Assembly (NCBI GenBank): GCA_010093815.1
Contig: ML996582.1
Length of the DNA: 64,000 bases
Reading direction: 5' to 3' (one strand)
Source of the DNA: Pseudovirgaria hyperparasitica
Taxonomy: Eukaryota
In this document: positions 1 through 64,000 of the stretch, piece after piece
How positions within the stretch are numbered: the stretch's first letter is position 1
Layout of the letters: every line of letters begins with the position of its first letter
Made by a program: the position numbers and the translations under genes
The notes under the pieces: generated by a model
What the model was told of the DNA's origin: nothing
Databases searched by the model: none
The model's input: the letters and a program-made list of their open reading frames with translations, nothing else

Positions 1-209
1 AACGGTCTCTCTATGTATTTAGTTCTCTCTCTATCTAGTCTTTACTTTAAGAATTATACTATATTCTTATTATCTTTAAGCTATACTCCGCCGATCCGTT
101 TATTATATAATAGTCTATTACGGCTAGATCCTATTATATAACTCTATTTAGATATATATTCCTTATATAAGGAATATTATATATCTATTTATACCTGCCC
201 TTTTCATAG

Positions 210-691
210 TATAAGTAGTATAAGGGATAGTATAACACGTAGAAGAGGGGCCTATAATATAATAGGTAGCCTTAGATAATAATCTAAGGCTAAGGTAGGT
301 ACCTATAGGGAGAGCTAATTATAGATACTTAGAATAGGTATTCTAAGTAGCGTACTAGATAATTAGAAATAGAATATTAGTATTCTAAGTAATATACTAA
401 ATACTTAGAATAAGTATTCTAATTAGCGGACCTTAGTAGAACTATATAGACCCTTTAGACCCGATCTCTAGAGATAGTTCTATAGTAATGAATTTAAACT
501 TATACTAATATAATTACTACTTTACTCGCCTACTAGCTAGTTACTATTTATACTCTATTAATACTTACTATAAACCTACTTATAATTCTCTAAGCCTTCT
601 AAGTATCTTTATCTTTAGGAAAGCCGGGATACTCTATATAATAGACTACTTTAGGAATAAGTCGTATCCTTAGTAGAAAAGGTTTATTATA
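210..691 (+). repeat. LTR of family C (482 bp)
   Basis: Colinear near-identical copy at 32624-33105; RIP'd TG...CA termini. Confidence 0.88.
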
Positions 692-822
692 GTTTAATTA
701 CTCTACTTAGACTCCGAAGTAAGTATTTATACTATCTATTTAAATATAAAATAGTAAATAATAGATAGTCCTTATCTTTGCAAACCGCTCTACGAGTACT
801 AACTATAGAATAAGTTAGATAC

Positions 823-1424
823 TATTAGGCACGTGCCTGCCAGTTAATTATACATGTATATAGTAGTCGTATATAAGTAGTATACTCTACCCTTGAAGCA
901 GTAGCTTTAAGATTCGGTCCTTTTAGTATAGTTGCTTAGTACGTGGAGCCCGCCTCCTTATATAATCTTAAAGCTACTACGGGGTCACGGGTTTAACTCT
1001 TGGTCTAGTTAACCGTTATTAAATTTCGTATGATTCCGTTTAGCTTACCACGTTACGTGTACTTTATATACGTAATAGATAATATAGTAGTAAAGTTACT
1101 ATAGTAAGTTAGCGTGTCTAGTACTAGAGGCAGCATTACGAATATTAATTCTATATATATAGTTTATACTAGGCCTAGTATGGCTAGCGCGTATACTAGG
1201 CCTATTATAGCTAGTTTAGTTTATCTTTCGTAAGGTAGATGCCTATAATACGTAAGGGCACGCGCCTTTGAAAAGGGGAGATATTATTAGGCACGTGCCT
1301 ACTAGTTAATTATATATATGTATAGTAGTCGTATATAAGTAGTGTGCTCCACCCTTAAAGTAGTAGCTTTAAGATTCGGTCCTTTTGGTATAGTTGGCTA
1401 GTGCGTAGAGCCCGCCTTCTTATA
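823..1424 (+). mobile_element. TRIM copy 1 (140-bp LTR, 322-bp non-coding internal region, 140-bp LTR)
   Basis: Direct repeats at 823-962 and 1285-1424. PPT AAAAGGGGAG lies just before the 3' LTR. TSD GATAC at 818-822 and 1425-1429. Confidence 0.93.
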
Positions 1425-1785
1425 GATACCTTATTATAGAATTAGGGGAATAAGTTACGGAGCTCTAAAGGAAAAATATTAAACTTAGAAAAGCTAAAGA
1501 GGGCTTTAAAAGAAAAATCCTAGAATCTTTTAAAGATAAGCGAAGCGAACTCTAAGGATTTCTAATATAGATTAGAATATATCTCTAGATCTATTAAATT
1601 TAGAACCCGGAAGAATAAGTTATATTTACTACTAGACTACTAAAGGGAGACGTACTTACTTAGTTTAAACCCTACTTAAGGGACTTTATAGAAAACGATC
1701 CATAGAATTAATAGAATAATACTACTAAGATCTTTAAATATTTTAAAGAATTTAAGAAATATATTAAAACGACCTTTAGAGATAT

Positions 1786-4700
1786 TGTAAAGAGTAAAGA
1801 CGTAGAATAGTAGTCTAACAGTTCATAGAGAGACATAGAAATGTATTTATAGAGTAATCTCACTATTATACGAGGTTGATTCCTAACGAGTAGGAATCGG
1901 TTTATACGGTCTACTTATATAGTAACCTCGCTTAACTTAGCTAACTTAACACAGCTCTAGCCACTACGTGGCTATATAGATTAGAATAGTCTATATAGGT
2001 CCGTCGTGGTTCCCGTCCTAATAATATCCTTCTTCTTTTTATACTTTGCCCCGAAGCACTTAAGTATATATAATCCTAAGTCTCTATAATCTATCGTGTA
2101 TCTATATATCCGTAACTAAGTTCCTATAACGTTATAACCATCCTTAATATAGGTGAACTCGAGATTCTAGTTTACTTTTATTAGTTTATATACGCGCTTA
2201 TCCCTTGCTTCGTGGCTACTACCTAGGATATATAATTACTACTTTGGTCGAGTATATATTTAGCTTCGCTCGCCTTTGATTTTATTCTCTAGTATATCTA
2301 CCTCGCTCTTAAGGTAAGTCGTTAATTCATATACTATCTTCCCTAGTTTAGGTTTAGAAGGGTCTATAGTAGTCCATTCTTATTAGAACCGGTCCTATAT
2401 AACCTATTCGCGTTATTACGGTTACTAATTTAGCTTCATTAATCGCCGTTAAGGGTGGACGAATATTCCTTCCTTAGATCTCTAGCTAACGTGTATATAT
2501 AGATATCTAATACTAGTCCTATCTCTAAGCCTGCCTCCTCCTCTCGCAAGACTCGCTCTAAAGGTATTACCTTCTCCCCGGCCACGCCGGCTAAGAAGTC
2601 TACCTATTACGGTAGTATAAAGGCGCACTCTAAGTCGGAGAAGAGAGTAGCTAGGGCTGCTACTACTACTATCTCTACTACTAATGTGGCTACTAGTCGC
2701 TCTAGGTCCTTTTAGGACCTTAACATTCGCTCTAAACCCCAGCCTACTAATAATAAGGCCTAGGTCGCTAAGGATACTAAACGTAGTCGTGGTTTACGCC
2801 ATAGGAAAACGGCGAACTACGGTTTAATATACTATAAGTATATTAAGGGCTATGCGGCCGGCTCTAAATATCTCTTTCGCTCTAACTCTAGTATTAGCTA
2901 CTACTCTACTAACCGCGACGGGCCTATACGCCCTATCTTTACTCTACCTACCCGCTACCGCCGCTATACCGTAACTAGTAAGACTTATCTATAGGTAAGT
3001 ATAATAGGCTATCTTAATCTAGTATAATCTAAAGTAGTCCGCGCTAATATATTCTTAGATTCCTATGCGTATATAAGATATATATAACGACCTTCGCGTC
3101 CGCGAGACCCTCGGGGGTCCTTATAGCCGCCTACCTACTATATAGAGAGAGTTTAGAGAGCGCTATAAGCTCTTCCTAGAGGTTATTAAAGTATAAGTTA
3201 CGAGCACGTTAATTATTTTTAACACCTATTAATTTTTCTAGCCGCCGCGAGATCCCTAGTACCTAGGCTATCTATTCTAGAGAGTCTATTCTAGCTATAG
3301 AGGCCGTAGAGAGGATTCGCTCTATCCCCCCCTGTCCGTCTCGCGCTACTAATAGATCTTATAAGAGGTCTACTATTTCTCCCTCTAAGTCGCCTCGTAA
3401 GAGGGTATATATTCCCTTCTAGATTATTCTAGATCATATTAGCTAACTTTAGACCTAGTCACTACACTCCAGCGCTTAAGGCTCTTCCCTCTAGACTCTA
3501 ACGGATCAGGTTATTACTCTAGAGGCTAAGGTCGTCGTCCTCCGCCGCTATATCGTGCGGTTAGAGAGAACTATACTAGAGGTTAGGACGGATAATAAGA
3601 TAGAGGAGTAGCTCTATGGTTCTAGCTCTATGTGTTCTAGATCTACTATAGGTGGTGCGCGCCGGCTCTGTTTACCTAGCTTTTATCCGTTTTAGTCCTT
3701 TTTAGACTATTTAGATACCCGTCGGCTAGTTTCTAGTAATTTAATTCTTAACTTAACGATATTATATATGCGCTCGCTTAGCTTATAACTATCGGTTTCT
3801 ATATTCTAATTTTCCTTAAGTTACCTAAGTATGGGTACCATATATAAATTAGTTTATCTCTAGAAATTCTATTAGAGTACCTAAACTAGTAGCCTAGTAG
3901 TTATTAGTTCGGGTACTCTAACCTTTTATATTTCGTGTTAAGAGTTTAATTCTATAGTAGGGTACCTTTTTTTAGGTTCTTAGTCCTATATTTTTCTCAT
4001 ATATAATAGTCCATATTAGTCCATTCTAGACTCTTCTATATTATTCTATTATAGTATGTCGCGTTACGTTCCTAAAATGGTTATTTACGCTTTCTTCGCG
4101 TCTAGTAACCGTGCGACGCTTGAATTATAGAGCTACTATATAGAGTTTTCCTAGTGCGCGTCTAGATTTCCTAGTTTAGTACTTCGTTCTCTACGGTATC
4201 CTTCTTCTTTTTATAACGACCGCGACGTCGCTATACTTATATTAATAATATACTATTCTACATCTTTTACTTATACACAGCCATTATAGAACTTAAGATA
4301 TATACCACTAGTTCCTAGGTGTTCTCATTCTTAGTATAGTCCTTCTAACGGATTCTATATTTCTAAACACCGTCTTTATCGATCCTATATTCGATAATAT
4401 AGTCTACTTTAAACACGTCTAGTCTATCTTAGGGTATAATAGAGTATAACTACACGTTCGTGCGGCCATATACGTTAGGTTAAAATCTTTTAAGTAGTAA
4501 GACGTGGAACACGTTATAGATTCTTATATCGCTTCCTAAGTTAAGCTCATAGACTCTTATACCGATATAACGTTTAATTCGGAAGGGACTAGCCATTTTA
4601 TAATTAAGCTTCTTATTTACTCGCGACGTTTATATATTATAGACATTAAGAAGGACCTTATCGTTCTCCTCGTACGTCTAATCCTTAGCTAATCTATTAT

Positions 4701-7700
4701 AGTACTTCGTATACGAGTCGTTTACTTATTAGATTATAGCGTAATAGTTACGTACGGTTTCGAAGATTTTAATTACTAATTTCTAAGCGTGGACGTTCAC
4801 GTCTATTATTCGATTAAATTAGACCGTCTAAGGCTTAAAACCTATCCTTAGACTACGTCCGAGGTTCGCCTAGAAAGGTATAATATCTATTATACTATAA
4901 CGACTATTATTATATACGAACTCTACTATGCTTAGTAGGGAGGCCTAGTCGTTCTACTCGAAATTATAGAATACGCGTAGGTAGGCCTTAAGCGTCTAGT
5001 TCTATCGCTCTATCTAGCTATCCGTCTAAGGATGAAATGCTATAGACATGTTTCTATTTATACTTACCATTTTATAGAATAACGTCTAGAATTTGGACGT
5101 AAAGGTACTTTCTCGGTCCGTAACGATCCTTTTTAGTATACCATGGACCTTAATAATCTCGTTCTAGAACACCTACGCTAGTTCTTTAGATATAATCATC
5201 TTCTATACTAGGATATATCTAGACATCTTTATAAGTCTATCCACGATAATAAGAATAGAATTATAACTTATTCTAAGCATCTCGCTTAGAGATAAGTTAA
5301 CTATAAAGTCTATAGTAACATCTTCCTATATAAAGAGGGGGGCTAAAAGAGGCTATAAATTTCTATATAGCTTATGCCTAGGGGCCTTTATTCTTTAATA
5401 AATTAGATAAGTAGCTATCTATTCTTCGACGTACTTAGGTATATCTTTCTAAAAATAGTACTAACGAATTAAGCTTAGGGTACGTATATACCTAAAGTGT
5501 CCTACTAGGTTAGCGTTATAGTATCAGCTAACTACGTTAAATCGCGCGTTATCTATTAGTATATAGTACTTTCTATCGTAGTAAAGTAAGCCGTCCACGA
5601 AGGTCTACTTATAGTCTACTTTAGTCCGTAATAACCTATCTTACTATATTTTATATAACTTTAAAACTATCGGGTCTATCTTCTATAGATCTATAATTAA
5701 CTAGGCGAGGTTAATTAGATATTTACGCCGGGTATTATCGCCCTTCCTAATAGCGCTAATAAACGGCCTACTAGGGACTTCGGTACCGCGTCTTTAGTTA
5801 CCGGCTTTAGTCTTAGAGATTTAATTACCGGTATCGACGTTAGTATCTCGCTAATCATCTAATAACTTAAAATCTAACCTCGTCCTTAAGAGTTAGGCCT
5901 ATAGCTACTCTAGAACTCTATAGCTACTATAATTCTAGGCGCCTTCTTTATAGTTAGGTCTTCTTAACATTCTATTAGCTAGGTTTATACTTCTAGGTTA
6001 ATAGTAGATTATAAAGTGAAAGTTCGTAAGCTACTTAGTCTATTAGATCTATTAATGGTTTAAAACCGTTATACTTATAAACCCCTTTAAGTTATAGTAA
6101 TTAGTTAGTAACTCGACGTTATACATGGCACCTTTAAGATAATATCGCCACTATTTAAACGACTCTACTATTACTAGTAGCTCTTAGTTATAGATAGTAT
6201 ATCTAGTCTTAATATCGACTATTTTACGTAAGAAGAACGTAACTAGATGCCATTAGACCTTTTTAGACTTAGTTAGTCTAGGCTAGAAGAGAATACCTAA
6301 GATTATAAATTCTAACGCATCGGTTTTAACGTAGATAGGTTTAGTCGGGTCGAAGTACACTAGTAATAGGGCAGTTATAAATGCCTCTTTGATTTTCTTA
6401 AAGGAGGCCCTTTCGCCTTCCGATAATTCTATAGGCTACGATTTAATATTATACTATTTCTATCTACCGCGGACCGTAATAGATGAATCTATAGTAGTAG
6501 TACGCGCGTTAAGCGGTGCTACTAGCCGGGAGAAATACTTAATGAATTTTTAGTAGTAATTAGTAAATCTAATAAAGACACGTATATCTCGAACCGATTT
6601 TGGTTTAGGCTAGTCCATAATAGTAGCGACCCTATCCCTTTCTATAGTTATACCTTAATTAGTAATAACGAAGCTAAGGAAGTTAATATGGTCCTAGTGG
6701 AACTCGCATTTGGATAGCTTAATATATAGCTTATATTTTTCTAGCCTATCTAGGACTACGCGTACGTGCTAGATATGTTCTTCTTCGTTATTAGAGAAGA
6801 TAAGGATATTATTAAGGTATACGATGCACGTCGTGTCGAGTAGGCCTACTAGCGCGTTATTAATATACGCTTAGAAGGTTCCTAGCGCGTTAGTTAGTCT
6901 AAAAGGGACTACTATATACTCGAAGTATCTATAACGGGTTCTAAACGCCGTTTTCTACTTATCGCCCTTCTTAATACGTAGGCGGTAGTAGGCGTCGTGT
7001 AGATCGAGCTTAGTAAAGATCTTCACGCGCCCTAGTCTATTAATAGACTCGGAGATAAGAGATAGTAGGTAACGATTCTTTCGTATAATATTATTTAGGC
7101 TATAGTAGTCGATATATAGACGGAGACTTCTATCCTTCTTCTTTATAAAGAGGATTAGAGCTCCGGCTAGGGATATACTAGGCCTAATCTATTCTCGCGT
7201 AAGGTTCTTTTCGATATATTCTTAGAGGACCTATAGCTCGGGTTCTAATAGAGGGTAGATAGGTCCGTGTAGGGGTTATTAACTATCTTTAAGGTTAATA
7301 GTAAGGTCAGTAGGTTAGTATTAAGGTAATTCGGACGAGTCGATCGCTAACGCGATATATTAGTATATTTTATACTAATGTAGTAGGTTTTCGTCTACTT
7401 TAATACTAAGCTCTCTATTTTAAGTAAGTAAGAGGACGTAGATAGCGGAGATTACCTTTTTATAGTCCTTCTGGAATTATTTATCGTTAACTAGCTATAC
7501 TAGGTTCTATTATAGTAGGTACATGCGCTAGCCAGCTGTTTTCTAGATGAAGTCTAGTTTCGGGTTATATTTTTCGAGCTATAGTATACTAAGAATTATA
7601 TTAAAGGGACTATCTACCACGATAAAGGTTAAGTAGTAGGGTTTCCACTTCCTCCCGCTATCCTAGATGCCGTATTTAATAGTATAGGTACCCTACGATT

Positions 7701-9599
7701 TAATAGGACCGTTAATACTATAGAAGGTAGCATCTATTAGTACTTAAATGTCGACGTTAAGTTCTCGTGCTTATTAAGTCGATATAACGTTAGTAGCTAA
7801 ACCGCTATTAAGTATTATAGTCTAATGTTATCCACGAGGGACCTTAATAGGCCTAGCCTATAGTTTAATATACTAGTTAGCTAGTTATCCCTCTATTTTA
7901 GTTACGCCTATAAGTCGCGAGGGTTCCTTATAGATAGTTAGTTTTTTATATCGTGTACCGGGTAGTTAGGCGCGATATATTCTAGCTACTAGCACTTATA
8001 GTATATAACTAACTTAGTATCTATATTAGTATTTAGTAGTTTCCCTAAGCGGCACTCGGGTACTATATAGCCTATCCTACCATAGGTATAGTAGGTGACT
8101 TTAGGTCGTTTATACGAGTCGTTTCTCGCGTCTTAATATATTAACTAGTAGAAAGATCCGCGGTACGGGCCTCGTCTTCTCGAGTTCGTAGAGTGGTAGC
8201 GCCTACGAGGTGTTCCGCGCGATCTATTACTAAACTAGTCCTCTTTAGATAATTTTATATCGGATTAGATTAATAGGGATAGTCGTGCGCCTATACGATA
8301 TTAGTTATTTATTATATACTAATATCGTTCTACGAGATTCGCGAGTACCTAAAGATTAGTAGGGATAGACGTTATAAGGTCGATGCGTTCCTTTATACTT
8401 GGGTTAAGGGACCTTTTAAAGTTATTATATTATTAAACTATGCGATCTTCCTCGGCTTCTCTCTAAAGAGGTTAGAGATATTTAAGGAGTTATAACGGGG
8501 ATTATCTCTCTCGCTATTAAGTCTTAAAGATATAGCTCTAAGTCTATTTATATCGCTCGGCTCTATCGCCGAAGTATTAAAGAAGGAATTCAGTGAACGT
8601 GTCCTAGTTATACGTATCCTTAGGGTATTTAATTCGATGTGCCATCCAACGTTTAGATGGCGTTAGATCTAGGTAGTTCTATATGAACCTAATCTTATTA
8701 CTATCGTTCGTGAATAGGTAGAAGAATTAGCTATACTAGTAAGCCTATTTATAAAAGCTCCTCCTGGTTTTACCGTTAAAGTAAGGTAGTTTCTTAGGCT
8801 AAGGTAACTAGGATAGTAATAGACTTAGTTAGATTATTTCGGCTTAAGTTAGTCTATATTAGTGTAGATTAGTTACTACTAGTACTAAAGCGCGTAGTAC
8901 GGCTTTGAGTCTAGCGGTTTATCCTTATACTTCGTCGAGTTCGCGAAGTTACTACTCGAGCTAAGCCTAACGCTATCTCTCCGCGTGTAGCTTAGTATAT
9001 ACATCGTTATAAGGCGTGGTTAACGTTAGTTAATTCTAACGAATTAATTCGTTAACGTTAATAGGGTCTAGTCTTATAGTAAGGATAGGTCTAGTATAGT
9101 ATAAACTAGACCGCAATAGAGTATAATAGACTCCTTTCTTATTATCTAGGTAATCTTCCACGGTTATACGGAATGCCGTACTAGTTATTAGTACGATAGT
9201 CTATAGGGTATATTTATCGGTGGAGGTGGTCGTAGGGAGACTATTCTCTTCGTTTAGATTTAGAGAGAGTCTCTTATATAAGGTAGTGCCACGGGTATTA
9301 TAGCGCGTAGTAGGAGCTATCTCTATAAGCTACCGTCGTGCTATATAGAGAGGAATTAAAATATAAAGAGTAAAGACGTAGGATAGTAGTCTAATAGTTC
9401 ATAGAGAGATATAGAAATATATTTATAGAGTAATCTTACTCTTATACGAGGTTGATTCCTAACGAGTAGGAATCGGTTTATACGGTCTACTTATATAGTA
9501 ACCTCGCTTAACTTAGCTAACTTAACATAGCTCTGGCCACTACGTGGCTGCATAGATTAGAATAGTCTATATAGGTCCGTCGTGGTTCCCGTCCTAATA
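1786..9599 (-). mobile_element. Full-length RIP'd Ty3/Gypsy chromovirus, family A (7.8 kb)
   Basis: 238-bp LTRs at 1786-2023 and 9362-9599; TSD GATAT at 1781-1785 and 9600-9604; PPT complement after 2023. Minus-strand de-RIP motifs: CCHC ~7960-8010, RT VYLDD ~6808-6822, KLSKCEFH, integrase DVTMDF/IVDRLTK/IVTDRGS ~5100-5330, chromodomain RWKDYTKNENTWEP ~4310-4355. Confidence 0.95.
2503..3611 (+). pseudogene. Antisense intron-containing cargo gene inside element A; Zn-cluster-like Cys motif plus C-terminal coiled coil
   Basis: Predicted exons 2503-2994, 3059-3192, 3242-3404, 3453-~3611. Introns: GTAAGT..GCTAAT..TAG (2995-3058); ATAAGT (read as RIP'd donor)..TAG (3193-3241); GTATAT..GCTAAC..TAG (3405-3452). 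The spliced frame is continuous and all internal stops are RIP-revertible TAG/TAA. The 3' end is uncertain. Confidence 0.72.
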
Positions 9600-11759
9600 G
9601 ATATAGATAAATAAAGAATAGCTAAGAGATAAATCTAGTAAATAGTCTAGATAAAATCTACGTCTAACTACGCCTCTAAATTCTAATAAATCTCTAGTTA
9701 GCTAGGATAGAATAATAAACCCCTAATTCTCTAGTTCTATACTAGATTATATAACGATATTAAGGATAAAATCTCCAGAGAGAGAGACTATTCTACTAAC
9801 CTCTAAGAGTATATTAAGCTTATAGTCTAGATTAATAACTAACTATATAAGAGATACTATAAGAAAAGAGGGAAAAAGATCTTTTAACCCGTACTTAAAC
9901 GAGATACTTAGAAGGGTTATATTAATAAAGCCCTAAACTATCTATATAAGGGATTCTATAATAGACCTATACTAATAGAACTTAGTACCTTATAGATAAA
10001 ATATCTATCTAGTAAAGAAAGGGAGTAACTAAAGAAGAAAGGCAAGTATCTCTACTATAAAGAAAAGGGATACTACGCCCGCGAATACCCGAAAAACAAA
10101 ATTAAGAAAAACTAGATTAAGAACCTAGTATTAAGATAAGGAAACTTCGCTATAGAAAAGGAAGAAGTACCTTATATAGCTATATTATAGACTAGTTATA
10201 CTAACGACCTCTACTTTATATATAAGTTAGAAAAAGATAGTATAGATTAGTATCTAAAGAAAAGAAACGTTTTAATAGCTAGTAAATAACCCCTATTACT
10301 TTATAAAAAAATAGAACTATAGAAATACTTAGATATAATAAGAAGATCTAAAGTAACTAAAGAAACGGTATCTAAAGAAGTAATAATTAAAGAAAGTACT
10401 ACTAAGGAAGATAGTAAGGGAGAAACCCTTACTATAGAAGAACTATATAATAAGTTAATAATAGACTAAGACCCTACTACTTACTATATTATCTACTATT
10501 ATAGAAAATATAGAGGTAAGGATAATAGAGACCTATCTTTAAGAGAGGTAGAGATTTAACCGGAAGATAATTAACTTATCTTACTCTACCACGAGAAACA
10601 TAATAAGACCTCTTAGATTATCTATCTCTATAATAACTATCTTTACTATCTTTATAAGAAGTAAACCTAGGAATAGTTTCTATAATAGTATTAGAATTAA
10701 ATAATTCTAAAAGTCTTTAGAGATAAAGATATATAATAGTATAAAATAATTACTAAGGAAGCTAATAAAAATTACTTTATATTAAAACGGGTAGAAAATA
10801 AGGATTATCTAGAGAACTAATATACCTAATATCCGGACGTTACGTGCCGAACTCACCTAATATCTAAGGCTATTATATAGTATAACCTTTAAGTAGACTT
10901 AGATAAAATTAAGAAATAGGTTTAATCTATAATCTAACTTATATAGAAAATAGAATAGAAACTTAGTAAGCTACAAAAAAACTAGGAGGGCCGGATATAC
11001 TAAGAGAAACGGCCGAGCTAAAAAGAAACTCTCTTATATCTATTAGTAGCTTAGACGATAAAATATAAATATGTAAGAATAGGGTTATTGGATAGTAGTG
11101 TAGTTAGATAGAATAATAGGGTGTATTCTATTATAGAACGAATTACTACCGAACTCTTTCGGTAGAAATCCAAGAGTATATATATAAAGGGACGCCGATC
11201 TATCTAGTACGTAACTATTTACCGCCCTTCACGTTACCTCCTAACTCTATTAGCTAAGGTATATATAGGTCGGGTTCTACCTAAGGCTAAGTCCTAATAA
11301 TTATCCCTTCCCTCTAGGAAGCTACCCTTAGCGACCTAGATTATTATCTATCCCTATATCCCTATCCTAAGTCTCGTAAGACCTTAGTCGTTCTCTACGC
11401 TTTATCTTAGATACTTACCGATATTCGCCGATCTAAGATTTATATAAGCATTTTCCTAATAAACTAGATTTTATCTATCTTAACTTCTTATATAGGTGAG
11501 ATTACCTAATTAGGCCTAGCGTATCACGTAATGTGATTAGGTAAGCCCGGGTACTACCTATATTAAAATCTTTTCTTAGAAATATTCCTTTCTTTAAAAA
11601 ACTTCTTAACTCTTTATAGAGTTTTTTAGATTATTAGGTATATCACCCGATCCTTATAGATATAGATTTATATAGATTTACTATAATTTAGTACGATTTA
11701 CGTAATTTACTAATTTTCGTACCGTCCTTAGCTAGTAATAATATAATTCGTAATAATCT

Positions 11760-12765
11760 ATATAAATTAATAATAATTATAATATGGTTTCCTAAAATCT
11801 TAACGCTCTAAAGTAATTAGTACGGAAATAGACGCCTTTAAATAATCCCTATCTTATATACGTTACTAATATATTAAAAGCTATCGATCTACCCTAACCT
11901 AGGCCGGGCTCTAATAATCTAGCTATATATTATTATGGTTATCGCTTTCTATCGTACATTACTTACGGCGGTACTAAATCTATAATATATAGTACTTATA
12001 TAACTAAGAAGCGTTATTACTTATAGGTATTTAAGTAAGTTCGAAGAACTTTACGTAGATTTACTTATATTAGTATAGATTACTACTAGGCCTCTAGTAA
12101 CCCCTACTAATAAGGAGTATAGTACTACCGATCGTAACACCTTAGAGAAGGCTTTCTATAAGCTATATATCTAAGGTAAGGGTTACGCCTAGGAGTATAA
12201 TTCTAATAAGATCCGTAAGGATTTATCAGAATCTACTATAGCTATTATTACCGCGATTACTAGGTAATATTATTTTTCTTAAATTATTATAGATTCTTAC
12301 TAATATATATTAATCTCTATAATAGTACTAAAATCTCTACTACTTCGGACTTCTTTCTATATACCGGCGATATTAAAATTTCTAGAAAAGGTTCTAGTAA
12401 AAAGGCTAAGGTTCCTTCCTCGCGCATGCTAAAGAGCTATAAATTTAGGGAAGATAGCTCTAATCTAGAAGTTTCTATACTAAAGGTATATGGTTCTATA
12501 CCGATTATTAAATCTTTTCGCTAATTTATATAATTCTTAGCGTACCCGCGCCGGTCCGTCCCTCTCCGTCCTAGGTCCCGCCGCTCTATAGGTTTCTATA
12601 GAGGAGTTTATAGCTATAAGGCGCGCTATATAGAATTTATAGCGTCGGAATAAAAGGCTAGAGACTTATATTATAAAGCTTAATACTATACTAAATAAGA
12701 ACTAGTAGAAGGAATTAGATATAACTATCGCGGTAATTAGTACTTCTACTTCTACTCCGACTTAA
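11760..12765 (+). pseudogene. Antisense intron-containing cargo gene inside element B unit 1; same architecture as the gene in element A
   Basis: Predicted exons ~11760-12026, 12079-12263, 12326-12485, 12541-12765. GT-AG introns at 12027-12078, 12264-12325 (ACTAAT branch) and 12486-12540 (GCTAAT branch). Exon 3 has no stop codon even without de-RIP. Confidence 0.75.
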
Positions 12766-12802
12766 TCGGTTTAGATCTATACTAATTAGTACTAATATAT
12801 CT

Positions 12803-13627
12803 NNNNNNNNNNNNNNNNNNNNNNNNNNNNNNNNNNNNNNNNNNNNNNNNNNNNNNNNNNNNNNNNNNNNNNNNNNNNNNNNNNNNNNNNNNNNNNNNNN
12901 NNNNNNNNNNNNNNNNNNNNNNNNNNNNNNNNNNNNNNNNNNNNNNNNNNNNNNNNNNNNNNNNNNNNNNNNNNNNNNNNNNNNNNNNNNNNNNNNNNNN
13001 NNNNNNNNNNNNNNNNNNNNNNNNNNNNNNNNNNNNNNNNNNNNNNNNNNNNNNNNNNNNNNNNNNNNNNNNNNNNNNNNNNNNNNNNNNNNNNNNNNNN
13101 NNNNNNNNNNNNNNNNNNNNNNNNNNNNNNNNNNNNNNNNNNNNNNNNNNNNNNNNNNNNNNNNNNNNNNNNNNNNNNNNNNNNNNNNNNNNNNNNNNNN
13201 NNNNNNNNNNNNNNNNNNNNNNNNNNNNNNNNNNNNNNNNNNNNNNNNNNNNNNNNNNNNNNNNNNNNNNNNNNNNNNNNNNNNNNNNNNNNNNNNNNNN
13301 NNNNNNNNNNNNNNNNNNNNNNNNNNNNNNNNNNNNNNNNNNNNNNNNNNNNNNNNNNNNNNNNNNNNNNNNNNNNNNNNNNNNNNNNNNNNNNNNNNNN
13401 NNNNNNNNNNNNNNNNNNNNNNNNNNNNNNNNNNNNNNNNNNNNNNNNNNNNNNNNNNNNNNNNNNNNNNNNNNNNNNNNNNNNNNNNNNNNNNNNNNNN
13501 NNNNNNNNNNNNNNNNNNNNNNNNNNNNNNNNNNNNNNNNNNNNNNNNNNNNNNNNNNNNNNNNNNNNNNNNNNNNNNNNNNNNNNNNNNNNNNNNNNNN
13601 NNNNNNNNNNNNNNNNNNNNNNNNNNN
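12803..13627. other. Assembly gap (N run)
   Basis: Run of n; further gaps at 14874-14883 and 27957-28221. Confidence 1.
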
Positions 13628-16600
13628 ACACGAGTAATCTTATATAGACCTATTATTATATAGTTAAGCTTCTTCTTTAGCCTAATACTATAAATATTCT
13701 TACTATTTAGTAAAACTTTATCTCTAATATTAAAGATCATGGGTTTTCTACCCTTGTTATAGTGCGATTTACTATAATTCATAGTATCTTATAGTAACTT
13801 TATAATGCTTCTTTACGTTTAGAATAGTTCTATAGTAATTTCTATTACTTTAACGTTAGGTTATTCTACTTTAAACTAAGTCCCTAAGAACTATATATTA
13901 TGGTTCTAACCGAAGTTTACTTCGAACGGACTTACGTAGGTTAACGTATATTAGCTGTTATTATACGCGAATTCCGCGATATAGACTAACCTTACCTAGT
14001 TATTCTACTTATAGTTATAATATACGCGTAAATAGGCCTCGACTATCTAATTCTACTACTCCGTCTATCTATCTATTTATAGATAGAACGTAGTACTAAG
14101 TTTCCGCTTAATTTCTAGCGTATAGTAGAAATCCTTCTAAAATTTAGATGTTATCTACGGACCTCTATCCGAAACTATACCATTTAGTATACTATAGAGC
14201 CGGACTACGTTACGGAGTAGTATATCTATAAGATCTAGTACTTAGATCGTCTTCCTTATAGGGATATAGTATAATATCTTTATAAATCTATCTAGAACTA
14301 CGAGTAAACTATTATAAATATACCTAGAATACTTACTTAGGGGTAGATCTATAATGAAATCCATTAATAATTCCTTCTATGCCTCCTTTAGCATAGGTAA
14401 TGGCCTTAATTTACTATATAGTAAGTGTCTATATACTTTCGTATACTAGTAAACGTTATACGTTTTTATATAGTCTTTTATATATTTATAAAGACCCGGC
14501 TAGTTATACGTTCTTTGAATTAAATCGACCGTTCTTATAACGCCGAAGTACCCTACTAACGTATAATTATACTATTCCCTTAAAATATTAATTCGTAAGC
14601 CGCCTTCCGGCACGTAGAGTCGGTCTTAGAAGTAGATCGCGTCCGATCGTCGTTTCTATCTTAATAACTACGGCGGATCTATAGCGCTTCCTTTTATACT
14701 TATAACTTTCTTTACTAATATATCGGAATTCTAGGTAGATTTAATTAAGTCTTCGAGGGTTTTCTTAGTTTCTTAGATGTTTATTTAGATTACTTAATAC
14801 CCGCTCTAATTCCCGCGGAGAATCGCCGAAAGTATCCTAGCTTCTAGCATTCTATTAGATAACTAGTCTTATANNNNNNNNNNGTTTATTTAGATTACTT
14901 AATACCCGCTCTAATTCCCGCGGAGAATCGCCGAAAGTATCCTAGCTTCTAGCATTCTATTAGATAACTAGTCTTATAGTATCTAAAGTATAGTATAGTC
15001 TAACTTACACTAACTATCTACGTTATTCTATAACGATTTCTTATAATCTTTACGCCGCGATAGAGGATTAGCTTTATTCTCTCTTCTAGCTTTATATAAG
15101 ATTTTAAAGTTAAATATTAATATCTACTTAGCCTAACGTACTTATCGGTAATTAAGGACCTTAGTTAATATAAAGTAATATAGATTTACGTAATCCGATA
15201 ATAATTCGATCTAATATATAGAGCCTTCTAAATAATATTACTATTACTTAAAACTCTTAATAATTATAAGTAGTTTCTAGTCGTGTATATTATAACGTAT
15301 CTCTATATCCGCCATTTTATAGGAAAAGAAAGCGACCGGGTACTATTACACCTTATCTTTCGTATCTTTATATAGTTAACTAATAATTCTAGTAATTACG
15401 AATTCTAACGCGTTAGTTTCGATCTAAATATACTTCTTAGAATTAAAATATCTAAGAATCGGCGTGGTTATAAAGTAATTCTTTAATAATTAGAACGTAT
15501 CTTACGCTTCCGGCGTTAACTATATCTCGACCGACTTAGCTTTACGCTATACTCGCCTATCTATAGGGATTTTACCGCCATTCTCTATAAGTTTATTAAG
15601 CGGCGCCGTAATTCGTAAGAAGTCTATAATGAATTTCTAATAATAGTTTATAAAATCTATAAATATTCTAATTTAACGTATAGTAGTAGGTTCTAGCCAT
15701 TCTATGATGGTCTTTACACGCTCTAGCTCCATTTTTAGGCCGCTATATATTATAATAAAGCCGAGAAACCCAACTTCTTATTAGTGAAACTTATATTTAG
15801 ATAATTTTACGTAGAGTTTATACTACCTTAGATGATTTAGTACCGATTTCACGTGTTCTTTATAATTCTATATACTATTAGAGTAAATTAGTATATTATT
15901 AAGATAAACTACGTAAATCACGTTAAGTAATCCTACGAGTATAGTGTTAATATATCCTTAGAACGCTCCTAGCGTATTTATTAGCCCGAATGGTATAATA
16001 GTATACTTAAACTAACCATATCTAGTCTAAAATGCGGTTTTCTACTTATCTCCGCGACGAATTTAAAGCCGGTAATATATATCTCGTAAATCTAGCTTTA
16101 TAAAGTACTTTACCTTCGTTAATTAGTCTAAAGATTTACTAACTAGCGGTAATAGATAACGATTCTTCTTAGTTACCGTATTTAGTACCTAATAGTTAAC
16201 GCATAGACGTAAACTTCTGTCTTTCTTCTTTATAAAGAGAATAGATACGCCGGCTAATAACGTACTATAATATATCTAGCCTCTTTCGAGGTATTCTTTA
16301 ATATATTTATAAAGAACTTCGAGTTCTAGTCTTAAAAGTAGATAAAGTAGGCTATAAGGGACGTCTACTCCCTCTTCGAGCTTAATCTTTAGCTTATACG
16401 GCCCGTGATTAGGGAGAAGTAACGTATCTCCTACTAAAAATATATCTATATACGGCGAATATACGTCGGATAGCGTGTCTTCGCCCTAATTATTACTATC
16501 GTCCTTATCTTTATCGATAATTAATAAGGACGTAAGATAGATTAGCGATAATTGGGTCCGTATAGCGAGGTTCTATATCTCCTTACTAATAGTTACGACT

Positions 16601-16746
16601 TACTAGTATAATTTACCACGGTATTATTAGAACGTTAATATCTTCTTCTAAAAATCAAGGATAGGGTTTAGGCGTCTAAGCTAAGGTATCCCTAGAATCA
16701 TATTCTATTAGCTAATATTAGCTACGATAAATTTATTAGATATCTA

Positions 16747-19700
16747 GAAAAAAACTTCTCACACTCTAACGGACCAAACTGGTTAATTCGGGGTAATATA
16801 GCGATCTATATATATTAAACGATAGAGTATACCGAGTATAACAACCTCCAATACATGCACGTACGTGTAGTATATAATACGTAACGATACCGACGTATAG
16901 AGACGCCATATATATACACTCGAAGGCTCTTCGACGATACGAGTATAGACTATCTCTAATAAATACCAACACGCCGACCCCCTTTTTATTAGTTACGGGT
17001 AGCCCTTTACTAATAATTATGGCGGCCCTAGGCACCGACGTACCTCGGCTTCCACCGGGTATACCCCTAATACTAGTACGGTAGAAATAGCTATATAGTA
17101 GCATATCCTAGGACGATTAAACCCCCGTCTAATAAACGACGAATAACTAAGGGCGTATAACGCTATAGATAATAGAGACGGAGGGGACCCCGCCCGGGGA
17201 GACCCTCCTAGATAAGATTAACTACTAGGTAGTACGTGTAGAGGGGGAAGTCGAGAAGGGAGAAACGGCCCTCCTTAGTATCTTCCGGAACCTTATCTAG
17301 AATATTAGGGAGCTTACTATAGGAGTAAAATAGGCGCCGGAACTAGACCCGGAATCTAGACTAGATCGTATAGAGGCTAGCCTATAGAGAATCTAGGAGG
17401 GCCTTACCTAGGGAAAACGCCCTAGCACGTGGGCATAGGTCGCCGCACCTATAAGCGGAATAGCTATATTAGCTAAAATACTAAGGGCACCCACGGACGG
17501 GGTATATAGTATATAAGTCGCTATCTAGGATAAAGAAGTACTCGTATAAGTCTAGTAAGCGTCCCTAAAGGATATTATAAATAAGATTAACGAATAGAAA
17601 GGGATATAGTTAAATATAGTAGCCGCTAAACTTACCCTAGAAGGTATAGTACTAACTACTACTACTAATATAGTCTAGTAGACTATCTCGCGCGACCCGA
17701 ACACGATTAATGATATCTTCCCTAGCGCGTCCGTCCGCGTAACCACGTACCTAATATAGGTATATACCGTCCCCGTCTAAGGACACGTTATTAGAGAAGA
17801 CGATATCGAGCGAATAGAGTAATCTAACGAACCGAAGTACCCCGGGATTAAGATCGCGAAGACGTGGTAGAAGAACGTCTAAGGGATTAAGATAAAATCG
17901 AAAAAGCACTCTACTATAATAGTGGAGCTTAGGGACCCCGCTCTCGCCTATAGAATAATGTAGAAGGGCTTCCTAGCTAAAGGAGAGCTACTTACGGCGG
18001 AACCATGGGATAGGGCATAGGTAATAACGTAATACTTTAACTATTAAGGATATAGGTATACTAGGTAGAGGTGCTCTTAGAAGACCGTCTATGGGTGGTG
18101 TAAATAGAGCCATAATACTAAGGAATACCCTTATAAGACGCAGAGCGACGAGACGCGAGATAGGGACACCGCTAAGTACTCTAACTACGACGGGAAACAC
18201 CTATCCTAGTCGGTAACGTGCACAAAACATAAGTAGATCGTAGAATATATTAACGCAATAAAGATAAGAGGGGCAAGGTAGATATACCAAGCCATAAGGC
18301 CCTCGCTACCCTCACCGCCATCCCTAACTTTACTTATAAATCTAGTAACCACCCCCCGAAGGGGAGAGGATAACGCGTAATAGTATACTATATAGAGAAA
18401 GATAGGCCGACCCCGGGGTATACTTAAAGCCGCTACCGCGCGAGGATAATTACGCCTTAGCGCTACTAATATATAGACTCGAACTTTCCCTAGCACCTAA
18501 TAAGGGTATAAGATATACTTATTATTATATAGGCGAACGTATAATATAAACGAGAAAACTAAGTGACGCTCCTAGAAGAGATAGGAGCCGTAATAATAGC
18601 TATCTAGGAACTATATAAATACTACTAAACTAATAAGCTAATAACACACCTAGGATACTATACTATCCACCCTACGGGCCCGGATAGGAGAGTTATGTTT
18701 TATATACATAAGTCGATCCCGCTCTTAGAATGGTCTTATACCGAACGTAATGACCTCCGGATAACACTACATCTCTAGATAAGTATAGGGCCTCTCTATA
18801 TCTATAATATCTATAATTAATAGTGATCGCTTACGCTAGACGATATACTCGAGGGCACCATAACGCCGGGATAACATATTCTTCTAGGCGACTTTAATCT
18901 CTACCATAGGTAGTAGGGAGGCCTAGCCGTCGCGAGAGAAGAACTTAGAGTAAGAGAACTATATACACGGTACCACGACTTTCTATACCTCCTTATACCC
19001 GTGGGGTAGATTACCTAGAGAAAATATAAATAGGACGAGGACGGGTCTACGCTCGACCTTACCCTCGCCACTAAGTATATTAGCTATAGAGTATAGTACT
19101 ACCGCCCGAGCCGGATATAGACGGACTCCGACCACGAATGCATGGAAACCGTAATAGACGTCTCCACTCTTAACGAATAACATGGGAAATAGCTATAGAA
19201 GGATACTAATTAGGATAAATACCTAGAGGACCTGGAATCGGCGATTCTAGACCCCTCTATAGTCGACATATCTAACGGCCTAGCCATAGATAAGGCCGTG
19301 TAAGTCCTCCTTTAAGTATACTAAGCCATAAGAGATAAACATGTGCTATACCGAACGTATAGACCCCTAGAAGCGAGGGGTATACCTTAAATGCGAGAGT
19401 ATAGAAGAGACGCCCGTAGACTATATATATATATATACTATATTCGGACGACTAAGGCGTGGGAAGAGTAGAAGAAAGTAGTACGATATCGTAATAGGGC
19501 CCTCCGTAATAAACGACGAAAATAATAGCGCACGATTACTAATAAATACACACAGTAAGCCGTAGGGCTATAGCGCATGGTAAAGTAGGCTAAGGGTATA
19601 GACGCGCCGATACCGCCGCTACTAATGCCTCCCCTAATATACTAAGAGAGGATATACTCTATAAGCCCGGAGAAGACGGAGATCTTACGTAAAGTTATGT

Positions 19701-21988
19701 TCCCCCTCCCGGAGCTAGTAGACCTATTAGATATTAATAATACTAAATACCTAGATGTAATCGATATCCCCTAAGAGGTTACTAAGGAGGATATACTCGA
19801 CGCTGTTAAAGTACTCCCGAATAATAAGGTACCCGGACCGGATAGGATACTAAATAGATACCTTAAATGTACTATACTAGCTACCCTACCGCTTATTAGT
19901 TATATATTTTAAGTATATATTAAGAACGGATACCACCCCTAAAGCTTCCGGGCCGTCTATATTATTATACTCCCGAAACTAGGGAAGAACCCTAGCTCCC
20001 CGAAAGGATGGAGGCTAATCGCCCTTCTCTTCTATCTTAGAAAGATACTAGAGGCTACGATCGTAAAGAAGATAAGCGCCGTAGTATAGAAATATAACCT
20101 TCTCCTAGTAAACTAGAAGGCGAAGGCTAGAAGCTCCCTAATTACCGCTATCTAATATATCCTTAAAGTCGTCTAGACCGTATAGAAGTAGGGACGTGTA
20201 GTAACGCTACTCTCCCTCGACATGGCCGGCGTATTCGATAAAGTAAACCATACGAGACTTATCTATAACTTATGGAAGAGGCGTATACCCGCGTAGATTA
20301 CGCGGTTTATATAGTCCTTCCTCGCCGAAAGAGTTACCTAGATATATATCCCCGGATATCGAAGTAAGTATAAGAAGACGGCTTACGGCATCCTATAAGG
20401 AAGTACCATCTCCCCGATTCTCTTCCTCTTCTTTACTATAGACCTTCTCTAGGGAATATAATATATAGAGGTAGTAGGATACGTAGACGATATATACCTT
20501 CTAGCCATCGATAATAATACTAGCTAAACATATAGACGACTCGAATAAGACCACGGGAGATACGTCTAATAGGCAAAGCGCCACGGAGTAAAGTTCGCCC
20601 CTGAAAAGTACTAACTTATATACTTTATTAATCGCCGTGGGAAATGGGCTACTAGGGAAGGCGAGCGACGCCCTAGAATAGACGCCTTCGACGAACTACC
20701 GATATAAAGTATACGCGTACTCGGCGTCATGATCGATAATAAGCTTAAATGGGGACCATAGGTAGCATACGCCGTTTCTAGGGCCCTCTAGGTAGAAGCC
20801 GCTATACGCCGGATTACGGCCTCTACGTAGAGAACCGCCCGGGATAAGGCACGCTAACTATATGTCTCTATGGCACGACCAGCCTTTATATATGGATACG
20901 AGTACTAGTATACGGCCCTTATATAGGCTAGGCGAACGAAGCTCGAATCTATATAAAACCGCATACTCCGTCTTATCTCTAGTATATATAAAGCTACTAC
21001 TATAGTACTACTACGACGCGAGATAAATATAATAAGTATATAGGACTTCTACTAGATATAGAGGGTGGTATACTTTACTAAATAATAAGCATAGGAACGT
21101 ATAGAAAATATAGAATATACCTTCGCCGCGCTGCGCGCGCGAGTTAGTATATACTACTAAGTACTCTTATATATAGGCCGGACTTAACTACGGTATAAGT
21201 GCCCGATAGAAATAGACTCGAACTAAGTAGTATAAGAGATTAAGGATAACCTAGATACCCTCCTAGACTAATAGAGCCTTCGAGAGCTCGGATAAAGTAT
21301 ACGGTCGTGGATCTAAGATAAGTAGAAAGAGACACTCCGGGCCTAGTGGGCCTCCTAGTAGAATAGATACCTAGAGTAGATCCGAGGACCATGGAAGGAG
21401 CCGAGTAAATGGATATATAAAGGGCTTATAAAGGCCTAGGTATCTATACTCCTCTAAGCCCGAACGGGCGCTATAGAACTTCTATACTACCTCTATAAGA
21501 GAGGCGTCCCCGACGTGTCTCTATGGTATAAGGCGTATGGCCGGAGAGGTATAATACGCTACTATCTTATAATGTGCCCCGATCTTTATACGTAAAGGTA
21601 GAAGCTTATCTATACGATAAGAACCTCTAATATCGTACGATGGCTTAATGAGTACCCTAAGGATATCGCCCGGTAGATGATTATACACCTACTACTCCTC
21701 TAATTCTAGTAGACCCGGAAATATATGCCGGAAGAACCCCTTAACTAATAACCCCCGTACCTACACGTGCTGTCTAAGGGTAAAATAACGGTAATATAGG
21801 CTGTAGGCTAATAGGTGTACCCTATAGCTGTATACTTAAGAAGAAACAAAGGTTTAATGAGATGTAATTATCGACATAAGGAAGTTTTCCCCTCTTGGGT
21901 TTCTTCTTATATAGTAGCTTAGACTAGAGAAGGCATAGGCCTGTAGAGTACTACTCTACCTAGTTATATAATATTATTATTATTATTA
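16747..21988 (+). mobile_element. Apparently full-length RIP'd Tad1-like LINE (5.2 kb) inserted in the protease region of B unit 1
   Basis: TSD TTATTAGATATCTA at 16733-16746 and 21989-22002; empty site in B unit 2 at ~29640-29655; (ATT)n 3' tail. ORF1 has CCHC knuckles (CFNCQGYGH...C, ~18030-18130). ORF2 has an APE endonuclease (AIQE, LLGDFN), RT motifs (WRPIALLSCLGK, LSLDMAGVFDKVNH, GIPQGS, GYVDD ~20477-20491) and a C-terminal CCHC. Confidence 0.93.
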
Positions 21989-24354
21989 TTATTAGATATC
22001 TACTATTTTATTATCTTCGAGTTATAAACTTCGTAATTTATTATAGCTTTACCTAAAGTTCTAACTTCATATCTATTAACTATAATAGTTCGGCTAACTT
22101 TACTAAGATCATATAATAATCTATACTCCTTTACAAGAATCGACGAAATATAGTTATCTTCTATACTAGTATCCACGAGGGCCTATATAGTTTTATTACC
22201 ATTTACTATAGATAACGATACTTTTAGTAATATTAGGTCTTTACTCGCCGGAAGGCGCTATAGCTCCTCCTAAGTATATATAATTTAGCTAAGAACGCGG
22301 TTAGATCTCGTGTACTAGCCTATTCTTTTTTCGGATTCTTATAGTTAGACGAAATATATTCTATTTCTCTATACTTATAGTAATGAAGTGCGCTATAATC
22401 CTACTATTTTATAATAGACATTATATTTAAGTCTATGCCTTATCCTTTTCCGTGTTAAGAAGTACCGCCTAGATTATTTTAGTGTCCTCTTAACGCGTTT
22501 CTACCCCGATTTACGCTCTTCTAGCGCTAATCGCGGTAAGGTTACTCTTAATTAAACGTATTCGATCGACCTCGTTTCTAACCCGTATAGGATTCGTTGG
22601 TTTTACCTAGAGAGCCGCGTTCCTTAAGGATGCGGTAGTATTTATTAGCTTTCTCCTCTAATTTATATAGATAGTTAAAACTTAATAATACTATTTCTAG
22701 TCTTTCACGGATTAACGGAAGTAGTACTTCACAAAACTAGAATATACAAATATTTTCCTATAGCATAGGGATATTATCCTATAGGTTTTAGAGGTATTAT
22801 AGTAGTTAAGTAGGTGTCTAGTTCGGTCGTTATACTACGCTTCTTAACTTAGATAGTACCTTTCTTTTACGTTCTCTATCCGTTCTAAGGGTGTTTAGTA
22901 TAAATATAGCTAAATATTCCTAGGTTATCATAGATAGTAACTATACTTCCTTCTATCTATCCTATTAATCGTAGGATTATAAGTCTAGGTATTATTCTCC
23001 GAACGAAATGCGTTATACTTTAGTAGAAAAGAGTAGAGGGTTATCGAGGAAGTACTTTTCGTAGTCTCTCTTCTAGTCTTTCTACTCCTTTTAGTTCTTC
23101 TCTATAAATATAGTCGGGTCTTTAGATTTTAGTATATCTAGGGAAGAAGTAGAGTAAATTAGTAACGAAGCGGCCGGGTATACGGTAGATTATTATAACT
23201 CTAATAGTAGGTAAACTAATTCCGCCTGAATTAGTATAGGAAGTCGTCCACCTACTATCGTTCGGCGTAGTTCTTTAAGAGACTCCTTAAGTTCTTATCT
23301 CTTTGCGAGGAGTTTCGCGCGTTCTATCTATTCTTTAAGGGTTTAAATCTCTCGAGCCTAATTCGCGACGTATTCCTAAAGTTCGGCGATAGTTTATTAT
23401 AATACCTCGCGTGACTCCGCCACGACTCGTTATCCGGCTTTATATTATTAGAAGTTACTTAGTATATCTACTATTTCTTCGTCTAAAAGCTCCGTGATTT
23501 AGTCTACTATTTCTACTTCTCGGTTAGAAACGGCCGGGATTAATACTAATTATAGAGGATCCCTATTATTTAATATAGTATTACTTATCCCTATAGTAGA
23601 TCGTGTCGACCTTCTCGGTTCTAGTTAGACTATCTTAACTATAGTACTATATAGGGAGTAATTCGAATATAAGAATAGGGTTATTAGATAGTAGTATAGT
23701 TAGATAGAATAATAGGGTATATTCTATTATAGAACGAATTACTACCGAACCCTTTTAGTAGGAATCTAAGAGTATATATATAAAGAGACGCCGATCTATC
23801 TAGCACGTAACTATTTACCGCCCTTTATATTACCTTCTAACTCTATTAGCTAAGGTACGTGTAGATTAGGTTCTATCTAAGGCTAAGTTCTAATAATTAT
23901 CTCTCCCTCTAGGAAGCTACCCTTAGTAACCTAGATCGTTATCTATCTCTATATCCCTATTCTAAGTCTCGTAAGACCTTAGTCGTTCTCTACGCTTCGT
24001 CTTAGATACTTACTAATATTTACTAATCTAAGATTTATATAAGTGTTTTTCTAATAAACTAGATTTTATCTATCTTAACTTCTTATATAGATGAGATTGC
24101 CTAATTAGGCCTAGCGTATCACGTGATATAATTAGATAAGCCTAGGTGCTACCTATATTAAAATCTTTTCTTAGAAATATTCCTTTCTTTAAAAAACTTC
24201 TTAACTCTTTATAGAGTTTTTTAGATTATTATATATATTACCCGATCCTTATAGATATAGATTTATATAGATTTACTATAATTTAGTACGATTTACGTAA
24301 TTTACTAATTTTCGTGCTGTCCTTAGCTAGTAATAATATAATTCGTAATAATCT

Positions 24355-25967
24355 ATATAAATTAATAATAATTATAATATGGTTTCCCGAAATCTTAACG
24401 CTCTAAAGTAATTAGTACGGAAATAGGCGCCTTTAAATAATCTCTATCTTATATACGTTACCAACATATCGAAAGCTATTAATCTACCCTAACCTAGGCC
24501 GGGCTCTAATAATCTAGCTATATATTATTATAGTTATCGCTTTCCGTCGTATATTACTCACGGTAGTACTAAATCTATAATATATAGTACTTATATAACT
24601 AAGAAGCGTTATTACTTATAGATATTTAAGTAAGTTTAAAGAACTTTACGTAGATTTACTTATATTAGTATAGATTACTACTAGGCCTCTAGTAACCCCT
24701 ACTAATAAGGAGTATAGTACTACTAATCGTAACGCCTTAGAGAAGACTTTCTACGAGCTATATATCTAAGGTAAGAGTTACGCCTAGGAGTACGATTCTA
24801 ATAAGATCCGTAAGGATTTATCGGAATCTACTATAGCTATTATTACCGCGATTACTAGGTAATATTATTTTTCTTAAATTATTATAGATTCTTACTAATA
24901 TATATTAATCTCTATAATAGTACTAAAATCTCTACTACTTCGGACTTCTTTCTATATACCGGCGATATTAAAATTTCTAGAAAAGGTTCTAGTAAAAAGG
25001 CTAAGGTTCCTTCCTCGCGCGTGCTAAAGAGCTATAAATTTAGGGAAGATAGCTCTAATCTAGAAGTTTCTATACTAAAGGTATATGGTTCTATACTAAT
25101 CGTTAAATCTTTTCGCTGATTTATATAATTCTTAGCGTATCTACGCCGGTCCGTCTCTCTCTATTCTAGGTCCTACTACTCCGTAGGTTTCTATAGAGGA
25201 GTTTATAGCTATAAGACGCGCTATATAGAATTTATAGCGTCGGAACGAAAGGCTAGAGACTTATGTTATAAAGCTCTATACTATAAGGAGGCGGGCTATA
25301 CGCACTAACCAACTATACTAAAAGGACCGAATCTTAAAGCTACTACTTTAAGGGTAGAGTACACTACTTATATACGACTACTATATATATATATAATTAA
25401 CTAGCAGGCACGTGCCTAATAATATCTCCCCTTTTCAAAGGCGCGTGCCCTTATACGTTATAGGCATCTACCTTACGAAAGATAAACTAAACTAGCTATA
25501 ATAGGCCTAGTATACGCGCTAGCCATACTAGGCCTAGTATAAACTATATATATATAATCGATATTCGTAATACCGCCTCTAGTACTAGACACGCTAACTT
25601 ACCGTAGTAACGTTACTACTATATTATCTATTATATATATAAAGTACACGTAACGTAGTAAGCTAAACGGAATCGTATAAAATTTAATAATAGTTAACTA
25701 GACCGAGAGTTAAACCCGTGACCCCGTAGTAGCTTTAAGATTATATAAGGAGGCGGGCTCTACGTACTAACTAACTATACTAAAAGGACCAAATCTTAAA
25801 GCTACTACTTTAAGGGTGGAGTATACTACTTATATACGACTACTATATATATATATAATTAACTAGTAGGCACGTACCTAACATATACTATGCTAAATAA
25901 GAACTAGTAGAAGGAATTAGATGTAACCATTGCGGTAATTAGTACTTCTACTTCTACTCTAACTTAA
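24355..25967 (+). pseudogene. Second copy of the family B antisense cargo gene, last exon disrupted by TRIM-2
   Basis: Colinear with 11760-12765 at offset 12595, plus a 607-bp TRIM+TSD insertion. Some stops in unit 1 are sense codons here (for example TAA versus CGA after ATG GTT TCC). Confidence 0.72.
25282..25883 (-). mobile_element. TRIM copy 2
   Basis: Reverse complement of 823-1424. TSD TATAC at 25277-25281 and 25884-25888. Empty site visible at ~12670-12700. Confidence 0.94.
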
Positions 25968-28900
25968 TTAGTTTAGATCTATACTAATTAATACTAATAT
26001 ATCTCTTTTATCTAGCGTTTATGGTTTTTTAGTTTTAATTTTAAAGCGATCTTACTTCTTCTAGATAGATTAGTATAAGTTTATATAGATCTATATAGAT
26101 CTTTATATTTTCTTTTAGCTTTCTTAATTTTATCTTTCTTTAATAATAACTTCTTTAATCTCTTTAGTAATCTATACCAATCTATACCAATCAGCACCAA
26201 TTTTCAATGTCCATTTCTCTTAGTAAATTATTTTTCTAAGTCTCTTTTTTAGTTAAATTTTTTAAAGTTCTAAGTTCGAACTTTCTAAGGAAGTTTCTTA
26301 ATTCCTTAGAATGTTTTAAAGATCTATATCTCTTTTACCTTCTTCCTTTTAGGCGGCCATCCTCAGCGCCAAACTATACTAAAAAACGTTAAATCACCAT
26401 ACTTTAGTATAATTCTCTATAATTCCGTAGCTTCCTTTACTAATCGCTACTTATATACTAATATTACTACTTTACTAATATTTATTATAGGTTCCTAAGT
26501 ATCTTCGTTAGAATTATATCCTTTCTAATAAATTTTATATAGCTATATACTATCTTCGGCGCATTACTAGCTAAGTATCTACTTAACTTTATAGATATCT
26601 ATACCTTCTTACGTAACTACTTTATATAGTATCTATTTAGAACGATCTAGTAATAATAAGGTATAAAATAGCTCGAGAAGCGTAATATAGAATATATTAT
26701 ATATCTTTAATATAGGAGGGAGTTATAACTCGTACGCCTAGTTATTAATTACACGAGTAATCTTATATAGATCTATTATTATATAGTTAAGCTTCTTCTT
26801 TAGTCTAATACTATAAATATTCTTACTATTTAGTAAAACTTTATCCCTAACATTAAAGATTATAGGTTTTCTACCCTTATTATAGTACGATTTACTATAA
26901 TTCATAGTATCTTATAGTAACTTTATAATGCTTCTTTATATTTAGAATAGTTCTATAGTAATTTCTATTACTTTAACGTTAGGTCGTTCTACTTTAAACT
27001 AAGTCCCTAAGAACTATATATTATAGTTCTAACCGAAGTTTACTTCGAACGGACTTACGTAGATTAACGTATATCGGCTATTATTATACGCGAATTCCGC
27101 GATATAGACTAACCTTACCTAGTTATTCTACTTATAGTTATAATATATATATAAATACACCTCGACTATCTAATTCTACCGCTCTATCTACCTATCTATT
27201 TATAGATAGAATATAGTACTAAGTTTCTACTTAATTCCTAGTATATAGTAGAAATCCTTCTAAAATTTAGATATTATCTATAGACCTCTATCTAAAACTA
27301 TACCGTTTAGTATACTATAGAGCTAGACTATATTACGGAGTAGTATATCTATAAGATCCGGTGCTTAGATTATCTTTCTTATAGAGATATAGTATAATAT
27401 CTTTATAAATCTATCTAGAACTACAAGTAAACTATTATAAATATACCTAGAATACTTACTTAGGGGTAGATCTATAATGAAATCCATCGATAATTCCTTC
27501 CATGCCTCCTTTAGTATAGGTAATGGCCTTAATTTACTATATAGTAAGTATCTATATACTTTCGTATACTAGTAAACGTTATACGTTTTTATATAGTCTT
27601 TTATATATTTATAAAGACCCGGCTAGTCGTATATCCTTCGGATTAAATCGACCGTCCTTATAATACCGAAGTGCCCTACTAACGTGTAATCGTACTATTC
27701 CCTTAAAACATTAATTTATAAGCCGCCTTCTAGCACGTAGAGTCGGCCTTAGAAGTAGATCGCGTCTAATTATTGTTTCTACCTTAATAACCACGGTAGA
27801 TCTATAGCGCTTCCTTTTATACTTATAACTTTCTTTACTAATATATCGGAATTCTAGGTAGATTTAATTAAGTCTTTAAGGGTTTTCTTAGTTTCTTAGA
27901 CGTTTATTTAGATTACTTAATACCCGCTCTAATTCCCGCGGAGAATCGCCGAAAGTNNNNNNNNNNNNNNNNNNNNNNNNNNNNNNNNNNNNNNNNNNNN
28001 NNNNNNNNNNNNNNNNNNNNNNNNNNNNNNNNNNNNNNNNNNNNNNNNNNNNNNNNNNNNNNNNNNNNNNNNNNNNNNNNNNNNNNNNNNNNNNNNNNNN
28101 NNNNNNNNNNNNNNNNNNNNNNNNNNNNNNNNNNNNNNNNNNNNNNNNNNNNNNNNNNNNNNNNNNNNNNNNNNNNNNNNNNNNNNNNNNNNNNNNNNNN
28201 NNNNNNNNNNNNNNNNNNNNNATTTTATAGGAAAAGAAAGCGACCGGGTACTATTACACCTTATCTTTCGTATCTTTATATAGTTAACTAATAATTCTAG
28301 TAATTACGAATTCTAACGCGTTAGTTTCGATCTAAATATACTTCTTAGAATTAAAATATCTAAGAATCGGCGTGGTTATAAAGTAATTCTTTAATAATTA
28401 GAACGTATCTTACGCTTCCGGCGTTAACTATATCTCGACCGACTTAGCTTTACGCTATACTCGCCTATCTATAGGGATTTTACCGCCATTCTCTATAAGT
28501 TTATTAAGCGGCGCCGTAATTCGTAAGAAGTCTATAATAAATTTACGATAATAGTTCACGAAACCTATAAATGTTCTAATTTAATATATAGTAGTAGGTT
28601 CTAGCCATTCCATGATGGTCTTTACACGCTCTAGCTCTATTTTTAGGCCGCTATATATTATAATAAAGCTGAGAAACCTAACTTCTTATTAGTGAAACTT
28701 ATATTTAGATAATTTTACGTAGAGTTTATACTACCTTAGACGATTTAGTACTAATTTCACGTGTTCTTTATAATTCTATATACTATCGGAGTAAATTAGT
28801 ATATTATTAAGATAAACTACGCAAATCACGTTAAGTAATCCTATAAGTATAGTATTAATATATTCTTAAAACGCTTCTAGTGCATTTATTAGCCCGAATA

Positions 28901-31547
28901 GTATAATAGTATACTTAAAATAACTATATCTAGTCCGAAATACGGTTTTCTACTTATCTCCGCGATAAATTTAAAGCTAGTAATATATATCTCGTAAATC
29001 TAGCTTCGTAAAGTACTTTACCTTTATTAATTAGTCTAAAGATTTACTAACTAGCGGTAATAGATGACGATTCTTCTTAGTTACCGTATTTAGTATCTAA
29101 TAGTCGACGTATAGATATAAACTTCCGTCTTTCTTCTTTACGAAGAGAATAGATACGCTAGCCGATAACATACTATAACGTATCTAGCCTCTTTCGAGAT
29201 ATTCTTTAATATATTTATAAAGAACTTCGAGTTCTAGTCTCGAAAGTAGGTAAAGTAGACTATAAGGGATGTCTACTCCCTCTTTAAGCTCGATCTTTAG
29301 CTTATATAGCCTATAATTAGGAAGAAGTAACGCATCTCCTACCGAAAACACATCTATATACTACGAATATACGTCGGGTAGCGTGTCTTCGCCCTAATTA
29401 TTACTATCGTCCTTATCTTTATTAATAATTAATAAGGACGTAAGATAGATTAGTAACGATTAGGTCTACACGGCGAGGTTCTATACCTTCTTACTAATAG
29501 TTACGACTTACTAGTATAATTTACCACGGTATCATTAGAACGTTAATATCTCCTTCTAAAAATTAAGAATAGGATTTAGGCGTCTAAGCTAAGGTATCCC
29601 TAGAATTATATTCTATTAGCTAATATTAGCCACGATAAATTCATTAGACATCTACTATTTTATTATCTTCGAGTTATGAACTTCGTAATTTATTATAGCT
29701 TTATCTAAAGTTCTAACTTCATGTCTATTAACTACGATAGTTCGGCTAACTTTACTAAGATTATATAATAATCTATACTCCTTTATAAGAATTAACGAAA
29801 TATAGTTATCTTCTATACTAGTATCTACGAGGGCCTATATAGTTTTATTACTATTTACTATAGGTAATAATACTTTTAGTAATATTAGGTCTTTACTCGC
29901 TAGAAGGCGCTACGGCTCCTTCTAAGTATATATAATTTAGCTAAGGACGCGGTTAGGTCTCGTGTACTAGCCTATTCTTTTTTCGGATTCTTATAGTTAG
30001 GCGAAATATATTCTATTTCTCTATACTTATAGTAACGAAGTATACTATAATCCTACTATTTTATAATAGGCGTTATATTTAAGTCTATACCTTATTCTTT
30101 TCCGTGTTAAGAAGCACCGCCTTAATTATTTTGGTATTCTCTTAACGCGTTTCTACCCCGATTTACGCTCTTCTAGCGCTAATCGCGGTAAGGTTACTCT
30201 TAATCGAACGTATTTAATCGACCTCGTTTCTAACCCGTATAGGGTTCGTCGGTTTTACCTAGAGAGCCGCGTTCCTTAAGGATACGGTAGTATTTATTAG
30301 CTTTCTCCTCTAATTCGTATAGATAGTTAAAACTTAATAATACTATTTCTAGTCTTTCGCGGATTAACGGAAGTAGTACTTCGTAAAACTAGAATATATA
30401 AATATTTTCCTATAGTATAGGGATATTATCCTATAGGTTTTAGAGGTATTATAGTAGTTAAGTAGGTGTCTAGTTCGGTCGTTATGCTACGCTTCTTAAC
30501 TTAGATAGTACCTTTCTTTTACGTTCTCTATCCGTTCTAAGGGTGTTTAGTATAAATATAGCTAAATATTCCTAGGTTATCGTAGATAGTAACTATACTT
30601 CCTTCTATCTATCCTATTAATCGTAGAATTATAAGTCTAGATATTATTCTCCGAACGAAATGCGTTATACTTTAGTAGAAAAGAGTAGAGGGTTATTAAG
30701 GAAGTACTTTTCGTAGTCTCTCTTCTAGTCTTTCTACTCCTTTTAGTTCTTCTCTATAAATATAGTCGGGTCTTTAGATTTCAGTATACCTAGGGAAGGA
30801 GTAGAGTAAATCAGTAACAAAGCGGCCGGGTATATAGTAGATTATCATAACTCTAATAGTAGGTGAACTAATTCCGCCTAAATTAGTATAGAAAGTCGTC
30901 TATCTACTATCGTTCGGCGTAGTTCTTTAAGAGACTCCTTAAGTTCTCGTCTCTTTGCGAGGAGTTTCGCGCGTTCTACCTATTCTTTAAGGGTTTAAAT
31001 CTCTCGAGCCTAATTCGCGACGTATTCCTAAAGTTTAGTAATGGTTTATTATAATACCTCGCGTGGCTCCGCCACGACTCGTTATCCGGCTTTATATTAT
31101 TAGAAGTTACTCGGCGTATCTACTATTTCTTCGTCTAAAAGCTCCGTGATTCGGTCTAATATTTCTACTTCTCGGTTAGAAACGGCCGGGATTAATACCA
31201 ATTATAGAGGATCCCTATTATTTAATATAGTATTACTTATCCCTATAGTGGATCGTATCGACCTTCTTGGTTCTAGTTAGACTATCTTAACTATAGTACT
31301 ATATAGGGAGTAATTCGAATGTAAGAATAGGGTTATTAGATAGTAGTATAGTTAGATAGAATAATAGGGTATATTCTATTATAGAACGAATTACTACTAA
31401 ACCCTTTCGGTAGAAATCTAAGAGTATATATATAAAGGGACGCCGATCTATCTAGCACGTAACTATTTACCGCCCTTCACGTCACCTCCTAACCCTGTTA
31501 GCTAAGGTACGTGTAGGTCGGGTCCTACCTAAGGCTAAGTCCTAATA

Positions 31548-32623
31548 GTAGCGGTAGATTTCTAAACGTCTATCGATTAACTTATCCGTAACTAAATAGT
31601 TAATACTCTAGAAGAACTAAGTCCTCTAGTAGTAATATAAGCTATTATTATAAGCGGCTAGTAAGAGTATAGAAAATATAAAATTACTAGTGTCCGGTAT
31701 ATAATAGAAAACTTTTAAGCTAAATAGTAAGATACGGAAGCGATAGAGTTATAGATACCTAGTTTAATCTATATATAGTTTCGTAACCGGTAAATAGAGC
31801 GTTCTTAAGCTCTAGAGAGTTAAGTTTATAGTAATACGACGAGTCTATTCTACTTATACCGTGTACTAGAAGGAGAATATTTTACTAGCCTATAATAAAG
31901 TAGTTAGTATAGGTAGTATAGTAAGGAGGAGGTCGCTTAAACTAGCGATTATTCTATTATTACTATATTAACTAAGATAGTCTAGTAAAGAGGACTTAGT
32001 ATTCGAAGTATACGAACTAGTAGATACTAGCTTTTAGCTACTACTTTATTAAGATTATTAATAAGTTAAGTTATATTAGTTATAAAGTATACTATTTTCT
32101 ATATATATATCCGGTTGGTTGTATTTATATAAACGACCGGTTCGCAACTACCTACATTAATTATACATGGTGTATACTACTACTATAGCTGTAATATTAC
32201 TAGCCCTAATAAAAAGAAAGAATACTTATAAGATAATTCGCTTAAAGTCTTAATTCTATACTTACTTACTAAATAACCTTAACGAATATACTCTAAATAC
32301 TTATTAGACTTTACGAATACCGCTCTATAGATTAAGCTATACTTCTTATAAAACGAGTAAGGGAAGAGTATCTCGTTACCCTTATAATTAATTAAGATAG
32401 ATAAAGTAACTCTCTATTTCGCTAGATTAGACTTAGAAGACTTAACTAATTTTATAACCCTAGGTATAATAAAAGAAAAGGAAGAAGGGCTCCTTACTAA
32501 AGAAAGTTAGGATAACCCTCTACTTATAAGTAGCCGCGAAAGTACTTCGGGATGAAGTACCCTAGAAGAGGTATTATATAATAAATTACTAGCTAGAGCT
32601 ATAGAAAGATACGTAGACTCTAG
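31548..32623. other. Unidentified RIP'd sequence (probable repeat fragment)
   Basis: RIP signature present, but no match to other elements in the window and no motif recognised. Confidence 0.4.
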
Positions 32624-33105
32624 TATAAGTAGTATAAGGGATAGTATAATACGTAGAAGAGGGGCCTATAATATAATAGGTAGCCTTAGATAATAATCTA
32701 AGGCTAAGGTAGGCATCTATAGGGAGAGCTAATTATAGGTACTTAGAATAGGTATTCTAAGTAGTCTACTAGATAATTAGAAATAGAATATTAGTATTCT
32801 AAGTAACGTACTAAATACTTAGAATAAGTATTCTAATTAGCGGACCTTAGTAGAACTATATAGACCCTTTAGACCTAATCTCTAGAGATAGTTCTATAGT
32901 AATTAATTTAAACTTATACTAATATAATTACTACTTTACTCGCCTACTAGCTAGTTACTATTTATACTCTATTAATACTTACTATAAACCTACTTATACT
33001 CCTCTAAGCCTTCTAAGTACCTTTACCTTTAGAAAAGCTAGGATACTCTATATAATAGACTACTTTAGAGATAAGCCGTATCCTTAGTAGAAAAGGTTTA
33101 TTATA
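32624..33105 (+). repeat. Family C LTR, probably solo or recombinant
   Basis: Copy of 210-691. No PPT upstream, no family C internal sequence downstream, and the 5-bp flanks differ (TCTAG versus ATAGA). Confidence 0.8.
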
Positions 33106-36100
33106 ATAGATCTAAGAGTTCCTTTATTTTTCTAAAGTAGCGCCCCTCTAAGCGTAAACCTACTATAGTCTATCTTAAGGAACGTCTTCTAATAAGGGTC
33201 CTAGTATACTATAACTAGGGCCTCTAAGAACTTCTTCTTTAGGGCCCGGAATAACTTTTCCTTATTATTTTTCTAGAAGAACGGGGTATTCTTACCGGTA
33301 AGTACTATAAGAGGTCTAGCTAGCTTAGAATAGTTTATAATAAATATCCGGTAGTAGTTATAGAACCTAAGAAACTATTATACTTCCTTCTAGGTATTTA
33401 GCTTCTACTAGTCCTTTACTACTTCTAGCTTCTCTAGATTAGGGCCTATACCTTTTCTATTAGTATATATAATAAATCTAAGGTACTTAATCTTTTTATA
33501 AGTAAACTTACTTTTCCTAGAGTCTAGATAGAGGCCTCTATTCTAGAGCTTCTAAAGGATAATATATACTTTACTAAAGTAGTCTTTCTTTAACCTATTT
33601 AAGTAGATAATTATATTATCTATATAGACTAAAGCGAAGTTATCTAGCTATTCTTATAGTAAGGAGTTAATATACTATTAGAAGGTTACTAGAGTCTCTA
33701 ATAACCTAAATAGATATACTATCTATTTAAACGACCCTAGCCGAGTTCTAAATACTATCTTATATTTATAGCTAGGGGCTATATAGATCTAGTAGAAGGC
33801 GGTAATAACGTCTACCTTAGTTAACTATTTAGCGTCTATTAGATTTTAGAGGGTCTCTAGTATTAGTAGTAAGGGGTATTAGTCGGGCTTAGTAATAGTA
33901 TTTAAGGCGTGGTAGTTATAATAGAACTAGAGTTCTCTACCGGGCTTTCTTATAAATAATATAGAAGCTACGGCTTCTAATATAGTATACTAAATTAGCT
34001 CTTTTACTAGGAGGTCTCTTAGAAGTTTTACTAGTATAAGGAGCTCGTCCTTTACTATACTAAATAGTTACCCCTATAGTAAGTCTATTAGTATTCTATT
34101 AGCTTTCTTATATATCTTAATTTTATAATTAATATCTAGTCGGTACGGCGTAAGTTTATCTACTTCCCTTTTAGAAAATAGTAGAGCTATATTCTAGAGT
34201 TATAGGGGTAGTATCTTCCGTATCTATTCTAGTAATAGCTCTTTCTTCTTCTCTAGCGCCTTATAGATATTCTCTATAGATACTACGTTTACTATAAGGG
34301 CCCCTTTAGAATTCTTATATTCTTTTATAGAGTCCGTTATAAGGAGGCGGGCTCTATACACTAACCAACTACACTAAAAGGACCGAATCTTAAAGCTACT
34401 GCTTCAAGGGTGGAGCACACTACTTATATATAACTACTACACACATGTATAATTAACTAGTAGGCACGTGCCTAATAATATCTCCCCTTTTTAAAGGCGC
34501 GTGCCCTTACGCGTCGTGGGCATCTACCTTATAAAAGATAAACTAAACTAGCTATAATAGGCCTAGTATACGCGCTAGCCATACTAGGCCTAGCATAAAC
34601 CATGTACATATAATTAATATTCGCAATACCGCCTCTAGTACTAGACACGCTAACTTACCGTAGTAACGTTACTACTATATTATCCGTTATATATATAAAG
34701 TATATATAACGTAGCAAGCTAAACGGAATCATGCGAAATTTAATAATAGTTAACTAGACCGAGAGTTAAACCCGTGACCCCGTAGTAGCTTTAAGATTAT
34801 ATAAGGAGGCGGGCTCTATACACTAACTAACTACACTAAAAGGACCGAATCTTGAAGCTACTACTTTAAGGGTGGAGTACACTACTTATATATGACTACT
34901 ACATACATGTATAATTAACTGGCAGGCACGTGCCTAACATCCGTCTACTCTTTAGTAGTCTCTAGCTTATAGTAGTTAAGACCTTCGTCTACCTATTACT
35001 TTACTTAGCTATAGTAGTACCGTTACTTATTAGACGCGGTCTATACCTTATTATACGCTTTCTAAGGGTTTCTAAGGATAAGCGGGAAGGCTAAGTTAGA
35101 TACTATATAAGCGTAGATATCTTATCTATAATTATCTATCTCTATATAAAACACGATAACTCTATAAATTTCGGAGTCGTTTATAGTATCTATTACTCCC
35201 TTAATTATACGCTTTATATAATTTATATAGGGGAGTTCTAGACCTTCTATTAGATCTTCTTAAATTATAGTATAGTACTAGTAGCCTTTATTAATAAGTA
35301 TAAAAGTTCTAATAGCTTTTTAGAGAACTATATCTATATCTATAAGGTTTCTATCTATTATACTTTAGAACTTAGTCTATCTATCTACTAGTACGTTCTC
35401 TATTTTCTACTCTTAACTTTAAGAGAGAGTTATATATTTTCTAAGTACTTATTACTAGAATCTATAAGATTATCTTTAATCTCTAATAGAGGTATAATTT
35501 TAACTTAATTAATCTTTATAATTCTTTTAGAGGTTAAGAAGGGGTTAGTATATAGGTAGTCTTTAATCTAGTATTCTAATACCCTATAACGGAAGTAGAG
35601 CCCTTCTTTCTAGTATCTATCTCTTTCTACTTAGTTAATCTACTTTACCTTCGGTATCTTCTCTATCTTATAGTAGGATCTAGATTCTTTCTTCTAGTCT
35701 CTACTTATATATATAGGGTCTATAATAGTATCTCTATTCTTATTCTATTTAGCTACGGTATAATACTTATATAACCTTATAGCTACCGTGCTTTTTATTA
35801 TAGTAACTATATCCTTTTTCTACTTCTTATTAGCTGCCTTAAACTACTTAGTATCTTCTAAGTTTATTATCATTCTCTTAATCTCTTCTATAAAGCTATA
35901 GTAGTCTATAATCCTTAGCATAGAGACTATATATATATAAGCGGGATTTAAGAAGGTGTTTTAGAGATAGCTAATTTTTATACTATCTTTCTAGTTATCT
36001 CCGCTAGTACTTAGTAGAAGCCTATTAAATTTAAGTTAGTATTTATACTAAGGTTAGCCGTTTATATATTTAAGTAATAAAAGCTTTTCTAAGGTCTTAG

Positions 36101-36879
36101 CCTTCTTATTACTATCTATAAATATATATTTAAGTTATATAAAGAAGGCTTTAGGGTCCTTACCTTTTATAGAGTCTCTCCTTTTCTAGAAGTATTATAT
36201 TTAGTTTCTCTTATATACTAGTAGAGTATTATAGACGGCGTCCTAGTAGTAATCTAGAGATAGCTTTAGCTTAAGCGCGGATTATACCTTATAGAAGCTA
36301 TATAACTATAATAGATAGTCTTAGAAGGTAGCTACTTTACTATTCTATAAGAGCGGTTTCTAGTCCCTAGATTCTAATAGTTCCTAGTTAGTTTATAGGG
36401 TTAAGATTATCTTTTTAAGTAGAGACTTTAGTAGTTTATTTATAGTAGAGCTTAATTAATTCTAGAAGGCTTAGTTCCTTATAGTAAGAATCTCTTATTT
36501 AAGGGCTTACTAGTATTATAGTAGATTAAAGATTGCCTCTTTAGTACTTTATAACTCTATATTTAGACCTAGGTCTTAGCCCGGCTCGCCCCTAGCGTTA
36601 CTCTATATATTATCTCTAAAGTCTATAGTAAAGTACTTAGAGAGTGAAATAGAATTAAACTTAATATTATAGAAATATAATATATATATAGATATAAGAG
36701 TATTTATAGAATATAGTAAGTTTAATAAGAGAGAAAGCCGGAGTCTACTTAGCTTCCTTAAGATATAGAATAGAGTATACTATTAAAAAGGGGCTTACTA
36801 AGCTTCGTTAAGTAAGGAGAGAGTAGTAGTATAGGCGTAGTATACTAGCGTTAAGTATACCTAGGGTCTACCCTTAACA
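33106..36879 (-). mobile_element. Ty3/Gypsy element D, 5' half (LTR, gag, PR, RT, start of RNase H); truncated and carrying TRIM-3
   Basis: Putative LTR 36668-36879 ending ...TTAACA. Minus-strand RT VYIDD (RIP'd) ~33615-33630, AKWLTKVDVITAF-like ~33800-33835, RNase H start (FLEIDCSGFALGGALLQ-like) ~33135-33185. Confidence 0.85.
34338..34939 (-). mobile_element. TRIM copy 3 (appears least RIP-mutated)
   Basis: Reverse complement of 823-1424. TSD TCCGT at 34333-34337 and 34940-34944. Retains several CA/TG sites lost in the other copies. Confidence 0.94.
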
Positions 36880-37286
36880 TATTCTTACGTCTAGCTAGGT
36901 ATATACCTCTATATTTAAAGGCGCTCTAGATAGATATAGAGGAGGTATTAGAGGTCTATAGTACTATATATTAGTTATACTATCTCTTTAATACTATACT
37001 ATATAGTTATAGATACTATATAAGCGTGGTATAGTAGTAATAGATAAAAATGTCGATTATACTAAATCGTGCGTGTTGGTGACAGGGCGAACATCGGGCG
37101 CCAAGCTTTCCCATGCAACTATGGATATACGGATTAGCTGAAACAGACGCGTTTTTCCCGATACACGCGAACCATGTCCAAGCCCATGTTACTTTCCACC
37201 ACGACCATGACTCTCTTGACTTCAGCCCGAATCTTTGCTTGACCAAGATCTCTGGATACGCTACTCTTCCTCGTTTGTAAGCAACA

Positions 37287-40200
37287 ATGTTCTCACGACC
37301 GACAACGCCCGCATGTCATGTAATGGACCCCGAACTCCTCGCTCTCGATGAGTCTATGTCTTTCGCAGAGCTGGTACGGAAATTGAGTTTGTAAGCACTT
37401 CATTACATACCCCCTGGATCGTACTATAACCGTTATGGCGCATTATAATGGCGTATGGCCTGTATCTTGGTCTTGATAGAATGAATACTCGTCGGGCATG
37501 TAAGAAAGCCGCACGCGACTTCTCGAATCAGACATAACCGTATAAATCGAGACTTGAACATATCGAGCGAATATACGTGTTAAGAGGATCTGTTCAGTCG
37601 TTTGGCGAATTGAATAACTCAGCATCCGCTACTTTTGTCATCTTACGTCCGGATACTACGACTTGCAAGCTCCAAGTCGCACACTAGCTAAGTATCTTGA
37701 CACTGACCATCAACTAGTCTTTTCGTGGAAACTATTGGAGAACCGCAAACGTTCGACGAGCTTCGCACTTCCAATGCAGCCAAAAAACTTACTCCTCTGA
37801 TCACATACCTTATCGATCATACACATGGCGAGTCGATCGTTGCGGCGCTACTGTATGTTTTGTGATACCACCCCGAAATAATGTTGACCTGACAACCACT
37901 TAAGCGCACTCAAAGGTCATTTTGAATCGCTTGAATTCGAAGATGAAGATGGGGTCAATGAATCACGAGGCTACGCTTGTGAATTTGTAGCCTGGAAATT
38001 CGTGACTGGCTTGTCGGAGCATGACGCTATTGACCACCTATGTTACGAAGTGTCACCGGAGAGCAGCACTTCGGACTTCTACGAAGCGAGTCCATCTGCC
38101 CAGCGAGGACTAAGACTCGGACTAGAGAATCAGCCCTTGCTGTCCCGGACCAGCTCCCATAGCCGTTCCCAATATGGGACCAACAATGTTCTTGGTGAAT
38201 CATCGTCATTCAAAGACGAAGATTTTCTGTCTCAATTCTATACACTCAATGCCCTCGAGGTCGCCGCTCTAGTTGGTGCGAAGAAATTTCTTAAGCAGCG
38301 TGCAGTGCAGAAAATTATCACCGGTATCTGGAAGGTAGGATCCTTTGTGAGACAGTTCAAAATCTGTCTTCGTATATTGATATTTGAATGCTCACCACCA
38401 GAAAGGGCGATATTGTCTTCTGGGAAAAATTAAGCCTGCATGCCACGAAAAAGGCTAAGACGTACAACAAACGGTATACCTCACATATTTTCATTCTACC
38501 GTAATGTCATTTTTACTAGACAAACCCATTGATTGTGATATGAATGGCTGAGAGATTATAAGCATGGGGTGTTGCTCTTACTACCTTGTGATTGCGAGGA
38601 GACCGAGTGACTCACCTTCAACTCTGGTAGTATACTGACATTGGATAGGACCGCTGATCTCTTCTGTCGTCTCAGAGTACCTCGATACCTGAAAGCTTTT
38701 GAGGTTTTGTTCTTCGCGTCGTTTCTTGCCTTGTACTACACAGTCCTGGCACAGAAAGCCGTCGATCATGTCACTGTTGCTGAGATATTCTTATATATCT
38801 GGATCGCGGGATTCGCATACGACGAGTTCGGGGAATTGCAGGACGCAGGGTTCTCGTTTTATTTACAGGACATCTGGGCTGCTATCGACGTCTTGATCGT
38901 CGTTGATGGCTTCATATTTCTGGTTCTGCGTTAGTATACGATATCACCGGTCTCGAACAAGCTGACATGTGTGAAGGAATTGTTGGACTTCGGATGAACT
39001 CACCCGAAATTATCGACACTGCCTTTGATGTTCTTGCTCTGGAGGCACTGTTTCTATTTCCAAGGTCAGTAAATTTTTGGTCGCCATAGCCAAAGGTTCG
39101 CTAAAGATGATCGAAGGATATGCTCACTTCTCAGCTTACATCCGTATTTTGGTACACTGGTAATGAGGCATCCTATTTTGCACCCCCTCAATCTTTGGTC
39201 TTGCAGCCCTATGGGCCCCCACCCCCCCCTTTCCTTCAGTGGCGTCGAGGATTGACTCAGGAGAAAGGCTAACCATGTCCAGATACCGTGTCTGAAGGAG
39301 ATGGTAACAGCTCCAGGCATCAATGATTGTTCACCGAGTATTGACTGGATATGACAGACCAAAGACTTCGTCAAGTTTCTCAGTGTCGTCATTATACTCT
39401 ACCTAGGTGCGGCCTCACCGACTCGTCACAGCTGTGCATAGGCAGCAACAACAGCTAAGTGGGTTCCAGGTTTCCTCACCGCATTTACGATGCTAGCTAG
39501 AGGAGTGTTCACTACGAAGGAGATGTCATGGATCTTGATCAAAGTGTTCTTTGGGTGAGTGAGGCAGTGCTGACAAGCTGGGGACTGGCTAATCCATGCG
39601 GATGGATAGATCCAGCTACCTTGGATTTGACGGTGAGTACCTGGAATGGCTCTGGAGCCAGGACAATGCCCGGGTGGCTGATGTTAATTTGGGTTTGTAG
39701 TGGCACCGCAAATCTCGAAGCAGCTAGGGCCTGCCATCATGGTAAGGACACGGGTTATGCGCATTGAGATTGGGTCTGCTGATCAGATCTGCAGCTCATA
39801 TTTGTGATATTGACCAACATACTACTGATCACGTCGTTGATTTCGCTGTTGTCTAACAGCCTTACGAAGGTGAGCGAACATTGGGCCGGTCTCCCCTTGT
39901 CCTTGTCCATGCCTATGCCCATGCGTAGGACCGTCCCCCTCCTCATGTCCGTCGATGCATTCCCACATCGCAAGACAGTTGTCCTCAAATTTGCGCGATT
40001 AAAGCGCTTGTCGGAGATCAATGGCATCGGTCTGGCAGTCAAATGGGGAATTATACGAAGTGAAGTCGAGGAGGCGGAGGTGCATAACGCTAGTAGATAT
40101 GTCGAGCTTGGCAAGAACGATTGGCTACGGATGTCCATTTTGACATGCGCTAATATCGACCCTTTGCTTTAGATCATGACCCACGCTAGGGAGGAATTTC

Positions 40201-41271
40201 TGTTTGGGTACGTTCACTCACTACCTACTACAATTACTGCATACTGCAACCAGTCCCTCTTGACCATCATCTTCCTTGCGCCATCGTCGACGGCCAAGCA
40301 TCAGGCGAAGACCGGTGCATATCGGTGCTGACCGCATATCTCTCTCTTCTAGATACTCGGTCTACGTCCTCGAGGCATCTACGTCGAACCGACTGACGTA
40401 CTATCTGCCACCCGTGGTGAGTCTCCAATCTATTTTGGACAACGTTTCGGGAAGCGCTCAGGCTTTGTTTGCTCGCGCATGTGCATTCTTCCGCTCAAAC
40501 ATGTTCCTGCGCCTCTTCGATCTGGCCTGCTAGTCATAGCTCTACCTTTTCACCTTTTCCCATGATTGCCTGCCCCGTGTGGAGCCCTTGCACGCTTTTG
40601 GCTGTTATGAGCTTCTCTGTGGGCCTCTCGTGGGGTTATGGCTTAGCTGCGGGATGCAACTCTGTTGGCGAAGCATATCGGCATATTTGATTGGTTGCCC
40701 TTTAGGGCTGAAATGGTTTCCAGCCTTGAACTTTGACGACTGACTAGGATGGCAGAACCTCATTCCACTCATCTTCCGACCACTTCGACTGCTTGCATCG
40801 GCAGAGCAGTCACGGAGTGCGCGCATCGTGTTGTTGCGCCTGACGCATTTTCCACATGTCGCAGCAATTTGGGTTTTTGAGAACGGCTACGACTACCTGC
40901 AAAGTCGTTCGGCTGGAAGTTCGTCTTGGAGATCTCTGGGAGCACCAACGGCAAGTCCAAACCTGAAACGTGGCGTGCTCAGACCTTCGCCTATTTCTCC
41001 ACGGCCGTTGGCGACATCCTCGAGCCTCTACGCCTCGATAGACGGGAGTCTGCCCGGCCCCTTCCCAGCGGCCACAGGCCAGAGAGCCCCGGCGCCAGCG
41101 AAAGAAGAAGACGACGATACGAGATTATTGGTTCTTGAGCTTGGAAAACAGGTGGAGCAGCTCACTGCCATGGTTGCACAAGTTCAAAGTGACCTGCAAG
41201 TCAAGCGAACAGACGTGGGGCAGCCCAAGCAGCAAAGGAGCGCCTCAAGCGGACCAGCAGACGAGCCGTAG
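37287..41271 (+). CDS. YVC1/TRPY1-family calcium-activated cation channel (about 15 introns)
   Basis: Spliced reading from ATG 37287 through GT-AG introns gives family-typical segments: ESRGYACEFVAW, LNALEVA, AKKFL..VQKII.GIW.G.IVFW, RLRVPRY, FLFPRICSLLSLHPYFGTLIPCLKEMTKDFVKF, NILLITSLISLLSNS, EASTSNRLTYYLPP. Several hydrophobic TM stretches; stop at 41271. Orthologue versus paralogue of YVC1 not resolved. Confidence 0.88.
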
Positions 41272-42588
41272 CGGAGCGGCCGCCGGGAGGATTCAGTCTG
41301 CTTCATCTAACATTGCTCATCATTGTCAAGGGCTAGATTCGATCGACTGACCAGAAACGGGACATTTATGGCGGCCAATCGCTGCGATATATCTCGACCG
41401 GGTCATGTATTGACAAAGGGGGGAGACACGGCAGAGGAGGCGATGTGATTTGGTACCAAAGGGACGAAGCAGGGCTGAAGCTGGTGTGACAAGGAGCGGC
41501 AGAGATTAATTTGGTGGATGTGAAATGCAAGCAAATTAAGCCGATTCACACGACGAGAATGCACGCGCGGGTATTTTGAGAGTGATTGGGGCGGACCCAA
41601 ACGCTGTCGACACGCAGGCCGGCTGTGAGTGGCTGCATCGCGGACTAGCGGGCGCGCGTAAAAGTGCGATGCGATGGCAACTGGCGGCCTTTTTCGCGGA
41701 ACCATTGCTGCGGGCCGCGCCATGATACGCGGAGCTCGGCACTGACAGACGAGCTCCTCACGCCAGTCTAGCCCAATCTGGCGCGCGGTGCTGGCTGACT
41801 GTCGACTACGGGACCCCCGACTCTCCATCCCAGCACCAGTTGTCCCCGTCAAAAGGTGGCGAAGACGTACCGAAGGGGAGAGAGAGAAGAGGGGGGGGGG
41901 GGAGGGGGGTCCTGGTCGAGCTGTGGGACTACAGAGCTGTGTTTGCCTGATCCTATCCTTTTTCGCTTCCGACCGCATGTTGCCCAATTGTATCAGAGCT
42001 GCCCTGGGCATAATGGGTTATTCTCCGCAAAACTCTGCTAACACTCACAGTGATGCCCTTGCTGCTCGTTGCGCATTCCCCCCACCCCTCGCGTCTCAAC
42101 ACACTTCTCTGTCCTGGTACCGTCGTTCTCTCCGCGAGCTAAGACGCCCTTTCACAAGGCAGCAAAGCCTCTGACCGTTATGCTCCAAACAGGGCTATTA
42201 GCGCACAGCCGCCGAGCGTCAGGGATGTTTTTAACGTGGACACAGTACCCTCCCCCTCTCTGTCGGTAAATTCTGCCTTGTATGTCCTGACAATCGTTGT
42301 TTCCAAGACCGTCTCTGCTGTCTGTTCACCGCCCTTGCCCTAAACAAGCTCATTACCCTTATTTCTGATCACCGCTAGGCCGCTGTGCTGCAAGAGATTT
42401 ATAGGGCTTGATTCACTCCACATCTCGTCTTGTTTGTGCGAACCTCACACCTCGACACTCATATAGCTCACCCCCACGGACTATCAACACTATAGCTATA
42501 TACCTCCACCTTTATTCTCCGTCTTGACTTTACGCTGCCTACCTTCTCATCACCCTCTAATACCTCTCCCGACAGTACCATCATCACA

Positions 42589-43802
42589 ATGGATACACTA
42601 CACCAACCTCAAGCAATGCTCTCGTATGAGCGCGGGAACATGGAGCCAAGGTCAAGCACACACAATCCGGCGTACCCATCACCGTCCACGAATTCCGACT
42701 CTGGGTCATTCGCATACGCATCGTCTGATGGCATGGGCGCCATGTATTCATACTCACACCCGCTATCCGCATGCTCCTCATCGACGTCTCACTCGGCAAT
42801 GGTCTCTCCAATGCCGTCCGAAGCTTGGTCGGCAAGCATGACAACCTCGACGATAATGCCGGGCACGATTGCTGAGTGCTGGCCAGCGCAGTATGACCAT
42901 GTGCCGGCACCGCAGTCTCCAGTCCCATGGTCGTCCAATACATTCTCGCCATTTGGAACACCCAACATCATGGAGGGTAGACACATGGTTAATCATCGGC
43001 TGGCTTCCCCACAGAGATCCTCCACCTCGTCACACGACGAAATGATGCGCTCGCGATCTGGATCTGAGATTCTTATGCACACTCCAATCAAAGCAGAGAA
43101 CGAATGGGTGTCTCATGATGATATCATGTACCACAACGGCATGACGATATCTCCGAGGACTCTGCAGACTGTCGATGCGTATAATCATGGCTATCCTCCA
43201 ATGCACCCACTACTCTGCCACGAAGGTGGTCTCGGAATTAGGACTCCTGTCTCTACCCTTTCCACCGATGACAAAGATAGCAAGAAGTCGGAACGTCGTG
43301 GATCCAGCGGCTGTAGCACAACTCGTCGTAGGAAAGGTGGTCGCACCAAGTCATTGACAGAAAATGCGACTTTTAGATGCGAAATCTGCGGCAAAGTCTT
43401 CCAACGAGAGTACAACCGCAAAGCCCACATGCAGACTCACAATCCATCGAGAGCCCGTCCTCAGGCTTGCGAATATCCCAACTGCGATAAGAGCTTTGTC
43501 AGGAGGACGGATCTGATGCGCCACCAGGAGAGTGTGAGTCTCAGTACTGCTCCGTTTAGGGGACGGTGAATCTAACAAGTGACAGGTTCACATCAAGAAC
43601 CGGCCCTTCGAGTGCACTGCCTGTGACGCTCGATTCTCTCGCAAAGACACTCTTCAAAGGTGCGTGATTACATGAAAGACACAGGAATGAAAGCCAGGAC
43701 TGATAAATATTCAGACACGTCGAGGATGGATGTCCACGCCGATTCGATGTCAAGAGGCACGCTGCTATGAATGAGGCTCGATCAAGAGGCGCACTCTATT
43801 GA
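42589..43802 (+). CDS. C2H2 zinc-finger transcription factor (3 fingers)
   Basis: Exons 42589-43533, 43586-43659, 43715-43802. Fingers CEICGKVFQREYNRKAHMQTH, CEYPNCDKSFVRRTDLMRHQESVH and CTACDARFSRKDTLQRHVEDGC; Ser/Pro-rich N-terminus. Confidence 0.92.
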
Positions 43803-46800
43803 TGGAGGATACTTCAGTACACTGGGCGGCTTTTGATGAGCCACTCGGGCTCGGACGTGTATGAGATGCATATGGCGGGTCTTGTCACTTTTTTTGGCAC
43901 TTCAATGGGCGGCTCTGTGCTTTCGATGTTTGATACCTGCAGAAATGTTTTGAGTATTGGTGTGTTGTAAGGCGTTATGGCGACTAGTCTAGATCCGAGT
44001 GGACGCTTGTACTGCAGCTTGAGCCAATTGTTTATTTGGCGCAAGGCAAGCGTGGAATGGCATGCATTTTGCGTTTTGCATTTCGCAGTAGCAGGTGGCC
44101 CTGGTGCACTGGCAGCCTTAGGGCTGCAGCATTGTGTCTTTAGCGTTTGTTGGTATGGGTGACCATACATCGAATAGCAGCGATTCGACTGCACTTGGAA
44201 GCAAGAATATCCGCGAAATATAGAGAGCTGGGGTATGAGTGGTCAAGTTCGCAGAAAGCGGGTACAATAGTGTGAAGTCTGTCATCATCATACATCTACC
44301 AAGGCTTCACAGCCATCGGCCGGGGAGAAGGATCGGTTCCACTCTAAACCTCGCTCACAAGACATCTTATCCCTCTCAGAAAGACATGCGCATAACTCAG
44401 CCCAGAATGCATCGGCCACAAAGCATTCCAGCTATGTTGGACGTACACAAGACGTGGGTGGACGGCTGTTCTTGTCATGTCTCGTATTCTGTCTAGCGTG
44501 CGAGCTACTGGTCCAGGCCGCAAACGAGAAACGAGAATGGGAACCAGAGCCCAGACAGAGCAGGATCCACTATGACTACCAGTACCAGCGGATGCGGAAC
44601 CAAGAACTGCCACTCACTACATTTTATCATGATCATCATTCAAACACATCAGGCCACAGGGCAAAGAACTGGCCCGCCGCGGCAGGGTAGAAGGAGGCCG
44701 CCAGTGATTTGCATACAGGCAAAATGGAAGAAAAAAGATGGAGGCCAGGCCAGGCCACGCCAGGCCAGCAGCGCAGCATAGAATAGGATAGCGATGGGGA
44801 AATGATGGGCGATTGAGTAGCAAGTCAAAAGCCGGTGCAGGGTACAGGAGAGCATTGCCAGCCCTGTGAGTAGGTAGGGACCAGAAGTCACAGTGATGGG
44901 CATCTGCAGCCACGGGGCTCCCAGTCGGTTCAGCGGGCATGCACGGAGGATGCAAGAGGTGTGAGAAGGGGATAATAGTGCCGAGACAAACATGAGGATA
45001 CACAGACTATAGTTGAGCCAAGGACGTGTTTGAGAGAGGGCACGACGATGATGCATTTGTATCAAAGAAGAACGAGATGATATACGTTTGATTATGTTTG
45101 TTGTGGTGTTTCTGACTCTTGAGAGTCCTGAGGACCTCCAAGATAGCGGGTAGGGGTTTGCGGTACATCTGAGAACATCCCTGACGACGGTCTGGGCATC
45201 TCTGGGCACGGCACGCTCCTGGCACCCGGGGCCGACACCCGATCCCGGTTGCCTGAAGAGGATAGTCCAACAGCCCCAGCCAAGCTTTTCAAGGCTGTAC
45301 ACGTGACTATGTCAATACCGCTCACGTCTATAATGGTGGAGTCGATGTCGGATGCATACACAATCGCTCTATTGTACAGACTGACAGACTATACAGGTGC
45401 ATCAGACTGATGCGCATGTCGATGTCGATGTCGATGTCGATGTCCATACCCATCTGCCAAGCCGCGAACTGATGAGGGATAATTGTCTCGGTATCGACAC
45501 AGGGCTGACCTCGATGTCGATGCTGCCACTGAACGGCATGCGCGATTATGATCACAGCTATGGCTATGACGACGGCTATTGATATGATCAGACTGGAGAT
45601 CATGGTCAGGGCAGATGGTTTCATGGTTCCATCCATTCCACAACACAGCTGCCGACTCCTGAGATGAGGTGTGACATGCATTGGAAGTAAGGTAGATCCT
45701 CGAGAATGCTGAGCATCAAGGCAGTCAGTCAGTCCTGACCCTGGCAGCAGTAGTCGGTTGACATACAGTGTACTAGACTGCAAGCGGTCACAGCGCTGCC
45801 TGTGTTTTCTGGCATGAAGCCCCGCCCGCTCCTCTCTGCAACTTTATCTTCAGCATTCACTTTCGCGGCTCTACAGCGTCCCCACATTCCCGGAGCACCG
45901 ACCTGCGGCTGACCTGCGCGTTAGACGCTGTTTGCGCTCGGACCACCAGCATCCTGCACCCGGTACCCTCCTCGGCTCCTCCATCATCTCGCGTCTCGTT
46001 CGTCTCTTCGCTTTCTTTTCCTTCTCCAACCCTGCTCCCATCGACGCCAATGCCATCTCTGAAGCCCGTCCATTTACCAAAGTCCACTAGTCTATTCTAT
46101 TCTGCACTTGTTCGTCAGATGGACAACTCATCAGCTGTCTCTCACCTTCCGCGCACGCGACTGAAAGGACCCATGAGCTTTCTGGCTCAGTCTTGAACTA
46201 CTGCAACGATTCACCAGGATGTGTTGTTGCAGCCGCAAGTGAGAAGAAACACGAGTCCAGGATCATCCAAGGACCAAAATCTCTCGTCGCTCATTGTGTA
46301 CGGATCATTGCAAGCATCACAAGCCTGCAGTAGGAACCGAAGCGAAACGGACACGGACGACAGCAATATCATCATTTCGGACAATCAGCAAACATTGATC
46401 AGAGCCTCCCCACGTCTGTTCTGTGCTCACTGATACGTTCATATGTGACTTGTAGGGCTGTTCGAAGCGCCGGCTGGGTCAGGTATATCCTTCCTGCAGG
46501 TCCTGTCACTCGGTCTTTCACGGTGCTTCGCTGGCTTGGCATGGGCCCGATAGGCTGGCTCAGCATACGTCTGTCTCTTTGCCCAGCCAAGTGTCATGAT
46601 GGACTGAATTTGTCCGTCGCCTTCCTCTTTGGAGGCTGAAGCTTTTCCTTGACTGGCCGGTCCTTGCTTGTGACCATCCTTCATCTTCTCGCATGACATA
46701 GTCCGCTGTTGGTGTGCCAGCACTTTATCGACTATGCGCTGCCAGTGTCTAGGTATAGGCAAGGCTCGGGGGATGCGGAGCTTTTCAGACTTGAATTCCT

Positions 46801-49800
46801 TAGCTCCATCTGCATGAAAGCAATATCTATTGCATCAACTGGTCCTGGCTTTCTGATGCACCCGCTATATCCCCACAAGCTTTGATGGTTGCATTCCAAA
46901 ACCCCTTTGGACCAGCATCATCACCTCATTTCTCAATCTACTGCCTTGCGTGCTTCGCGCCAGCATTTGTCTACGATCCGTCGACAATCTCTCTTCTTGC
47001 TATCATACATACATACATTGGTCAGAGTCGATGTAATCACTCAAGCACCAGTGCATAGCCTAATCCCACACAGCTGAGCTGTCACTGCTCAACGGGGCAT
47101 CAATCTGCTGCTGAAACAGACAGAGTCCTGCATGTTAAAGTATCCTGCATCGCTCCTAATTTGTCGCTATATCCACACAACATAAGTCTATCCAGCCTAT
47201 CATGCTGCGGCGCTACATGCCTGCGACTTCGGTTAGGCCCGACCCCGTCCTCAGAGGAAGAATCCCGGACGACAAGCTGCCCTCGATCCCGACAGTGTCT
47301 CTGGGACGATTGTGACAACTCTGCCGTCCTCGAGCTTAAGCAAAAGAGAGCTCACGATGTTGCTGCTTGATCGGGCCATGAGTCAGCCCACTGTATGTAA
47401 GTTCAAGCACGACACAAAGTCCAAAGTGGAACAGTGTTAAAGCGATGAGCACATGACTTGCACTTGCTGCGGATACAGTGATGAGAGAATTTTCGTGTCA
47501 ACGGTCCACTGGCCGAACATGGTACGCTATCTGTCAATGTCGCTGCTGGGCCCGGGCAGACGAATAGGACAGCCCCTGAAGCGCCACCAACGAGCAGCGG
47601 TAGTAATAGTAGATCGTGGCGCGGACAGATCATGGTTCGCACTACTTTTGACTTGCGCCCTGCACTGCACAAGCATTTGTTTGTTTGCTCTTTGGATGAT
47701 ACAGGCAAGATGAAATCAAATTTGCCTTTGCGGGCCTTCGTCAAACCCAAAGATTGATCTCGAGAACGCATCTGATTGCCAAGAATGCGAGTCGGCTGGC
47801 CTTGTCGTAGGCTTGTCACAGAGTGAGCCGCGGAGAGCATGGAGTAGATGTCAACATCAAATTACCGGCTACCTGGAAGAGTTCGTTGCTATCTAATGCG
47901 TGCTGTGCATCTATCTGCCCGACAGCCTGGCAAAGGTGTCATGCTGGGGTCACTTTGAGTCGTGACAAGATTAGGCCGCGTGTAGTGACGGCAGCGGGCT
48001 GGGCAGGTAATGTTGCGCGTACTGGTGCGTCAGACCTTGGCTCTACAATGCTTCTACATCGCCCAGCACATGAGACTGGTCACAACGCGCGAGTAATAAT
48101 GATGCACATCGCTTCTGAGTCGCAAGACGGACGCTGGTGATGAGAGTGTGATTGGCGTTAATTGACGGGGCAAGGAGTGAAGGCAAGCATTCCTTGCTAC
48201 GAGATCCTTAAGACGCAGTGGAGATTGCACAGATTTGAATTTGGAGCAAGCTCGTTGAGCAAAATAATAGCAGATTACCGCGGGTCCGTCTCCTCAACGC
48301 GTAGATATCGGCGGGTAGCAGCGCCAGCAGTCACAGGACAGGCATATGCTGCTCTGGTTTCCCAGGGTATAGCCGAATCTCAAATACTTCCCGCACGTAT
48401 ATTTCGCTTGCGGGAAGCCAAAGGCAAAGCTAGTAGACCGGGTAGCCGCGCGCTCAACCGACTATTTCGCTTCCAGACAGCTACTATGATCACACCATAT
48501 ACGCGATAGATGACCGGTCTAGATAAGGAGGAAGAAGATGGTGTATACAGACTCCCGGGTCAGGCCAAACATGGCGGCTCAAACGTTGACATAAAACAAG
48601 CCCGAGCGTTGTCTTCGGAACGGTGGTAAAAGAGTAAATGTGGGCCGCCGTTGGAGCTAATGTCGTTCGCAGATACGAAAAGTCTTTTGAATTTGGACTA
48701 ATGGTCGTGGATGGTGACTGTCGGAATTAGCCAGCTGGTGAGCATCAAATCATGGGATGATCAGATGATGAGCAGCTATTCGCGTCGCGGGACTTTTGAT
48801 CAACCAGTGGAGGAGGAGAAGTGTGAACCCTGAGTTTGAGTGATCCAAATCGAGAGATTCGACACAGCCCGAGCAAGATATGTGGTACAGCATATTACTG
48901 GTGGGTGACAAGCTACAGTGGAAAGGAGAGGCATGCCAGAGCCAAGATTGAGCAGGCAGTGTGACAATTGCTTGAAAAACACAAAAGTCCTGGTATAGCA
49001 ATTGCAAAATATGAACAGGCATGGTAGGGGTGGACAGAGCAAGGGATTATGAGTCGGGCTAGCGAATAGCATGCCCGAAGAAGCGAGTCATTAGCCGGTC
49101 AAGAAGAAGGCAGGTTATGCTGACTGACGCAGGCAAGCTATGGATGATTGCGGGTTGATACAGTCCAGCAAGCTGTCAGGGCAGAGCAGTAGTAGGTAAT
49201 TAGACAGCATTACGGGCAAGAATTAGCATGGACAGAGGCATTGATGGGCGGGCCATGAATCGTCATGGAGTGTCAGTGGACAAATTGTGGAATTAGCCAG
49301 GCGGTAGGTATAGTTATAGGCTCCGCGGCTCAGTAAACGCCGGGAAGGATGTAACGGCAGTAGATGTGCAGCGAAGTCCTGGAGTCGCATCAGATATGAG
49401 TGGGCAACAAGTCAGCACCTAATTTACAGCCCATGTAGGTAAGTAAAAGTGTCCATTCATGGTCGTCTGGCAGGCTCAGAGTCTGGATCTGGGTGTTGGT
49501 GTTATAAATTGCGCATCTCATATCAACACCCGTCATGCCCCCTCTACCCCTCCCCCCTTCCCCCCCCTTTCAATATCAAAGTAGAGTAAGAATCTAAGGG
49601 CGATAGTAGCGGCGGGCGGTGGTCGATGCATGGTTCGGCTCCTTTACCACCTACTCGCTCACCACCACTACCAGAACGCCAAGGTGATTAGCTACTTATG
49701 TGGAATAGATGATGGATGGAAACATTCTGTAGCTAAGGCTGGGAGCCAACTAAGATAGGCAATTGTCCTCTAGGTGCTTTAGGTGGGAGTATGGGCGGTG

Positions 49801-49888
49801 CCGACGATTCCCCGCGCGCTTGTCAAATGTCAAAGCAGTTTTTCGGCACTGAGCACTCTCAGCACTCTCAGCCTTTCTCAGCAGCATG

Positions 49889-49942
<54 letters not shown>
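49889..49942. repeat. (CAT)18 microsatellite
   Basis: Perfect trinucleotide array. Confidence 0.98.
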
Positions 49943-49945
<3 letters not shown>

Positions 49946-52454
49946 CTCCTTGTTAAAACTTAAAATAAAAGAACAAAGCGTGGGAGCGGAAAAGCACTCA
50001 TTCGCTTTCGTCTTCGTCTTTTTCGGTTTAAGGCTGCAGCAAGGCTAAGACTTGGGGGGGGGGCAAGGAGGAGGGGGGGAAGAAGGATGGAGAGTGGATT
50101 GTCGGCTACAACCAATCTAGCGGCGGGCGTGGGTGATGGGAAGACGATTTGCATTAAAGCTGTGGCTGCAAATGGGTCCGTTCGTCTTCCTTGCTAGTTG
50201 GCTTTTATCTTGCGCGGCGGGAAGGATTGTCCGACGCAACAACGAACTCGAGCCTAGGATCGCGCCGAAGCAACAAAGTCGAGTGTTAAGGGGGGGGGGA
50301 GGGGGAGGGAGCGAGGCTTAGATGGGCATGGATTGGCTGTATGTAGGGTGGGTAGGGCCAGTTGGGTAGTAGTAGTGTAGGGCTGGACTGGGCAGCGGGA
50401 CGTTAGGTGGTATAGAGTATAGTACAGTAGTGGGTTATTAGCGGTGCAGTAGTCCGGGCGGTAGGGCAGTGGTTAGGGCGATAGGGCAGTAGGGCTGGCT
50501 GCCACCTCCTCCACCTCCACCTCCTCCACATCCACATCCACCTCCACTTTTCATCATCCACTCACTTTAACTGTAATTAACTTCTTGTCTCGCTGGCTGA
50601 GGGGCTGCTGGTCTGCTGGTCTGCTGGTTGTTGGCGGTTGGATGTCGGCTGCTCTTGCGGGTGAATAAAGGCGAGACCACGGGCAGCCCCTACATACCAC
50701 ACACACTCTCTCTCTCTCTCTCCACACAGCCCACACAAACATACATACACAGCCATTAATTAACCATTAATCATTAACCATTAGCCATCACCCGTCATCC
50801 ATTCGCTATTCCCAGTCGTCGGGTCGACAGGTAACAGGTAACATGCACTGTCCGCTCGCTAATTAATACAAACATAGCAATTTGTCGCGCACCACAACCT
50901 CCTCCAACACATGTGCTCATCGCCCCTCACCAGCTGCACTGGACGCTTCAGCCTTGTCTTGAGCCCTCCTGTGCGCCGCCCAATCACGATCCAGTTGAAA
51001 CCTCTCCTGCACCCTTGCATTTTCTTATAATTGTCAGTGTGTTAGGTGTGTGTCTGTCTGCTGTCTGTGTGTCTGTTTGGGACATGGCGATGGTTACACA
51101 CTGTTTCTTACATTCGGGTCTTGGGCACTTGGGACGCGGACAGGACGGATCCCCCCCTCTGCGTCCTCCCTTCTTCCTACTAATTACCCACTGCAACCTG
51201 AAGTCCTTCCCAAGTCCTTTTCCTTAATTACCTTCTCCACTACCCAATCTCTACCTTTCCACCACTCTGTCCTGCAGTGGCGGCTTCCCTGTCTTCCCCC
51301 GCCGTCTGCGACGTCACTGTCCTACTCAAACCTCCATCATCCCTCCAATCTACACTCATTTCTGCTCCATTCGCCCACCTTGACCGGCGCCCTAACAAAT
51401 CAATCTTGTCCCGACTCCTCTTCACTGCCAGCTGATCTGCATCGCGAACGCTACCATTCGCTTGTCGCACCGCCAATTCCAGATCATCAAATCTTTTGTT
51501 GTGCATCCGCGGTAACCACCTCCATCTACTCATACTCCTTGTTGGGACTGTACCGCGATCCCCACCAAAAACCACACCCCCCTCCCCTAGCTAGCCGCAC
51601 TTAGCCGCGGCCTGCCATTCGCAGCCGGGCCTGTCGCCGTCGCGCTCCAGCGCTTCTCTCCACAAACTCCACCCCGTTCAAGCGACTTGGCATCCTGGCT
51701 TGTCCCATGGGCTTCTCCCCAGTCACACGTTCTCTGCTAACTGACAAGTATTTGAAATCTTTTCCATCGTCGCATCTCATTTCCGCATCGTGAAGGGCCC
51801 TGGATGCTCAGGATGGCCTGACTGGTGATCGAGCTGGACCGTCCGGACGAAATCGGCGGACTCCCAACCCTCTGGATGCTTTCTTTGGTCTTGCCACTCT
51901 TCTCTTTGCTGGTGTACCGGCGGTCACATCTCTGTCCTCTTTGTCTTTCAGCTGGGTCTTGCGGAGCGTTCAACACCGCCAACTCATCAGTAGACATGAA
52001 CACGTTGCGTCGCTGCGATTTTCTCTCTTGAGACAGCTGGGACTGAAATTACGCGATCATGACTGGATATTTCGTCTCGTGCCTGTCCTCCGAGAACATT
52101 TTACCACCGCCTCGTAGAATGGTTTGGACTTGATTCTACTACTTTAAAGCCTATCACTCTTGGTTGGTATGTCGCGTAGGGATGAGTGGACACTTGTATG
52201 ACTTCTCGACCTTCTCTCGACCTTCATGAGTTCCAGACGAATTTCTTTGTATGGTTGGAAGAATATTGCTCACAACTTTACAGGTGATTGCACAAGACGT
52301 CGAATACCGAATATGACATTGTCTCAAAATCTCGTTAACCACATGGCAGCGGATGCACAGTCGCGTGGCTCGTTACCATACCGTGCAACAATAGTATCAG
52401 CTCAACCGCGCACCGCCAATCCTCTGCTTCCAACAAGCTTGCTGCAGGCGTCGC

Positions 52455-52461
52455 TATAAAT
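52455..52461 (+). promoter_or_regulatory. Candidate TATA box
   Basis: TATAAAT about 25 nt upstream of the first strand of the structured region. Confidence 0.4.
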
Positions 52462-52482
52462 CTCAGCACCTTCGAACAAAAG

Positions 52483-53866
52483 ATCACTCGGTATTGCATA
52501 CCTTTTTGCATGGGATTCCTGCAGTGGGCAATGCTGCTGGCGCCAATATTGATCATTTTCGATGTGCGATTTGGCAGAGATGGGCTTCGACCATTGCCGC
52601 GGGATTGAGAGTCGCCCTGCATATGTCCAAACCTCACAGGCGGAAATCTCGCATGGACAGCAGGGTCGTACTGCAGAGTCCGCGCGCCCTGCTGTCCACG
52701 ACCGAGGTACTCGCGCGCTGGCGTCTCTTTACAATCCGCGCGGCTATTTAATGCGAGACGCCGTGCGTGTACATCGCAAACATGCAGCCCTAGCGCTTAG
52801 CGGGCGGCAATATGGACCCGACACTGTGGGTCACGACCGCGCGCGTATGGAAGCGCTATTGAGCGCGCGAACGGTGCTTTTACGTTCTGATCTGTCGTAA
52901 CAGGCGCTTATCAGACGCATGTAACCGCTGCTTACGCCCGCCATCCTAGTAGCGCTGTGCCTGACCAGAGGGGGGTCTCTGACTGACAGACAGGAGCAAA
53001 CAAAGTAAGCTTAACCTTCATCCTAGTACTGCAACGGGTGCTACCCAACGGTTTTGTGCGTCGCAAGTACCGCCTTCACATTCCGACGTCCTCAAAAACA
53101 TTTCCCAGACGCGATTTGCGAGAGCAATTGGAATGGCGCTTTGGGAACATTCCAATGTTTACTTGGGCCCAAAAATACATCCCGAGTCGAACGGCTGCCG
53201 GTCCTTGTTGTTTGCTAGCTGCTGTGTCCTGCCCATACCTGGCATGGTCGTAGTTCGGTTGCGTCTGCAGCAAACACTATGGGTAAGCGAAGCGACACAG
53301 GCTGATACCGCCAAACCGAAATTATTAAAATGCTCCGTTTGAGCCTTCTTACTAGACATCGCCCGACACGAGATGCAACTTGTGATACAGCCATCTTTAT
53401 CGTGTCGTTCAATGAAGCTTCTACGCCGTAGTCTCGTGGCACGTTCCATTCCCGCCTCGGAGAGCCGCATTGCGTACAACACACTGCGCCGTATACGATC
53501 CCGAGGCCTTGAACGCAGCCACGATCTGAGACTTGAACCCTCTCTAATCACTTATTGACACATCCTGGACGCATCGCCTCGCCTGCCTGTCCGATGCGTC
53601 TGGACCTCGCAGGTTCAGAGCTGCATGCTGCTTTACAGCACGTTCTTCTCGCCTCGCATCACACGTCGCGTGCAGATGAATTCGTGAGGGATGGTCCTGG
53701 ACCGGAAATGTACGGTTCTGGCCCGCTCGTATGATCCCGCGATCCCGCGATCCCGCGACCCAGGAAGCTGTTCTCACTACTTGCCTCTTTCTCAAGGAAA
53801 CCTGTCATAACCAGGTGTATTAGAGCAGGCTGATTCTGTCTAGCCATCTTCGCAATCGCGTCCAAT
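52483..53866 (+). ncRNA. Candidate large structured non-coding RNA (~1.4 kb), identity unresolved
   Basis: Dense nested inverted repeats, for example 52654-65/52687-98 (12 bp perfect), 52720-27/52755-62, 53106-16/53257-67, 53127-35/53148-56, 53430-60/53501-33 and 53566-76/53592-602. Many mismatches are G-U on the + strand. No credible ORF. Confidence 0.6.
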
Positions 53867-54469
53867 GTGAGGCTCTAATGGATCAACCCGGTGCTTAGTA
53901 GATCGGCACTCTGCTAAGATCTGTCAGTTAGCGCTTCCCACCTTGTGGGCAGGCCCTCCAGCACTGTTTGTTGGACACATTGATGTTCTCTCTCTCTCTC
54001 TTCTCTATCTATCTCATCTCTCTCCTCAGCAGTCGCTGTGTAATTAACAGATACACCACCCATTATCTAACCACTCCCTCATCCCTGCGAAGTATCCATC
54101 CTATGCGCTTCGTTGCTTTGCCTGACCCTATGTTCCATGTTTTTTTTTTCGCGCGACAGGACATCCTCGTCGCGCACCGTGTGAAATCACACACCTACTA
54201 ATCTGACCCCCAAATTAACAAACACCACACCACTTTCACCATATCGCCCCTCGAAGCTCGAGCCTTTCCTGCAGCTAGCCTCCTCTAGTTCCTGAATAGC
54301 GTTTTCATGCTTTGTGCCTTTCCAATGGGGCTCAAAGGCTAAGAAAAAAAAACGGAGATAAATATGCCTGCCGGCGTTTCGGCTGCTTTTAAGCTTCCGA
54401 CGGACTACGACTGCTCTCTTACCTATTACCACCACCATAACCAACCATTAGCTACACTACACTACCTAG

Positions 54470-54549
54470 ACTCGGCGGCGAGCGCAGAACGGACCGATCG
54501 ACCAACCGACCGACCGACCGACCGGGTGGGGCAGAAGGCAAGGCAGAAG

Positions 54550-54600
<51 letters not shown>

Positions 54601-55210
54601 ACAGCGGGATTGACATTACATTACATTGCATTGCATTCTGTGCTTGCTTACTGGACTGCTCTGTCGGTTTCATCATGTATCTGCTAGGTAGGTAGGTAGG
54701 TAGGTAGGTAGGTAGGTGGCTAGCTAGATATCGTGTGTTTGTTGCTAGGATTCCTGGGAGGAAGGGAAGGGAAGGGGAGGGAAGGGAAGGGAAGGGAAGG
54801 GAAGGTAGAACAGCTTGTAAGAAAATCAATTGCCGATATAACAAGTCGAAAACTTGAAGAAAGGACAGATGTATGTATATATATGTGAGATTACGTTTTT
54901 ATTATACTTGGGGGTTATGGGGGTACTTTTCCGTCTTTCTTTCTTTCCTTTCTTTCTGCTTGTCTTGGTTTTTTTGGTCGTGTTGTATGAGGGATGAATG
55001 AATGAATGAGTGAGCGATAGGGCGTTAATTTTCGGTGGAGTTCCTTGGGATGGGAGTTATTTAGGTATGACGGTTTGATGGATGGATGGATTGATATATA
55101 TATATATATGGTTTGGATCTAGGTAGGTAGGTAGGTAGGTGATGATGCAAAATGGTTTATATTCATTTATCCATACAGCTTCGGTGACTTCTTTCTCTCT
55201 CTCTCTCTCT
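54470..55210. repeat. Compound microsatellite cluster: (CCGA)n, (GCAG)13, (TAGG)8, (GGGAA)n, (GAAT)n, (AT)n, (CT)n
   Basis: Directly visible arrays, for example GCAG 54549-54600, TAGG 54685-54716, GGGAA ~54759-54803. Confidence 0.95.
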
Positions 55211-55342
55211 CCCTATGCCTCTGCTATGCAGCCTTTCTTTCTACCTCAGGTACATCTACCTTTCACGAACAATGCAGATATACGAACGCATACACACACG
55301 CGTACACAAGCTATAAGAACCCCATCTACCCCAACCCGCTCA

Positions 55343-56623
55343 TCAGATGAAATCACCATCGCCAAAGCCCCCAAACGGATTCGGCGGCCGTCCACCCATG
55401 CCACCGCCCCCACCAGGAAACCTCCCACCACCTCCCATCATCCTATCCCTTGGCGCACCCCCAGGTCCTACAGGATCATATCTCGCCCCAGGCGGCGCAC
55501 TGGGGTCATACCCGCCTAACCCTCCTCCCGCACCGCCGCCGCCGCCAAACAAGGGATCGTCAAAGGTCGGATGCATGCCTCCGCCCATGCCCCCTGGCCG
55601 CGGCAGTCCACCGCCGAAGCCAGGCCGTATTGGATCGTTCGGACCTAAGCCCGGCGGATAGAGATCGTCGTGTCCGATGCTGAAGGGTGCGCGAGCACCA
55701 CCACCACCCGGTTGCGGGAGGCGTCCTGGGCCGCGGAGGATTTCGTGCTCGTCGTCGAAGCCGGGGATGGGTTCGGGGAGGGGACGGGATGTGCCGCGCG
55801 GAGGCATGGCGAGGGGGTCGTCGAAGGGGTGAGGGCGTGCCGGCTGTGGTAGGTATGTGTCGCGGAGGGGCTGCCGGTCGTGGCGGGCTGGAGCGTCGCG
55901 GCGCTGGTCTTGTGCTGATGGTGCCGTTGTTGTTGTTGTGGATGTGGACGCTGTGGGTTGCTGCTCTTCCGAGTACCCCGGCTTTGTGATTCCCGGTGCG
56001 AGTTTCTGGATGACGGCGACTTTGAAGAGGGCGCTGAGGTCCATCAGACGGCCGGACGAGATGAAGACGTCCGTGATTGTTTTGCGCGGGTCTGCGGTGT
56101 CGGAGGGTGTGCTTGGCAGGCTTGATTCGGAGAGGAAGTCCTTGATTATGACCTCGCAGGACGCGGTGCGGTCGTCGCCTACACCTTCGCCGTGGATCAT
56201 GGCTTTGTTTCTGAATTGGTTGACTTGGATCTCAAATCTCATGGCCGATTGGGCGTGTGCGTATGTGAAAGCATATGATTCCCGTGGGCCCTCTTCTGTT
56301 CCGTCGCTCCGTATCCTCGTATTCCACGTCTTCGGCAGTCGTTGTGTGTCGGCGTTGTCGGAGCTGATCTCGTTCTCTGTCCCAATCGTCCTTAGTCTTC
56401 ATTGGGATATACTGTCCGAGCTATAGGACTTACCAAGCTTCTGGTCTTTGCCCAGGGCTACCAGCCGAAATCCAACGGCTATCATGCATGCGTTGACTGC
56501 AAGTGCGACTGCTTCATGTCCATTGCGGAGCTGTGGCGATGCATCTGACGGCAAACTCGCGGCCATGAAGGCTGCGAGCGAGCCGGCACTGAGCGGATTG
56601 CCCGCCGTATTGGGCAGGACCAT
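55343..56623 (-). CDS. PI31 proteasome regulator (PSMF1/Fub1-like)
   Basis: Exons 56623-56434 and 56376-55343 (intron GTAAGT...CAG). N-terminal domain HEAVALAVNACMIAVGFRL, YAFTYAHAQSAMRF. Pro/Gly-rich tail IGHDDLYPPG, GGMHPTFDDPLF, PPGARYDPVGP; C-terminal DFI. Confidence 0.92.
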
Positions 56624-57147
56624 GGTTCGAATGGCGTAGTTGCAATGAATCCGAATATGGACTTGGGTGCGGAGGAAAAAGAGCCTGCTGCTTCATGAGA
56701 TATCCGTAGCTTCAGCTCAAGGCAGACAGTGGTGACGTCGGGCCGCGGGTGGGACACAAATGTGGGGAGCTTGATGCCCGGAGCTAAGCCGCGCCTCAGC
56801 CTCGAATATAGCTGCATTCAAGGCGAAGATAGTGTTTGTGTGAAATGCGCCTTGTCTATCCATCTCCCTTCGGATGTGGTTTAATCGAACAGTAACGTTA
56901 TTAATATCGATATCTCTAACAAGCTATGTAGTCATGCGGTCCACCTCATACACACAAATCAATCGAGGTCGCATACCCTGGGTAACTGGAATGGTCTCAC
57001 ATACTGCATAGTAAACCAAACAATAACGCCGGATAATGCTATGTAACGGCAGTTCATAAGAGTCAATGTCTGCTCAAAAGCCTTGCAAGCGATTGTCAAC
57101 GCGTTCAATATGGCGCCTGGAGTCTCTTAAGGGGTATATTAATTAAA

Positions 57148-58638
57148 TCAATCATCTAACATGGACCGTCCGAGGATGTCGCTACTGCCAATAATGCTAT
57201 GATACACGTCAGTGGTAATATGATTGGACGCCAGGCACGACTCACGAATGACTTTTTACCAGCGTTCCCTCGCCGCCTTTCTCAAGGTCGATATTGAAGA
57301 CATAGTAGTTGCCCTCGCTCGTAACGACCATGACTTGTGGACCGTTGTTGCTCAATGCAACTACAGAGCGTACCGGCCCGGTGTTGGATGGGTTTTGTGA
57401 TCTGGGGATTTTCACCCAGGCAAAGTCTCGCGACGGCTCCCAGATCTCTGCTACAGCACTTGGTAGGTAACCACCTACAGTGGCTGCGAAAGTTTTTCCA
57501 ACATTTTGAGATGTCCGTCGGATCATGCTCGCAAATGTCGGATTCAAGGCTTTTCGATCGTGTGTCGTGTCCACCCCACTGGCGTCCATTAATGAGTTGT
57601 ACCTTGTCTCTTCGCTGCTAGGGCTTGAGCTACGCCCATCTACCGAAGACTTGGTAAGATCTGATATCGAGGTGATACTGCTTCCTCGTGTGTGTCGAGC
57701 AGCAGCTGACAAGCGGAATATATGAACAGTATCGCTTGCCGACGACACACACAATAATGTGGACGTTGAGTTGAGAGACATGCTCTGGATTGTGGAAGGC
57801 ATCGAACCACGCCGGAACTGGAACAGTTTTTGGGCATCCGGTACAGAAAAAACTCTTATGATCGTGCCCTTTTCTGATGCCGTTGCCAGAAGCGATCCCT
57901 CGTTATTCAAAGCCACGCAGGATAATGGTGTCTGGTGGGCTTGGATAACATTGACTGCCTCTTTCCTTGTTGCGTCATATATCAGAACCTCTCCAGAGGA
58001 TGGTGTTACGTGCCCTTGACTCGGAGGAGCATGTGATGGTGGTGTATAGGCGGAGGAGGAGGCTTTCTGTGGCAAGGGATAAACGAGATAGTTGTTGTCG
58101 GAGGAAGGAGATAACGCGCAGATAGCTGTAGCGCTGTGAGCCGGGCCTCTAAAAGCGCGCAGAGATATGCATACCATTTGGATTGGGCGAGGTGTCTAAT
58201 GCGCCGAGATGGGTCATATTACTGATATCGTATAGGTGTATTGTTCCTTCCATCACAACCACCAGGCGTTTCCTATTCATTCTGACGGCCAAAATCCTCG
58301 AAGGAAACGTGAGCTCGCATATCGTAGAATGTCTCTGTATGGAATTAGCCTCACTGGCGGCAGTATTCCACGACAAACGCCAGCTACCTTTGTATTCTGT
58401 ATTCGGAGAAGTCGCGGTGACAGGCTTATCGCAACAAGTGAAGTGGAGAATAGCATCTCGAGGAGGGCAATATCACCCTCCTCAGTTTCGAAGCATTTTG
58501 AGAAAGGTTCGGTAGAGTAGAGCCTGAAACCCTTGGTAGTACCTTGGTTGTGGAGTTAGAGAGTGCTGTAAGCTGGGAGTCAGCCAACTTACCAACACCA
58601 AGAAGTGTACGGTCCTGGTTGAACGTGACGAAGTTCAT
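57148..58638 (-). CDS. ATG18: Autophagy protein Atg18 (PROPPIN WD40 propeller)
   Basis: MNFVTFNQD start; [38 protein letters not shown] phosphoinositide-binding motif, WEPSRDFAW. Spliced last exon ends with TGA at 57148. Confidence 0.95.
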
Positions 58639-59008
58639 TGCAAACACGAGTACTTCCGCAGTCGGATAAGCTTGGTTGGATAGACAGGTTCTGAGGCAGT
58701 GTAGGCAGATGCGCGTTGGTATGTAATTATAGAAAAGTCACCGTAGGGCGACAGACGTCAAGCAGACCATAGAGTTGTATGTTCACGATGTGTATTTTGC
58801 CTGGATAGGCAGCTTTGAAGTGGCTGGTGAAGACATCATTCGCAGTCTGCCCTGCATGAGCTCTGCGTGGGCCTGCATGATCCGTGCTCTACCAGCGGGG
58901 CTGGGTGGGCTGGCTGGCAGAACTTCGGCACGTCATCGAAAATCTTCGACACCTTAATTAGTAGAGATGCTATTGTGACTCTTTCTAGCCAGCATTGTTT
59001 CATTCGAG

Positions 59009-62000
59009 ATGCCCAGTCTTGATCAAAGTGGTATGGCAGCACCATGCGTGGAAACACCAGCTGGCGCCTCGGCAGAGAAACGCAGAATAGCAAAGGCTGC
59101 ACGTTTGAGAAGGATCAAGCAACAGGAGGACGACAGTATTATGGGTGTAAGTAAGTCTATGGACCTCCTCATGACCAGCATGGGCTGACTGGCCTAGACA
59201 AATGATAGTAGTATTGTATCAAAGAGGAGCGTTTCTAAGCTGTACTACCCTGATGAGCCCGACTTCTACGAACCCGTGACTGCAAGGTTTCAAAGGAGAC
59301 ATCCCCTAATAAACCGTGGCTACTGGCTACGTATGCAAGCTGTGGAACATACTGTATTACAATTCCTTGATGAGAATCAAGGAAGTCCCAAGGCGGTCGT
59401 GAATCTTGGCTGTGGATAGTAAGGTGCTTGTATATTTCGTGGACTAGTCTTACACACAACAGCGATCCATTACCATGGCAATTCTGGCATAGATACCCTA
59501 CGAGGTGTGAGGGAACGCTTTTTGTTGATGTTGACTACCCGGATCTTATTCGGAAAAAAGAGTCGTTCATTTCTCGTAGCCCCTTACTTCAACAGGAAGT
59601 ACCAGCTCTGTCCAGCGTGGGCCCTGAGAGTAACACGGTTCTCACCTGCGGCGAAAAGTATGCTCTCGTTGGCTGTGACCTCCGGGAACTGAAGCAATTC
59701 GAGAAATTGCTTTTGGAAATTCTCAATCTGCGTGGAACAAGCATTCTCTTCATTGCAGAAGTCTCGATGACGTATATGCGAGTTGATGATGCAGATGCGT
59801 TGATTAGATGGGCGAATACCATTGAGCATGGTATAGACTGTCTGATATGCTTGCATATGGAGCTAACAGTGTATAGCACAGTTCTGCATGTTAGAGCAGT
59901 ACCTTCCGGATGGGTCTAGTCACCCCTTCGCAGCTACAATGCTTGCGCATTTTAACAAGCTCGGCACTCCGCTACAGGCCATACCGCGATATCCAAGACT
60001 TGAAGACCACCGGGAAAGATTTGGAAGACTCGGCTGGCCTAGTGTGCAGGTACAAAGTCTCTGGACTTTGTGGAACAACCTTCAGATAGTAAAGACACAC
60101 CAACGGCATTCACTCGACATTGCGGAACCTTTTGATGAGTGGGAAGAGTTTGCTCTTTTTGCAGGCCACTACTTCCTGCTGATCGCGTCAAATGGACCCT
60201 TGCGTACGAAATTGGAATGCTCAGACGAAACCGGGACGCCCAAGATTTCTGCCACGGATGCGGTGGAAGAGCCACGAAAGGCTTTATCTTTCTCTCCAAT
60301 CGAGTTTACCGATAAAGCGAAGTATGGAACGAATGCAGGTGTCCGTCGGTTTGCGGCGTGTGTGAGGAGCCAGAACGAGGTCGTTTGTTCCGGTGGCCTT
60401 GGTGCACATGGTCGACTAACATCCGAAGACGTCTGGTCCAGGGGCCTGGAAGTACCAGGAACAGATACGCCTATCCGGTGGACTTTGACCGAGAGACAAA
60501 GCAACATGCCTGAGTCTCGTGTGAGCCACACTATCACAAAGCTTGGGAACAAATCGAACGGGACCTTGCTCATGGCTGGTGGAAGATCTTCCCCCAAGAC
60601 CGTGTTCGAAGACTGTTATCAATTTGAGGATAACCAATGGTCGCTGTGTGGTACATTGCAGCCTGGCCGCTTCAGACACTGTGTCGTTCCTACTTCTACC
60701 GGAATCCTAACGACAGGTGGGAAGACTGCAGCAGGAGAAGTACTCAGTGAATGGAGGTACTGGTCGAAGCTTGCGGGATGGGTAAAAATCACATTGCGTG
60801 AAAAGGACCACGTCCCTCCTGCCCGATTTGGCGGTGTCATGTGCCGGAGACCTGGAGGTGATAGAGGAATTCTCTTTGGGGGCATGGACAAGAATGGAAT
60901 AGTCCTGACAGACATGTGGGAATGGCAATTTAATCTTACGGAACAGGGCCCGCAGGTGTCTTGTAGGCCAATTTCTGTTAGCATCGCCCAAGCCATAGAA
61001 GGGGCTAATTATAGTCGATTCGGCGCAAACCTCATTGCCGTCCCTGGTTCCAGTCAGCACTCTCCTGTATCATCTGCCAGCTACAGCTTTATGCTTGTTG
61101 GGGGTATTAGCCACAATGGCGTTATACCCGCGTCTGAGGAAATTGTTTGGCTTAATTTCGTCGAAAGACTAATAGAAGATGCCGTTCACCCTTCGGCCTG
61201 CAGAGTCCTAACAAAAGGGTGCTACCAACGTCTCCCGGCTACGTCCATCAGGAATCCTCGACCACTTCTCATTGGATGTGCAGCAACAAAAGTTTCTGAC
61301 GATCAAGATATACAAATCTCAGAAATTGAAGGCGTTCACGAAGAATACGATATCGCTCATATGTACGAAGTTCTCATCTGCGGCGGGGGTGCCGTATGCT
61401 TCTCTTTTGGTAGCTTCCATAATCGAACAAGCTACTCATTAGTAGAAGATTTTGGTACACTAGGACGCAAGAATATATTGCGTTCACCGCATGTATACGA
61501 TGCGCAGAAGGTCTATGGTGGCATCCCTCAGGTTGAGGAGATCAAGGTCAACACCAAGGAAGATTTTGATATGATCGTTACCAATGCAAAACCCGTCATC
61601 ATCCGTGGGTCTGATGTAGGCTCTTGTACCGAATTATGGACGCACGAGTACTTGGTTGAGCATATTGGTGCCGAAACAGAGATCATAGTCCATTCATGCC
61701 CAAACAATCGCATGACTTTCTCACAGAAGAACTTTTCATACGTCAAACAGGCCTTTGGCGACTTTATCAAGGCCATTCAATCAGGCGAGAAACTATACCT
61801 CCGTTCAGTCTCAAATAAGCAGCCCTTCAAACAACCGACGAAGCTCGACCTGGACTTCCCAGGTCTTGCCGCAGACTTCCAGCTTCCAGGTGCATTGCAG
61901 CGAGTCAAGGATGCATTGCATAGCTCGCCACTGAGGATATCTGGCCCTGTCAGGCTCTGGCTCCATTATGATGTACTAGCAAACGTTCTATGCCAGGTTC

Positions 62001-62446
62001 GTGGGACAAAGACCATAAGGCTGTATCCGCCAGGCGATGTTGATCTTCTTGGTTTTGGACCGGGGTCATCAAGTTCAAATATCGATGTATTTGGTACTGA
62101 AATAATTCCTCATACATGTCCTGTCGATGCAAAGTTACAACCTGGCGACATCTTATACATACCTCCAATGTGGATGCATGGAGCCATGCCAACAGCAGGA
62201 AACAGTGTCGCAGTGAATTGTTTCTTCAGAAACCTGGAGACGGGCTATGCGATGGGCAAAGACGTGTACGGCAATCGAGACCTACAATCGTACGAACAAG
62301 GACGAAGAGATGTCGAAAAGTTGGTACGATCGTTCGATGGGATACCCAGGGACATTCGACGATTCTATCTTCAGCGGTTGGCGGCTGAGTTGCGATCTCA
62401 TGCTGGGGGCGAAGAGTGTGTCGAGGCCGAGGAGGATCAGCATTGA
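59009..62446 (+). CDS. PPM2: tRNA wybutosine-synthesizing protein 4 / leucine carboxyl methyltransferase 2, with Kelch repeats and C-terminal JmjC domain
   Basis: Spliced DDSIMG|TNDSSIVSKRSV, RRHPLINRGYWLRM, VVNLGCG, FVDVDYP, AEVSMTYM, EPFDEWEEF. Kelch GG repeats. JmjC WLHYD...PPMWMH. The start codon could alternatively be 59033. Confidence 0.93.
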
Positions 62447-64000
62447 CAGCTAGAAACTCAGAAACTATCTTTCTGATCACACGATGGTACTGCGTTCCAC
62501 GGTCGTGCTGCGGATTGTCAGAATCGGCAACACGTCACACCAGTAATGACACCTGTACCCCTCCTCTTCCCCAGCTGCAGCAGTAAGCATCGGAGGTTAC
62601 TCCGAGATCTTGAACAGGCAAAGTCCGCGTGGTCATCTCACTCTGGAGTTTAAACACAGCCCCGATGAAGGAACTATAACCTCATATGTCACAACATTGT
62701 GGAGGAGACGACAGAGCATAGTGGAGATGATGGGCCAGAGGGTAACCGTACTTAATAATAACGAAAATCAGCGCCACAGCTGTGAAGTGTTCGCGCTAGC
62801 GCTGATAGTGGGGAGAGCAAGCAGACGTGGCGGCCGAGAATCCCAGCCCACTCCCTCCCTGGTCCTGGCTGTGGGACTGCGGGGTAGCACTGACAATCAG
62901 TCGATCGTCGTGAATAGGTGGGCCTCACAGTGACAGCAACAGCAACAGCAAATGCACAACATAATAGCACTGAGGGTGTGAGACACGCGATAATACTGCT
63001 GCTAACGATGATGATCTTCTCAGAGTCAATCGATCCGATCACGACACCAACAAGTGGCTGCAGGAACGCGCGACATCGAATACCGCTGAAGTCAGAAATC
63101 ATGCTAGATGCGGCTGCTGAGAAATTCGATCGCTGATAAGGAACATGTGTTTGTTGGCTCGCTGGCTCTGTTGGCTGGCTGACTGGCTGGCTGGCTCACT
63201 GGCTAGAGCCCAGATAAGAGCGACAGGCGAACAAACAAATGACGGGATTGGCACGCTACACCCTCCACTCGCCCCCCTCGCACGAACACCATACCGCTAT
63301 CTGTTAATCATGTTAACCCTGGTAGCCCAGCCCAGGCCGCCCCGGGCGCTAAGACGCCTGCAACTTGTGCAACTTGCCAGCCGAATGCTGTGCTGGCTGC
63401 TGTGCTGTCGGCTGCCTGCTTCACCTGTTGCACGTTACTTCAGTCGGCATTGCCTTCTCTGTCGTTGTGTGCAGAGATCACATACACTCGTGTAATGGAC
63501 GTCGCTATGTCCTTAAGAGATCCTGCCTTAGGATAACGTGTTTTCAGAGTCTTCTGGTTGCAGCTGGCAGAAATCTAGTGGAGTGCACGGTCGGACAAGA
63601 ATCCATGCAGCTATAATTAGTTAAACCTGTTTAGATCTAGCGCTCTCCGCATGCCCCGCCGTGTGGTATCTATGTATACGATTCACTCCATCCACCACTT
63701 TTCGCCCGTGTCACTCGTTGATTCCTCCTTTTCTGCTGCTTTGTCTTGTAAGAGTACAACTCATCGCAATTGAAATCTCGACCTCTCACCACCTCCCTGT
63801 CACCACGACTCTATCTCCACACCGTGCCAGCATAGCACGACTTGTGTCAAAATATTGACCATCGTCCACTACCCATGCGCCTTTCTATTGTTGCTCTCAG
63901 GATATATCCAGCTACCAACGCCAGTCTTTGCGTTTAAGATTCAACACAAATGCCTTAAGACATCCCTGCCTGGGTTGCTTTGTAGGTACCTTCGTTGGCT

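Follow-up and report, generated by a model that had tools for sequence, protein, structure and literature searches.

The extra genes of LTR retrotransposons are the nearest counterparts of retroviral accessory genes, and we know of none with a known function. Introns antisense to the genomic RNA of an element escape the splicing of that RNA, which is the basis of antisense-intron reporters; in the engineered retrotransposition indicator genes such an intron stays unspliced in the element RNA and survives reverse transcription. HBZ of HTLV-1 is made from a spliced transcript under a 3'-LTR promoter. Among fungal cases, brtn was reportedly studied by Zhao et al. (2011, Virology 417:248).

Passages of four papers describe brtn as an antisense additional gene of Boty-like Ty3/gypsy elements in Botrytis cinerea and Sclerotinia (PMC7264820, PMC8365987, PMC4227169, PMC5987419). 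For plants, passages of PMC7264820 and PMC11963269 place antisense ORFs after pol and before the 3' LTR in maize Grande, rice RIRE2, Silene Retand (TRP28) and Phaseolus PvRetro13. The searched text of PMC11963269 presents HBZ as an antisense nuclear protein; the word 'intron' is absent from that searched text. A modulating role has been shown for HBZ and proposed for the plant antisense ORFs. In the literature searched, no LTR retrotransposon of a fungus was reported to carry an antisense gene with several introns, a point on which the additional files of PMC8365987 may bear.

The window analyzed here is a 64,000-nt stretch of Pseudovirgaria hyperparasitica DNA. One of its retrotransposons carries the remains of a gene in the stretch from the pol end to the polypurine tract/3' LTR, on the opposite strand and with family-wide contig coverage. 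By position, orientation and presence across the family, this gene is a new member of the brtn/Grande/RIRE2/Retand-type antisense ORFs. As in the passages describing brtn, the carrier is a fungal chromodomain-bearing gypsy element, and the extra gene, encoded opposite to gag-pol, follows pol ahead of the 3' LTR, in family copies and with no assigned function. However, the hosts of brtn are Leotiomycetes, whereas the best named pol relative here is Parastagonospora, and the copies seen of the present family are all RIP-dead. The gene offers a second fungal lineage, besides Boty, for asking what antisense extra genes do.

It resembles the plant antisense ORFs in position and orientation, in occurring in most copies and in the regulatory role, nuclear or DNA-binding, that is proposed, but the plant cases, in the passages available, belong to non-chromovirus Tat/Retand lineages with pol-to-LTR regions of 3-6.5 kb. 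Like HBZ, it lies at the 3' end on the strand opposite to the structural genes, with a spliced transcript (modelled here) and a leucine zipper. Whereas a basic region directly precedes the zipper in HBZ, the 25 residues ahead of it here lack basic character; HBZ comes from a human retrovirus and has no sequence similarity to the fungal gene, and the likeness is an analogy of design, not membership. The indicator genes are artificial, and the fungal gene would be a natural counterpart of their geometry, with three introns.

An element-encoded accessory gene had already been proposed in a first-pass annotation made from the letters of the sequence. The gene does lie within a GATAT-flanked element and is covered family-wide, but its novelty was overstated, since brtn of Boty and the plant cases had been published (passages of PMC7264820 and PMC11963269). 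Antisense extra genes behind pol are known in plants and in one fungal element; the present gene adds a good example to them but establishes no new principle.

We put at roughly 0.6 the probability that plus-strand positions 2503-3611 hold a RIP-killed protein-coding gene with three spliceosomal introns that is integral to this chromovirus family and was presumably expressed and functional. The element is a RIP-mutated Ty3/gypsy chromovirus of 7.8 kb on the minus strand, bounded by LTRs at 1786-2023 and 9362-9599, with the following parts.

1781..1785, no strand: left target-site duplication GATAT; the same 5-mer stands at 9600-9604, immediately beyond both LTRs
1786..2023, minus: 3' LTR, 238 nt, 95% identity with 9362-9599
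2024..2043, minus: polypurine tract adjoining the 3' LTR, a minus-strand purine run touching the LTR start
4197..4215, minus: second copy of the 19-nt pol-end/polypurine sequence, 100% identity with 2025-2043
4200..7146, minus: pol (RT, RNase H, integrase, SH3, chromodomain), from Pfam domain matches
4312..4413, minus: chromodomain remnant at the pol C-terminus (PF00385, E 0.0021, 18.4 bits, under the 25.1 cut-off)
9362..9599, minus: 5' LTR, from the LTR pair comparison, 95% identity with 1786-2023
9600..9604, no strand: right target-site duplication GATAT, an intact 5-bp match to the left one

The plus-strand LTR ends (TG/TA...TA) are compatible with TG...CA after RIP change. Gag and protease lie upstream of pol and reach about 9300. 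Pfam matches in pol include RVT_1 (E 9.7e-22), RT_RNaseH_2 (1.2e-16), SH3_Tf2-1 (3.5e-10) and Integrase_H2C2 (0.0013). By its domain content the element is a chromovirus: RT, RNase H and integrase were found, and the chromodomain match is below the cut-off, with PF00385 present in the closest intact pol homologues (45-53% identity). The 19 nt at 4197-4215 code for the Y-K-K-K-K-D end of pol, where the homologues end in ...RRRGRPPK. Between the pol end (~4200) and the polypurine tract, an extra region of about 2.15 kb (2044-4196) was observed inside this single GATAT-flanked element. The first-pass annotation had described an extra region of ~2 kb here.

When contig pieces from two DNA runs, X1 and X2, were compared with the element (at least 80% identity, 30 bins), 13,040 pieces in X1 and 4,515 in X2 matched and all 30 bins were covered. 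Summed contig depth, which is not copy number, was 163k-293k for pol and 96k-233k for the extra region, or about 0.4-1.0 of pol. Coverage of the extra region by contig pieces is thus much like that of pol, so that the region belongs to the element family; absence of the segment from the other family copies, named beforehand as evidence against the gene, is not the general case. Transitions made up 174 of the 182 variable places in X1, and none of the 40 variable places listed, out of 206, falls in a Tyr codon or splice dinucleotide. Every family copy observed is RIP-mutated. In two single contigs position 2021 is joined directly to 3721 and to 4378, respectively, and the extra region may be partly or wholly missing from some family copies.

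This coverage bears on the origin of the region. It could be a host gene fragment with introns, captured antisense where the polypurine tract of a master copy meets the LTR, and amplified passively, with no function for the element. We consider this unlikely. The 19-nt pol-end/polypurine sequence is identical on both sides of the 2.15-kb region, in three relatives (L010, L078 and L039) pol ends 3-103 nt from the 3' LTR, and the introns and C-preferring third positions of the gene resemble a host gene; such an origin is also discussed for ORFs of this kind in passages of PMC11963269. However, the family contig pieces cover the segment about like pol, and presence in most copies is, in the same passages, the mark of an accessory gene and not of transduction. 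In addition, tblastn found no paralogue of the exons elsewhere in the window, and no host homologue was found in the databases searched. Capture from the host as an origin and a later function are moreover compatible. For the gene as an integral part of the family, the identical 19-nt flanks suggest that the extra region entered an ancestor whose pol ran directly into the polypurine tract and LTR.

Excising 2995-3058, 3193-3241 and 3405-3452 from 2503-3611 left 948 nt in four exons, read as 316 codons in one frame. The earlier reading of three intron-shaped segments whose removal keeps one frame was thus confirmed in coordinates and shapes. The acceptor-like GCTAAC...TAG that it placed ahead of the start at 2503 was likewise found, at 2477-2502, directly before ATA at 2503. 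The gene model is as follows.

2044..2502, plus: upstream region, presumed promoter and 5' UTR solely from its position; TpA-phase bias absent
2503..2994, plus: exon 1, 164 codons; ATA start compatible with a RIP-changed ATG; TpA phase 52/16/10
2995..3058, plus: intron 1, 64 nt, GTAAGT...GCTAAT...TAG; flat TpA phase; frame +1 across
3059..3192, plus: exon 2, 134 nt; TpA phase 6/11/5, in the predicted phase; two stops
3193..3241, plus: intron 2, 49 nt, ATAAGT...TAG; ATAAGT fits GTAAGT via TpG-to-TpA; frame +1 across
3242..3404, plus: exon 3, 163 nt, ending in a basic S/P/K/R stretch; TpA phase 3/3/15, as predicted; one stop
3405..3452, plus: intron 3, 48 nt, GTATAT...GCTAAC..TAG; flat TpA phase; read-through gives three stops in 16 codons
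3453..3611, plus: exon 4, 53 codons including the terminal TAG; TpA phase 5/7/8, no signal of its own

The spliced frame contains 10 stops counting the terminal one, or 9 internal stops in 315 codons. All are TAA or TAG and TGA is absent; those of exon 1 are three TAG, the last immediately before GTAAGT. The damage expected from RIP was calibrated in pol of this copy. The Cys of homologues are aligned to Tyr 34 times and to Cys 11 times, so that about three in four Cys are now Tyr, and pol stops are aligned to Gln (88) and Trp (68) of the homologues (pooled from six pairwise alignments). The TAA/TAG-only stops of the antisense gene match these RIP products. The end of the ORF is uncertain, since its terminal TAG is of the RIP type as well.

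An alternative acceptor of intron 3 at 3458 (54 nt) keeps the frame with one stop fewer. An upstream exon (AAG/GTAAGT near 2314, acceptor at 2502) was dropped, as the TpA-phase signal is absent further upstream than about 2450. A 60-nt in-frame intron-like shape at 2838-2897 in exon 1 was not adopted; phase 0 continues through it and its core is GC-rich.

The codon phase of TpA dinucleotides was determined in 1217 test windows of 492 nt over the AT-rich block 1-37000. The highest chi-square (41.2) was obtained in those over 2461-2983, with a 99th percentile of 19.0; second came the RT region of the same element, with about 20, or half of that value. Across the introns of 64, 49 and 48 nt the preferred TpA phase moves by +1, +1 and 0, matching the intron lengths, and it is flat inside all three. 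The signal is modest in exon 2 and absent in exon 4. Matches to a RIP-tolerant intron pattern number about 3.2 per kb on each strand, which makes the shape alone not significant; the intron calls carry weight because the intron-shaped segments coincide with the shifts in TpA phase. An intron-bearing coding relic is present on the strand opposite gag-pol, and it appears to be a real, dead accessory gene, killed by RIP, with expression and function presumed. The TpA-phase test is a practical finder of coding relics and exon borders in RIP-ruined DNA.

Two parts of the predicted product were analyzed further.

2818..2988, plus: Tyr-rich cluster, 11 Tyr in 57 residues, Y-x2-Y twice (exon 1 residues 106-162)
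3498..3584, plus: leucine-zipper-like heptad repeat, with Leu at four successive d positions and V/V/I/I at a

The canonical Zn(II)2Cys6 cluster (PF00172) has the spacing C-x2-C-x6-C-x5-12-C-x2-C-x6-8-C. Exon 1 as read contains no Cys, and it is plausible that Tyr stands for a former Cys or His. If Tyr is former Cys, Y152-x2-Y155-x6-Y162 fits the second half of this motif. The first half reads Y110-x2-Y113-x3-Y117-x5-Y123, off the Zn(II)2Cys6 spacing, and 28 residues separate the halves instead of 5-12. We therefore did not retain the Zn(II)2Cys6 label of the first-pass annotation, as the Tyr spacing suits only half of the motif. Neither PF00172 nor another Pfam family matched the exons at E up to 10; with about three quarters of the pol Cys now appearing as Tyr, a match to PF00172 was not to be expected. 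The cluster is possibly a former Cys/His metal-binding module.

The coiled-coil reading of the final exon fared better. The pattern L-x3-[VILM]-x2 (three times) followed by L has one stop-free match in the six frames of 1-37000 (73,996 codons), and this sole match falls in the predicted frame of exon 4, on the plus strand only. The residues ahead of it are S/H/A/G/L-rich with three stops, and one has to go back about 20 residues, to the end of exon 3, for a basic stretch. A bZIP identity was not retained: the heptad Leu repeat is present, but no basic region is directly N-terminal to it and there is no Pfam bZIP match to the exons. Homodimer prediction for the zipper (38 residues, two copies) gave a score of 0.11 against a mark of 0.32, which speaks neither for nor against a dimer.

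The N-terminal part encoded by exon 1 is basic and S/T/K/R-rich. A product of about 315 residues would thus join this part to the Tyr cluster (perhaps once Cys/His) and the C-terminal zipper. Transcription would start from the gene's own promoter, located in the 480 nt that adjoin the 3' LTR, and the host would splice the transcript. The introns, being antisense to the genomic RNA, would not be removed from that RNA and would be copied in each round of retrotransposition; as a multi-exon case in a many-copy fungal family, the gene indicates that such genes can carry introns through retrotransposition. Because of the basic part, the Tyr cluster and the zipper, the product may have been an accessory protein of the nucleus that dimerised, bound nucleic acid and modulated the element's own expression or replication. 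The regulator or anti-silencing function suggested beforehand is speculation. As every copy seen is dead, function can be approached only through an in-silico consensus or relatives.

Strand was assessed from third positions, stops and intron shapes. Third positions in RIP-insensitive contexts were C37 G21 T17 A5 in plus frame 0, and unbiased (T8 C19 G16 A22) in the in-register minus frame. In 2503-2994, plus frame 0 has the fewest stops (3). In 2400-3700, RIP-tolerant intron shapes numbered one on the minus strand and six starts on the plus strand. These data speak against a coding relic on the minus strand, sense to the element, such as a degraded extra or env-like ORF with frameshifting damage in place of introns, to which we give very little credence. 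Two minus frames of 2503-2994 are also stop-poor (4 and 12 stops), and one of them, the pol frame, is open for about 120 codons. However, stop-poor minus frames are expected, because the TpA phase bias spares two of three frames per strand TA-derived stops. Moreover, the periodicity disappears inside the three segments rather than continuing, it is the plus strand that carries GT..AG and branch shapes precisely there, and the zipper is readable on the plus strand only.

That there is no gene, the periodicity and frame being an accident of RIP on a non-coding spacer or short repeats, is barely credible: the frequency of intron-like shapes in RIP-rich DNA, the (CTA)8 at 2660-2683 and the negative homologue searches would agree with it, but the chi-square is the highest of all and twice that of the element's own RT, tandem repeats in the region span at most 37 nt, three independent phase changes agree with the intron lengths, and the zipper motif is unique.

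For the RIP-killed antisense gene, homologues were sought with several methods. Pfam gave no match for each exon or for the three full frames of 2001-4200, and TRP28 (PF04195) was likewise not matched in the antisense gene, a query heavily altered by RIP. When exon 1 was searched with phmmer against 1.84 billion representatives, no credible homologue was found; the sole match, a 677-aa tandem-repeat protein, was judged spurious. Word-based searches yielded 38 candidates of near length for exon 1, of which none reached E 10, and 66 of longer length for exons 3-4 with intron 3 left in, again with none significant. An atlas search with a stop-free 76-aa stretch gave no usable match, and tblastn/tblastx of the exons against 78 chromovirus loci gave nothing better than E 0.3. 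An antisense ORF of locus L001 (C-x-K-C-x-K-G-Y) was considered as a homologue and rejected as unproven. Its RIP-aware Smith-Waterman score of 91 was equalled by 15 of 200 shuffles; a segment chosen post hoc was matched by 8 of 500 shuffles, the alignment is gappy and the C-x2-C motifs are unpaired. Pfam and atlas searches with this ORF gave no match.

Antisense ORFs 3' of pol are themselves conserved among metagenomic chromoviruses, in three unrelated families, and no Pfam family was found in the five of these ORFs that were scanned. Together with the present gene they suggest that more fungal chromoviruses have the trait than one would expect from the single published case. A wider reading is that fungal chromoviruses commonly carry antisense genes behind pol and that the one described here was the natural counterpart of HBZ, a multi-intron gene preserved through retrotransposition by its antisense layout and coding for a zipper-dimerised, metal-binding nuclear protein tuning the LTR or blunting silencing; we regard it as quite doubtful, and its 'common' part draws on the three ORF families. 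Their identities are 54% over 180 aa (L036 vs L044/L045), 76% (L029 vs L024) and 87% (L049 vs L075).

The antisense gene on the plus strand at 2503-3611, opposite gag-pol of the chromovirus, is confirmed as an observation far beyond chance. It is best read as an accessory gene borne by the element family, with three introns (2995-3058, 3193-3241 and 3405-3452), that is now dead through repeat-induced point mutation (RIP).

A direct repeat pair was first detected at 1788-2027 and 9364-9604 (95 % identity), and reading of the junctions refined it to LTRs at 1786-2023 and 9362-9599. GATAT stands directly outside both LTRs as a perfect 5-bp target duplication (1781-1785 and 9600-9604), so the pair represents one insertion of 7,814 bp. 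When the minus strand was translated with X at stops, domain matching placed pol on that strand.

RVT_1, minus strand, pol, E-value 9.7 × 10−22
RT_RNaseH_2, minus strand, pol, E-value 1.2 × 10−16
SH3_Tf2-1, minus strand, pol, E-value 3.5 × 10−10
Integrase_H2C2, minus strand, pol, E-value 0.0013
4312-4413, minus strand, sub-threshold chromodomain, E-value 0.0021 (18.4 bits against a cut-off of 25.1)
2024-2043, minus strand of the element, polypurine tract next to the 3' LTR

The RT-RNase H query matched 333 proteins at E ≤ 1e-10 among 4736 candidates. The best 120 of these 333 are chromodomain polyproteins (41-53 % identity), and the few named proteins among the 120 listed are from ascomycetes, including Parastagonospora nodorum. 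Pol terminates near 4200 with ...RRRGRYKKKK, in agreement with the homologue consensus end ...RRRGRPPK. Thus, about 2.15 kb (2044-4196) lies between pol and the polypurine tract.

The first-pass annotation had described removable introns in this extra region, and excision of all three leaves 948 nt (316 codons) in a single plus-strand frame, in which the 10 stops, the terminal one among them, are all TAA or TAG. Stop counts alone do not decide the frame in 2503-2994 (plus 3, 4 and 29; minus 4, 12 and 38), as each strand has two stop-poor frames because of a strong TpA codon-phase bias. This bias served as an independent coding test in 1217 windows of 492 nt across 1-37000. The top chi-square was 41.2 at 2461-2983 (median 2.2; 99th percentile 19.0), and the next highest, about 20, fell in the RT region of the element itself. 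Tandem repeats were ruled out as the cause of the periodicity (longest array 37 nt).

TpA counts in the three codon phases along the antisense gene
Exon 1, 52/16/10
Intron 1, 5/2/8
Exon 2, 6/11/5
Intron 2, 1/3/4
Exon 3, 3/3/15
Intron 3, 4/2/4
Exon 4, 5/7/8

The preferred phase shifts by +1, +1 and 0, as it should across introns of 64, 49 and 48 nt when T occupies the third codon position throughout. Intron-like shapes by themselves are weak evidence: the RIP-tolerant pattern turns up at about 3.2 per kb on each strand, and in 2400-3700 it starts six times on the plus strand (four distinct places) and once on the minus strand. The weight rests on their coincidence with the TpA phase changes. 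The splice signals are as follows.

2992-3000, plus strand, intron 1 donor TAG/GTAAGT (boundary before GTAAGT)
3193, plus strand, intron 2 donor ATAAGT (GTAAGT but for one TpG-to-TpA change)
3405, plus strand, intron 3 donor GTATAT (GTATGT but for one TpG-to-TpA change)
Ahead of intron 1 and intron 3 acceptors, plus strand, branch shapes GCTAAT or GCTAAC
All three introns, plus strand, acceptor TAG

With phase shifts matching the intron lengths and splice signals on the plus strand, the proposed intron-bearing coding relic opposite gag-pol holds. Outside RIP contexts, third positions of plus frame 0 read C37 G21 T17 A5, and those of the in-register minus frame (T8 C19 G16 A22) are without such bias. 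Another possible intron 3 acceptor at 3458 retains the frame with one stop fewer. The start position 2503 reads ATA, compatible with an altered ATG, and the coding signal sets in at about 2450-2500. The terminal TAG is also of the kind that RIP creates, which leaves the 3' end uncertain.

The exon 1 product is basic and rich in S/T/K/R. Tyr accounts for 11 of its 57 residues at 106-162, and the spacing Y-x2-Y occurs twice there. RIP was calibrated on pol of the same copy, using pooled counts from six pairwise alignments with homologues. Homologue Cys is read as Tyr 34 times and as Cys 11 times, His as Tyr 88 versus 51, Trp as stop 68 versus 12 and Gln as stop 88 times. Since Cys and His are read as Tyr in pol, the exon 1 cluster may conceal a Cys/His module; true Tyr would fit the calibration equally, 167 of the element's Tyr being paired with genuine Tyr. 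The Zn(II)2Cys6-type cluster suggested earlier was not upheld: the exon 1 reading contains no Cys, the spacing suits the second half only, with 28 residues between halves, and the antisense gene has no Pfam match. In the case of the final exon, the suggested coiled coil is borne out by a heptad repeat at 3498-3584 (Leu at four d positions; V/V/I/I at a positions), the sole stop-free match to the pattern in six frames and 73,996 codons. A bZIP identity was rejected, as the basic region directly ahead of the zipper is absent. The predicted product would be basic and possibly metal-binding, with a C-terminal leucine zipper; composition and analogy suggest that a regulatory, nucleic-acid-binding role is most likely.

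Contig pieces of at least 80 % identity over 1788-5500 were counted in two DNA sequencing runs of one sample (13,040 in X1 and 4,515 in X2), and all 30 bins were covered. Summed X1 depth was 96k-233k in the extra region, 163k-293k in pol and 248k-332k in the LTR. Contig depth is not copy number, so the point is qualitative: the extra region is borne by the family at large. Copies differ chiefly through RIP-type changes (transitions at 174 of 182 variable places in X1). Two single X1 contigs join 2021 to 3721 (1699 nt skipped) and 2021 to 4378 (2356 nt skipped), and may be deleted variants. Runs X3 and X4 come from another study under the same species label; X3 yielded one partial piece and X4 none, which does not prove the family absent there.

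An identical 19-nt sequence occurs at 2025-2043 and 4197-4215 and comprises the pol end, the polypurine run and the bases immediately adjoining the LTR. Copies of one pol-end/polypurine junction thus flank the extra region on both sides, as if an insertion or capture at the polypurine-tract/LTR junction had left a scar. Such a duplication would be expected if the region had entered an ancestor built like the metagenomic chromovirus loci L010 or L078; it fits capture and is uninformative on later function.

Phmmer against 1.84 billion representatives gave a single, spurious match, while two word-based protein searches with the exons and an atlas search gave none. No paralogue was found in the remainder of the window. 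These negatives are weak because RIP erased precisely the residues needed for matching. An alignment of 14 intact polyproteins was used to retrieve 78 chromovirus loci from metagenomes (596 of 604 pattern matches confirmed; best 80 of 596 kept). Nothing in the 78 loci resembled the extra region (tblastn best E-value 0.3; tblastx nothing at 0.01). In loci with a repeat pair around pol, the gap between pol and the 3' repeat ranges from a few bases (L010, L078 and L039) to 1.4-1.8 kb (L029, L036, L018 and L075), and the long spacers carry antisense ORFs 153-182 aa long. These include members of three unrelated families of antisense ORFs behind pol, each conserved at the same place in different loci (46-87 % amino acid identity).

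L036:9467-10012(-), L044:5179-5712(-), L045:4201-4734(-), antisense ORF family, L036 54 % to L044/L045 over 180 aa
L029:7212-7670(-), L024:3906-4262(-), antisense ORF family, 76 %
L049:6158-6745(-), L075:12135-13402(-), L017:3662-3931(-), antisense ORF family, L049 87 % to L075 and 46 % to L017

Pfam found nothing at or above the curated cut-off in five antisense ORFs (including those of L036, L029, L049 and L075). The motif C-x-K-C-x-K-G-Y in an L001 antisense ORF recalls Y-Y-K-Y-I-K-G-Y of the antisense gene. It was rejected as a homologue, the RIP-aware alignment score being equalled by 15 of 200 shuffles; a segment picked afterwards (8 of 500 shuffles) aligned poorly.

The kind of gene is already known, and a new, structurally clear member is added here. 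Published antisense ORFs between pol and the 3' LTR include those of maize Grande, rice RIRE2, Silene Retand and Phaseolus PvRetro13, and the fungal case is brtn in Boty of Botrytis and Sclerotinia (PMC7264820); brtn is also cited in PMC8365987, PMC4227169 and PMC5987419. Antisense ORFs occur in 97 % of Retand clusters, most of them bearing a TRP28 domain of presumed DNA-binding function, and have been compared with HBZ (PMC11963269). No multi-intron antisense gene was reported for a fungal LTR retrotransposon in the literature searched, which did not cover the original description of brtn. The single published case may understate how common antisense genes behind pol are in fungal-type chromoviruses.

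The window is AT-rich over its first 37 kb (GC 0.23-0.45; remainder about 0.5), and TpA abounds in that part, as expected after RIP. A 155-nt direct repeat (86 %; 808-962 and 1270-1424) lies just beyond the 3' LTR, and a 95-nt perfect duplication is found at 14779-14873 and 14884-14978 (spacing 105 nt). GC falls to 0.106 in 13001-14000 because of an N run from 12803 to beyond 13450, an assembly gap or masked stretch. Two further gypsy RT remnants, at 15876-16256 and 28789-29150, share 66 % and 65 % identity with the element's RT and thus represent other families in the same block; nothing similar to the antisense gene was seen at either. At about 37000 the RIP-type block (GC about 0.3) changes abruptly to gene-type sequence (GC about 0.5) and, judged by this switch, the genome is compartmentalised.

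Follow-up and report, generated by a model that had tools for sequence, protein, structure and literature searches.

Does the region at 11760-12765 of the 64,000-nt stretch of Pseudovirgaria hyperparasitica DNA analyzed here (contig ML996582.1; hereafter, the window) contain the remains of a gene encoded opposite to the gag-pol of the Gypsy element in which it lies? An earlier note on this DNA, made from the letters alone, had drawn a four-exon gene in this element family (family B), had seen the same architecture in another Gypsy family (family A) and had regarded it as an undescribed system. We lean toward the view that a spliced antisense accessory gene once lay at the B locus and survives there as dead remains; it would add a new member to a kind that is already known.

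The first 37 kb of the window are AT-rich and carry a RIP signature (TA/AT 1.5-2.0; (CA+TG)/(AC+GT) 0.05-0.3). In the remainder the GC content is ~0.5 and the RIP indices are normal; compared with this GC-rich part, CA and TG are ~7 times rarer in the AT-rich part and TA is 4 times more common. The landmarks of the two families are given below, with the method by which they were found in parentheses where one applies.

1788-2027, minus strand: family A 3′ LTR (self-blastn and repeat comparison)
~7146-4250, minus strand: family A pol (Pfam scans with X at stops)
9364-9604: family A 5′ LTR (self-comparison)
11071-11299, minus strand: family B 3′ LTR, unit 1 (self-blastn and repeat families)
11300-11320, minus strand: putative polypurine tract of the sense strand of the element, adjoining the family B 3′ LTR on its inner side (from the sequence; the plus strand is pyrimidine-rich, attatcccttccctctagg)
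13630-14643, minus strand: unit 1 equivalent of the family B integrase, then an N gap at 12803-13627
23667-23895 and 31319-31547: further family B LTR copies (self-blastn)
26450-27760, minus strand: family B integrase, unit 2, with an SH3 domain and a C-terminal chromodomain-like tail

Both families qualify as Ty3/Gypsy elements, which are defined by the order reverse transcriptase, RNase H, integrase along a single strand between direct LTRs. Pfam matches were RVT_1 (1.7e-21), RT_RNaseH_2 and the integrase domain SH3_Tf2-1 in family A, and RVT_1 (7.7e-16), Integrase_H2C2 (3.2e-08) and SH3_Tf2-1 (2.7e-08) in family B, the last two above cut-off. Family B forms a tandem LTR-internal-LTR-internal-LTR array with pol on the minus strand; its pol ends at 26450 in unit 2, equivalent to ~13250 in unit 1. 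A match of family A to Pfam Chromo lay under the cut-off (E = 0.013; 15.8 bits against 25.1), and family B had no such match; the tail of B aligns to that of A, and its protein relatives carry PF00385. The pol proteins of A and B are 35-47% identical. The region from pol to the 3′ LTR, here called the spacer, is unusually long in both families, ~1.9 kb in B and ~2.2 kb in A, against 0.18-1.2 kb in the eight metagenomic relatives with a detectable 3′ LTR.

Other repeats were found in the same part of the window. Unit 1 of family B is split by a 5.2-kb LINE-type non-LTR retrotransposon (16746-21991, plus strand), which matches Exo_endo_phos_2 (1.5e-05) and RVT_1 (2.1e-16). A third Gypsy reverse transcriptase, more distant and with 33% identity to that of A, lies at 33138-34064 on the minus strand, and a 485-nt piece beside it is duplicated at the start of the window (207-691 = 32621-33105). 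A repeat of 603 nt, itself containing 138-nt sub-repeats at a spacing of 462 nt, is present at 25282-25884, 825-1425 (reversed) and 34338-34940. The two B copies (11600-12802 and 24195-25300) differ at many places by an entire dinucleotide, one having CG where the other has TA, which implies that CpG was hit on both strands, besides CpA.

The gene model of family B, its second copy and the counterpart in family A comprise the following features.

11638-11731, plus strand: candidate 5′-UTR intron; GT and AG present, donor not kept in the second B copy (B2)
11784-12026, plus strand: modeled exon 1; 81 codons, five in-frame TAA/TAG, Y-rich, ending L-TAG and then GT
12027-12078, plus strand: modeled intron 1; 52 nt, phase 0, GTATTT..TAG, without a CTRAY branch motif
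12079-12263, plus strand: modeled exon 2
12264-12325, plus strand: modeled intron 2; 62 nt, phase 2, TACTAAT branch motif
12326-12485, plus strand: modeled exon 3; no stops, within an 86-codon open run (12264-12521)
12486-12540, plus strand: modeled intron 3; 55 nt, phase 0, GTATAT..GCTAAT..TTAG
12541-12765, plus strand: modeled exon 4; heptad-like, charged, six TAG/TAA including the terminal one
24379-25967, plus strand: second copy of the gene model, in unit 2; ~93% identical to the first, with an insertion at 25282-25884
2503-3695, plus strand: family A counterpart; blocks 2503-2994, 3059-3207, 3260-3404 and 3453-3695
2995-3058, 3208-3259 (weak) and 3405-3452, plus strand: modeled introns of family A

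The modeled B gene (11784-12765, plus strand) lies within the element, with the LTR edge at 11299 on one side and the end of pol on the other, and so has the position of an antisense accessory ORF, from the pol stop to the polypurine tract and 3′ LTR. All four exons drawn in the earlier note are present in the DNA, with an ATG at 11784, and its intron phases of 0, 2 and 0 were borne out, all three introns being GT..AG. Intron 2 is the sole frame-consistent GT..AG candidate in its zone; frame 11601 continues unspliced past exon 3 and is about as open as spliced exon 4. The last exon reads IAIRRAI*NL*RRNKRLETYIIKLN. The spliced model of 270 codons contains 12 in-frame stops, or 13 with the terminal TAA, and all copies of the gene in the window are dead. 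The second copy was located by offsets at the place claimed for it, 24355-25967, but it is interrupted. One copy of the 603-nt repeat is inserted into its last modeled exon.

In family A, introns 1 (GTAAGT...GCTAAT...TAG) and 3 (GTATAT...GCTAAC) are convincing, and exon 2 begins with ATT (Ile) in both families, as had been reported (12079 in B, 3059 in A). The phases 0, 2, 0 described as common to both families hold for B, but in A the phase 2 of the second intron requires a weak donor (GTTAAT at 3208) and an acceptor at 3259, without a branch motif. Upstream of A block 1, the stretch at 2308-2507 showed moderate periodicity in another frame (S ~0.3); a further 5′ exon of the A gene may lie there.

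RIP ends in TA, and the codon phase of TA dinucleotides therefore records the places of former CA, TG and CG in the ancestral codons. When TA dinucleotides were counted by the codon position of their T (positions 1/2/3), the distribution was 33/40/77 in the pooled B exons (chi-square p = 1.4e-5) and 33/28/92 in the pooled A exons (p = 1.6e-11). It was uniform in the modeled introns (B, 12/12/14; A, 10/11/11) and in the flanks (35/21/34 and 29/34/35). By exon, the counts were 7/6/24 in B exon 2 (position-3 share, 0.65) and 2/5/16 in B exon 3 (0.70), and the share reached 0.67 in A exon 1 and 0.70 in A exon 3. B exon 4 (7/14/18) and A exons 2 and 4 were weak, with shares of 0.45-0.50, and B exon 1, which holds the key motif of the earlier note, had no codon-phase signal (17/15/19).

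Decoy frames picked for fewest stops had a position-3 share of 0.39 +/- 0.06, with a maximum of 0.55 (n = 118), and the share was 0.39 in the true pol frames. The harshest null took the best of three frames in sliding windows across RIP'd DNA outside the spacers: a share of at least 0.70 was reached by 0.2% of 1,967 windows, of at least 0.65 by 0.31% of 1,955, and of at least 0.67 by none of 1,829. The excess of position 3 over position 2 is no by-product of stop avoidance. Sliding periodicity in B switched from f0 to f1, back to f0 and again to f1 near 12020, 12245 and 12440-12530, which are the modeled introns, and in A it ran f1>f2>f0>f0, with the changes at the modeled introns. Inside pol, high periodicity marked the true pol frame (A, 5671-5731 and 6541; B, 13651 and 26701-26791). 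Tandem repeats were rejected as a source of the periodicity, the largest measuring only 24-37 nt.

Codon-phase structure is thus present in blocks, with frame changes at the modeled introns, and it supports a real coding relic, beyond chance, in B exons 2 and 3 and in A exons 1 and 3. As a point of method, RIP-made TA, read by codon phase, brought out exon-like blocks and frame shifts in DNA about which neither stop counts nor ORF length nor codon scores gave information.

Whether the relics of A and B are one gene was approached through the exon 1 motif and through homology. B exon 1 had been read, with RIP undone, as a cysteine finger (P-C-L-x-C ... C-S-T-C-x6-C-L-Q). As it stands, it reads P-Y-L-I-Y ... 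Y-S-T-Y-x6-Y-L-stop, and in copy B2 His (CAC) takes the place of one of these Tyr residues, Arg (CGA) that of stop codon 4 and Ser (TCG) that of one Leu. Since the B copies differ mostly by CG versus TA, TA may derive from CA, TG or CG, and Cys is only one possible reading of each Tyr. With Tyr in the DNA, one His in B2 and no phase signal in the exon, the finger reading is not supported. Nor is a zinc-finger or Zn2Cys6-type DNA-binding domain, for which there was no Pfam match at E up to 10. The spacing C-x2-C-x6-C fits only the second half of the Zn2Cys6 pattern; on our reading, the first half is absent from B exon 1. The zinc-binding reading and the function of the B product are speculative.

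The motif [YC]x2[YC]x6[YC]L* was found only at 2956-2994, 11988-12026 and 24583-24621 among 73,996 codon positions, with 0.63 occurrences expected. At least 5 of 13 identities were seen in 22 of 7,686 pairs of GT-flanked 13-mers from the plus strands of A and B, and in 10-38 in the control pairings. By this donor-flanked control, an intron 1 placed directly after C-L-Q, which had been taken as a conserved position, is at chance level.

The spacers of A and B lack nucleotide similarity by blastn, in agreement with the earlier note. Homology of the A and B proteins, which it had also proposed, did not emerge from the overall alignment: the local BLOSUM score of the two products was 43, against 40.8 +/- 6.5 in shuffles (p = 0.35), with exon-wise p values of 0.75, 0.14, 0.44 and 0.018. 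A RIP-aware codon score gave p = 0.48, 0.10, 0.09 and 0.010 for the four colinear exon pairs (Fisher combination, ~0.01) and 0.26-0.95 for six mismatched pairs. These values are suggestive of A-B homology, carried mainly by the last exon. Comparison of the spacers by tblastx gave only inconsistent colinear chains (E 0.06-0.26) in all strand pairings. A RIP-aware Smith-Waterman comparison of the whole B product with all RIP'd frames was poorly calibrated, the A region ranking 8th of 222, and was set aside. The proposal of an antisense gene at the same place in A and B therefore stands as regards the phase-structured blocks, the frame changes at the drawn introns and the favored plus strand, but not as regards homology.

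Searches for homologues gave the following results. No Pfam family, TRP28 included, matched any exon translation. A profile of the two B exon 1 copies, searched against 1.84 billion representative proteins, had one match, a bacterial repeat protein (P0001) that was judged spurious. Word-based protein searches with A exon 1 found nothing, and a protein atlas searched with 2764-2991 returned no usable match. The best tblastn hit of the exons in 79 related metagenomic Gypsy loci had E = 2.3, and three Gypsy loci of a viral collection, which are distant and have little DNA downstream of pol, contained no homologue. The protein negatives are weak for a fast-evolving accessory gene, because even the B integrase, searched as a control, had a closest relative only 32% identical. 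The idea of an old gene inherited vertically in a chromovirus clade is not supported, with no homologue in these 79 and three loci or among the 1.84 billion proteins.

Antisense ORFs downstream of pol in the metagenomic relatives (48 ORFs from 29 loci, shorter ones being left out) were rejected as neighboring integrases, a transposase-like ORF or low-complexity shadows. In one relative (L002), a 310-residue antisense ORF, at 5171-6100 on the minus strand of that locus, lies just downstream of pol. On visual inspection it resembles a Tc1/mariner-type transposase, and it probably represents a neighboring element unrelated to the present finding.

That A and B share one ancient antisense gene, with three introns, host-like codon usage, a metal-binding N-terminal module and a coiled-coil C-terminus, whose product was a self-encoded regulator like those of retroviral antisense genes, is a possibility that we regard as doubtful.

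It could also be that the locus never held a gene, that the spacer is the non-coding 3′ part of the genomic RNA, and that the exon-intron model over-reads TA-saturated DNA. GTA, TAG and CTAAT abound in such DNA, and a pyrimidine-rich antisense strand has few stops by composition. The total of 140 plus-strand stops matches the expectation from dinucleotide shuffles (139.1 +/- 5.2), which also reproduced the asymmetry between plus and minus. Along the best free spliced path, B had 7 stops and the control windows (n = 126) had a median of 9, and equally low-stop paths were common. The 86-codon run around exon 3 exceeded dinucleotide shuffles (55.5 +/- 12.6, P = 0.027); real pol showed no excess of open runs, and in the true A gag-pol frame stops are as dense as in non-coding frames (8.5 per 100 codons). 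Tests based on stop density and open runs have little power and do not discriminate. Within the whole RIP'd region, runs without a stop are longest (up to 113 codons) on the antisense strand of the real LINE at 16746-21991, a warning against taking open frames for genes in RIP'd DNA. A pol-trained codon model was correct about the frame of pol itself in 42 of 57 and 27 of 31 windows, and only B exon 2 was clearly best in its model frame. A host-trained, RIP-simulated model ranked the model frame first in all four B exons with stops counted and in three of four without, and had no power on pol (7 of 72). The chance level of the shared motif and donor and the failure to find homologues also fit the absence of a gene. 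Such a reading leaves unexplained the phase locking of TA in four blocks, at or under the 0.3% tail, the loss of the signal in the modeled introns and flanks, and the frame switches at those introns, and we consider it unlikely.

The phase statistic is strand-symmetric by our own derivation, so that the strand needs other evidence. Over 612 codons there were 25 in-frame stops on the plus strand against 37 in the codon-aligned minus frames (B, 13 against 23; A, 12 against 14), and frame-consistent GT..AG introns with a CTRAY branch motif were found in four of six junction zones on the plus strand and in none of six on the minus strand. The plus (antisense) strand is favored, on weaker evidence than the phase signal. 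Contigs of sequencing runs X3 and X4 overlap 11273-11627 and 12584-12731 at depths of 2-5 and carry no strand information, and none of the runs recorded as RNA was listed as containing the stretch.

A real relic might instead lie on the sense (minus) strand, as an extra ORF downstream of pol of which the plus-strand model is a shadow; the symmetry of the phase statistic under reverse complement allows this. The minus strand of the A spacer has a longest open run of 103 codons (2485-2793), which shares the frame of pol, and 3 stops in 164 codons (both with shuffle P = 0.003), and the pol-trained codon score of 2503-2994 was best in a minus frame (0.08 vs. -0.12). In B, the excess of stops in the codon-aligned minus frames, a longest minus-strand run of only 42 codons and the lack of any branch-motif intron on that strand in all six zones argue against it. 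A minus-strand gene would also place G at codon position 2 in 27-31% of codons, which is unusual, and the three minus frames of the A spacer match no Pfam family. We therefore hold a sense-strand relic to be quite improbable.

Least probable is that the blocks were acquired from a host gene by transduction, as a fragment that is a mere passenger and does not serve the element: the phase signature, which reflects former C at codon position 3 followed by A or G at position 1, is much stronger than in gag-pol (0.51-0.60 against 0.39), as from host-like codon usage, and transduction is one origin discussed for plant antisense ORFs (PMC11963269), but no host-like homologue of B exon 1 was found among the 1.84 billion proteins, nor one of A exon 1, and two families with only 35-47% identity in pol both have blocks at the same place and in the same orientation.

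If, as we prefer, the locus holds a spliced antisense accessory gene, then 11760-12765 would be a RIP-inactivated gene opposite gag-pol, flanked by the end of integrase with its chromodomain-like tail on one side and by the polypurine tract and 3′ LTR on the other, with a similar relic in family A at 2503-3695. Antisense transcription of the intact gene would have begun in the 480 nt that separate the ATG from the 3′ LTR, and the transcript would have been spliced at three short introns (52, 62 and 55 nt); for B, we infer the strand, the splicing and the start codon. The predicted product would be ~270 residues long, with an N-terminal part rich in Tyr, where Cys, His or Arg formerly stood, a middle rich in Ser, Thr and Lys, and a C-terminus of heptad-like character. 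Other antisense accessory genes of LTR elements suggest, by analogy, that it may have regulated the expression of its own element, as a nuclear, nucleic-acid-binding or dimerizing protein.

Contigs of runs X1 and X2 cover the spacer bins as they do pol, and depth there is not copy number. Run X3 contains a 2,840-nt contig (record 22; depth, 2,604) that matches part of the B LTR (11167-11261). The loose end of this contig has C or G where the window has T or A, which implies that un-RIP'd family B sequence exists under the same species label; among the differing places listed (40 of 764), none falls within 11784-12765. The un-RIP'd sequence at high depth would make the idea of a shared ancient gene directly testable. 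Genes of this kind are candidates for retrotransposon self-regulation, through transcription, silencing or chromatin targeting, and they are missed by gene callers and repeat libraries.

Among known systems, deltaretroviral antisense genes, e.g., HBZ of HTLV-1, are transcribed antisense from the 3′ end of the element and spliced. The B gene would resemble HBZ in layout only (antisense from the 3′ end, splicing, and a coiled-coil-type C-terminus of the modeled product), and a basic-zipper signature is not visible in the modeled product. Deltaretroviral antisense genes are mentioned in PMC11963269.

Plant elements, as far as the accessible parts of two articles describe them, provide a second comparison: antisense accessory ORFs lie between pol and the 3′ LTR in Grande, RIRE2, Retand (with a TRP28 domain) and PvRetro13 (PMC7264820, PMC11963269). 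Like A and B, the elements covered in these parts have a long region from pol to the 3′ LTR with antisense coding capacity, and a DNA-binding or regulatory role has been proposed for their ORFs, as it is here for the B gene. The plant regions given there are longer (2.9-6.6 kb vs. 1.9-2.2 kb), Retand is not a chromovirus by the same account, and its TRP28 domain had no Pfam match in our exon translations.

In fungi, according to articles that cite Zhao et al. (2011, Virology 417:248), Boty-like Gypsy elements of Botrytis cinerea and Sclerotinia have an additional gene, brtn, which is antisense and situated between pol and the 3′ LTR (PMC8365987, PMC7264820, PMC4227169, PMC5987419), and a Monilinia transcript is 63% identical to BRTN (PMC8365987, PMC7264820, PMC5987419). 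By these same articles, the system called undescribed in the earlier note had already been published, since Boty, a fungal Gypsy element, has an antisense gene in the interval from pol to the 3′ LTR (PMC8365987, PMC7264820, PMC5987419). In contrast to brtn, the copies in the window are dead by RIP, and the profile of B exon 1, made from RIP-damaged queries, retrieved no fungal protein from the 1.84 billion, which may or may not include BRTN. The likeness is in architecture: so far as these articles go, brtn and Boty share with B a fungal Ty3/Gypsy element, with a chromodomain or, in B, a chromodomain-like tail, and an extra gene, in B a probable one, between pol and the 3′ LTR, antisense to gag-pol. 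If the relic is real, fungal Gypsy antisense accessory genes would not be limited to Boty in the Sclerotiniaceae: two more families, in an ascomycete with active RIP, would have them, introns included.
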